Shown here one piece after another: positions 1-64,000 of a stretch of DNA of 64,000 nt. The stretch is from Fimbriosthenelais zetlandica. Lineage: Eukaryota. The translations under genes and the position numbers were made by a program. The stretch covers positions 33,480,001 through 33,544,000 of the forward strand of contig OZ365113.1 of the NCBI GenBank assembly GCA_977030845.1, given 5' to 3'. Below the pieces are notes generated by a model, which ran no database searches, was not told the DNA's origin, and saw only the letters and a list, made by a program, of their open reading frames with translations. The stretch's first letter is position 1. Every line of letters begins with the position of its first letter.

Positions 1-1285
<1,285 letters not shown>

Positions 1286-1594
1286 GTTGCTCTCTTCGGT
1301 AGCCGAAGCTGTATGTAAGCTCGTCTCTGATTGGTCAAACGGCGCCTGACCTGTGTATGAGGAAATAATTTCCCCTGGACTGAGGATGAACTTCTCCTTA
1401 TTTCCAGTATTTCCCTCACAGTTTAGGTTTAGAATCTCCCAATTAAATTAGGAATATAGTTTTTCATATTCATATCATACATTGAGATAGATTTTCGTTC
1501 ATACATTTGTTACCTGTTCGTCAATTCTTTCGCTGACACCGACGACCGGAAGTCATTCTGCTGGAGCTGACTGTTGTTGTGGAGTGGGAAGAAG
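1286..1594. promoter_or_regulatory. Bidirectional promoter shared by PSMB5 and SMIM13
   Basis: Only 309 bp separate the two divergent ATGs. The interval has an inverted CCAAT box (GATTGGTC, 1329-1336) and an ETS/GABP motif (ACCGGAAGT, 1545-1553). Confidence 0.75.
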
Positions 1595-2109
1595 ATGAAA
1601 GAAATACTTCTATCCATATTGTCACTGGTAGCATCATTGTTATTTGTTATTCTCTTCATTATTGTTGGTGAGTATTATACAAAAAGTAGCAATAAGCTTA
1701 GAATTAAGGCAAAATTAACAGCGAAAACACTAAGGAAACACTAGTGTCAATGACAATGGGGCCATTTCCATTCATTGCCATTGGCATTGCCATTGGTAAA
1801 CAATGCCATTGACATTTTTTACCATTGTCATTGATATTGTCAATGGATCTAGGTTGAGAAATCACAGGTAAAATGGTGTTACAGTTCGGAATCAACGCTG
1901 ATACCGGGCAATAGTCATGTAAATCTGACATCCACATTATTATATAAATTTACATTTCAGGTTGGTACATTGTATGGAAAGTCTTCTTGAGCCGATTTAA
2001 ATTTGTCAGGGAATTGCTTGGAAACACTTCCAATGACAATGGCTCATCTACCGGTACTGAGAAACCACCCAAACCTCAGCCCAAAACTAAGAAGGTCAGG
2101 CTTGAATAA
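1595..2109 (+). CDS. SMIM13: Small integral membrane protein 13 (73 aa, single TM)
   Basis: Exons 1595-1667 (G|GTGAGT) and 1961-2109 (TTTCAG|, TAA) give MKEILLSILSLVASLLFVILFIIVGWYIVWKVFLSRFKFVRELLGNTSND...KVRLE. The GWY.VW..FLS.FKF.REL.G motif matches SMIM13 as I recall it. Not present in the ORF track. Confidence 0.88.
1747..1834. repeat. CATTG-based degenerate microrepeat forming an inverted repeat in the SMIM13 intron
   Basis: TCAATGACAATGG (1747-1759) is the exact reverse complement of CCATTGTCATTGA (1822-1834). The interior is built from CATTGC/CATTGG/CAATG units. Confidence 0.7.
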
Positions 2110-2916
2110 AAGGAACTCAATACACAAAGTGAGAACAAAATCCGTGATACGTGAGACATGAAAGCCTTCAAATTCCATAGGAGTTAAAATCACAAACAAT
2201 TCAGGGTTATGATGGTCACGAATTTTCATACCAGCTGGTATCATTATGTCACCCTCTAAAATTATACTCCTCACAAGAAGCACACATTTAAGAGACTTAA
2301 ATCTCAAGGAAAATGACAACTATTCTTCACTCGCTCTCTGGACCATGGACTTCATATGAACAATTCACAACACAAATTCTCTTTGCTTGATTCTATTTGT
2401 CCAGAGTGTTTATATTTGCAATGGTGCTCAGCCAGTTCTGTGAATTATTATATTGCATTGTGACTGATATTTTGTATACATTGCCACCAATTTGTCGTAG
2501 GCCTACAGTGATGTTTGAATTGAGCTCTCATGATTGGTTTTTTCGCCTGTTAAGTAGGATGTAGTGAGCTCTTTAATGATATTGATTTAGTTCTACAGCA
2601 GCTTTTTGATGTTAGTTATTTTTGCATGTCTCATCTCTTGACATATAAATTGAGATAAAACATGTTCAAAATGACTAATAAAATTAATGATACGTCTATC
2701 AGATATGTTTTTTTATCAAGTGCTTTTACGAATAAATTCCGGCATTTATTTGTAAATATAGGCATTCAATAGGAGCAGATCATTGTTTGCCGACAGCGTG
2801 TTTCCTTCTGGTCCAGAGATAGCTGAAAAATTGACAGAGGTTTAACTTTAAAGAAATCTCCACTCGCTCAATTCAGTCCAGTGTTTCTTGCGCTACAGAA
2901 CTAGATGGATCTGATT

Positions 2917-2936
2917 GGTGCTGCCACCTTGTGGCA
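2917..2936 (-). promoter_or_regulatory. CTCF-like binding motif
   Basis: Minus strand reads TGCCACAAGGTGGCAGCACC, which is one mismatch from the GCCACCAG(G/A)(G/T)GGC(A/G)(C/G)(T/C)A CTCF consensus. Confidence 0.5.
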
Positions 2937-3633
2937 TCCTGGTTCATTTATCATTTCATGAGTAGTATAGCTAAAGTAGACTCAGTGTCTGGCTGGCCTT
3001 TCTCTCGAACCTCCCGGGAACAATAATGTAGCCTAATATCGCGAAGAGATGTTTCCTTATTTAGGTGCTACTCTTTGACCTTGCCTTACTCAGTTAAGTA
3101 TCACAGGTGAATATTCAAGCATCTGGCATATTGTATTACCCACTCCATCCCCACCTCCATTGTCTTCATGATTGATACTGATCGATATAATTGATGTACA
3201 TCCCTCACGCCATTTCTGTAGAGCATGCTATTCCCATTTATAGCCTCTATCCGTATAATACCTCCAGACCCCAGCCCCATACATCAGGCCTTTTAATTGG
3301 TGCCTGCATTCCTAGATAGACGACGATTAATGATCATTCAATTAAGTAATGTACCGCAGGGAGTTTACCAGAGGGAGAATTAGGATGGAATGCTCGCCCC
3401 TTTTAGCACCGACAAAATGGCCTGGAAATCATTAATCCCTTTGGAGGGAGTGAAATAAAGCTGTAGGTAGTGCAGTCTATTGCTACTAAATCAGGTAGAA
3501 CACCCGCGGTGCCTCCATACCCCGCCTTCATTTGAAGCCAGCCTTTGAGAATCTCGCCCCATGAACTCCTCCCCATAGCGTGAAGTAACACCAGACAATA
3601 AATTGAGAAGGCCGCTATTTTATGTAGCATGCT

Positions 3634-3782
3634 ATCAACAGGTGGCGCCTTTTGGTAGAGCGCCATCATGTGGTAGGTGTGTGGGTGCCCCCTATCTCTC
3701 AGCGTTATCATTTATTGATGGCGCTCAGTTTGCCCCGTGGCGCGCACGCGGCTGGAACGCGCTGGAGCAGACGCCACCAGCC
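3634..3782. promoter_or_regulatory. GC-rich segment with clustered CTCF-like GGCGC motifs; possible insulator or upstream promoter of the MGAT4C-like gene
   Basis: ATCAACAGGTGGCGCC (+, 3634-3649), ACCACATGATGGCGCTC (-, about 3657-3673), GATGGCGCT (+, 3717-3725) and TGGTGGCG (-, about 3772-3779). The segment is CpG-rich relative to its flanks. Confidence 0.4.
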
Positions 3783-6074
3783 AATACGTGTCATCCCTAC
3801 CCACCACCACCCAACTCCACCACATGGATCTTTTCCTAACATCTCCCCCTCTCCTTCTCCTTCCTCTAGGTTGCTAACAGTACCTGAGATGGTATTAGTG
3901 TGACTCGGGGACTTATCTAGAAGCTTCTGTCTCCACTTCCTGAGCTGCTCTGTTTCTCACATGAGCAACTCACCGCAAGGCCTCCCAGCAAAGAGTGACT
4001 CGCAAATTTGTGAATCCAGTTAAAGTAAATGTATCATTGTGATAAGTGACAAATCAACTTTATTCATAACTCCGAGTCAATTACTCAGCAAATCAACTTA
4101 TAACTCAAGTTATCGCCATCCTCTTTGTGAAGGTATACATTAGTTGTTATATACCTTTGTGAAAGTGAAGCTTTTCTATAGCACCCATCAGTGGATTTTA
4201 CTTTGCCTCCCTGCTTAATTCTCCAGGGCCTCGCATGGAGCTTGGCCAATCTTCCAACACACCAATCATTGATGGTATCATCTTTGGAGGACTAATTGAA
4301 ATCTCTGAGGAAGAGAAAGCGTGCCAGGCCGAGAGGATCTTGACTGGAAACAATATATTGAAAAGATAACAAATCTGTCGAAGGAAATGTGGCGAGCTAT
4401 CACTCAAATTTACTTTCTTTTGCAGCTTCAGTTACAAATGGAAGTTCTTTTCCTCCAATTGACCTCTTGAGTGGTGCGTCGTCAGAAGAAAATCGAGGAT
4501 GGCCGAGCAAGCCATTTGCAGTATACATTTATTTTAAATTTCGTTTTTAATCGCTGAAATATCGTGAGGCCATTAGCCGTGGAAGCCATTCTAGGCCGCT
4601 TACAGCTTTTAGTGCTGTAGAAAATCATCAGCTTTCCCGGAACGTAAAAGATGAAGACAGCTTGGGAGTCATATTCCTCAATGAGCTATTTTATCAAAAT
4701 TTAACCATCCAAGGCCCTAGACGCTGAAGGATAAAAGCTTGAGCCCGAGCCATCCCGCACTTAGTCCTCCCTCCCCATCTCCATTAACCTGTTTGGCATA
4801 AGACATAGGCTGGGATGTCTGAGTTGAATGCCTCAACTCATGAATGCTGAGTTTTATCTCTGACAAAATGGATTCATTTATTCACCGAGACATTATGACA
4901 GCTGGCAAGAGGAGTTGTCAAGTCAAGAGTTTTTTCTCATTCATTAAGTATTCATGCACTTGTAGGCATATAACTACAATTGTTGCTTTCAACAATTCTT
5001 ATTGGATAGAAAATGACATGTAAATGAATCAGGTATTGTTTAAGTATTCCTCATGTGATCGAACATTGCACAAACGCCTGACTTAAGAAAGATTCATGGT
5101 GTCGTTGGCATGTCCTGTCCAAGCATTGATCCCGCCGTTGACCTTCCCATGGAAAAAAATGTCAAGTGAAGATCTCCCCCTGGGGAAAACGAGGTCGCTC
5201 ATACATATATATAGAGGTGAGAGGCAGACGGAGGGGTTCTAAGTTCATTACTGGTGACATTTTCTATGACCCCCTTACGTCGTTACCTCTTTGGGTGAGG
5301 AAGACAAAGGAGTGGAATGTGGGCTGTTTTAGACATCGCTATTCCTCCCACACCCAAGCCGCGTGTATCACCAAGCCCTACCAACACTCCACCCCAATAA
5401 GGCAATGGAATAGGATATGAGGCCCAGAGCGGCTCATATCAAAAAGGAGGAGGAGAGCTTAGAAGTAAATTGCTCGGACAGAAAATCGTGTTGCTGGCAG
5501 CGAGAGAAGGAAATCCCAATCCACAGTTTTGCAAATCAAATGCTGGAAACGTCATCATTGGGCGCTCAGTTGGCCAAACAGTTTGAGTTTGTTCTTCAGT
5601 GAGAATCGCTCCACCGGCTTAGTCTGAATTGCAAATCATGCAAGTTGTGGATGTATGAGGAATGGGGAATGACATTTCCTCAATCCACTGTCAGGAATGG
5701 ATTATGGATTTCTATCTTTATATACCTCTGTGGATATCTCATGCATTGTGAGAAAAATGTATGTGACATTCTTCTGTAAAGGACCTATTCAGCTTTTATG
5801 TATCCTGTTCAATGCAAGACTCAGAAAGCTAACTCGGCTTGGTGCTCTTGCAATGTTTGCCATGCCTGCCGCATTTGAAGGGACAAGGTTCTTGCAGTTC
5901 AGAGGGCTCTGCTGATCTGTTTTGACTGGACTTTTACAGAGAAGGAGGCCCTTGCCCTTTAAAAGACCTCGGCCAAAAAGGGAAAGGGTCGCTGTACTTG
6001 ATACAATACACGGCCATAAAATATGTGATTACTTTTAGCCTGTGGGACTTGGAGTGCAATGATCCCCTGTGATC

Positions 6075-6168
6075 ATGTATCTACCAATGAGGGTTGGCCT
6101 GAGAAGAGGGGCCCTGCTCATTGCCTTTCTGTTGCTCATATTAGTCAACACCATACTTATATTCTCAC
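6075..6168 (+). CDS. Probable first coding exon (cytoplasmic tail plus signal anchor) of the MGAT4C-like gene
   Basis: ATG...TTC TCA C|GTAAGT encodes MYLPMRVGLRRGALLIAFLLLILVNTILIFS: basic residues then a hydrophobic span, the type II Golgi anchor that the downstream catalytic exon lacks. Phase 1 donor. Confidence 0.65.
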
Positions 6169-9100
6169 GTAAGTTCATTACATCCATTTGTTCCCAGTCT
6201 TTCTCTTAAATTTCTGCATATAACTCCACTTAAATACACATCGTCCTTCATGGATGGAGGTTGTTTTTTCTACAAGCTGCTCAAGATTCCTTTTTAATAA
6301 TTTGAAAAGTGCAAAGCGAACTGTGGAGTTTGTAATGCATTTTCACTTCAAATTCAATTCCCAATTTCTCGAAAGTTTTATTTTGGGCCGTGGCTGCAAG
6401 GAATAATTTCATTCCTATTTCATTGAATTATCCATTTGCCATTCAATGGAAATCATCAATATTTGTGGGACTTTTAGTGACTTGATTAGCCAGTTTATGT
6501 AAAAATGTAGCTTTATAGGTCAATTATTTACAGCCACTGGTAACAGGTTGGGTGAAGATTTTCCCCAGCTGTGGGTATTTTTTATTTTTTCCTGCTGATG
6601 ATATTCAGGTAAAACAGTTCTGCTGAAGCCACACATGCAGCAGTGGATTAATATTGCATGCACGCAAGCGAGGAGATGTTCCGACCTCTATTGATGTGTA
6701 ATGGAAACAGTTGACGATCATGTTTCATGGCTTCCACGAATCAAAAACAATCCTTGGATACAAAATGAAAACCAGCTGATGAAAACAAAAGCAAATCCCT
6801 CCTGTCCTCTTTCACATTGCTGTAAATCCAATATCCTTCAGCTTGTCTTTTTGACAGGATTGCTTGTCAGCTCGGATCCGCTTTTGAGATACGAAAAAGC
6901 CTGAAGCTAACAACACTGATCTGAGCTAGGTGGGTTTTACGTTTGGTGGCGGAGGACTTTCTTCAGCCTAATTACCGCTCAACACTCAGCAGTTGGCGGA
7001 AGGTTTTGACAGAACTACTTTTTCATTTATAAGGAATTAAGTTTCAGTTAAGAAGCCTCAATATTGTGTCCTGTTGATGACTGAGGACATCCCGAGCTTT
7101 GTCTTTCTATTAGATTCTTGTTAGATGAATACAACCGTCCTGTTACCTGGCAGGCAGAAGATGCGGTTGAGGAGAGAGTGTCGTGTACTTTGATGAAGAG
7201 TAACCTAATACCTCTAATCCATTCCTACCTTTTCTGCCCTTCTACATTGATGTACCACTGTTCCCAGCAGTACAGATTGCAGATAGGGTACGTGGGATAA
7301 AATGCTACCATGCATAGAATCCCGATTTGTGTATCTGACTATATTATTTGAAACTATATCTGCCAATCTTTTTGTGGATCTTTCGTGATAGCATTCGTTA
7401 TTAAGTATAGATATTGTATATCCCAGTCTTCAGATTACCTATAAATGTGCACATATAATGATGATGTAAAACGAAACCTTTGCAATATTTTCTATACAGG
7501 AAAGTGATATTGGCCATAAGAAACTCACTGTCGCCGATGGGGTATTGCGATATGGAGGCTACAGTAGAAAAAGTGTTCATATGGCACACAAATCTTATCA
7601 AATGTCATCCATTGTAGCCTTGAGACATAGAACGAAAGGCAGATGAGAAACATTCTGTCGAATTGAAATAACAAAAAGGTGTACATAATTAAAAAACCGA
7701 AAAGCCTCATATGTGTAGCTGACAAAGCATCTGAAACCTGGCATTATGGTTATCTGACTCGCAATGGTCTGGCATTTACTTGCAGGATGCTCATCCTATT
7801 CATGATGATTTTGTATAGAAATATATTGTATAGAGCTCGATGCTTTTTGCAAATCAACATTATTTACACCTGGAGCCTAGTTATAGATTTACTTACTTGG
7901 CCTGATTGTGTCTTATTTAGTTCCTCGCATGATATCTCATTCGGGAAATGGCTTTAGCTCGTGAGGCGGTGGCTTGGGGAGGAAGCTTGTGAATTATTGG
8001 TCTGCCACTGCTTTGGTGTTCGCTACCATCGCCTTGTACTAAACTTCCGTAAACGACTGTGATGTCAAGTCGTAATAGAGGACCATTTAGAGCAATGTAT
8101 AAACCTTTTATCTATAAAAAGGTAAATAGGAAATCCATGCATCAGGCATGAAATGTTTTTATACCCAACGTATTTTTCTCTGCCAATCTCACGCTTTGCT
8201 AACTTATCCCATAGATGCATATCCATAGGTTTTCTCAGACCATAATATTTATTCTGTTTTACTGCAAGTTCTTATCTTGAATCTCATGAATGAAACTCAT
8301 CAGTTGGTTTCTTCTCGGTACTTAAATATAGCAATGCCCCATTTTCTGCTGTCATTCATCCAGAGCCTCAATCCCTGGCCATTTATTAGCCCTGTCCCCC
8401 AGCACCCACATGCACCCTCCCATTCAACACATCATGTTGGGGCCCAGTCCGGACCTGTAACCCCTGACCCCCATTTACTATCTCCTACATTTCCTCCTGC
8501 TAGCCTCGAATGAAGACAGGAATCAATTTAACATGGTTTCTGTCTTTCATCTATACAGACATTGATGAGGCTTGCGTGGGAAGAAGCCCAACCATGATGG
8601 GCTTGGATGGTCGAGTACATGGTATCTTTTAATGCTATATAGTTTGCCTTATTTATGATGGTATGGAATGGTATGGAGCTAAGTGTTGAAGCTTATATAT
8701 ACCAGGCATGTGTAGCCCTTAATGCATCATAAAATATGTATAAGTATACTACTGTCTTGAGAAGCATATATATCCATTTGCGGAATGGAGGGAATTCCAA
8801 GGTCAATGTTAGCCTGGAGCCTGTTTCAAAACGAATATTAACCATATAGACTATTGTTAATTTTCCTTTTGAATGGGCCCCTGATCTTATTGTTTGATAT
8901 AGATCTATATAACAATTTCCAACATGAATGGGCAATGCCTTTACATTTTTCATGTAATACCAATTGCTTTGACTGATAAATTGTTTCAGAATTAAGCTGC
9001 ATATAATGCAGCTGATGGAATTAACCATGACTGGCGGTTATGTCAGTTATGTTATTTTCAGAAGAGAAATCATGAGTGTGATCTGTCACGCTTTAGATGT

Positions 9101-12100
9101 TTTCTCCGCCACCCTGCTGTTCTGGCTTCCATCCGTGAAGCATGGCTTCCCTAACAGACTTCACTTTATTGCTAAACCCTCGGGAGGCCAAGACCACACA
9201 GCTCGCGTCTGTGTTTCTGAAAAGGCTTCAAGGTCGTGTGTTTGCCTCTGATAAGTCTTAATTTATATGTGGAAAATAAGTCCAAGGGAAATATCAGCCC
9301 TGGTCGAGTACTGGATTGACTTCTGGCCGTTATACGTAGCGCATTTGTAGGGTTATGAACAGAAACAGTTGGTCTGTAGGTGTTATTCATGACCCCTTCA
9401 AACAACACTCCTCAGACCCTATCAGTCCTTTCCTTATCATTTACCACAGACTAATAAGGTAGAAGGAATTTGCAAATGCAATTTCTGACATCCACATGGA
9501 AGGCAGGGCACGTTGTTGTGAGCACTTGGGCCTGGGTTAGCAATAAATGAGAAGTGGCAAGTAGTGTATGGTAAGTGATAATTGTGAATGGCACCTATAG
9601 AGCTTTTGTGGGTAAGTAGTGTATAGGAATGGGAATAAGCGCCAGGTCTATAAGGCAAGTTATAATGATCGATAGCAGGGCCTGTGCCAATGGCTGGTAT
9701 AAATCGCATTAAGGTAGATAGGGAAGGTAACGAATTAAAGCATGATATTCAAGAAATGCTTCGCCCGGTCGCTTCATCTAATGTGCTCATTATTACATAA
9801 ATCCCATTGCTTTATTATCCTCCCTGGGTATTCCCAGAGGATCCATATTCATAATCAGGTCTTGACTGCAATGAAAACGTCCGGAATTTCTGCTTGATAT
9901 ATTAGAATGCTTTTAGCGATATAATTATGCATGCTGTGAATGCAGTGATCAATCTCCTATTGTTTGAACATTGATAGCCATTCAATCTAGTCGATAGACA
10001 TCACACATTATAATTTAATCAACGAGGTCCTTAAGTACATATGTCAAGCATTAAATCATTTGATTCATGAGTGCAACCTGAATAATCATTTATTCAGAAG
10101 AAAGATATTAGATGCGACATATATTTTAAATATGATGATTAAATTTTCTGGCTTTATCAGATAAAAGCCTCCACTGACACTGTCAATTGCTCTGGGTTAT
10201 ACATCCCACAAAGCAGGACAAATTCCAGATGCCTTAAAGGCCAAGAGTCCCATTTAGAATGGCGGAGAGTGGGGAAGGCTTAGGTCATGCATATAATGAG
10301 ATAAATGGGTATACTTGACTGGCAGGAGGGCGGGGCCGTATAGATCTATACTGAGTCTCATCCTATAGCTGATGGTATAATTAATTCCCTCTGTGACTGA
10401 TCACTCGATTCCTTGGATCAACAGTCGCAGCAGATGAGATGGAATGCTGATCACGTCCTTATCCATTACTCTCAATTAATCCGGAATACCTCCAATTACA
10501 GCTTACCTTATCTAGATCCCTGCCTGCCTCAGATAGCCTAGATACTGATTGAGAACAGGCTAGTATATAGGGAATCCCGAGGAATCTGCCTCTAGGCTTA
10601 AACAGTCTGTACACACCCTGATTAAAAGTCCATCAATCTCAATTACCGATTAATGGACTGAATTAAAGTCATTTTAGAAAAAATGCAAAGCTTAATTTCT
10701 GCCTTTAAACAACTTCGCTATTGATTGGGAAAAAGCCTGGAAAAAGGCACTTCAATAATGAGATTGAATTGCACATTAAAGTGATGCAATTCCTGTGCTA
10801 TTGATGTCCTATTTATAAGCTTTCTAAATGCAAGCCAGGAAGTCTTAAAAGGAAATTTGAGATTGAAGCTCATTAAATATTGTATAGAGGCATTCAAGAG
10901 GCATACCTTTAGATTATCAAGCTCTCAGTATGACATATAAAATGGGAAAATATTTTAAAAGGCAATATTGATTATAGAACTGAATAGGACCCCGCTTCTA
11001 TTCACAGGAGACGCTCAATATATAAACCGATGGATGGTCTGATGCATGAGGTATAAAATATCACATTTTCAAACCAAATATAGGTCTGTAGAATCCAATA
11101 TCTGACATAAAGGGCACTTTAAACTCCTGGTGGACCAGAAGCCAGGAGTGTGCTGACCAGTGATATGGGACAGAGATAGGAGCTGCCTTCAGTTCCAAGG
11201 CCACTCTTTGCTTATTCCAGTCAGGCTGTTGTTTTATCGCTTTTTGGGGTCAGCACGTCGGAGCAGCCATTTCCGGTGCTCACAGCGTCCGTCCCTCTAC
11301 AAGCTTAATGGCCGCCGCACTTCCAGCAAAGACAGCATTAGCAGTGAACCATCAGTCCTCTATCAGAGATGTGGCTCTCTGGAGATGAAGTCAACACAGC
11401 ATGGGTCATTTCATCAGACATCTGATCGCCTTCCTACACACACTCATGTCTCTCCAGTACCGTGGCCCATAAGCGGGATGCAAGGAGATGATGCATCTGT
11501 CCCGGAATGACAAGTTATAGAAAAGGTCCATTGGGTCTGATGGCTGTTTTGTCCACAGTAGCTGCAGATACATGTGTTATCCTTGCACAAGTATATATAC
11601 TGCGAGATGATTGAAACATATGAAAAAAGACCCGCATCATATTGCGAGAGTGGCACAGGCCTATATGAAGAGTAGATTGTGATTAAACATGGCTTCAATA
11701 GCCTTTCTGTACTGGAAAGCCTTGATGGATCAAAGACATTGTTCTTTTCTCCCGTGGAAACCCCCCTCGATTAAAATCGATATTTCCGAGTATTAAAACC
11801 AATAGAGGAGTAGATACTTTCTGACATTGATTGATGAAGGTCCGGACCTTAAAGGAACTTCATCTTTACAGCTAAGCTCCTCGTTCCATGCCTGGCCACA
11901 AGGTTTTTTCTCTGATATACAGACCTTCTCTGCGGCTTTTGTCTGGGACTCTCAAGTGTAATGGTTTCCATTATATATGTCACAACATCAGCTGGGAAAG
12001 ACGGGTTGTCAGCATGTTGCAGGCTAATTAATCTAAATGCCACATCACGAATGTGGGTCTCCCACGGTGGATAAAACATCCTGAGGCCCACTACCCACTA

Positions 12101-15100
12101 CTCATGACACTGCCTACCCTAAGACATTCTCACTCTAACACTCTCTCCAATATGGTACTGGGAAGCCCTATAGATCTTTGTGTGGTTTAGTCGTATTGCA
12201 AAACCACTATATTTATGGCCTCAAGACATTTGCACATTGCTGACAAGAAAGAAAAAAAAAGATGATATATTCATCCAAAAGATGCTACCAAACTTAGAGG
12301 GAAATGGATTACCCATGGAGCATCCCTTGGATGATAATATTATTTCTTTATCCAAGGAAGTGGATATAGAATCATGAACCTGTCAGACTTTCTGAGCAAA
12401 AGTGCACAGATGCAATGTACTTATCTCAAATATTTTTGTTCCTTCATTAATTTAATATCCTTCCCCCGGAAGAAGAATGACTTTTTCCTCCATCTTATAC
12501 TTATCAGCTACTGTATAAGCAATTTCCCTCGCAGATATCTGGCACCTCGGCTACCATTCATTTCTGTAGGGTAGATGTGGTGGTCTAATCCAGTCCCTGC
12601 TTCCAGTCTTCCACCCCCTTAAAGCAGATTTCTTCTCACAAGCTCTGCCTGTATATAAACACCCTTCTGCCTTCCACCTCCCCGAGTCAATATAGGAAGT
12701 GGATGGAGGAGAGTTGTGTATTGTTGCAATCATTTCTGCATTTATCCTACACTCATTCTTCTGATTACATCCACAATCGATGGCACACACACTGGGAAAG
12801 AATTTGCTCAGTTTGGAGTTGTTGGGAAGCCAACAATAAGCCTTGAGTATCACCATTGCAAATCACATATAGACCAAGAAAAATGGAGTCAAGAATGCAT
12901 TATTCAACACAATGTGACACTGATTAAAATGGATCTTTGACGTTTTCTCCCTGATATGGGTTCACATAGCATGCTTTCATTAAATTCAGCTCTAGGTTCA
13001 TCCAGAATAATTCAGATTCATAGGGGTTCTTACTGATGAGATGGAATACTGTTTTACAATAATATGAGGAATGCATTAAGGTGATTCAATCATCAAAACT
13101 CATTACTTAATGAACTAGAGCATTCCCCTTAATATTCATAATGGTCAAATGATAAAATACCTACTGGTGTATACAATATATAGGCAAACATGAAGGTGTC
13201 TATGGCAGAACTATAAGGGAAAAACGAACTCCATCGATTGCTTTAAGGAGTCGGGAGTGTATAATCTTTGATCCATTCCATGACAGCAAGCTTGCCCAAT
13301 TAAAATTTTAATGCGATCCGGATAAGAACTCGCCAAGTAATTACATGCACGAATGGCTTCCCTGAATCTGATGGCAATTACCTGAAATAGTCCAACAATG
13401 TGGTGTAATGAACATTATCCTACCACCGAAGTCATTGTATGCAAGATGCTATAGGCCTGCATATCCAATGGATAGTGTCTATCTTTTCTATTTCTTTCAT
13501 TTTCATAAAGCGTTGTGATGAGTTTCAAACCAGTGTGTAATGAACATTTGATACTCTACCCCATTCATCCGACAGCCTATTTCAATTAGGAACCATTTAG
13601 CCACAATGTACATCTTAGCTCATAAGGACACTGTCTGCCAGAGCTGAGATGCCATTCTCAATGTTAAAGGAACACAATTCTACTCCCTACTTTTGCTAGT
13701 GACGATATTAACTGTTCTTGTCATTCCTTGCTAGCTATTACAGTAAGTGGACATATTAAATTGGTTGATAAAAAATAATGCACGATTGATGAAGGCAATA
13801 GATGATTGTTTGTAGAGCAGAATGGATTGTTCCTGGAGCATTTCTTTGATGCTAACTCGGACCCAGCATGGCCCAGGGACTGCTGGGGGGAGACAGTTTT
13901 TTTCTCTCTCTCCCTGAAACATGCTCAAGTGGTTCAGTGGTTTTACACAGGAGTGTGTGCCGTCTTTGCTTTCCTTTCAAGCTACATCTCAGACAATAGC
14001 CAATCCTTTTATCAATATGCTTCGTCATTATTTGTTCCCTTTCAACAGAAGCCGAGTCCTTGGCCTTGAGAGGAGAGGACATTTATGTACATTTGTCCAA
14101 CTTGTGTAACCAGTGGCATTTTCCACTGAGAGCTGTAGACGGTGCTATTTTCTGCTTTATATTGACATACTTTGTCTCTGAAAGGTCTCTTGTTTTCATG
14201 ACAACATAATGCCTTCACTCAAGCGACCTTGGAAATCTGAAAACACCATATTCTTTGACTTTATATCGCCAAGCAATTTGACTTGCCTGGCCTCCCATAC
14301 ATATCTGATATAAAAGGTTGCCATGGCAGCAATATGGTACTGCAGACTTTATTTTTAAATTCTGATGTACATTGCCATAGTTTGCTATATAAGCATGCAG
14401 GCATAGCTTCCTTTACAGCGGAACTTAACCCCACTTAAATGTACTCTCTGCAGACATGCATGCCATTTTACAATGTTTTGGATTTCACTTTTTTTTAACC
14501 CAATGGAATAGTGATCAGAGTTGGGGCATGGATCGTGAATCCATGAATACTGATTTGTGAGGGCATCATTAGCTGCTCACTCAGATCTGCTGTTCCATCA
14601 TCAATTTTTCTCTCCTGTTATGACTGATCGTTTGGTCTTAGCTCGCGTGTCTCTGGAGCAAATTATCACCGCCTTTTATCCAGCCATGGGAATGACTCCA
14701 GTGTCATAGCTATATCCATCATTCTTAACATCACATACACATATATCAGGGTGAGAATCTGATCCTCATGGGATGGCAGATATTGATCTGCACCTTGGAA
14801 GATAGCGCCCCTTCCCATTGCTACCCCTCCCCTCATACCTGCTGAACAGAAGATAAATCCCTTGCCTTCAGACACTTATTGCTGGTCCCAATTATGAGAA
14901 AGGAGAAAGGGGGCCTTTTCCCCTGTCTGGGGGCAGCGGGATCTTTATACAAGAACCCCCTTCATTGTGGTGGTAATTGCAGCCGGGTCCGCCAACCATC
15001 AGTTACTGGCGCGCGGGCTAATTGACCTCTGGGAGTTGGGACTGGGACCTAGCCTTTAGAATAGCGTCAGATATATGGATGAGGGAACTGTGTGGTGACA

Positions 15101-18100
15101 CAGAGAAGGATGATGCCATGAGGCTCAATAGTTGTTACACATGCATGGCAGTCCCATATGTGGCATGCCATCGAGCACCATACATACATAATGCCATACA
15201 TGTGCTCACTCTACGTGATGGTTTTCAGAGCAGATGAAGGCCACTTTTAGCATCATTATTTAAAAAGTGGGAAGTGCTCCCATGAGCTCTTTCTAAGCCT
15301 GATATGTTGGGTTGGACTGGACTGCTGAAAACGTGACTGGGGAGGACTCCTGAAAAAGAACTGATATTTAATATCTGATCTGGATATTGCAAATGGAGTG
15401 CCCTCCAACCTCGGACATTGAAAACGGGTAAATTTGATTCCTTTGCCTGAAACAAAGGGGGTTCTTTGTTTCAGAACATTGAAGGGCATGGTACGTGAAA
15501 ATGATCACAATGGCCAGGGCACAGTGATATGCTATCTGTAAGTGGTTGCCTTGCCAACGCTATTCAGCAAAAAGCGGTCATTTTTCCCAATTGATGGCCT
15601 TATTGGCCTTGAATATTTCATGCAAGCATTAGCTTTATAAAGGTTGAATATGGCCACAATACCTTTTTTAAGCATTAGGCTACAGTGGTCTGCCACTTTC
15701 TGGCATGTATTTATAACCCTTGGCCGGAGTTTCCAGTCAGAAGGCACACACAAACAGTGTTAGCATCAGTTGTGCTAGATCTCCAACTGTTATGTTGCTG
15801 CGTTTGAGGAATGGGTCAGATGTGGTCCCCTCCCAGGCAATAGAATTATTATCATTGAGGACCATTACAATTATGGATATCCACAATAATATTCCTGATG
15901 TATCTACATGGTTGTATGTCCCTGGTAACTATATAGCAGTAGCAAACATCTGGTTCCAAATGCTGAATTATAAACTACATGTGTCAGACATTATCTTTCT
16001 GATGTTTCAAATAGCGAATTACTGCACACTAAAGTGGCTTTAGATACTTGGAGGGCTTTAAGTAAAGCTAGTTGTGTATTAATTAAGGACATCTAAATTG
16101 ATGTAAGTTTAGACCAGAGTATTTCATCATCTTCATACAATGTTTTTGGTTCCTGTACTGTGAGAAACTATTCATAAATCAAACTGACGAAGATACAGAA
16201 GCTTTACCCTCGGTTCCCCAGGCCAAAGCTGTGAGATATCACCCAGTGAACTTAGAGTAAACAGTACAGTCTACCCACCGGACCAGCAAAGTGATCAGTT
16301 TCAAACAAAGAAAATCATTTTTCTCAAAGTTACCACAGCCTATTGCCGATCCCTCTGGGAACAATTCTCCATCGCTTCTGGCAATAACAAAACACTTTCC
16401 CTTTCCATGACATTTGGTGATACCGGATTTTCCATTCAACTTCCGGCGATTACCAGCAGCAAACTCATTTATGGTCTCATTGATGGGCGCCCAAACATTG
16501 TTTTAGCGATCAGACAAATGTAAACTCTTCTTATCTCTCATTCATGATGTTCTCTCATTTAACTCCACTGTGCAGAGGTTAGGGGCTGCATCAGACCAAT
16601 GTAAATAGAGTTACATCCCTCCGAGCTTCCCATGCCATTGTTCCATTACCCAGACTTGTTCTTGAGCAGGGAAACCCAGAGTGTGGGACTCGGTAAAGTA
16701 GCCACTACGGCCACAGACAATGATCAAGCTAAATTATAGCCCAGGATTACCCATTGTTACCAATGGTCAACCACAGGGCGTACTATGGAGGAAATGTGTA
16801 ATTGGTATCATTGTATTTTCTTCCCAACACGACTATCCATTTAGGTAGGACATTGCAATGGAGCTCCAGATACAATGAAGCCTACCCAAGAGGTCATACC
16901 AGTTCCCCTTCAGCTCGGTTCCCTTTTTCAGGTCTAGGGTTGAGACTAATTCCTCCAGCAGCAGGCCTGGAGCAGTTCCGCAGACAAATCAGCCAATCCA
17001 GGCGGCTGTATCATTTGCCTGGCTTCCGTTGGTGGCTGGGAGAAGAGATCGAGTGATATTTTCCCCAGGCTGTGAGAACAGATTAATACTTTGACTAGCT
17101 GTGCTCTCCTAGTATTTGCAATGGAATTCCCGCTATGTGGAATGCTCGGTAAAATTGCCTGCAACTCCCAATCCCAGCAATTATACAAACAGTCGTCTGA
17201 TTAAGGCCAGGTTGGGGAGAAGTTGTGGGTGCAATTAGACAGAAGTACTGGCATTGCAGATTAATCTTGTTTCCAAGCAGCAACGCATATTGAATTATAA
17301 CGATGGCTTGAAGATATCAGCGATGAAACTTGAAAGTCCTGTTGAATATAACTGCCATGACTTGCATATTGCACTCCAATATCCATGAATTAAAGTCACG
17401 TTTAATACTATTCTCTTTTAATGTAGGCCTATATAAATTATTGTCTATGGTGAAGCTGTGATAAAACATACCATAGTTGCATGTATAAGCTATACGTCTG
17501 TTGATGAAATTGGATCTCAATCCAATAAAGAGACTAATCAGCTAGCAATGCTTACTTCATTATGACGCAGGATACATTGTCATTCAAGCTGCCCCACTGA
17601 TGATTAGAATATATGGACGTTATATATCATCCTATATCGAGCAATGTCATTTATCTGATGTACATATACTTGATGTAAAGTTATCAGTATAATGAGGTAG
17701 GGTCTAGTCTGTTTAGACATGCCAAAATACTTCCATCAGTGTTGAAATTTCCCAGTCATCTTGTTTCAAAGGGGGAAGCTTGTGAACTGGAGATGATAGA
17801 TCCATAGCGTGACATAGCTGGACTTATCTGGAATAAGTGAGAGAGGGGAGAGGGATTTCTTATCTGGCACGGGTGTGATTTGGGTTAGAAGTGACCAGGC
17901 TGTGTCATTCGTGAGGCCTCCACGCCAATGGATGAGGCTCCCTCCATCCGCCTTGAGCCCCCCAGGCTGTCTCCTGGGTCTTCCTGGATCCAGATCAAAG
18001 TGTGGCCACTGGAGGACTAGTCCACGGTCAATCCCATCAAAGACATGGCCTGGCATCCTTTCACATCCAGACAAGACTCTGGCCAGATCTGCCACTCCCT

Positions 18101-18205
18101 GTCTCCCCCTTTCCCCTCCTCTGTCTGTGAGTAAGGTTTTTGTAGTATTGGGAAATAGATGAGTATTTTAGATCAATTCTACACTTCATACTACTCAATG
18201 ATGTC

Positions 18206-18292
18206 TTAAAGGGATATGCAACTTACATTAAGTTCGGTGCTTAGGTAATATCCTAAGAAGAATATCATGAAAACCTCTGCTATGCCCTTTAA
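18206..18292. mobile_element. Short TTAA-flanked element with AGGG...CCCT termini (Kolobok-like MITE remnant)
   Basis: TTAA-AGGGATATGCA ... TGCTATGCCCT-TTAA: imperfect terminal inverted repeats with TTAA on both sides. Confidence 0.35.
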
Positions 18293-18299
18293 TTTGATG

Positions 18300-18384
18300 G
18301 CCGCCATCTTTTAAAAAAAAAAATAACACCAGGAAGTGACGTCTGTCTTGCTGGTCAACTCTGACCAATCACAGGACACCAATC
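18300..18384 (-). promoter_or_regulatory. Promoter-like motif cluster oriented antisense within the MGAT4C-like intron
   Basis: AAGATGGCGGC on the minus strand (YY1, 18300-18310), CAGGAAGTGACGTC (ETS-CRE composite, 18330-18343), and two CCAAT boxes (TGACCAATCAC 18362-18372; 18379-18383). Confidence 0.45.
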
Positions 18385-19543
18385 CCTGCTTGCTAGCTCT
18401 GCTCTCTAAGGTGGCCTAATTTCTTTCCAATGTAACCTACCTGTTCTGAAAAAAATGAATTTCTGCTAGAGCTCTTAATATTTGTTCAATCTAGGGATGA
18501 CTATAACGATGCATATATATGAAGATACTATACACACCATAGATAAGGTAGCAGGGTTTGGAATAACTGGCTGCTGGATCAAATGATTATCCATCAGATT
18601 AGATTGTGGGAACCACATCATATGTGCGGCGTGTTTTAGATGAGGAGCGACGAGCACACCACATTAGTATTCTATCAGTATTCATGGCATTAGCATAGAA
18701 CTAATTCTGTTGATGAAGGTTTTAGGGGACTAATGTAAAACACTACTGGCATCTGTTCACCTCTATTTCCACATCTAATCAGCTATAGCGTGGCTAGAAA
18801 TTAAATTAGCCTTTCATATACGTAACTTCCTCTGCTATAGAAAAAAATAATTTTGATTGCTTGGCAGTGGTGTAAAAGGGTCAAGATATAGAGAGATGTG
18901 TATGAATTTGAGGCTATGGAAGGCTTCAAGTACCCTTTATATATTGAGAACAATGATGGTATGCTTTTAGTAGACACACTTTCACTTGTGTTGCTCAGTG
19001 ATTTTTGAGTGGCTTTGATTCCCTCAACAATACGAGATCGTTTTCATCTACAATACCAGACCTTACAATAGAAACATACTTTGTGGTTGGCGAGGTTAGA
19101 ATGAAATGAAATGAATTGCAAAAACCATGGCCATATTGATGCTTCTGCTGGTGCTCTGCACCAATTGATCCTCCTCTCTCTGAAAATTATGATTATGAAA
19201 TGATTTAATAGAAAATATCCTCGACCGTTCATATTTGCCAAAGCAAACTCTTTCGGGCTTAATTTGTTTCATATCGCTGGCTCAGAAATGAAATATTGAT
19301 CGGCCTCTCAGTGAGCAGACTATTCTTTTGTTCAAATTACAATTTCTTCCCAGTTCATAACGGTGGTGCACTATAGTCTAATGGAAATAGAATGCACTAC
19401 TCCAAACCCAAGATAATTGATTCGGTGCAGAAAAGTAGAGGATAGGAATTCCCATATCAGTGTGAACTCTAAATATCGCCTGGATCCACTTAATAGAGGA
19501 CTTGCTCTAACAGATTCCTGTTATTTGCCTTTTTATTTTCCAG

Positions 19544-19599
19544 GGGTCGGAGAGGTTTGCTGGCCTGGTTCGCACCCGATGAACCGTCTTCCCCATGAG
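19544..19599 (+). CDS. Candidate 56-nt stem-region exon of the MGAT4C-like gene
   Basis: Acceptor TTTTATTTTCCAG| and donor GAG|GTACAA. It takes phase 1 in and gives phase 0 out, exactly bridging exon 6075-6168 to exon 23668-23767. Encodes (R)VGEVCWPGSHPMNRLPHE. Confidence 0.45.
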
Positions 19600-20224
19600 G
19601 TACAATAACACTTTTTTTTATAATCTATCCAAATACTCATTGTCATTGTAAAAAGACTGTGGTATAATTTCCCTTCACACAATAACTAATGTCCTACTAT
19701 TGCCTTGGGCTTCGTCACATTATCTTCTTTCATAGTCATATGTTCCGGGAGGTCTTGCAGCAAAAATCAATAGTTTTGCACTCTAATCCTTACAATCCTT
19801 TATGCCATGTGTTGTGTATACCTCAAAATCTTTTCCCTTGATGATTTGTCCCCACCCATAATTTTTTGTCTGGCTTTACCTTGATCTTAAGCTTTCTGTT
19901 GGGAATTGTAGAACTTTAAGTCAGTGGGAAGTGCGTGGTACTCCTGCAGTTGACATAATAATTGATGGCAATAAGGAAAGGTCTTTCCTTCAGTCTTCCT
20001 GCTTGACCTTTCCGCCCGAACATAACCTCGAGCCATCCCTAAAACATGAGCCTTCATTCCAGTCAATCATTCAAAAAGAAATCACTCAACGCTCTCATAA
20101 TCGACTGGGTTACAGCTTGGATCTTGTTCAATCAATCAACGGGAATTGCAATCCCTTGTTAACACTTGGAAACAAGGAAAGCCATGTATACCCTAAGCCC
20201 GGCCTGCCAATGTCTTCACTAGGA

Positions 20225-20400
20225 CGACTACAACAGGGCATTAAATTGATTCATTGCTAGTGAAAGGCGAATACATGCAGGTGTTCGGTTACTGGGTGGA
20301 AGAAATCCCACTGTTTCATTCCACAGACTTGGCTGACGCAAATGGTCAATCCTAAGTCTATATGCTGCTGTTGCTTTCTTACTCTTGGTCCTCATCAAAA
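20225..20400 (-). mobile_element. Possible heavily decayed non-LTR retrotransposon ORF2 C-terminal fragment
   Basis: Minus-strand translation KATAAYRLRIDHLR, followed in another frame by TCMY...ESI*CP, resembles the RLRxGH...C..C...ET..H...CP tail of LINE ORF2s. No RT core motif was found. Confidence 0.2.
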
Positions 20401-23350
20401 GCTGGGGAAACAAGGTCGTCCTTAGGGCACAAGGAAATGTGCGGCATGGAAGTTGGAAAATGAAGGTTTTTGGTTGATTTTTCTCTTTTGTAGTTTCTTC
20501 CAAACCTGTCTTGATGAAATTAGCAAAATTCACTGTTGAATGCTCTAACCGATGTGCTATCAGTGAGTCTATGCATTTATGAACTGATTATGATAGCAAA
20601 GTATTAGGATTGCCTGAGGCTAATGGATTGCTTTCAGAGTGTGTTGAACATATGAGGAGTTAAAGCACCAGCTGGCGTCATTTCCTCACTTGCAGCTCTC
20701 AGCACACTCTAGGAAATGCTGACTTTATCAATTTGCCGGAGTAACTAAAAGAAGTATGCAAAAAACCTATTGCCCTTCTGTTGCATGCCATTTTTAAGGC
20801 CTATTTCTCTTCAAGTGTATGCCTACTCAGCTTGCTGTGCAGCTGTGCTCGTGAATGTATCTTTCTTGCAGTGCAGCATTTCGCGGCATCTGACCTATAG
20901 TCACCCCCAAACCCATTTTCTTGGGTAAAAGCCCACATGGCCCGTTGAAGTATCATCCATGTAGAAGCATTGGATGGGAAGATATGGGATGGGGATTACT
21001 TCCTGCTCCCGCCTCTAGATAGAGACGTCCTAAGTGCCATTTGGGGACACGAGGGCAGATTATCACTCCTGGCTTGACCTACACCAGTCCCCTTCCCATC
21101 AAAGACTATTTTCTCAACCGCTGCAAAAATTTTGATTCATGGCTGCCACGCACTTTCCGGCCTTCTTTCCGGTCATGACAAAGTAGAGGTTGAGGTATAA
21201 CCTCTACAAGCCTAATCTATCAATGCTGTTTACATTTCTCAGGTATGAAAACAGGGCATATATTTTGGAGGTCGGTGAGGGGATGGGCTGATGATGAAAG
21301 GCTGAATGATTACATGGGGGGTCTCAGGGTGGTGGTTCCCAGCCATCTGCGTGAAGATGCCCCTTGGGTAGCCCTCATTGTAACTTCTCTCTCGCACGCC
21401 AGAGGGCAGTTTTCACCACTGTTGGTCACAGGAAGAACACGTGAATACCATTTCCTCTTTGTAACACTGGTCGGCTGTGGGAAATTCTGATATATTATGC
21501 GGGTATATGTAGGTTAATTGGTTGGCCACAGATCGATATGGAAATCAAACACGTGCTTCTCCCGTCAGATGGCGTGACAAAAACCAATTTGGCAAGGACA
21601 CCATGTTGGTCCGGGGCAGGGCAGTGTGATGATAAGCTCTGCGCATGCCCATTGCCCACTTCCTGTCTACAGAATCCTGGGATCTGTCCACTGTCTAATG
21701 GCTGCCTCATCCTCATCCATGTGGAATACTGTGACTTAAATCCAGTCACTGTCCTGCTTCCCACTGCCACTGGTCTGGACTCGATGGAAGGTCTTTCTTG
21801 GTGATCTAGGATGAGATAGAAATGCATAGAGTGAGCCTACGCCATGTAGAACTTATAATAACTGAGCAGTCACTAAACGTCAATTTCATGCTTGGTTACA
21901 GTTCATAAGACATGCAACATTCATCTAAATTAAGGTGGACATTCACGACTGTGGCTGTGTCTATAGCAACATGACTACTAACCGAACATATGAAACCTAT
22001 CACTTTCCATTGCATTATCTAGGTAGTTTCTGTTAAAGGAATTCTCCTGAAAACCAATCTTGTTGTGCAGTGTCAAGAACAGTGCTATGAGAAATTGTAT
22101 AGGGTAACTTCATATATCGTATTTTCTAATAATATTATGGTTTTCAAGACCTGAGGTCCTCATATATGTAATCCGAGTGAATGGAGGCTATAACTCCGAC
22201 GAAATTAACAGATATCATCAATATGTGATGAGGTCCTTTGGGCCATATCCACAGGAATTTGAGATGGAATTGAACTGATGGCAAACAAAGCTGTTTTTGC
22301 CCTCTGGTCATAGGTAATATTGACGTCCAGGAATTGCTCCCCGGGGGTCTGGAGGGAAACATCCATTATGCTGGTGCTGATTTAATTAGGCACCAGCCAG
22401 GATTTGATTAGCATAACTTGATTAGGAGCTTACCAATTCACAGCGCATATACAACGATATGCGTGAACATAGGAACCATATGAGCCTTATAGCTGTCCAT
22501 CATAGATATTTAAAAACATTATATCTTTGAATTAAGTCTAGAGCCGAGGCACAAATGCCAGTTATCGAATTTAGTGTTCGGTGAATGTTTGCTTTTTATG
22601 AAAGACTCCTGAACGAAAGTGATTAATCCTGTCTGCCATTTAAGAAGCTCGTTTGGATTTCCGGCAATGAGACTTGAAGAGGAAGTGATGCGAGGAAACT
22701 TTTTTCTGTTGAATGCTGCTCTTTATGACTTTGATTGCTTAATTGTAGATATTTCAAACATGGAGGTAGAATTCGAATACAGCAAACGATATGAAATATA
22801 TAAATGACAAAATAATAGATGTTTTCTATCTTCTGAATTACACAAGTCTATATCTGTATAGGATTCCTTCTAAAAGTACTTACTGAACCCTATACACCCT
22901 AGTGACGTACTATTACATTATAGAAATCTTTGAAGGACTAAATTTGTGATTCCCACTGAAGTAGCACTACCTCCCTTTAAAGCCTTATCAATCAACTCCT
23001 GAAAGCAGCTGTAGCAAGGTCGGACTTTAAGAAATCCTTCGATGTAAAGCAACATCTAAAAGCAATGAAGCAAATAGTCGAAAAGATTGCATGACTCCCT
23101 CAACAGGAAATCTGACAACATGATCCATGATCAAGCTCATTAAACCTTATTGGAGCATCTATGCTTTTATAAGAATCTGGCCAGAATTAGAATTAGATAG
23201 AAAGTAATTAACAAAGAACACCAAATCCTCCTTTATCCAATTACGTTTGAATTGTAGGCCTCTTTATATTGGAGGAAAAAACAAACACAATATTGTTGAT
23301 CATGTGAACATGGCCTACTGTTTCTGTGGGTCCTACTCGCGGATATTTAT

Positions 23351-23403
23351 GATGTTTTAAGGGGCCCTGTACTGTGAACCATAGTGCAGGGCCCCTTACA
23401 ACA
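23351..23403. repeat. Palindromic dispersed element, copy 1
   Basis: Arms TGTTTTAAGGGGCCCTGTACT and AGTGCAGGGCCCCTTACAACA pair at 19/21 around a 9-nt loop. A homologous copy lies at 33802-33860. Confidence 0.75.
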
Positions 23404-23667
23404 ACAGCAAAAAAAAATGCTGCCAAATTGACCTACTTAAAACTATACTAAAATGACCATCAGAATAGTGTTTTTCAGGGTATTTGAAGCAAAAATGCCA
23501 TAAATAGTCTTTAGTAAATTGTAAGACCAAAACTGTGGTCTTTTATCGGCAGCAGTTTCCTGGCCAGTAAGATAAATGTGTCTATAAATACCTGTCCTGG
23601 AGACCGCTATAAGAGAGCTGAGTGGTGAGCTGTCATGGCCGACATTATTTTACTTTCCTTCTTTCAG

Positions 23668-23767
23668 CAGACTGCCGATGATGACGTGGACACAACGAGG
23701 ATGTATGATGAGCGTCTGAACATTTTCCGGGACAGTCCCGTGTTTGGCCACTCCCGTCCTAACAGGG
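23668..23767 (+). CDS. Stem-region exon of the MGAT4C-like gene
   Basis: Acceptor TTCCTTCTTTCAG| (NAGNAG with 23671) and donor AGG G|GTAGGT (phase 1), which joins the final exon in frame. Encodes QTADDDVDTTRMYDERLNIFRDSPVFGHSRPNR. Confidence 0.7.
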
Positions 23768-26736
23768 GTAGGTACAAAGTTATCAATCACGCTGGTTCTA
23801 GCCGCAGCCAGCCAGCCTCACTGCACGAAATAAGGTACATACACCACTCCAGATTGTCTCATATGATATCCATCCCTCAAATGGAAAGCTATTTGGTGTT
23901 GCAGTTTTGGCCATCGATTCTAAAGGCTCTTAGGTTTTCCTTACGTAATTACGACAGGTTTCCTATGGTTTTAAAGTAGTCTTAAAAGAATATGAATCAA
24001 TAAAATCGGTCCCTATAAGAAAGCTTCGTAGCCAGGCTTGGAGGATTGCACTGCATGCTCCTGATTTCGTGCATTGGTACAGCAGTGTATATACTCTCTG
24101 TCTGGGAGTGTTCTTTATGGACTGTAATAACAGTACTAGGATTCTCGCTTAATGAATTGGCATATAAACCCACTGAACTCTGAATCGTACTTCCCTGCCT
24201 TACACATATCTCTTCTGGATTATACCCTCTGCTACTTTACTGCAGCAATTGGACTCTACAGAGGACCACTCGGTATTATGGCCTTGACTATAAATAGCTG
24301 CCGGGCCTGGACAAGTAACAGTCGACACTTAGTTTCAGTCTTTAGGCCATAATTTCATAGAATTCTTTTCTTCAAAAGATGCTTTGAAATCAAATTTTCA
24401 TATTGCTCAAAGCCAATTCAGAATAAAGGAACAGTTTTGTTCACTGCGTGCCAACTTATGGCTGCTGCAAAACGGGAATGGGCCGAGTGATAGGACAATA
24501 AATGGTTCCCACAAGAAAATGTCGTCTGCCCATTATGATAAATGGCACCCATAAGGTCCCAGGCTGCTCATATAAGATAGGTACATTCCAGGCTAGTACA
24601 GGCAGCCGAAAGTCTGATATATGCAATGTTTGGGGCCTTTCGGGATATTACCCCCAACAATATGGGAGGCAAAGAGCTGGCCTGAAATATGACATTGCTG
24701 ATATTTCCGGCTGAAAGACTTTGGTGGGATTAATGGCGATGCAGGGATAAAGAATGAGTTCTTTATTGATTTGGAAGCCATTTGTAAGCTGTCAGAAATG
24801 TCAATTATGGGGGCAGCATAACGATAGGCGGAGGCCGGCTGGACAGACTGTTAATTCAGACCAGGAAGGTAGCCAACCATTGAGTTATGACATGCGGGAG
24901 TATTTATCACTCGTAACGATGTGATGATTTTACTAATGATCCAATGCATTTGGCAATTTTGCTAAAACTGGGAACCATGGCTGCAGACAGGCTCCTGACT
25001 TTAAAACATTAAGCCTAACAAAATCTATGTCAAAGTCAGTTATATTTGGGACCTGCATATGCCTTTATTCACGTTAATGTTAGATTTATATTAATTATTA
25101 TGTTGGTTCTTTTCAAATAATATCCATTGTTACATTTTCCATCGACTCACTGCCAAATAGATATCATAAAGGAAAGAAAAAATGGCAGTAATGAAGGAGA
25201 TACATTGTATTTGGGTACCAGTACGTTTCCCTTTGTTGCTAATACATTGGTGGGCCCGGAAGCTCCTGAAACCACTCAGGATCGCGGAGTCAGACAAGAA
25301 GCCATTACCAGGCCGGCTTCCCTTCCTCCTTGGCTTCTATATTCCTATCGTCTGTATTCTAGAAGAAGGAATTCCTCAAGCTCATCCAAAACCTAGTATG
25401 GAGCTAGGTCCAGCAATTGCCTTCATCCTAGCAATTGCTAATTCATTACCTGTTATTCAGTACTAAGCCACTCATCATTGGCAATTACTGTGGTACAGGG
25501 GACGTAGATGGCAGAGTTAATGGTATCTGCATAGCACAAGTATCAATAGATAGCTTTCTGTTGGCCTAATGGTCTTAAGGCTGTAAAGTACCATTGCTTT
25601 GCCATGAGAAAGGGCAGTTTTTCACCAGCTTTGTAGCATTATGGACTTTTAAAATCAAATTGATTCAGGTAAATGCCATTTATTGTGATGCTTTATAATT
25701 ATTGAATACAATGAAGACAAAACAAAAAGGATAATTGCAGACCAAGTTCAACTTTTCATAGAGTGCCTCACACTGTCTCTAGTTGAACTGGAGGACAATC
25801 AACAAAGGGAAAAGGAGCATTTGCCCACAGAAAATGGCTTATCTGAAAACCAGGCAGAACTAAGAGGCAGTCCAAAGTAATCTGCAATTGCTCAAGCACA
25901 TAGCGGCAAGATCTGATCAATGTGGGCCTTTTTTTGTGTAGTTTGCTGCAATCCAAGAGAAAATCCATGCCTTGACCAGCTCACATTTGATCAGCCGATG
26001 CCATCAAGACCAGTTTCACCAAAGAATCTCCGAATTTCTTTCGACAGGCAATGTGAATACAATCATATAGACCTAATGTGTAGTGGGATGAAACGGGTAA
26101 CCGCGGAGTTATCAGGGGTGCATACATGTCTTAAAAGTCTCTATCGGATCTAGGTCAGGCGATTTGAGATGGGATGGATGGAGAGATAGAGACATAAAAT
26201 AGCACTAGAATATTGAGGCATTATGATCTCAAGGTAATCAGCTGTGAAGCTATGTGCGATCGATGGAAGCTTGGTATTTTTAAAGGACTCATTGCATGAG
26301 GGAACCCACCACCCTCATAAATGCTAAAGCATGAGCATGTATTATCAAACTGACACACGCCGCTATTCTATTGATTTTTCGACAGCTGTGAGGTAGAAAA
26401 CTTAAAATGTGATTTGGCAGCTCAAAATTGAACTAATTATGCTCAAAGTAATCTGTATTCATTGCATGTTCCCAGGACCTACCTTCTCAATTATCATGAC
26501 AAATTTATTGTCAGAGCAGCTTTAAATTAATCTACAATTTCACCCGAATTTTGATTGAGTTCTAAATTTAGGACAAAATATGCCAAACTTGGCATGATTT
26601 TGAGCGAGATCTCCGAGACTTTGAGATGCATAGAAAGCCTGCTTGCCATTCATGCTATTTATGAACCTTTTGGATGTGATTCTCTATTCATTGACCTGTC
26701 ACCAACATAAGTCTTCTTCTATTTTCTTCTCTCTAG

Positions 26737-27899
26737 GGTTTATCACCATTGGCATTCCTACAGTACAACGTGAAGGAGGCAGCTACCTCCTCAAAACCAT
26801 CGACTCCCTCATCCGGCATACATCCGAAACAGAAAAGATGGAGATTGTCATTGTCATCTTACTGGCAGATCTGGATGCCAATACACGACATCAGATGTCG
26901 ATGATTTTACACAGAGCCTATAGGACCTACATTGATGATGGCTTCATACAAATTATAGCCATCAACCGGGACTTTTATCCACCTCTGAGGAATTTAGAAC
27001 GGACATTTGGGGATTCAGAAACTCGAGTGAGATGGCGCTCAAAGCAGGCCATAGATTTTGCTTTCCTCATGCTTTACTGTTCGAACATATCAGAGTACTA
27101 CATGCAGCTAGAAGATGATGTGATTTCCACGCCCAATTTTCTCAATTCCATGCGGGATTTTATCGTTCGCCAGTCAGATCCCTGGGTGTGTCTGGAGTTT
27201 TCACACATGGGATTTATAGGGAAATTCTATCGCTCCAGACATTTGCGCAAACTAGCTATGTTCATGAGGAATTTCTACTCTGAGCAGCCAGTAGATTTCC
27301 TTTTCAGATACTTCAACGTCCTTATGACCCAGAAGACCTCTATTATGAGGACGCCATCTTTATTCCACCATATCGGAGTGGTGTCCTCTCTGCCAGAGAA
27401 AAACACTGGCAGGAAATCGGTGGAGGACATACAAGATGCCTTGCCAAAAACACATAATGGAGACAACCCTCCTGCTGATATCAGTACCAATCTAAAGACA
27501 TTCAAAGCTTACACAGTTGACCTTGCTTATCAGAAGACATCCGGGCATTTCTGGGCAATGGCGCCGTCTGGTGGCGAGGCACTGTTTGTGGCTTTCCAGG
27601 AGCCAGTGCGCTTGAAAAGAATAGTGGTTGAAACGGGTTCGGAGCGCCACAAAGAGGACCTTTTACAGTACGGGAAGTTGGAGGCCAGCCCTCGAATGAT
27701 ATCTCGCCTGGAGGACGGTAGGGTGCTGTGCACTGATTACACATACCTGGGGGCATTCCAGAACGGACGCGTGGATGTGGACGGCTTAGATAAAAGACTT
27801 CCCTACGAGATTCACTGTGTGCGCATTTCAGTAACGCAGGCCCAAACTTCCTGGGTGCTGATTAGGGAGATAGCCGTGTTCATCATGAAAGATTCGTGA
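26737..27899 (+). CDS. MGAT4C: Alpha-1,3-mannosyl-glycoprotein 4-beta-N-acetylglucosaminyltransferase C-like (GT54): catalytic and C-terminal lectin domains in one terminal exon; full model about 470 aa
   Basis: Acceptor CTTCTCTCTAG|GG TTT ATC. Motifs ITIGIPTVQREGGSYL, RVRWRSKQAIDFAFL, YYMQLEDDV, WVCLEFSHMGFIGKFY, PSLFHHIG and NPPADIST...HFWA match the MGAT4 family. The first 31 aa of the tracked ORF (26643-26736) are intronic. Confidence 0.93.
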
Positions 27900-29144
27900 C
27901 AGGAATTTGATGCTATTTTCCACCCCATCAATTTTCTCTCCCTCGTGATTATTCATCATCATTATGTAGATTGCGGAAGACTTTCTTGTCTCGTAGCTAA
28001 TCGCCCTCGGTCACCATCTTAAGAATTAATCCATGTTCGCCCATACTTAACACGAGCCCAGGTTCATCCTTATCAGGCCCATCATCCTTAAGTAGCATCA
28101 TTAATTCATGGGTTCAGTATATTCATCAGATATCTTCCTTATCGATGTTCTTGTATTATGGTAATTCAATTCAGAATGGAGCCCTGGGCTCAGTTGAGTT
28201 CAATACAACAGAATGTCAAGCTAAAAACATCCCAGGGCCAAGAATATATACGACATGGATTTGCTGAATCTTCAAAACTAATGCTTCAGAACGTGCCATT
28301 TTATTATGTTTTGGAATAGTCAAAGAACACTGAAAGCTTTTGGTATAATAATATATATTCATTGTTCCACTATATCTAAACGGGTGAATATAATTTTTAT
28401 TCTGTTCGATGAGTACAAGGTAAAGTACTGAGAAATAGCATTCTCCTTTGTCTGTGATAATTGTAGTAAGACATAGTAGTTAATGATATTAAGTGGACCT
28501 TAAATATTATGATATTCTAATCTATACCATGAAACTGCATGGAAGAGACCACAATTAACGTTTATACTTGTATACGTGTAAATTTGAATGAGAATAAACG
28601 ACATTATCTTTATACCCTTGGCGGTTATCTGTTTAAGCATGTAGAATTTGAGTTCTTTCTACATACTTTTGCTACTGGTATACCACCAGTAGCTTTATGA
28701 CAATATTTAAAGTAAACAATTTTCGAGGACATTGGTGATAACAAGTTCTAAGCATGTTCTGGTTTTAATGACCATATCATAAGTTTATGACTGATTAGAA
28801 CTCCTGTAATTTAGATCGTTATCATGATATACAGTCATTATGAGGTGTTATCTGTTGGGTGGGAGCCATTGTCCTCAGGCAGAGACGCTCCTTTGGTGTC
28901 ATAAATTTATACTCACGAATGTACATGCATGAAATTAACGATAAGGATCATAATTCACTGGGGAATGCCGACTTTGTAGTTCGAGGGTGTTGAAGGTCAT
29001 GAATAATGATTTCAATCGTCACGCAATCTTAATACATAACACCGATATTATTTTTATGCCATATCATTTGATGTGTAGCTTTTAAAGGTGTGTTCCATTG
29101 ACTTCGAGATACGTAATTGTTCAAACTTTAACACAACTAGAAGA

Positions 29145-32100
29145 TCACGAATCTGTCCTGACCTCCCCCTCGACCTTCTGATGCAGTTCCTCCAAGGCTT
29201 TAGGATCTACAACCAATGAACCCCTTCCTATATCGTGTGAACCCCTTCTAATGTCAGTTGAACCCCTTCTAAAGTCAGTTGAACCCCTTCTCATGTCTGG
29301 TCCTAACCTTGCCTTAATCTTGCCTTCAGCTGAGCCTGTTCTGTTCCGTGTGTTAGGGTTGAGGGTGATGGCAGGATGCACTGTCACTGTCTCCCGGAAG
29401 GACGGGTTGTCCACACCACGACTTTTGCCATTTTCTTCTTCTTCCTGTTCCTCCAGAATTCCTGCCAGATCCTCTGGTCTATGACCTATCATATGTAGAG
29501 GCACCTTGTCAATTGTTCCTCCCAGGATTTTCCCTAAAAATGAGAAATTCTCTGAAGTAGTAAAGGTTATTTCCACAATTATGCATCTAAGAATGAATCC
29601 TGTTTAGATGCATTTGTTGTTAGGAGATGTGTTAAGATGGTTTGTGAATGTGTTATTGCACGATATCAAGCAGACATCATAGCTAAAATGATAACATACT
29701 ATGTGTCCTTTCCCAACAGTAACACGGGGAATTTTGGAAAATTACTGCAACTTTAAATTAAAAGAAATGGGAACTTAGCCTACTTACCCGCAGAACCATA
29801 CTGGATGGCAATGCTGCTCCTCTTCAGCCCTGGATCTTCATGATACATTCCAAACACACTGTCTACTGAGGATCTCTTTCTGACTCGGTCAACAGCATAC
29901 ACCTAAAACCAAAATTTTATTTGTGAGTGAATCCACCTCAATGCCATTTGACCATGCTCCAACTGAAAGTGGCAGGATTTGTTCTATCAAATTATATTAA
30001 TGATCCCAACATTACATTCGGTAGTGCCAATGCAAAGCAATTATATCAGGATTAAAATCGAAAAGAATGATTTATTCTTACGTGTGCTTCGCCTGCTTCT
30101 TCTTCGTCTTCAATATTCATACAATTATCACATGCACAGCAAATAAAGCAAGGCCTGCACTTCCGGTGATAGGGGTATAACAAACTGAGGTCCTGCTTTT
30201 CCCGCTGGTCATTGCCACCTTATTAATGGAAACAGAGCTTAGTTATCGTGAACAAATGGACAACTGAGCATCAGCGAGGTATCAAAAACGAAATTCTAAC
30301 GTTAAGCGTTTCATTTGAATGCCGCGTTTCCAAAAAAGCGAAAACTCAATGCGGGTCAATGTCCTTCCCAGAATAATTCATAGGCAATTGCGCACTGAAG
30401 TTGGAAGTTTCTTTGTCGGGATCGAATGACACTCAAAAGGTTAATTGATATTACATTGCCCACGATTCTTCATTAACTTCTAGGTCTCCCTGAACAACCA
30501 GGCATTTTTAAGCAATTCTTCCATGCAAATTCCTGCTTTTTTTAATCTGGAAATTTTAATTGTGCAGGTAAAACGTTCCTACCTGTTAAAAGGCTGGTGG
30601 GTATGCCAATGAGTAATGAGACAAATACAGACAATAGAGCATACCACATGTATGACACCGAATAGAGATCCGATATCACAAAACTGAAAAAAGAGCGACA
30701 TATCTGATTAGATGCAGTCGATGGCAGTCAAACAGGGCTACACATAGGAATTGACCCAATTCCAGATTGAGCATGGTGAAATAGCTTAATATCAGTAACA
30801 TTGATGCTCTACATTACATTCAGGCCACATGGATACTTTATTGCAATAATAGGAGGTTTGATCAGACTATTAAAAGTTGACCCGTACTTTCCAGAGGCCT
30901 CTGTGACGTTGTTTTCCACTACAGTAAAGTTGAAAGGACATCCATCCGTTCGTATTGGCAGTGGCGTTTGTTCACTAGGATACAGTATACCTCCGATGGT
31001 TATCCAAGATGTGATTACAAGACTACCTGCTGTCCCGAAAAATGCCCCCTACAACGAACAAGAGACAAAATAGTAGTCAATTGAACGTGTAATTCACCTT
31101 AATATAATTACATCAACAGCATTGCCAAAAACCCCAAACATTGATTCTTTCATTCATTCATTCATTCATTCATTCATTCATTTTTACATCAATATCATTT
31201 CTAGATATTCATTTTCCATTAGGTGATTTCATGAATCAATATAGGACTCACCCATTCATTAGCAAATGGGAAAAATATTGCCAGGATGAAGAGTCCCAGC
31301 AATGGGCCGCCTATCATACCGAAGAGAGATAGAGCCGCTTGGATGAGGGTGGAACCAAAAAGGGGGATGAGGAACGCAAGAGCCATCGTCAAGAGACCAA
31401 AGACCACAGCTAGAAATAAAGATGGAGCAAGAAGTTAGAAACCTTCCAAATCATCTCCCAAAAGCCTCTTCTCCTCCACTCTTGTCGCTCGCTTGGCATC
31501 AGGGATTGCATCGTTCAATACGAGTAGTTTGCACCGGCTATATTTTGCATTTACTAAAGGTGGTGGCCACTTATTTCCCATTGGAAGCTGAAACATTCTG
31601 AATGAATGGGAGGCTTTTCATCCATTGTTCTTGAAATATAGATAAAGATTTCTATTTTGAAGGGAGATACTTGTTATTGTGCCAATATAGAACTTGAGCC
31701 TCTTCTAAATGCCAAGCAGACATATATATCTGCCTCCTACAATGGATAAAAGGTTTCCAGACTGTTGAAAAACTCACAGAGTAGTTTGGCCAGCCTTGCC
31801 GCCTGAATGTCTGGCATTTTCCTCATCTTGTTACGTCTATATATAGGGAGGACGATATCGGCCATGGTGACTGCAGCCAAGGAATTAACTCCTGATGAAA
31901 CAGTGCTGAAATTGAAAGGGAAACATGCATCTAAGTACCAAAGAAAAATCACTCATCAAACTGCCTCAAAATGTTTTAAAATGTTATCCTTGATCCTTGA
32001 TCGGAATAAGAGAACCTTCCTGGGATATATTGCTTTAAGTGGACTATATCTCATGAAGTATAATTCACAGGGTTCTACTTGTTCTTAAAGGGTCATCAGC

Positions 32101-35100
32101 CTGATCTTCAATATTTAATTCATACCCTGAGGGGTTTCCTAACTGCATAGCAAGCCATCATTCATGAGTCTGCCACCTGTTGTACAACACTTCTAAGTGT
32201 ACCCCTTTAAAAGGTAGATCTCACTCAACAACCATGACTTGGTATGCCACACACGGAGTGCACATATACAAAGGCCATTGTCACCAAGCTGACAGGAATA
32301 CCAAGATGGCCTTTTGTTGCTTAAAGCTGTGGAGGCAAGGCATTTGACTCAATGGCAAATGCTCTAAGAATCACCAGTGTCACCTTATGTAAAAGCTCAA
32401 TATTTTACCATGTTGTCTGAACCCATATTATAAGGAATTTAAGTACCAGTGAAATTTTCTCACATTTTCTCTTAATTCTGAACTTTCATTGGGCAATGAC
32501 TTCTTCAATTCTGGAATTCATTGCTTGAAACGTTAAATAACTAGTTGATACACAGAATTTGTCCCCCAAAGGTCATGATTAAAAGTGCATTAGATGAATT
32601 GTACTGGCAGGACCTTCACTATGGCTGAAACATATTTACACAGGTATATAGGGACCTGTCACATCTGCAATGGTAAATGGATCCCATGCATATAGGAAGC
32701 AAGGGGGCATCACATCAGGCCAATAATGGCCAGGCCAAATGGGAGCCTTTATCATATATCAATAAATGTCCTACCTCAGTGAAGCAGCAAAAACCGAGGC
32801 GGAGAAGAGACCTGGAAGCCCGATGACATCACCAAGTGAATCCATAACGAAGACAGGGACCAACTGATCCTTATTGTGGATCCTGCCTGTCGCTACAGGG
32901 TCGCAGTCATGATAGAAAGCGAACATAACGAAGGCCAAGATCAGGATCATGAATGTGTAGGTCACATTGAGCGCACCAGCATAGTAAACCGACCTATATT
33001 GGACGATGGGATATAATAAAAGAGATGAGGCATTTAAAAGAGATTATCGTATCCTTGGTATGAATTATGTGTGAGTCACAATGGAAATAAGCCATTATTA
33101 ATACACCATCTATGATCTAACAATGACTTCAGTTCTCCCCTTGACTTCCTCAATATTCAGAAGATTTTTCATATCTCGACCATGCACGAGGTCTTGCAGA
33201 TCAAATGACTGGTTCAGAAGGGACATTAGCAATGCGAAGTATATGGTTAATATTCGTTTTGAAATTGTTCTGGGCCCCGTTTCATTATCCCTGTATAATG
33301 TTGGCGCAGGTATTTACATCCCATAAAATATAGAAACCCTATGGTAAAGGGACTAAAGTGGAGCAGCTGATGTGGCAGACGTTTTTATGGGTGTTGATAA
33401 ACAGGCCCCAGGTCTGATGGACTAATAGCTTAAATTGAGGAGTTTATAGAAAATTTAATGCATTGGGATGGACTAGGGGATAATAATGGGTATAGCATTC
33501 TGATCTAAAGTGAAATAACATATCCTATAGCTTACTTTTGGGCATCCTTGGTTGTTTTAACACTCAGATATCGCTGGATCATTGCCTGATTAGTGGCAGT
33601 AGCTGCAACAGTGATAACGAAACCACCGATGATCTGAGTCCACCATGTGTGACGGGCGGAGGGGTTCAGACTCCACCTGTTTAACAAAACTCACATTAAA
33701 AGTTTGAACCATACTATCGTATCGTTCAGACTAAATTATTTTGCAAGCAAAAACAAAATATAAGACCAGGGTCTCTCACTTAGGTTTGCTCGGGGAGATT
33801 ATTGATGTTGCAAGGGGCCCTGCACTGTGAGCCAAAGTTTAGGACCCCTTACAACATCAAGAACACCCAGAAACCCAGTCCCACTTTAATGCAAACACAA
33901 TAATAATAATAGATAGACTTTAGTAAATCATTGGGGAAAGGAAGTGTGGACATTTTCAGAACCTGTTACTTACTCATCAGTCTGAAGTCTGTCCCCTTCA
34001 ATGACTCGGTCCCAGACCGTGTCAGGGCCACCTACGTCCACTGTACCCTTTATGATCAATGCCAGAATTCCCACAATGATGATGATGGTTTGTACAACAT
34101 CAGTCCAGACAACTGCCTTCATTCCTCCCTGAAAACAGTCAAGACATCAATAATAACATTAATCCCAACTCCCATCTCTTCCCCCAGCAATTTCATAAAC
34201 ACAATGGCATGAATCAGTGACGTGGATGCAAAGGACCTAATCTGGAAGTTCAGCCATCAAGCAATTGGCGTTTTCAAGTCCTGGCTCTAAAGGTTTTGAA
34301 ACGGTTGATTGTGATTCCAATGCATAACTTTCCACCATGCAGTTTTGGTGTTTTGTTCGCGCTGATGAAGTCAATCCAAAGTTTCTCTGCAAGAGGCTAA
34401 TTTGTTTGGTTCGAATATTCAATATAACTGGAAGAGCTGCTGACAAGAGCTAATCAAAGCTTTCCCCATGGCTTGCATCAAGTCATGTTTCCCAGGCATG
34501 AAATTAAATCCATGTCCATTCAGGCTTTTATGGAGATATTGATATTCATTCAATGGCAGGTCTCCAGTCGCTTACAATGCCTGTTAACATTTCATTGTGG
34601 GCTTTTAAAACCTGTCACTCGAGTGATGAAGCAAATTCACTGCCATTTTGAAGGTAGAATCAGCAATATTTTCTGATTAAATTTCATGCTGAAGTCAGGA
34701 TTTACCAGGATACAATGCTTCATTTATTTTAAAAGTAAATTAATATTATGAAGGAATATGATTGTTATGTAATATAACAAGACTTACTAATGCTGTGTAA
34801 ATTGTACAAATGATTCCAACCCCAAGTATAGATGCCAAGGTGGGTAATCCAGTCACTATGAATAGGAAAGTAGGCAATGTTTTATTTGAAATCAGTGAGA
34901 AATTGAGGCAATAATTCAGTCTGGCTTCATGAGATCCAAAGACCCTTAAAGTAATAGCCCTTTAAGGCATTAAGCTATATAATTAGAGTAGTACTAGGAA
35001 AGGTCATTAGCTATTGCTGCAGTAGATGCAGCATAGCATTAATGAGCCTTCCTATACTATACTTAAATATGCGACACTCTGAAAGAAAGAAATTAAGAAA

Positions 35101-36458
35101 ATTTGTTCTCTTGGTTATTTAGGTAATTTAAAGCCACTCAGATAACCATGATCCTTATCGTAGTGGCAGGATTTCAATTGGTGTTTGACGTATTTATAGC
35201 TTGTAATAAGTTGATAAACTTGGTCTCAACATGTGCTTGAGTGATAATGGGTATTTATTCTATACACCAATATTATCAATCCTCCCAAGTGTTTGAGAGT
35301 TGTAACAAATACTGGCAGACCTTTAATAAAAGGAATTTCTGATTTCTGTAATCAGTATATAATTAATTTTATTTTATACACCATATATTAGCCAGAATCC
35401 TTAATTTTCCCATCTTAATTATACGCTTTATTTATTAGACAGATTGATGAAAATATATAATCTTTCCTTTACCTTGTGCAAAAGCCACAGCTGGTGCATA
35501 AATAACCACAGCCATATATAGCAACTGTTGGAAATAAACAAATCTTCAAGACACCTCAATAACATACATGTACATAACCTTGATTAAATAGTATTGTCTA
35601 TTCAAGAATAATATGACAATTTCTATCACTAGATTTGCAACTCAATATTGTTATTGAACTGGAATATCCATGACCTTTTATTATTGACTTCAGCTTATGG
35701 CAAATTAGGTTCTTTAAGTATGTACATACCATCATTATTGAGAACAGACATGATCCAAACAGTCTCATCCAGTGGCTGAATCGCTTCTCGATGAACTGTA
35801 TAAAAGAACATACTAATCTTAAGTTTTGCATCTTGCATATATTATTAGAAAACAAAACATAAATTTGTTCATTCCTAATTCTTCATAAGACATCTATTTC
35901 ATAGTAATGAAGCTTAAGCTGTAAATGGTACCTCATAAGCACTTGTCATTTGTTGGGCATGGAAGACAGGCACAAATAGATGTGCCGTTATCGGTGTTGC
36001 CACAATGTAGCCCAGAATGATAGCTCCATACATGGATCCATACGTATACAGCTCAGCTGGCGTCCCCAGGATAAAAGGGGCTGACAAGAAAGTTGCCAGA
36101 AGGCTCAAGGCAACTGGAAAAGGCTATAAAAATAAAAATATTTAGAAAATTAATTTTCAAATTGATTATGGTTTGGTAAGAAATTGGTTTCTGTTTGGCG
36201 AGGAAAATTAATTATTGGATTTTTGAAGACATGTACTGGTGAGAATGTTACCTTTAGGTCATTGCCACCCAGTAGTTGTCTGGAGAGAACTGATTTAGAC
36301 CAAAGTGATCCTTTCTTTTCAAACTTGAGATCTGCCCAGTCTTTGGCACCAGTAAAGATGCCAACAAAGAGGGAGAGAATGAGGGACAATGTAAAGATGG
36401 TATAATCCAGCCAGTGAAATGTCCTCACTGTCTCCTCTATGGTGTCCGTAGTTGCCAT
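29145..36458 (-). CDS. SLC5 sodium:solute symporter (SMCT/NIS/SMVT-like), paralog A, about 779 aa
   Basis: 15 exons with consistent phases: 36458-36252, 36123-35932, 35795-35730, 35524-35473, 34855-34788, 34128-33974, 33676-33536, 32993-32775, 31905-31778, 31409-31252, 31048-30837 (alt donor 30888), 30683-30583, 30218-30082, 29902-29788, 29533 (alt 29551)-29145. Family motifs: PVALSLLATFLSA, YAPAVA, GGMKAVVWTDVVQ, NQAMIQRY, DQLVPVFVMD, GLPGLF, STVSSGVNSLAAV, GGPLLGLF. Confidence 0.93.
29217..29291 (-). repeat. Coding tandem repeat, 21-nt period, 4 copies (RRGSTDF-RRGSTDI-RRGSHDI-GRGS)
   Basis: TGAACCCCTTC recurs at 29217, 29238, 29259 and 29280 in the last exon of SLC5 paralog A. Confidence 0.9.
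31149..31182. repeat. (TTCA)n microsatellite, intronic
   Basis: About 8 perfect TTCA units. Confidence 0.95.
32085..32210. mobile_element. Short TTAA-flanked element with AGGG...CCCT termini (Kolobok-like MITE remnant), intronic
   Basis: TTAA-AGGGT ... ACCCCT-TTAA, 126 bp, same terminal architecture as 18206-18292. Confidence 0.35.
33802..33860. repeat. Palindromic dispersed element, copy 2
   Basis: TTGATGTTGCAAGGGG ... CCCCTTACAACATCAA pair at 15/16. The interior GGCCCTGCACTGTGAGCCAAAGT is homologous to copy 1 at 23351-23403. Confidence 0.75.
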
Positions 36459-36935
36459 CTTTTCCTGAATATTTAGTCCTCAAAATGTCTCAAATTCCTT
36501 AACGTGGGGCTGTACCTTATGCAGTATACTTAGTGCCCATCATAAGGTGATTTGAACTGTCTATAGTCCTACTACTTTATTCAGTCCAATCCCGTCCATG
36601 TAAAAGTCCTATAGTTGTTTTCTTTTATCTTGGAAAACAATATGAAATCAATTAGGATTCCCCAGCATTCGGGTCATGCCATATTGCATGAACTAATCTA
36701 CTATTGTTTTCTCTGTATTTTCTTGGAATCCCTTTCCTCCGTTTTGAAAGGTTTGAAAGAGTACACAACCTCAAGAGAAGTCAGTGCCTTTAAGCGTGTT
36801 ATCATGATGATAAGTCCTCTAACAATGATAAGATTGGAAAGTGTGACTGGACTGATCCAATAGGTTACTGTTCGATAGGCCGAGTGGCATTGATTCGAAT
36901 GAAAGTACTTGTCTTGTATTCTCTCTACCAATTGA

Positions 36936-37041
36936 GGGGCCATTCAACTATTACGTAACCTGAGTGTGGATAACATTGAGTTACGTCCCAATCCGTACAA
37001 TATTGCGTAACGTTTAAAGTTGTGTAATTTTTAAATGGCCC
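36936..37041. mobile_element. MITE with imperfect ~25-bp TIRs (PIF/Harbinger-Tourist-like) in the SLC5 intergenic region
   Basis: Left end GGGGCCATTCAACTATTACGTAAC; right end reverse-complements to GGGCCATTTAAAAATTACACAAC. Flanks TGA/TAA resemble a TWA target-site duplication. Confidence 0.5.
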
Positions 37042-38138
37042 TAAGTTCATATGCCTATGGATGTAGATTTTACTATTATAACTTTACTACATGTACTATT
37101 ACTTTAAAGATTATCTTACTACTTTTCATTGTGAAACATAATAATTACTCAGATTCTATTTACTTTAAGGAAACTTGGGAGATGAAACATTTCTGATAAA
37201 AAGGGATAATTAAACTGATTACATTCTCTGTTATCTCGTTTATGTGTCTTGAATACCTCACATCATGTATATTTCATACACTGACGACAATATCACCTCC
37301 AGTTGTAAATCATACATTTAATTATGTCCTTGAGAACGGCTTCCACATTATATAAACTTCCCTATACTATATTTACAATTCTTATTAGAGTTTGAAGTCC
37401 GTACGATCTCGGTAGCACATACGATTCCTTTAAGAATGTGTGTTGGTTCAAACATGCTTTGAAATTCAAAAATACACCAACACATCAAGTCTGAAAGGAA
37501 AACAAATGATGAAAAAGTTATTATTCCTTTCTGTTAAAGATTTTTTCTCGAATCCAAATACGTCAATCACCTAATGGCCGTAACCGATAACCAGTCTTCC
37601 ACTAGCAGTTCAGATTAATCCGCCACTCAAATTCCAGTCAGAGTGACTCCCCATTGCAGCACAGAAGCCCCGCCATTGTTTTAATTTCATAATATAAAAA
37701 CATCCCCTCTTTGCCCATTGACGTATCAATATTTGTTTACCGCGCAAACTGTAAATTGTTGAGTTGAATGAGGATCCAAGGACATGGTCGATGTGAAGAG
37801 GCTTAGGTTGGAAGCCATCGTGATTTACTGTGTAAGAGAGATAAGAGAGGTGAAGAAAGTCTTGATAAGCTGATCAGAGTAATTAAATCTTGTGAGGGTG
37901 GAGGTCATTGTATTTAATCTCCGGTTGAGAAGATAGACCGTCTTGACATTGTCTGAACTCTGTTTCTAAAAGGCATCATAAACAACAATCGCTTACGTCA
38001 TTGCATGCCAAGAATGGGCGACAGAAGACAATGAAATTGGTTATTATATATAGTGAAATCATCAAATATTTTTATGATGAGCAATCTAATTAAAGTGTGT
38101 TTATTTTGAATTTAATGAGTTATTAGTGGAATAAGTAT

Positions 38139-38162
38139 CATGCATGCATGCATGCATGCATG
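38139..38162. repeat. (CATG)6 self-complementary microsatellite
   Basis: CATG x6, about 280 bp upstream of the paralog B ATG. Confidence 0.9.
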
Positions 38163-38445
38163 ATTCCCAATGTGCATAAGCTTAAGTTTTGATATGAAAG
38201 CCTGACAAGAATTCATTTGTGATAAACTATATACATTCAACTAAGTTAAAGCTCCACTGGATGGGCATCTCAGTGGTTCACTCACAACCTTATCTTCGTT
38301 TGACACCTTCCCTTAGAAGGTGTTACTGATAAGTATACATACCTGGAAATTCAGAGGGCATGTCCCTTGTCTTGCCGATAACACCACCTAACTCGTAGAA
38401 AAAGGGCAGTTCTCTTAATTTCTTTAATTCAGAAGGTCTTCCATA

Positions 38446-41400
38446 ATGACAGCTACCGAAGCACAAACCTTTCATTGGGCTGATTATTTAGTTTTTGCCG
38501 TAACTCTGTTGCTTTCTGCGGGAATCGGTGTCTATTATGGGGTGGTGGATTTTAGAAGGAGGGCTCTTCGAAAGAGGCAAGCCAAACTAGATCCGACTAG
38601 GGATATCCGACGTGGATCTGGCTTAAAAAGACAGCTGCTTGGAGGACAAAACATGTCAGTAAGTATCGTTTCATCAATTCATTCCTCCATACTTTAATTA
38701 CAACTCTTAGCTTTGTAGAGCACAACACAAAAGCGCATCAATCCATCCATCATTTTCCCAATGCATCTATTTATCTATAAATCTACCTTTATTCAAAAGC
38801 AATCAATTAAGTGTTCTTCCATTACAGGCCTTCCCAGTTGCCATGAGTATACTTGCGTCGTTTCTATCAGCTCCTTTCCTTCTTGGAACACCGACAGAGT
38901 TTTATCTGTTTGGATCTATGTATGCTGCGAACCTGCTCGCCTATCCCTTCAGTGCCACTATTACAGCCTACCTTTTTGTACCCATTTTCCATCGCCAGCA
39001 GGTGGCTAGTTCATATGAGGTAATTACATGACAACTAAGACATAAATCAAAAGGTTAGACCCCACTGGTATTGGCAAGAGTGAGAAATCAATTTATGTCG
39101 TGGGTAGTTCGCTGAACACATCGCTTTTAGATACAAAGTAACAGGTTTCTGTACCTTGGTGGTACACACATGTCATTATCTGTGGCAACTAACTATTACA
39201 TGTAATGACTTGAATGTTGCTTATCAGTGCCATAAATATACACAGGAGATTCAAGGCAGAAAAATACAATGTTGATCCTCAGTGTCAGAAAACCCAGACA
39301 CTGACAAGCTATTTTCAAAAGTATGTATGCAAAGCAGAATGAAACAGGATGACATTTTTATAATTTCAGTATCTTCAGAAAAGATTCGACAGGAAAGTAC
39401 GTCTCCTCAGTGCAATAACATTCTGCCTGATGATGGTAAGTATTTTAGGGAGTAAATAACATAAATATTCAGTTGTAACCAGGCGCCAGTTAGAACATAG
39501 GCTTGTAATGATTTGGAAGAATTGTATATATTATTTAAAGAGTAATTTGTTCTTCTAACAGACGATGTATATGGGTGTGGTGATTTATGCCCCTGCTGCT
39601 GCGTTTTCATTAGGTAAGTACACTGATAATAGTTAAAAAATATATTTTTGTCCATTCTTATAGCTACTATACTTGATTATCTAATCTTTTTTAATACAAT
39701 GAGTTTAAGGGTTGTAAAATAGTCCAATTTGTAACTTAGAATTGGTTTGGAAAATAGCATCTACGTATTTGGAAATGAATTTATCCTCCGAACTTCTGTT
39801 TCTTTTCTTTTAGTAACGGGACTCAGGACAGACTGGGCTATCCTTGCAACAGGGCTGATCTGTACATTCTATACAGCATTTGTAAGTATCAATATTGAGT
39901 ACGACATATATTAATCAGTCCGCTTGAACTGGGTCACCACAGGCCTGTATAGCATGCAAGAGCTGTTATACAGATGGTACTGTCCGAATGTCGGTACTGC
40001 CATCTGTTGATAAGGAAAACAACTCAAGTACATGTACATGTACCATGCTTATCACTAGACCATGTAACTACAATGTTCGAATGCAATGCTGTCAGTTTAC
40101 TTACTCGATTATTATTTCATATTTTCAATTGTGTTTCAGGGAGGGATGAAAGCTGTCATCTGGACTGATGTCATCCAAATGATTATCATCCTAGCAGGGA
40201 TGGTTGCATTGACTGTAGTGGGTCTCATAGAAACCGGTGGACCCAGTGAAGTTTACAATAAAGTCATGGAAGGTGGAAGGATACAGCTAGATATGTAAGT
40301 ATGAAGTTCATCAAAGGCTATAGAAGTCACTGAAAATTCGACACCTTGATTCAGATCATTCAACCAGGAGATTTGGCCAAATTTATCTGTCTGCATATAT
40401 TCTTCTATAGCCTACATAAGAACCTCTGATATAGGAACCTGCTACCGGTTTCAAAAGTCTCAAAATGAATATTAGCTATGATAATATGATGGTTACAGGA
40501 TCTCTGGCATTATAAACTGGCACTTTAAAAGTTCTGACACACATTAGCAAATATACAGATTCCTAACATATTAAATTTCTTTTTTTTCAGGAAAAGTTTA
40601 TCTTTAGACCCAACTGTACGTCACACATGGTGGACTCAGGTTGTGGGCTGTATCTTCCTCAACCTCTCTCTGTCTGCCACCAATCAGGCCATGATTCAAC
40701 GCTACCTCAGCATCAAGACTCTCAAAGAAGCCCAAATGTGAGTATTTAGTAAATCAATGAAGCCAATTAATGATCTCCAGAAAATATAAGTTAATTGAAT
40801 ATGATACCCAGAAGCAAATGCATCATTCCTCTTCAGGCTAACAATAAGGCTAGAAAATTGATTACCACTGAATACTGAAAATTGTGTTGCAGCAATGAAT
40901 TTAAATGATTTCGGAATGCTTCACATCAGTTTTCCTTTCTTCCAGGTGCTGTTTCATGGCTTTAGGTGTCTTGGAGGTGTACCTGGGGCTTGTATTCGTC
41001 ATGGGTTGTGTCATGTTCGCCTACTACTACGGATGTGATCCTCTGACAACAGGAAAAATAGACAACAGGGACCAGCTCATGCCTGTCTTTGTCATGGACG
41101 TCCTGGGCAAATGGGTGGGACTTCCAGGACTGTTCACCTCAGCTGTCTTCAGTGCATCCTTAAGGTGATTATATGTTGTGACTAACATATGTCTGATATT
41201 CATTGACAGATTTAGGGGAGGTCCGGGGGTAGAACCCCATTCCTTTTATAGACCTGACTCCCAACCCTTACCCCCAGCCTCTTGGATCCGAAAATCAATC
41301 CAAAATACAAAAATGGATCCTCCCCAGACCGTTGGTTGAGACGAAATGACACCCTATAGTGTCATGATTATGCCTGATGTGATAACAATTTTTTATATGA

Positions 41401-43395
41401 AATTATTTTCCATTTTCAGTACGGTATCCTCTGGTCTCAATGCCTTAGCAGCTGTCATCATAACTGATATGATTCATCCCTTATATTACAAAGTAAAAGG
41501 CGATATTATGGCCGACAATGTTTCATCTATCGTTTCCAAAATTATCAGTAAGTTTTTGAAATTCATATTTATTGCCATTCTATTCAATTTCTCTGAACAG
41601 CAACTATTCAAGAATTGAGATATCCATTCATCCTGACTACTTTAACCATCAATATTATCATTTTCATATCCAGGTTTTACATTTGGCTTCATCACCATTG
41701 CCATAGCGTTTGTGGCACCCTATCTAGGAAGCACATTATTGCAGATTGCCAGTAGCTTGTTTGGTTTAATCGGTGGACCACTTCTTGGACTCTTCTCCAT
41801 GGCTATGTTCATACCCTGTGTGAATACATGGGTTAGTATCTATTATTCCCAACAAATGCTTCAAGGTCCATTTGTTGCATCTTGAAAATAATTTTCCAGA
41901 ATTTGTCTGTAGAAACACGAATAAAATGTCATCAAATTTCACTTCTAAAAAGTTAAAAATGTTTGCCCTTTGACAGGGAGCATTGTCAGGCACAACCTTC
42001 AGCCTTTTATTCACGGGATGGATCGCTTTTGGCAGTTTTGTTTTTCCAAACCTTCCTGAGAGACTGCCCCTGGAAACATTCGCCTGTCTGGCTGACATTA
42101 ACGGAACAACAGCAGCTTATGTCAGTACCATGTCAAGTATAATGACTACAACTGACGTACTACCAGATCCTCAAGGAGGGGGCGGGTGAGTAGGCTGTAT
42201 ACGATCTATAATAGGTCATCCAAGTGTCCACCCAAGGGGAGGTCCGTTGGGTTAGCCCTGTACACTTCTAGAACATTTTTATTGCTAAAAGTGTTTGGGC
42301 CACAAAGCTGGACCCCCCCCCCCCTTATGAAACTACCCTAAACTTAATTTATATTTTCCATATTTCAATTCATAATTTTAATACTTTTATTCTTATTTTC
42401 TTACGTCAGAATCAGTGAGATCTACAAGTTGTCCTACATGTGGTACACACTCACTGCCTGCCTAGCTTGTATGGCAGTTGGTATCCCAGTCAGCCTTCTT
42501 ACCGGTAAGCCTAAAAAACATGGACTAATTATAGATTTTTGCACCGTTTTCAGTTATGTATTGGGGTAAGAACTAAAAAAACGATCCTCTTGTTTTGTTC
42601 AAGGTGGAAACAGAAATAAATACGTGGATCCTAATCTCCTTTTCACCTATGAGCAATCATGTTCCTGTTGCATGAAGCTCTCTTGCTGTAAATCGGACCT
42701 TCTGGGGACGAGAGAGCCAGAAATGACTCCAAGTGAGATTGATGAGGAGGAAAAGAGGAGACAGAAGGTAAACTTTAATGGCTACAATTGTTTTGAGGCT
42801 TGAGGCATATAGGCCTAGGTCTATGAGATGTAAACAATGGCTTAATACCCTCCTGGCTTCATTTGTTTAGTATGTCTTTGCCTATTATCAAAATCATGGT
42901 TTCTGTTATTTTCTTTCTCAACAGATGAGGAAATTCTCCACCAAATCAGTTGTAACCTTCGCAGACGAGGATGAATCTTTTGACGACTCCACTTCCGGTA
43001 TTGACGTTGGCTCGGATGTTGACAACGCTTCTGATCAAACATTGGATGACGTCACTTCCGTTGAAACGTACAGCGACCGCGAGGATGTCTACATAATCTC
43101 CGATGGCGCCCTCTACAGGAAACAAAGTGAACTTTCAGACATAGATCTTATTGGTCATAGGAGAAGGGACTCTCAAGTTTACGAAGACATGATGCGAAGA
43201 AAGAGCATAGCCATAAGCGGGATTCTCAATCACTCGTTTGCAATAGAGGAAGAGCCCGAGGAGAGTGAGGAAAAGGCAAGAGTGCATCTAAGACCAACTG
43301 TTATTGACGGGAAACGAGATGAAAAACAAAATTATCAGAATAACTGGGATGATACAAACAAGGCTAATGGAGATATAGGCCACACGTGGTTATGA
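38446..43395 (+). CDS. SLC5 sodium:solute symporter (SMCT/NIS/SMVT-like), paralog B, about 778 aa
   Basis: 14 exons with consistent phases: 38446-38658, 38828-39019, 39370-39435, 39562-39613, 39814-39881, 40140-40294, 40591-40737, 40946-41164, 41420-41547, 41674-41831, 41977-42185, 42410-42504, 42604-42767, 42925-43395. Same SLC5 motifs as paralog A (GGMKAVIWTDVIQ, NQAMIQRY, DQLMPVFVMD, STVSSGLNALAAV). Exons of 192, 66, 52, 68, 155, 219, 128 and 158 nt are identical in size to those of paralog A. Confidence 0.94.
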
Positions 43396-43899
43396 TCCAA
43401 ACGGACAAGAAAGAGAAATCAGTCTCTATTAGATGATTTAATGATATTGGGCCTATGAATAAAATGTTCCTAATTGGTTCAAAATATAAAATACCTCTGC
43501 AACAGGTGGAAGGAAAACCGGACAAATCTTAGTGAAATGAAAAAAAAAGACATAATGGGAGGTCATCATTTTCTGTATAGTTAAAATTAATAATAATATT
43601 ATTGTATATTTGAAATAAAACGTTTATAAATATGCATATTCTCCACCTTTTCAACGTTTCGATTAGGCCACAAGGCAATTAACTTCAATATAAGAGCTCT
43701 ATTCTCATTATCTTGACCCGCTAGTATTATATTTCTCTTCCTGGAGACCGTTTCAAAACGAATGTACATGTATTAGCCATAGTCCTAGACCTATAGCATT
43801 ACTAACGTTCCTTTTGAAACGAGCTCGTGATGAACTAGTTCTGCCCCATAGCTCTTTCTACCCTGCAGACACAAAGCCCCTGGCGTCTGTCCCGTGAAA

Positions 43900-44107
43900 A
43901 AAAATAATTCCTCCCACCACCGCCTTCCTCTCTCTCCAGGTGCCCACCACCTCCAGGCCATGTAGTATATAGGACCATGTGCGTCCATGTAAAAGCGTCC
44001 CGGCCAAAGTCCGTCCACACCTACCTATACCTACCTCCTCCACCTACCAAGTCTGACCCATTTATACCCACCTTATAACCAGTCAGCCACCTAGTCCACC
44101 AGTCAAG
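43900..44107 (+). promoter_or_regulatory. Probable promoter and non-coding first exon of the LRR gene
   Basis: C-rich segment, TATA-like GTATATAG near 43964, ending in a consensus donor CAAG|GTAAGT at 44107/44108. The next acceptor, TTTCAG| at 46146, opens the LRR coding exon. Confidence 0.45.
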
Positions 44108-46166
44108 GTAAGTTTGTGTTCAATTCTTAATTCAACCACTTCACCAAATTAATATTAATTAACACAGATAGTCATATTTAGATGCAGTCTATAGGTACTA
44201 TTGAGAACCAAGATAATGTATGAACATTTAAAGCTGGGACTCAATGAATACTGTACCTATACCTGCTTCACAGGTAGATTAGTCATTTACGGTAGTGTAC
44301 ACACATGTGCCATATTAAGCTTTGCATGAGTTACCAGTTACACAGGCCCCCAAAATAGACATATATCTCAACTTGGATATATTACATTTGGAAATCATGG
44401 CCCATATTTCAAGGAACCTTCCATGTTCATGGAATTTCTCTTCCTGACACAATAGAACCCCCGGGAATTTTCACCTCATGGGAAAAAAGGTTATTACCTT
44501 GGTCAGGGTCGGGTTTATTGGTAATCTTATGCTGATAAAGTAGTGTTTACCAGTCACCGCTCTTCCTGCTAAAGTGATAAAAGCACTAATGTCAATAACT
44601 TGATCTATAATACAGAATGACCTAAAAATGGTTTATTCATCCTCAGGAATTGAATTGTACATGTCCAAAAACTAAAGACAAAATTCTGCCAAGTAAATCT
44701 ATGGTAGAAAAAAATCCATTTTACAATGGACAAACGTACATTACACACATTAGCCTATTGTTTTTTATTCCATTTTAGAAAAAGGTATTTCTTCGCATAC
44801 TTGACCCCGGCTATATTTCCATAGACAAATGTTATAGTTGATAAAATATAAATCAAATAAATCTAGGATTAGAACGAATAATTTTAAGTCATAATCTGGA
44901 AAGCCCCAGCGTATGACAATGAGATAAAGTTAGTTAGCTTGGGTATATCTATTTCATGCCATTGAAATAAGAAACTCCTCGATGGGTTTAGACCAAATAT
45001 GTGTGTAGGTGGGTCAAGATGACTCAGGCCTAAAAAGCCCTGTGTCTATGTATTCTGATGTATTATACACACATATGTATATACCTCACTCCTATAGTAG
45101 GACGTGCATCGTCTGCTTTACTCCATTGATCAAACAATCTAAGGACCGTAAGCTCTACTACCTGCTATAATAACACACCTGTGAAATAATCCAGGAACCA
45201 AGCATTGCAACAAGCTGTTAATTATAGCACAAAGGTAGGACTGGCTCATTAAAGCTAAAGTCGGTATAGCAATTGTTTTTATTCATATCATTATTAGCAT
45301 GCTTGGGTTTAAGTAAGGATTATTGTACTGAGCTGTGCTGAACTGAGGTGGCCGTGTTATTCTTGGCTCGGTTGAATGAAAATGATGTTTTTGTGTCATG
45401 CACATAATGTGTATAATTATAAGCCTAGCTTAGTTATATATACCCTTATAAGGTATAGTCTGTTTGGCCGAATTATGTCATTCCAGTTTAACCCACATGT
45501 TAGAGCAAAGTATTACATTAATCCAAACATGAATATTATAGATGAGTCAAAAATGACGAAACCGTATTTTTTCACATTTATTCCCTATTCATACCTTTGT
45601 GACACCACCTGGAACAAAAAGGTTATACGTTTCATTTCCTACCCACAAGGGTTTGCAGGAAGTGCAGGTCAAGAAGGGTCAGATACGGTCGCATTGAAGT
45701 GGGGACCTCGCTCTCTGTCTATGTTGTTCATATGAATATTATAGAAATATTTCAAAAATGAATTTATATATTATGGATGGATATCATGGGTGATTTTCCT
45801 CGGGAGGCATGAGTGGAGAATGCCTTATACAAGGTTAGCTGTAGAGATATGAATGGGAGATTGATTATTTGGAGGAATTGATGTGAATCATGTTGGATCT
45901 GATTGATGAATGTATAGAGGAAGCATGTAGAAGAATAGAGAACAAGGTTACAGGTACGGTCAACATAAACATCAGCTGGTCCACTGTAACACCTGGACAG
46001 CTCCTAAAATCAGGCTCTTGACTCATTCCAGTTATTATGCTTAGGGCATACAGTGCTTTGTTGAATGAACTACTTTTCTGCTGGTCGACATTATTATATG
46101 ACTGATTTATCAAGAAAAATTCTTAGAATTCTTTTTTTCTTTTCAGGCAGACGTAGGGGAGTCAGG

Positions 46167-48164
46167 ATGGTGCTATTCAAGAGGACCTTATTATTCCATA
46201 TCTTAATGTTGGTGTTATGTTGTCATCTTATAACTGGTGAAAATGACTGTGATAAGGATACTCTTCCAGAAGGATGTAAATGTGAGACTGCTATAAGCCA
46301 TGATACTGCCATAACGTGTACTGGTCTAGAGACTTTTCCTGATATCCCTGCTGGGGTCAAAAATATTTTCTTCACCTCTTGTAAATTTAACAAGATAGGA
46401 GGGGAGAATGTTCCTAATGCCATGGCTGCAACTGTGCTCCAAATTACAAATAGTGAGGTAAGCACTTAATGGTTTTAATTTCTCTACTTGTTCTGTGATT
46501 CATTGAGTCACTCATTGATTGATTGATTGATTGATTGACTTATTCAATCGTTATGATATATGGCTAATTGAGGGCATTATGATAATATTATATGAGTGGA
46601 ATTCCCTATTTAGTACATTTTATCTTTGTTGAATATTAATCAATGTCATAATATTATATTATATAGAAAAGTTATGGTAATCACTTATAAATATTTATGT
46701 TTTCATATGTTTCCATAAAAAAAAATTCAAATTGGTTCATCTTTTCTCATAGGTAACCACAATAGAAGAGGATGCATTCAAATATACTACAAATCTGCAA
46801 CAGTTGGATCTATCAGGAAATGCCATCACAAATTTGTCGAGCAGTGTCTTTTTGGAAACTCCGCAATTAGTCCAGTTGGATCTCAATCGTAACAGATTCA
46901 CCAACCTGCCCGACGACCTCTTCTCTTATTTACCCAAGCTGGAAAAACTGCATCTTGAGGATAACAGCATCGCACGTTTGCCTGATAATATTTTCACAAA
47001 TAATACCAAACTGACGGAAGTGGACGTGTCTGGTAATCAACTACCTGAGGTTCCCGCGGCCGTCAAGATGCTGCCCAACATCACACGTCTTGTAATGGCC
47101 TCCAATTCCATCGGAGATTTACAAAATAATGCATTTAAGGTGGGTTTTTGTCGGCCATTTTATTGTTAAACGAATTGTATATCCATTGTTTTGCTTATCC
47201 TCTTGAATGTCCAAAGAAAAAAGGTGAAATGCATAGGCCTAACATTAAATTTGGTGTTCTAACAGGCACATTCCAGACCTATTAAGACAACATTTTTCAT
47301 CATGACTCACGTTTATTACGATTTATGAAACATATTTGCTGAACTTTCAGGAGCTGACATCATTGACTGAGTTAGAATTAGGATATTGTGATATCAACAA
47401 AATAGATGACGGCGCCTTCACAGGCCTAAATCAAATCACATTCCTCCGGCTAGACTCCAATCACCTGAAGCACCTTTCCCCTCAGGCTCTTGCTCCTATG
47501 AAGAAGTCACTAAAACGTGTGTGGTTGAATAATAATGAATTTAAAACACTACAAGAAGGTACTCTCCCCATGGGAGGTGTGCTGACAGAGCTGAAACTTG
47601 GAAGAAATCCATGGCATTGTGATAAAAACATAGCTTGGATGAAGGATCTTCAGCTGAACAAAATAGACCACGAAAACGTCACGTAAGTATATGATTGCGG
47701 GCTGTCAATCTAGGTCATACAGAAGTCTATGGGATGTGACTCTATTATCGCTCACTCTAATACGCTCTTAAAGGGGCAAGAAAATTTGTCTTAAACGTAG
47801 GGCAAATACTTCAATATTGGTTGGAAACCAAAAGTTCTGTAGCTTATAACTCTTATAGGCCTAATGCATTGTTTTTGTCCATTTCAGATGTAAAACCCCA
47901 TCTCATTTTGAAGGATTTCCAATCGGCAATCTGACCAAAGAGATGCTTGAAGCAGAGGACAATGGTATGAAATCAATGATAGCAGCCGCCATAGCTCTCC
48001 CAATCATAGCTATCTGTATCGTAATCATTTTCATAATCATCTACAAGTTGGTACAGAGCAGACGCCAACAAAAACGTGCCAGCTTCCGGTACAGCGCCGT
48101 CTACAGGGATACGGTGGAATCAGCCTACCCTCCTCCAAAACAGAGACCCACTTCTGAGATCTGA
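46167..48164 (+). CDS. Leucine-rich-repeat type I single-pass membrane protein, 428 aa, no TIR domain
   Basis: Exons 46167-46457, 46753-47139, 47351-47682 and 47888-48164 (phases 0,0,2). Signal peptide MVLFKRTLLFHILMLVLCCHLITG, LRRNT (C-x8-C-x-C...C), about 10-11 LxxLxLxxN repeats, LRRCT-like NPWHCD...CKTP, TM MIAAAIALPIIAICIVIIFIIIY, and a 39-aa tail ending PTSEI. Confidence 0.92.
46514..46538. repeat. (GATT)n microsatellite, intronic
   Basis: About 6 ATTG/GATT units in LRR intron 1. Confidence 0.9.
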
Positions 48165-51100
48165 GGAACCTTATGACATTTTCTGCCATATCTTTCACAT
48201 TTTTAATGATGCCATGGGTTCATAGATTCTCAATGGTTCTGTTGGCTGGCCATCAGTTGGTTATAGAGGCAAAAATCAAAATTTAGAGGCTATATAACCA
48301 AAGGTGTTCTGTTAGAAGCTGTTCGCTGACTTCTATCTACAGTATAATCTGATGAGGCATAGGAATATATATATACACACATTGGCTCAGTTTGGATCAG
48401 TTCTTTTTCTTTGGAAAAGTGCCATGTTTGTTGTAAGGAAAGACGTTATAACTTACCCTTGTGACTTGGACTATTGTCAAATAGATGCAGAAATGTCTGA
48501 TAGATAATTATGCATATTCATGCATATGGAAGACTTTTTTTACTTTGCACCCATGAAGTTGAGTGAGGAAACCCACTGGACGATTCTGCTGTTTAGACAT
48601 TTATTTCTGTTGTGCGACTGAAACAGGATGCCTCCAGGATTACATAATTTTAACTCATGACGGAAATTCATTTTTTCTAACAGCCGCAGGATAATAATTA
48701 TAGACATCTATAGAGGCTGTTTGGGATTTGTTTAGCAACAAACATTCCACATTTTTAATGTCATGATAAGCTAGTGCCCTCCGTAAAACAATGCATGTTA
48801 GTTCAGTATAGTAATTTGTATGAATGAGTGGTTGTGAGTGAGAATACAATTTTAAAACATAACTTGTATTTGTTTTATGGGAGTCCTGGTTGTTTGGAAG
48901 AGCAATTTTGTCATAGGCCCCCAAAAAAACCAAGTGGCAAGGGATTTGTCAGTCATAATCTTCCTCTCTTTTTTCCACCCCAAAGACCATATACCTGGAT
49001 CTTCCCTTGTAATGGTTTCGTTGCCATTGGAAAAGTAAAACCTTGTTTATAGCATACATATCATTTTCAGTAAGGCAATCATAATATTTTCTTAGCCAAA
49101 TGTAGAGTGAAAACCATCTATTTAATGTAATGTAGTTGTGCTAGTCTCAGGGGCCATAGCTGTGAATTGGTATGTAGCATCCCCACCCGCCAAGGCCTGA
49201 TTGAATAAGCTAGTCGACGGCATGGCTTTCATGGTCAATGACTCCCATGCTAATTGGCAGCCACATAGGAAAAAGCACTTTGGCAAAGAGCTATCCATTT
49301 GTACTATTTGTTGTTCCATACCTCCATTTCTTCACACGCGCCCGTTGCTATATTTAGCATGGGAACTGTATACAGTATCATGTGGGTAGCACTGACAGAT
49401 GACTGATTTCCATACTATTATTTGGGTAACATTTTTGTTCAATTTGTTAAATTGGTCTTTGGGGAAATGAACAAGTCAGAATCATAGGTGTTTATATGGC
49501 TTCTGGGCCTCATTCGCGAAAACACATGCCTAAAAGCTTGAGGACGTGTATCTAGGTTGATTCTGTGATGTAACAGTAGGGGGAGCCACTCACATCACGA
49601 TCAACCCGAGCTGAGCAGCTCATGCACCCATCCCCCCTCTAGTGGTATGAACTGGATCTATTTCTGCTATCTTTTTCCAGAATACCCAGACCTGTATTTC
49701 TTAAGTAATGGGTGTTTTTAAAAGGAGAAATACAAACTGAAAAACATTCCAGAGGTTATATAACCAAAATAAGTTATGTATTTCATGTCAGCACATCATT
49801 TTGGATGACCCAAATGTATCTAAATATGTATTCATTTTGAAATATAGCAATGGCACATATATATGCCATCCGTGGTACCCCATGACCTGCCCATCTAAGA
49901 CCATTGGTTCAATATATAACCCATGGGATCACAGCTATATAGATGCACTGTCAATGTCACTGTTTTGAGAGGGATGTCTTTTTTGAAAGCCATATGATCG
50001 GTTTAACGTCATAAATAGGCCAAGCCGAGCTGCCAAACCTAGCCGTGATATATGGACAAATCCGTTATGTAAACACTATTGTATTTTCATCCACCATAAT
50101 GAAAGTGTCACTGGTTGTGAGGTTTCTGACAAAAAAAGGCCAAACAGAAGACTGACAGCCATTGGGCATGGTGAACCTTCCAATTCACCCTTAAGCCCAA
50201 TACATTAGCAAACGTCAGCCTCCAACCGGACAGATCTATATGTCAGAGTGGTCGCTAAGGGGGATTTCCATCCCTCACTGTTACTATGGACACAAAGTAT
50301 ATACAATGCCCATTGTTTTGAAACTCTCCAAATGGATGCAGTATAAGGGAGTCCTTTTAGAATTCTGCGTTGATTTGTTCTTGTATCAGACCGTCCTCGC
50401 TCAAGCGGCTGTTCGCTGAAAGAAATTGTTCCGAATCGGATCTTGATTGAACCTTCAACTGGAAAAAATGATGTTATTTAGCCAGAGTTTTTTCACGTGA
50501 TGGAAGGAAATTTGGTTGTGATGGCAATGATACCTTGGAAGGTTGAAGCCGGTTGGGAAAGGCCATGCATTTTACCCGGTCACAAATTGCCAGTATTGAT
50601 TGCCCTGCCAACAAGAAGAATTGCCCAAATTGGATGGGAAATAGATTTTGTTGTTCAACCAAAAAAGGCCTTCTTGCTTCACTAGTAACAGTTCACCCGA
50701 CAACTCATTCCACTCACACGGCCCATTAACCAAAAATCATTTTCATTCTTAAGTTGATGTGGCAGATTTTAAAAGGAAAATATCCAAAAAATAGACCAGC
50801 ATTTTAACACTAAATCCAATATTGCTGTGTCTTTTTCGATGTATAATCTTTAATACACAATATGCAATATTTTTGACTGGACGTTTTTGTGATTGGAGTT
50901 GATGGATTCTATTATGGATGTCTTATAAATATTTGATAGCAAGCTTACAACTGTCCGTTTTACTAGGGCAGATTGCCGAAATCCATTTCTCAGAGGCAAA
51001 GCTAAACGACCCTAGAGGAAGGGGGAAATGGCAGACAGGAAATTGCCTTAAATGTGACCTTATCAATTCCGCATTTATCTTGATTCTTCTTGAGAAACAA

Positions 51101-54100
51101 TGCCACTTTCTATAGGCCGTGCCTACTGGTGTAATGTTGATCCTAAATGGGTCTGGACTGCATGTGTGTCTCTGAGGTTACACTTTCTCTGTGGCTCTGT
51201 GGCAGTGCCACCTTGCCACGCCCCATACACATCACACCCCAATGATCAAAGCTTTAATCACACACAAAAAGGCGTCATTCAGCAGATGCAGGGATGACAT
51301 GAAAACCTCGTTATACTGCTTTAGTTTAGCCTCAATTCATTCATCAATCACCAATCGTGAAATGTATCGAGGTTTGGGATGAATTAGGACATTCAAACCT
51401 TTAGTACATACCATGGCACTGCTTGGATCAACCCTTCTAGATGCTTGCATGATACTGGGCATTCTCAAGTGAACATCTATCTATTGCATTTTATGAGAGA
51501 TTCTGAGTGATAAACTCCTAGTCAGAAACCTTTTATTTCTTTTTTGTCTAACATGTTTATACAGCTTTCAAAATCTCTCTAACGTGCAAAATTCATAGGA
51601 GCATCCTATGAAATAAAACTCCAGTATTCTTGACATGGTAACAAAGCGCTAGGAAGCAGCAAATGGCAAAGCTATAGGTGGGTGTATGCCTACCACGATG
51701 GTCAGGCCCTTTTAAGACTTTGAAACACAGACCATTGCATCGGAAGGAGGGAATTGGTTGACTCCAAAAGATTTCCCTAGAAAAAATTAATGGGAGTCCA
51801 AGGTAAATAACAAGACATGGGATCCGCCCTCAGAGCCTTTAAGCCTCGGTAGATCCCAACCGGAAGTTGTAAGATGCAGCTTCCTGAATCCAATACAGTG
51901 TTCTAATGGCCAGTTTCACCAAATATCGCCCAGCGGAGGTGCATCACTTGACTGTGCTGTTTGCATTGCTAAATGTCTGTACATGTTGTTTGTATTGCTA
52001 AATGCAGTACTCAAAGATGGAGCTGAGCCACAGCATACAGATGCCTGCAATATTCAGCTCCATTCTGGTTATTGAAATGACTCAGGCGATTGAAAATGTT
52101 GCCCCCCTTTTGGGCGTAGATGAAATTTTCATCAGATTGGAGTCGATTAAGGGCCATCAATAGCACAATGCTGACGGGTCTTGGGATATTGAAAGCATCG
52201 ATGTTTACAAAGGCTATGAGACGCAAAACAATAATAATTCTTAAAGCTTTTTTTAGTGGCTACAAATGTGCCTTTAATATTGTAATAAACATCGTTATTT
52301 ATTGAATCTGGGAGAACAATGACCCTCATATAGTTAGTGCATTGGAACTTTTTTATTGCAAAAGTCTTGATTTATTAATTAGTTAACCTCTGGTGGAGTC
52401 AAATTGCATCCTCCTAAAAGATGTTATAAATCGATATTCCCTTTGAAGCTTGCCTCGATAAAAAGAGGACATGACTCCAATAGGAAGTATTGAGGCAATC
52501 TGGGCCTTCAGAATGATAGCAAGATGATAAGTGTTATGAAAACACACCCTGGAATCCACTCCGCCATACATACACCATGCAGTCAGTATTGTTGGTTTTA
52601 TGACATTGTCTGAGTGGTACGACCAGCAACCTGTGAATTCCGATGAAGTGTTTCTCTGGAAGGAGAAAAGGCACAGAATTGGTGCAGTGAAACCAGTGAA
52701 GTAATTCTACAGGCATGATGGCAAGAATGACAATGAGTCATCCATGCTTATAGACTGTTCTCAGAGAGAAAGGGGCGGGGTGATTCAGAGAGTTCTATCT
52801 CTATCATGGTCCTATCTAATCTCAATCCAATCATGTGCACCCATGGAGATTTAAAACAAAATCCCCAACCTCTTTCACTTCAATGCTCTCAATCTCATTT
52901 GGTACAGGAGGCAGGGACAAGACAAAATAGTCAAAAGTCCTTAAAATAATACTTTCAAAAGCACAAGCTTTGTATATTTCAGTGAATATCTGTTCATACT
53001 GTTAGTGTGATTAAATGAACTCCAATCCCATTATAGACATTGCCTTAATACCATAAAGCTAAAGGGGCATAACCTCTCCCAAAATACCCCAGCCTCATTT
53101 CCACAGTCAACTTTAAACCGGGGGGAAGGTATATTGAATGGTATAGGAAGCAGGAATATGAAGTGCCATGATTGCAGTTAATGAAGCCATGCATATTTTA
53201 TGAAGCCTGATTTAAATGTCAAGTGCATATTCAAGCTCAGTTTATAGGAGTGGAAGACTATACAGTCCCCACCCACAATGTATAGATATAGATTAGAGGA
53301 AACACTGATCTCTGCCTCTTCAGAATTTAATCCCCAAAGCCAGAGATTGATAGACATCCCTGTTCATATAGAGCTCAGCATTAGTCCCCAGATGAAATTC
53401 AATCTCGACATAAACCAAATGACTTGTCAAAACCAAGTATCCATATTTTAGTAACCTGAGCTTTATTGAACAAAGGGGAGGTAAGAAGGGATTGATATAT
53501 GGATGGGAATTGGCCATATTTTATCACACCATGCATTAATATCACTCCGAGCTTTCTACATTACATGAGCAACCCTGGCGACAGAGTGTTACAGCAAGCA
53601 AAATAACTCTCACCATTTTATATCCCACAGACTTAATTAGATTTTTTAATTCCTTGTTACAATATCTAATAAACAGATATCAAAATAAGAGGCAATACAT
53701 TAAATAAGCAAATTAATTTATATTCTTGGGAATTTTAAGCAGAAGCGTTCGGGTTTAAGAAAAGATTTTCCTGATTTGTTCCTAAAGGAGCAGAGACTCG
53801 TATGGATACATTTACTGTTGAATGGATACACTTTTCCTTTGTGATTTCTAACTAAGCCCAGGGCAGAGCAATTTTGGGTATGGTAAATAAGTGTGATCTG
53901 CGGTGGACAGAGTCAACTGTTGGCAAGACAGCAACATGTATGGTGGCAGAAGGCTCTGGTGCTCGCTAGCGGCCACCATACTGTACAGCAAACATTGCCT
54001 TGTCAACCCTCCAAATTAAATATGGCTCCCTTCAGTAATCCGATTCACGGATAGGAACGATATTGTCTTATCTCATTAAGCCTTGATCTAAGTGATTGGT

Positions 54101-57100
54101 GAGGATAGAATAGCCTCAGTCTGTGAGTCTGTGAGCTATAGGGCCTTGTCTTACCAGGCACCTCGTATATAAAACCTGAGTAATTAGTGCATACGTGGAC
54201 AAGGCCAAGTAATGAATACATAGTGATACCAGCTGTCTGGTCTTTGAAGTGTATATTGAGATTGCTTTCAACTCACTTGAATTTCATTGCTATATTGAAG
54301 AAGAAAGTGTTATATCGCAGGAGAAATAAATGCTGATATATAATTGTGTGAGCAATCCTTTCCCCCAATACATGTCAGTCCAGGATTGATTTATTAGATA
54401 TTTAATAAACCGACCAAAATACCCTTTATTATTTCAGGACAATCCCATGAAGTTCAGGATTCAGACCCAGGCTATAAAATTCACATTTACTTCACTAATC
54501 TAAACTAAAAATAAGCAGACCCCGACAAGCTCCTGTGTAGCCTATTTAGTTAACATTCTGTTTCTAGGATGATGTCTGAAATGAGCAGAAGCCAGTCGTG
54601 AAGCCACTGGCTGCTCTGCCGGCTGTTGCTCATCACCAGATCTGTGCATTACATAAGTGATGAGCCTGACTGAGAGGTCAACAAACCTCCCCAAGTCTTC
54701 ATGGATCTATTTTTTTCAAAGTCTGCATAACACACCGATCTGTTAAGATGTAATGTGCATCGGAGATTGTGGCCACGAGCAATTACCCTTATCAGGCACG
54801 CTCAATAAGCCCTTTTCCCTTCTCCAAACAGGCAGAAACCAACTTAAATCAATCCACTAGGTCTCCGTGATTAAACCAGATTTGCATGACAATTCTTTCC
54901 CAGAGCGGGAAACCGATCGGTTCAAAGAGGAAAAACTGAGAATTTCGCCTTGACTTGCTCAGAAACTGTCTCATTATTCTAAATTGTCCCTTTAACCGCG
55001 GGCGCTTCACCAAGAACTAACAATCTGTCGCTCGGAGCTCTATGGATTTCTGTGGCCAGGCAGCTTTGCCTTTTTACTTGCTCGCTTACTTTTTGTGCCA
55101 CTCCCTTTTTGGAACTGGGTTGGGCGGCAAAAGGGAAAACACAGCATAGCCTTAAGTCGTTTGTTCAGAGTTACATTATTTCGTTGGCCTTAAGTGATGG
55201 GAGTTGTGGCCAATATTTGGTTCAGTGTTGAGGGTGTGGGGTTGAGGCAATACCCCATCCATAGCGTAGATTAGGGAGGAACAACCAAGAGAGGTGCCAC
55301 TTTAGCCTCCAGCTTGGTACACTCTACCACTTCCCATTGAATGGACAGCTATGCCAAATCTTCACCTCAAACTCTTGCCCCTCATCCTGCTTTAAATCGA
55401 TATTGGAAACCCATGCATTCTACATGTAACATATAGAATGTGGAGTCATAAAAATACAATTTGAATCATGTGATATAATGTCCCATGTGCTCCCATGTAG
55501 TGTGTTTATGGTAGGTCATTCAAAAACGATAGGCCATTACTATGAAATCTACATTTGAATTGCATACACGTATAAATAGTTTCGATTGTTAAAGGCAAAA
55601 CACTGTGCTTTGTTGGGATTGGCGCATTGTGGGAAGGCTTTTCAATCAGCCGTACCAACCACTCGTGCTGGTAGAAGTATCGAGGAAGGCAATGCCACAA
55701 CTGCTTCTGGCTGTGAGGGGCGGTGCTTCCTCACCAGTCCTGCGAGAGGAAATCTTCAGTGGAGACGAGAAGGACCACAGTATATAGAGACGTGCAAGCT
55801 TTGGGCCTCCACTCTGCATTCTAACACCAAAATAGAGACCAATGTCATTCATTGGGGAAAAAAGAACCAGTCATACTTAGAAGGATCGGCTCACGTTCTT
55901 TGAGGCAATCCATTAGCTCTCAGCCACCTTGGAAGTCACGGGAAGTATAGCAGAACACTCCTGTCGTGTCTCCAACTGTGGACACCAGGTGCTGAAGTGT
56001 CGCTCTGTGTCCTCCTATCTCACTCAGTGTGGGCGAGGAAAGTTAACACCTGAGTGGAGGGAGTGGATGGGATCCAGCAGGCCAGTCCCATACATGCCGA
56101 GGCGGTGACGGAGGACCCATGGTCTAATCCCTACACCTACACATTACCTGTTTACATGAACTATTTTTCTTTCCTGGCATTTACCATCAGAACGCCCCGG
56201 GAAATACTTCCCCCTTCATGCGTATAGGATGGAAAGAACTACTTTAACTTAAAGGAATGAGTCATACAAGTTTAACATTCAGCAGAGCACATCGTATTGA
56301 AGGTTACTTTATTCCCTACCGTGGAGTTATATAACAGTGAAAACCAAGAAAGTATTTCATAGGTACGTGATTTCTTTTTAACATTTTGTTGGATGCAAAA
56401 TATAATGTATATTATCGACTTGCTTTTGACATACAACTGTTTATGTGTCGCTGGCCATGTATGCTGACTCTACCAGTGGGTCATAGGTATACACTACAGC
56501 AAACTCAAACATGTGACCCATACATTGGGTCATACATTTTATTCAATCCATCAATTGCTTGTCATCATGACATAAAATAAGTAAAAATATGTATTTTCAC
56601 TGTTAATATCTTTAAACTTTAAACATTCCATAACTATTCAAAATATTTCCATCTGACCTGTAACCTTAATTGTCTGTTTGCCAATAATGAGTCCGTAATG
56701 AGTTCAGGGTCAATTCATTAGAAAGATGAGACAGAAATTTGCATGACAATGGTCTGCCACCTTTAATTCATTGATGCGGACAGGTGATGTAGAAGGTTTG
56801 ACCGAGGAGAGGTGAATTTTGACCTGGATATGAAAAACAGGTCAGCAGGATACGTATATGTAAAGAGGACAAGGTGGAGAGAAGTCCTACCGAGTCCACA
56901 CATACATATAGGGGAATAACACATTGAAGTGCAGCTACTATATTTTATGTATTTTAGGTCACATCTGACTTTGCCATACAGCTGTATCACCATGATAAGC
57001 CTTCCCAGCACATCTGCTGATTAGATTATGCCATTCCGTGATCCCATCCTGCTACCAAGAGGGCTTTCGTGTCATATTTAGCCACTCTAACATTTCCAGC

Positions 57101-58263
57101 AGGAATGAGCATGCATGGTTGAAAAGCTTCATTGAACCCACTCACCCTAATGGGTCATAACAAGGACCATAGTACGTGATGGACGCTCATTGTGTATTTC
57201 CATCGATTCTGTCTTTTACACGACTCTTCTCATAGTGGTTTACGGCCCTGGAAGCTAAGTGTCATCGCTTATGTTCGCCTTGGGCCCTTTAACTAAAACT
57301 TGCCTCACATTAAGCAATGGTTGGTCACGTACATGCAGTATCCTCCTAAGCGTTCTCTCCAGTGAGCTCTGCCCTCGGACCATTCCGTTATGATCGGAAC
57401 AAACGGTAGGAACGTCAGGAGACCGCAATAATAAAAGCTTGGGCCATCCTTAGTCCTTTTTGTCCCCAGTATAAAAATGGTCGGACCATAATCCAAACAG
57501 AAGGTTGCCTTTATTCTGAAGACAATCTCCCGCACCTGAGTTATGTTTTCGTAGAGGAATAGGCTATTATTTGGGCTTTGTGGCATTGTCAGGAGGATCT
57601 CAGAAAAGCAGGCTTCAGTTATGATTTAGAGAGAACAGAAAGGGATAGATATCCACTGGTCCATCAATCCCACAGATACTGAAGGCTATAAATATTGACC
57701 ATCATCCCTAAGGGACGCGACATCGGTTTAGGAAGTTTGTGTGTATTAGTCATACTGTCGTATTCATTATAATGTGAGGCTCCGTATTGACTAAATATCA
57801 ATGGGCGATATTGTCCACTTCATTTCGTTTTTGCGTCCTTTGTATTGTTCTAAAGTAAATAGCAATCCTCACATCCTTCTGCCTTTTTTTCCTTTGCTGA
57901 GTAAAATGTAGGGAAGTTGGAAATCCATCAGTCGTAGGGAATAAAAAAGTATTGCTCTTGTTGGTCTGTAAGTGTTGGACAAGATCACAAGACACAATGG
58001 AGTGTATTGATTTCTGCCCGAAAAAAGGGCGAGTGGTGCAACAAAATAGCATCTTAGCTACAGGAATTAATGTGGCTAAAACATGCACAACTAAGCCTTG
58101 ATCAGTCTGCCTGACAGAGAAAAGAAGAATAAAAAGAACACAGTGTTTTATAATTCATTCAGCGTTCCTTCTAAAGGGCCCTTAAGATACTGATCAATGC
58201 TCGTTCATGGCTATAGTCAATTAAATGAAGGAGGAAAATAAGCTACTCTTTACAGATAACTGG

Positions 58264-58422
58264 ATGATAGCTTTCATTATGTTTTTATGCTTCTTTATCG
58301 CAAGCCTTTTCAGAATGGTAAAATGTTCGATTTTGGAGATCGAGCTTTTTCGCAGTGTGAAACAGGAACCATGCAATGGAGAGGCCAATTGCTCAACCAA
58401 GATAGAGACCGAAATCCCAGGG
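58264..58422 (+). other. Orphan candidate exon encoding a signal-peptide-like N-terminus (unverified)
   Basis: Acceptor CTCTTTACAG| at 58255, ATG at 58264, MIAFIMFLCFFIASLFRMVKC-SILEIELFRSVKQEPCNGEANCSTKIETEIPG, possible donor GGG|GTAATC. No downstream exons identified. Confidence 0.2.
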
Positions 58423-61400
58423 GTAATCCTCCTGGTTTTTTACGATGGGGTCTTGGGTCTTTTGTGATAATGGAACTGAACCCCAAGTACCCATAGCCAG
58501 TGGCGAATTATGAGCCGCTCTGGGAATGAGGAAGGGTTGGGAGGAGGCTGAGCCATCCGCCTGGCACCAAGCACTAATTCCATGTTTAAACCTTAGGGAA
58601 TTGCATCGAACCCAGTAATAATTGTCTACACTAATACTCTTCCTTTAAATATGACCTCATTCCAGCGAGACAGTGAGTGAGTCTACCATTCCAATCCCTT
58701 AACTACCATACTCTAAATGGATGTTTAGAAACTTAAAATCGAAGCCAAACATCAGAGTTTTTTGTTCTCATCTGTAGCTAAAGTGATGGACATCGATTTT
58801 TAGTGTGCAGAATTAGCCGTGATACGTTGATGGATGTTAAGCCTTTTAGCTGTTAGCTCCAAATCATTAACATATCACTGTTTGTTCATTATCCGAGGCA
58901 ACAATATCAAAAGCACCTAATGATCAATTACTTGGACAAGCGGAAGGCTTGGCGGAGAAGGACCAATGCTAATGACAAATTGACTGGGTGCTTGGTGCGG
59001 TATTGACATTGCTATACATCTTTTCAGCCTTTTAGGCACATACACCCTGGAGCTTTGGATCCCGATCACTAAATAAGAACAGGTGCCCAGTAATTAACCC
59101 TGAGGGGTTTGGATCAGCATTCTCTTGCCTTCTCTTTAATCTAAGCCCTTGCTGGCATCGTCAATACGCGTCTGCCGGCCGCCCTTATTCTTCATCTATT
59201 ACGTCTGTTTGGCAAATAATTTACCATTATTATCTCTCTGTCTAATGGCCGTTACTTCAAAGATTTATCCCCAGCCAAATAAGTTAGCATTGTTAGCCCT
59301 TTGGGGGAAACAGTGTAATTGGTTTAAAGATTTATAGATTCTAGTGAATGGGTCTAAAAATGAAGTTCTATTGCAAGCGTCCCTTCACTTTTCCAGCATT
59401 TTGCTGATTATCTCTTGACTAGTTCGCCGATATTTTACTGTCCTTGAGGCCCTTGAGATCTATGATTAAAAGCTTCAAAGATACTAATATAGTCAGGGTT
59501 TTGACATCTTCTAACAGAGGTTCCTCGGTGTGATTTTCCATGCAGAAACTGATGGTATCAAAGGATTCTTTGATGTAATGGTATAAGATCCAGCCTAGAT
59601 TTAATTGCACAGAAGTCCTTGTCAGTAACAGGATATGTCAGTATTATGGATGATGTAAAGAGGGAACAAGTAAATAGATAAGAGTCCCTGTACACCTGCA
59701 GGGATATTGAAATTGAGTCACTGAGTAGTGTGCGATTTTAATTATAGCAGGAGCCCTTTCAAAGGGAATTTTGGCCATAGACTTGGCATTTTCCTTTTGA
59801 AATGGCCCCAGGAGTCCGGGAGTCCGAGAGTCTAAAAATATTTAAAATCGCACATTGGAAACCATGGCATACAATTCACTGGGCTACATACAAAGTATAT
59901 ATATCCCAGCACACTCATCAACTCGGTTCTATATGGGAGTGCAGACGGTTAATGTAATCAGAGGTCAAATGGTGGGTCTGCATTGCCTCAGGCTTTCAAG
60001 TCACTCACTCTGGGTCAGCCCTTTGTTTGGCCGACATCACACGTGTGAGGTAATACGGCTTGCATCGATTTGGTTATCCATCTCTACCATGGTTGGTCGC
60101 AGGTGCGGGACTAGTATACGTTCATGACAAAATCCATAATGGAATCACTAACAAATATCCATGAAAAGGGGCACAAGTGAACGTTTAATAGCGTATTAGT
60201 CAGGCCCGCAGATAGGAGATTCGGTTTACAATGATAATCTTTGGTCACAGGTTGAATGACTGAGTCTGATGAATGGCTTGTGTACACCAATATGGCAGAT
60301 TAAATGAATTGCTCACATGCCAACTACTTTAATTTAAATATAACGTTCCACACTTGAGCTCTTATTGCCATGTTTTGCAGCCATGAGCATGCTCCAGTCA
60401 CACGATGCCAATGCAGTGCTCAAATGCATGAACATCATTTGTGCTATAGTTTTACTATAATATCAAATTGTATACAACATGTAAACCCTCTTTGTTCCTG
60501 CTATTCATATTCATTGTTGGTTTTATTCATGTTCTCACCTTCACCCTGGATCATTCAACAGGCTAATAGCATACAAAAGCCTCTGCCGGTCAGGATGTAT
60601 ATATTGCCTATCTAACCTGCAGGGCCAGAGGAAATTCCATTATATTGGATTTTATGTGTATGGCGGGTCAGGTGACTGTTTGGTTTAGCCCTCCCTCTAG
60701 CGGATTCAGCCGTGTCTACTCAAACAAATAACCTCCAGGTCAATGATCTGTCAGATTCTCCACTCTCTCTGAATTATATTTTTCTATAAAGAATCCTGAC
60801 CACCAGACTTTTATTCACAATATCCCTGAATACGAGCACGTGTTTGTTTAGCTCCCCCCTGATCGTAATGTTGGCAATCACCCTGTCTGGTGGTGCTGCA
60901 TTATAAACAGAGCCAATGGACCATGCTTATGTTCCAAGTCATTGCCTGGGATGATGATGGAAACACTAATCTTAATTGAATTCCCCTTCTCATACATCTT
61001 GCTCAATTACCTTCCCCCTGCAAGATATTTGAAAGTCCTCGGGTACTGATTGTAGCCTTCAGTTGCCGCAATTGATTAAACCTATATGATTCCACAAGCA
61101 ATTGAGAGAAAGTCAATGGAAGCTTGGCGAAAATACAAACAAATTTCTTGTGTATTGTCGCAGGCTGTCTACAAGTCTAGGGAGTGTTCCTGGGAGAACG
61201 TTCTTGCTGAGTCTGATTTATGTGATGGTATCCAGATATGATACATTGTTCCAATTTGCTTTCGATATTGCTATGTGATGTGGCAATGTGAGGGAGCAGG
61301 AAGTATTATAGAGAAAATGAGGTCAAATTCTAGGAGATTTCCCCCCTTACTCTCCTCCACTCATACACTGTAAAAAGTGGATCCCGCCTTCTACAAGCAA

Positions 61401-64000
61401 AGACAGATGCAGAACTTGTTCAGGACTGATTTTTAGAGTGCTCAACAACTGCCTTAGAGGATCAATGGATGCCCCATGGAGGTAATAAACTTCTAGATTG
61501 ATGGCTAGTTATATGCCTCAGAATGTACCCCGATGTTATCAGAAATAAGTTCAGGGGAATCGAATCCATTTCACACTGGCCTAGCACAGTAAATTATGTG
61601 AGAATGGCCTCTTTACAAGTGTTGTAAAAACATAGTGGCTCAGATATTGTTATGTATGGAGCGTATTGTAAGGGAGGGAAAATGGAGGCTGCTCTATGGG
61701 GACCGTGATTTACTCATAAGGCCACCAAGTCCCAGAACCTGTATCTTTGGGAGACATGTGTGATAAAAATTGCTATTGGCCTTCATCTCCCCTGGGTCCT
61801 GCCTTTCAGCAGAGAGCCAGGTTGTGGAGTGAGGGTTACCCGAGACGTCAGGGTGGGAGTAAATGTGTCCTGGATGTCATTGCTAGGTGCTGAGGCAGCA
61901 TCAAGGCTTTGTCTGACATGGCCATCCTCCCATGAAAGCATAGCAGACCATTACTGATCTGATCCCACACTTGTGATGAATTTATTACACTCTGAGCTTT
62001 CACCGGGCTGGGCTTCGGTTCAGAGCGTCAACCAAAAATCAGTAGGATGTGAGTGGGAGGTGTTGGATTATGTTTGTAGGAGGCAAGGATTGTCACTGTG
62101 GATCATCAGGGTCAGACCATTCATGTTGAATGACCACTGCTGTCAGCGAGGCTTCATACAGCCAATCTATGGCACATCAGACTCCAAGACCAGTTTGTTT
62201 CACATCAATTTCGACACTGTTCAAGGCCATGCATCCTCTATAGTGAGAAGCATCCAATACCGCAAGTGTGTAGCCAAGAGACCTTCCCCGTGGCTGGGAA
62301 TCCAGTCACCTCCCCAAAAAATATTAAGGTTTTATGTCGTGTTGAGAAAAAATTATTGATTAGGATGATTAGGGACATTTTCAGGTCGTGCCATGGTCAC
62401 CACTGTAAAAACAAATGGTTGGAAAACCCTGGTTCAGGATTGTGCCATGCAGTTAATGCCGACAGGGCTAAATATCGATACTTTCAAAGTCAGGGAAACT
62501 GAAGTCCAAGGCGTTGTACCTGATTTCATATTTATAGGGATATTCAGCATATACACCCGGTGTCATTGGCCTAATAAGTAATGGCTCCTTACATCATGAT
62601 CCTCTGCATTACCAGGTGATTTGTCAATTTTGGTCGGGGGTATATGAAGGTAGCAAAGAGCCCTTGGGCTGAAATGATCACCTGTGTTGATGGTGATCTA
62701 ATACCAGCTATATTATTATACAATACATTATTGATTGAGGACCAGAATCCAGACATTCCAATCAGGCTGTATCTTACAGGGGCTGATGTGGATGGCCGCT
62801 ATTAGCAAGGACCTGAGACAACAGAGGGTCGCATGCTCGGCATACTTACAGTCTTCCTGCTAGCAATATGCAAGTTTTCACCAACTAGGGTCTCATGGGT
62901 GTCCACCATTGATGGGTGGTGTGGACATCCTGTACTGGTAATACATGCAGAGACTATGGACATCTTTCTACCAGAGCTAAACAAAGCTACTCTTACTACT
63001 GAAGCTAATACTCAATGTTAAGTCCCATAGATTTAATAACATTGATTAAAAGCACTAATTTGAAACAGGCAGCAAGCATGGCTCAAGAAATGTATCAGGT
63101 ACAAATGCCCTCAGTATTTAAGTGCGTTCATTATGATCAGAATGTGCTTCACATCCTTTATGAGTTAAGTCACTGGGTAAGCTTCTAGGTCCCAGGACAT
63201 CTTCAAAGTAGGACAAACTAGGTGCATACCAAAATGTTCAAGCATTTTGATCTGTATGAGCAAGATAGTTGAGCCAGGGCTTCGGGCGACAGGACTTCCT
63301 GGAGCCATGTAGATCTGTTCTGCCATGATTGGATAATGCTAGATCACCAACCACAATCATCGACTCATATGATTCCTGGTAAACTGATGGAACCAAACAT
63401 TCTTCTTATCCCCAACCATATACGATTGCCTCAAGTACACAATATCCATTCTGCTTGCTTAGTGAGCATTGGGATTAGGAATGAATTGCGGCGGCCATCA
63501 CTTGTACGTCGCATTGAACACTACAAATGGAAGCATTGTATGATACTAAGGTGAAGTTAGTGCAGCCCAGAGACCAAACAGTGCCTCGTAGATTTGTGGA
63601 AGCAGCCCTAGACCCCATGGTCATAAGCCCAAATCCAAATCCTACTTGCCTGATATTGGATTCCAGTGATATCCTTGCCCTAAGGCCCCTGTTGAGCAAT
63701 GATGATGAGTACTGGGAAGTTACAACACCAGAGTTTTAGTCATGATTCCATTCGGTCTGCTTCATTCATCTACACTGCAGTTCTTCTCTACTTCCCTGCG
63801 ATACTAAATCACTGTGACATTTACTTTTATTGTAGCCATTGTATCAGGCATTTCACATTAAATGGTGGGTAGGATTACTATGGGCCTTGGCAGTGCTGCC
63901 CATTTCACGAAATGAAACCGTAGAATGACTGCAAAATCATGAGCATCCATTGACAGAGGAGATCTTGCTAACAGAGGCCTGTTAAAAATACTGTGCTTCA

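What the first reader, a model, noticed from the sequence alone, without database searches (positions are those of the whole stretch)
33536..36123. Remodelled substrate pocket in both SLC5 paralogs suggests an undescribed substrate or a sensor role
Seen, by-eye alignment to human NIS as remembered. The unwound-helix motif SFMSAVQVLG becomes TFLSAPFILG (A) and SFLSAPFLLG (B), so V71 becomes P and Q72 becomes F. TLVWLSMYGVNQ becomes FVITVAATATNQ (A) and IFLNLSLSATNQ (B), losing the aromatic W255 and Y259 equivalents. The G93/Q94 position is G-Y in A and A-Y in B. The Na2-site S-T-x-S-S motif (SLSTVSS) is intact in both. Established: Q72, G93, Q94 and W255 shape anion binding in NIS, and the Y259-equivalent aromatic contacts substrate in SGLTs. 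Drosophila SLC5A11 (cupcake) is reported to act as a nutrient sensor. Inference: these are Na-binding SLC5s with a reshaped pocket and large regulatory tails, i.e. a novel solute specificity or transceptor subfamily.
Basis: partly seen in the sequence, partly recalled or inferred. Interest (0 to 1): 0.7.

Follow-up and report, generated by a model that had tools for sequence, protein, structure and literature searches.

The report
Divergent invertebrate SLC5 transporter gene pair
Two neighbouring, intact animal genes encode sodium-driven transporters of the iodide/vitamin/short-fatty-acid branch of the SLC5 family with an unusual proline-phenylalanine in the substrate-binding kink; this marks a small orphan subfamily of unknown cargo, and nothing points to a sensor role.

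Summary
Gene A (minus strand, 15 exons, 762 aa) and gene B (plus strand, 14 exons, 778 aa) lie head to head. They share exon structure and are 46% identical.

- **Substitutions.** Against solved NIS, SMCT1 and SMVT, both genes read F-L-S-A-P-F in the TM1 kink. Both lack the TM6 Trp and Tyr. Every sodium-site residue checked is kept.
- **How unusual each change is.**
  - The Pro is special: 1 of 230 full-length relatives has it, and 0 of 28 other paralog exon-2 copies read in this genome.
  - Phe at the Q72 position is a minority state shared with sister lineages.
  - The Trp position varies across the family.
  - The Tyr is also lost in three other paralogs here.
  - Tyr at the Q94 position is the family norm.
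- **Clade.** A, B and one metatranscriptome protein (P0263) form a well supported clade inside a spiralian-only radiation. The A-P-F motif is invariant in it, and its C-terminal tails are long (about 210-250 aa against a median of 79).

**Verdict:** these are probably working sodium-coupled transporters of an orphan subfamily with an unknown, probably altered cargo. The sensor idea has no support. No expression data could be obtained. Interest is modest.

The parts
29145..36458 (-). Gene A, SLC5 NIS-clade paralog. It has 15 exons (36458-36252, 36123-35932, 35795-35730, 35524-35473, 34855-34788, 34128-33974, 33676-33536, 32993-32775, 31905-31778, 31409-31252, 31048-30888, 30683-30583, 30218-30082, 29902-29788, 29533-29145) and encodes 762 aa.
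   Evidence: The model was built by hand from tblastn hits and GT-AG sites. All introns are GT..AG. The first 10 junctions align without gaps to the mRNA-derived P0263 and P0129. The donor of exon 11 (30888) is uncertain because four candidates exist. No RNA evidence was obtained.
38446..43395 (+). Gene B, paralog of A. It has 14 exons (38446-38658, 38828-39019, 39370-39435, 39562-39613, 39814-39881, 40140-40294, 40591-40737, 40946-41164, 41420-41547, 41674-41831, 41977-42185, 42410-42504, 42604-42767, 42925-43395) and encodes 778 aa.
   Evidence: Exon lengths match A for exons 2-6 and 8-10. B is 46% identical to A over 647 aa. All introns are GT..AG.
36064..36093 (-). Gene A TM1 kink, TFLSAPFILG. 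Pro sits at the NIS V71 / SMVT V83 position and Phe at the NIS Q72 / SMVT A84 position.
38858..38887 (+). Gene B TM1 kink, SFLSAPFLLG.
33586..33621 (-). Gene A TM6 unwound segment, FVITVAATATNQ. Thr sits at the NIS W255 position and Thr at the NIS Y259 / SMVT Y271 position. The N-Q pair is kept.
40652..40687 (+). Gene B TM6 unwound segment, IFLNLSLSATNQ. Asn sits at the W255 position and Ser at the Y259 position.
31893..31905 (-). Gene A TM8 sodium-site motif, S-L-S-T-V-S-S. The second half lies here; S-L and two bases of the next Ser codon lie at 32775-32782 in exon 8.
   Evidence: S365, S368 and S369 equivalents are kept.
41420..41432 (+). Gene B TM8 sodium-site motif, S-L-S-T-V-S-S. The second half lies here; the first half lies at 41157-41164.
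29145..30218 (-). Gene A cytoplasmic tail, exons 13-15, 212 aa after TM13. It holds a juxtamembrane Cys cluster, an acidic run, and three RRGS plus one GRGS repeats at 29217-29291.
   Evidence: No Pfam domain was found.
42604..43395 (+). Gene B cytoplasmic tail, exons 13-14, 210 aa after TM13. It is acidic and Ser/Thr-rich.
   Evidence: No Pfam domain was found.
36459..38445 (.). The 1,987-bp spacer between the two divergently oriented start codons. It may hold a shared promoter, which is an inference only.
   Evidence: Coordinates come from the gene models. It was not analysed further.

Best explanation
A and B are an old tandem, head-to-head duplicate pair of intact genes. They encode sodium-coupled secondary-active transporters of the 'NIS clade' of SLC5 (SLC5A5/6/8/12-like).

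**Clade.** They belong to a small subclade of a spiralian-specific radiation, here called the A-P-F clade. It is defined by:
- Pro-Phe at the start of helix TM1b;
- no aromatic residue at the TM6 Tyr position;
- C-terminal tails of 210-250 residues.

**Mechanism (inferred).** Sodium binds at the conserved Na2/Na3-type sites. The solute binds between the TM1 and TM6 kinks, and the protein cycles by alternating access like SMVT, SMCT1 and NIS.

**Pocket (inferred).** The anion-anchoring elements of this branch are kept: the kink Ser, the TM3 Tyr, and the TM1b helix dipole with free backbone NH groups. The small residue that makes room for a carboxylate in SMVT and SMCT1 is replaced by Phe. The TM6 wall is made of small or hydroxyl residues.

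**Cargo (inferred).** It is therefore most likely an organic anion that differs from the short monocarboxylates, vitamins and iodide of the characterised members. A and B have probably diverged from each other in selectivity, because they differ at the pocket positions aligned to SMVT 102, 267, 270 and 428.

**Shown here:** gene integrity, family and clade membership, residue states, and the fold of a clade member. **Inferred:** transport activity, the nature of the cargo, and any role of the tails.
For: **Family and fold**
- PF00474 matches exons of both genes above its cut-off.
- The best solved relatives are SMVT, SMCT1 and NIS.
- The AlphaFold2 model of clade member P0263 (residues 1-600) has pLDDT 88.6 and pTM 0.87. 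TM1 breaks at L63-S64, so the Pro is the second residue of TM1b.
- Foldseek's top hits to that model are NIS (TM-score 0.93) and SMCT1 (0.92).

**Intact genes**
- There are no in-frame stops and all 27 introns are GT-AG.
- The junctions match mRNA-derived homologs.
- The two genes are 46% identical with the same exon structure.

**Transport machinery kept**
- The equivalents of S74, S81, Y156, D203, N274, Q275, S365, T366, S368 and S369 are all present in A and B.
- TM10 reads I/L-Q-x-A-x-S-L-F-G as in SMVT and SMCT1.

**Clade**
- IQ-TREE gives (A,B) support of 100/97 and +P0263 100/96. The group is nested in an 18-row spiralian clade with support 100/99.
- A-P-F is invariant in 10 sequences that are only 35-65% identical.
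- P0263 comes from an intronless 3,365-nt metatranscriptome contig, so a clade member is expressed.

**Why the pocket matters**
- In SMVT the substrate carboxylate sits in the TM1 kink, on the NH groups of S81 and A84 and the OH of Y156. The two terminal kink residues are proposed to set specificity, with a small residue (A84/T70) for carboxylates (PMC13454448).
- Y271 contacts pantothenate.
- Two TM6 substitutions are enough to switch NIS selectivity (bioRxiv 10.1101/2025.10.07.681042).
Against: - No transport, expression or localisation data exist. No RNA run was listed for this genome.
No model coordinates were available, so the pocket geometry rests on alignment alone.
- The TM7 mapping is ambiguous.
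- Phe at the A84 position also occurs in sister proteins that keep the TM6 Tyr.
- The TM6 Tyr is also lost in other paralogs of this genome. Each change may therefore be tolerated without a change of cargo class.
- TM6 pocket residues vary within the clade (T/S/L/I at the Tyr position). This could mean relaxed constraint rather than a designed pocket.
Confidence: 0.55

Rival explanations
1. A and B are ordinary sodium-coupled monocarboxylate transporters, functionally SMCT-like. The kink and TM6 changes only tune affinity or kinetics.
For: - Public annotation calls all nearest relatives 'SMCT1-like'.
- The carboxylate-anchoring elements (S81, Y156, the TM1b N-terminus) and the TM10 motif are conserved.
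- Molluscs have large SMCT-like expansions that are interpreted as monocarboxylate carriers (PMC11939762).
Against: - The annotation rests on similarity only, and A and B are not orthologs of vertebrate SLC5A8/12.
- The small TM1b residue proposed to make room for the carboxylate (T70/A84) is Phe, and the TM6 Trp and Tyr of SMCT1 are absent.
- In NIS, two TM6 changes alter selectivity.
Confidence: 0.2
2. The cargo is not an anion. It is a neutral or cationic solute such as a sugar or polyol, or a quaternary-amine osmolyte, and it is held partly by the two aromatic kink residues (F...F).
For: - The SMVT paper states that CHT1 carries two aromatic residues at the two terminal kink positions for cation-pi binding of choline. 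A and B have F and F there.
- The TM6 wall of A is rich in Thr.
- A Drosophila protein named SLC5A5 is reported to mediate glucose absorption (PMC8617630; title and abstract only).
Against: - The other aromatic cage residues of CHT1 are not evident, and TM6 has lost its aromatics.
- The NIS preprint's alignment gives Ala, not an aromatic residue, for CHT1 at the Q72 position, so the analogy depends on the alignment.
- Every functionally characterised vertebrate member of this branch named in the sources read here carries anions.
- The F...F pair is shared with sister 'I-F' proteins of unknown function.
Confidence: 0.12
3. A and B are transceptors or sensors. They bind sodium and a ligand but signal through the long cytoplasmic tail instead of, or besides, transporting.
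For: - The tails are about 2.7 times the family median.
- A carries four tandem R/G-R-G-S motifs.
- Drosophila cupcake (SLC5A11) is required for food selection (PMC8790523, citing Dus et al. 2013).
Against: - All sodium-site and gating residues are kept, as in working transporters.
- The tails have no known domain and are poorly conserved between A, B and P0263 beyond the juxtamembrane stretch. That pattern fits disordered regulatory or trafficking tails of ordinary transporters.
- No feature that defines a transceptor can be read from sequence.
Confidence: 0.07
4. One or both genes are unexpressed or decaying copies of a large, fast-turning-over family.
For: - No RNA evidence could be obtained.
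- The genome holds more than 30 paralogs, including tandem arrays.
- TM6 pocket residues are not conserved within the clade.
Against: - Both reading frames are open through 14-15 exons with canonical splice sites.
- At 46% identity, all conserved functional motifs are still retained.
- A clade member is found as mRNA.
Confidence: 0.03

Closest known systems
SMCT1 / SLC5A8 (PDB 7SL9), sodium-coupled monocarboxylate transporter
   Same: - It is the best full-length solved match to clade member P0263 (E 8e-118), with Foldseek TM-score 0.92.
- It shares the kink F and S, the TM3 Tyr, the TM6 N-Q pair, the TM8 S-L-S-T-V-S-S motif and the TM10 L-Q-A-A-L-S-x-F-G motif.
   Different: - V-T70 at the TM1b start becomes P-F.
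- The TM6 Trp and Tyr are replaced by T/N and T/S.
- The tail is about 210 aa; the family median is 79, and SMCT1's own tail was not measured.
- A and B are not orthologs: they sit in a spiralian-only radiation.
SMVT / SLC5A6 (PDB 26va-26ve; PMC13454448), sodium-dependent multivitamin transporter
   Same: - It is the best match to exon 2 (E 1.8e-11).
- The equivalents of Y99, Y106, Y156, S74, D203 and S365 are kept, as are the TM10 pocket residues L424, A427 and F431.
   Different: - Q80 becomes L, V83 becomes P and A84 becomes F.
- M266/M267/L270/Y271 become I/T/A/T in A and L/N/L/S in B.
- The carboxylate niche at the A84 position is therefore bulkier.
NIS / SLC5A5 (PDB 7UUY, 7UV0), sodium/iodide symporter
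   Same: It shares the fold (TM-score 0.93), the kink F67 and S69, Y144, and the TM6 N262-Q263 pair.
   Different: Of the eight iodide-site residues (Q72, V76, M90, Q94, W255, V293, L413, F417), Q72, V76, M90, Q94, W255 and F417 differ in A and B; L413 is conservatively kept (I in A, L in B) and the V293 mapping is uncertain. S416, a sodium-site residue, also differs. NIS is the least apt reference for TM2 and TM10.
Spiralian 'SMCT1-like' expansion (for example Dreissena P0198, Owenia P0073, Lineus P0303, and the JGI proteins P0129 and P0258; razor-clam ScSMCTs in PMC11939762)
   Same: - They share the radiation (15-row clade at 96/92 and 18-row clade at 100/99).
- They are 40-48% identical to A and B.
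- They already lack the TM6 Trp, and some carry I-F in the kink.
   Different: - None has Pro at the V83 position, and those shown keep an aromatic residue (Tyr, or Phe in P0253) at the TM6 Tyr position.
- Family tails are generally short (median 79 aa).
- None is functionally characterised as far as the papers read here show.
Drosophila cupcake (SLC5A11), proposed nutrient sensor
   Same: It belongs to the same superfamily, SLC5.
   Different: No sequence feature linking A and B to it was tested or found. The comparison is by analogy only.

Membership tests
SLC5 / sodium:solute symporter family (Pfam PF00474 SSF) | Match to the SSF profile above the curated cut-off | tested here: met
   A six-frame search of the window's own genome hits window exons of B (C19:33520119-33520394, 38.1 bits) and of A (C19:33513946-33514137, 32.5 bits). 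The cut-off is 22.8 bits. P0263 carries PF00474.
SLC5 / sodium:solute symporter family (Pfam PF00474 SSF) | LeuT-type fold with unwound TM1 and TM6 | tested here: met
   This was tested on clade member P0263 (44-46% identical to A and B), not on A or B themselves. The AF2 model has pLDDT 88.6, with helix breaks at residues 63-64 and 257. Foldseek gives TM-scores of 0.92-0.93 to NIS and SMCT1.
SLC5 / sodium:solute symporter family (Pfam PF00474 SSF) | Conserved sodium-site residues (TM8 Ser-x-x-Ser-Ser, TM1 Ser, TM5 Asp) | tested here: met
   The equivalents of S74, D203, S365, S368 and S369 are present in both A and B. They are 98-100% conserved in 230 relatives.
NIS clade of SLC5 (SLC5A5/6/8/12-like; named in PMC9309457) | Closer to SLC5A5/6/8 than to the SGLT or CHT1 branches | tested here: met
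   PDB E-values for P0263 are 1e-106 to 1e-118 for SMCT1, SMVT and NIS, against 1e-17 to 1e-26 for SGLT, vSGLT and CHT1. Exon searches hit only SMVT, SMCT1 and NIS.
SMCT (SLC5A8/12) orthologs | Orthology with vertebrate SLC5A8/12 | tested here: not met
   A and B sit inside a spiralian-only clade, and vertebrate SMCT1 (P0247) lies outside it.
SMCT (SLC5A8/12) orthologs | Small residue (T70) at the TM1b start, with the TM6 Trp and Tyr | tested here: not met
   A and B have F at that position, and T/N and T/S in TM6.
SMCT (SLC5A8/12) orthologs | Na+-dependent monocarboxylate transport | not testable with these tools
   This needs a functional assay.
NIS (SLC5A5) | Iodide- and sodium-site residues Q72, Q94, W255, S416 and F417 | tested here: not met
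   The corresponding residues are F, Y, T/N, A and L/S in A and B.
SMVT (SLC5A6) | Vitamin-pocket residues Q80, A84, M266, M267 and Y271 | tested here: not met
   The corresponding residues are L, F, I/L, T/N and T/S.
A-P-F clade (proposed here) | Ala-Pro-Phe at the TM1b start | tested here: met
   The motif is invariant in A, B, P0263 and seven fragment clusters. It is absent from 229 of 230 relatives and from the 28 other paralog exon-2 copies read in this genome.
A-P-F clade (proposed here) | Monophyly | tested here: met
   Support is 100/96 for A+B+P0263. The fragments were not placed on a tree.
Transceptor / nutrient sensor | Ligand-dependent signalling independent of flux | not testable with these tools
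   There is no sequence criterion for this. The tails have no Pfam domain.

The most novel reading that the evidence does not exclude
The A-P-F clade has left the anion-carrying habit of its branch. On this reading, the proline-stiffened kink with two flanking phenylalanines, together with a small, hydroxyl-rich TM6 wall, binds a neutral or cationic solute abundant in marine invertebrates, such as an osmolyte or an opine-type metabolite. Alternatively, the proteins work mainly as tail-signalling transceptors.
Probability: 0.15. Interest if true: 0.55.

Novelty: new member of a known kind. Interest (0 to 1): 0.3.

Why it matters
If the A-P-F clade has its own cargo, it would be a natural experiment on how the TM1 kink sets specificity in SLC5.

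- The Pro sits at a position that is I/V/L in 97% of relatives.
- A Phe replaces the small residue thought to make room for carboxylates.
- The near-universal TM6 Tyr is lost.

Swapping these residues between A or B and SMCT1 or SMVT would directly test the 'terminal kink residues decide selectivity' proposal of the 2026 SMVT structure paper.

More broadly, the result is a caution. Similarity-based 'SMCT1-like' names in invertebrate genomes hide dozens of paralogs whose pockets differ. For physiology the value is modest until a substrate or an expression site is known.

Tried and rejected
1. **Profile search with exon fragments.** I aligned the window's exons as fragments to a full-length scaffold to drive a profile search. 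MAFFT misplaced the fragments (alignment A1), so the alignment was not used.
2. **Expression evidence.** Two searches for sequencing runs listed none (an earlier try, did not complete). Read laying was therefore not used and the splice junctions have no RNA support.
3. **Orthologous loci.** P0001's contig has no DNA on offer. L041 holds only exons 1-2 within reach, and L042 is a near copy of L001.
4. **Metagenome scan.** A scan with the A-P-F pattern found only P0263's own contig.
5. **Tail domains.** Pfam found nothing on the tails.
6. **Protein Atlas.** The search returned only the family name.
7. **Organism.** The neighbouring MGAT4C-like ORF has its best named relatives at only 48% identity, in hemichordates, so the phylum is unresolved. 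The SLC5 tree suggests a spiralian.
8. **TM7 pocket mapping** (SMVT Q301/L305, NIS V293). MAFFT and HMMER disagree by a 3-residue gap, so this mapping was dropped.
9. **Aromatic swap.** I considered that Phe at TM1b replaces the TM6 Tyr. Sister proteins carry both and no coordinates were available, so it remains unconfirmed.
10. **SGLT comparison.** From memory, the SGLT Tyr may align one residue earlier.
11. **Folding A or B.** The tools take only contiguous window references, so the spliced proteins could not be folded.

Full report
**What is at the locus.** The window is part of a 447-Mb, 79-contig eukaryotic assembly (C19:33480001-33544000). The finding's range, 33536-36123, runs exactly from the end of exon 7 to the start of exon 2 of a minus-strand gene. 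I built both gene models by hand from stop-to-stop frames, tblastn with full-length homologs, and GT-AG sites.
- Gene A lies at 36458-29145 on the minus strand. It has 15 exons and encodes 762 aa.
- Gene B lies at 38446-43395 on the plus strand. It has 14 exons and encodes 778 aa.
- The two genes lie head to head, 1,987 bp apart.
- Exons 2-6 and 8-10 have identical lengths in A and B, and the proteins are 46% identical over 647 residues.
- All 27 introns are GT..AG.
- The first ten junctions of each gene align without gaps to two proteins that come from mRNA-like contigs.
- The exon 11 donor of A, in a variable outer loop, is uncertain.
- No RNA run was listed for this genome, so the models lack direct transcript support.

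**Check of the observation.**
- V71 becomes P and Q72 becomes F in both genes.
- W255 becomes T in A and N in B.
- Y259 becomes T in A and S in B.
- G93/Q94 read G-Y in A and A-Y in B.
- The TM8 motif S-L-S-T-V-S-S is intact.
- All motif coordinates were re-translated.

**How unusual each change is.** I collected 230 full-length relatives and aligned them with A and B.
- The V71 position (V83 in SMVT) is I/V/L in 224 of 230 and Pro in one.
- The Y259 position (Y271 in SMVT) is aromatic in 229.
- The Q72 position is T in 149, A in 44 and F in 13.
- The W255 position is W in 129 and M in 40, and otherwise mixed.
- Tyr at the Q94 position is the family norm (93 of 136; SMVT has C-Y and SMCT1 has T-Y). 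That item is therefore a peculiarity of NIS, not of A and B.

The genome itself holds at least 33 exon-2 copies of this branch, of which 30 were read.
- Only A and B read S-A-P-F. The other 28 copies read show T, M, S, F, Y, L, G, A or V at the Q72 position.
- Of seven other paralogs whose TM6 exon was recovered, three also lack the Tyr (I, I, A) and four lack the Trp.
- Pocket divergence is therefore the rule in this expansion. Only the Pro is unique to the pair.

**The clade.** A scan of 1.8 billion cluster representatives with exon 2 ranked sequences carrying A-P-F at the top. They are exon-sized fragments from unannotated assemblies. One full-length member then turned up, P0263 (807 aa). 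It reads FLSAPF in the kink, Leu at the Tyr position, and has a 247-aa tail. It comes from an intronless 3,365-nt metatranscriptome contig with an upstream stop, so a clade member is expressed.
- In an IQ-TREE analysis of 45 sequences, A and B are sisters (support 100/97).
- P0263 joins them (100/96).
- The trio sits in a 15-row clade (96/92) within an 18-row clade (100/99). The named members of those clades are all spiralians: annelid, nemertean, bivalves, gastropods and a rotifer.
- Vertebrate SMCT1 and SMVT and a NIS fragment lie outside.
- A-P-F is invariant across ten sequences that are only 35-65% identical in this exon.
- A partial locus from another assembly (L001) has A-A-P-F and Ile at the Tyr position.
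- The nearest sister proteins carry I-F with the Tyr kept (P0129), or V-P (P0258). The Phe is therefore older than the clade, and the Pro and the Tyr loss are its own.
- The whole spiralian radiation already lacks the TM6 Trp.

**Is the machinery intact?** The equivalents of S74, S81, Y156, D203, N274, Q275, S365, T366, S368 and S369 are all present in A and B. These include the TM8 serine whose mutation most impairs SMVT, and the Ser/Asp pair near its second sodium site.
- TM10 reads I-Q-A-A-L-S-L-F-G in A, like SMVT and SMCT1. The NIS-specific S416/F417 are absent.
- An AlphaFold2 model of P0263 residues 1-600 is confident (pLDDT 88.6, pTM 0.87).
- In the model, TM1 breaks at L63-S64 and TM1b starts at A65, so the Pro is the second residue of that helix. 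From general knowledge, proline is well tolerated in that position.
- Foldseek matches the model to NIS (TM-score 0.93) and SMCT1 (0.92).

**What the changes could mean.**
- In the 2026 SMVT structures the substrate carboxylate inserts into the TM1 kink. It is held by the backbone NH groups of S81 and A84, the hydroxyl of Y156 and the TM1b dipole.
- The authors of that paper propose that the two terminal kink residues set specificity. A Phe plus a small residue (A84/T70) would suit carboxylates, Q72 suits iodide, and two aromatics suit choline in CHT1 (PMC13454448).
- Y271 contacts pantothenate.
- In NIS, two TM6 substitutions next to W255 abolish iodide transport but keep oxyanion transport.
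- A and B keep the anchoring elements but put Phe where the small residue should be. They line TM6 with small or hydroxyl residues.
- I therefore infer a working sodium-coupled carrier whose cargo differs from the characterised ones and is still most likely an organic anion.
- A and B differ from each other at several aligned pocket positions, which suggests divergence after duplication.
- All of this is inference from alignment. No coordinates were available and A and B could not be folded.

**Tails and the sensor idea.**
- After TM13, A has 212 residues, B has 210 and P0263 has 247. The family median is 79, and only 5 of 136 relatives reach 150.
- The tails have no Pfam domain and align poorly beyond a juxtamembrane stretch.
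- A has a Cys cluster and four tandem R/G-R-G-S motifs.
- This pattern fits disordered regulatory or trafficking tails. It neither supports nor excludes signalling.
- The cupcake analogy is not backed by any tested feature.

**Verdict.** The amount of remodelling is overstated by using NIS as the reference, and the sensor reading is unsupported. This is a new member clade of a known family in a genome where such paralogs are numerous, so interest is modest.

Noticed in passing
window 26643-27899 (+): A single-exon 418-aa ORF of the MGAT4 family (PF04666/PF23524 in its hits) runs convergent with the 3' end of gene A. Unnamed relatives reach 94% and 81% identity, but the best named ones reach only 48% (hemichordates). 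The organism's phylum is therefore poorly represented among annotated genomes.
   Followed up: partly
window 46065-48161 (+): Four long open frames encode leucine-rich repeats followed by a hydrophobic segment. This is probably an LRR transmembrane protein gene downstream of gene B.
   Followed up: no
window 36459-38445: Genes A and B start 1,987 bp apart on opposite strands, so a shared bidirectional promoter is possible.
   Followed up: no
window 29217-29291 (-): The tail of gene A reads RRGSTDFRRGSTDIRRGSHDIGRGS, which is three RRGS motifs and one GRGS motif in tandem. B and P0263 have no such array.
   Followed up: partly
window 30082-30218 (-) and 42604-42767 (+): Both tails begin with a Cys-rich stretch just after TM13: CRPCFICCACDNC in A and CSCCMKLSCC in B. 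The Owenia relative P0073 has a similar cluster but P0263 has none. These are candidate lipidation sites, by inference only.
   Followed up: no
G000 C21:5.08-5.76 Mb, C11:45.35-45.36 Mb, C10:50.776-50.788 Mb: The genome holds at least 33 exon-2 copies of this SLC5 branch. They include tandem arrays: five copies on C21, three identical exon-2 translations on C11, and a pair on C10.
   Followed up: partly
L034 (C19:39015310-39015435), L035 (C19:5889819-5889953), L040 (C27:12030428-12030553): Three other paralogs of this genome also lack the near-universal TM6 Tyr (I, I, A). Their kinks differ from A-P-F where the matching exon 2 was read: V-L-N-A-V-A at L020 (same locus as L034) and F-I-S-A-I-Y at L010 (same locus as L035). 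The exon-2 copy of L040's gene was not read.
   Followed up: partly
window 40974-40976 (+): Gene B has a Glu inside the predicted TM7 (GVLEVYLG) where A has Val. This is a buried charge near the pocket region. Its position relative to the pocket is uncertain because the TM7 alignment is ambiguous.
   Followed up: no
L001 and L042 (ENA ERZ22147071), L041 (ERZ25069859): The A-A-P-F subgroup from other assemblies has exons 1 and 2 fused into one exon, and its introns are much longer (exon 7 lies about 9.7 kb downstream of exon 1). L042 carries a reverse-transcriptase ORF upstream.
   Followed up: partly
PDB 9zfl: The engineered 'PF-NIS' carries L253P/V254F in TM6 (bioRxiv 10.1101/2025.10.07.681042). 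This Pro-Phe pair lies in a different helix from the natural A-P-F kink, so the shared letters are a coincidence.
   Followed up: partly
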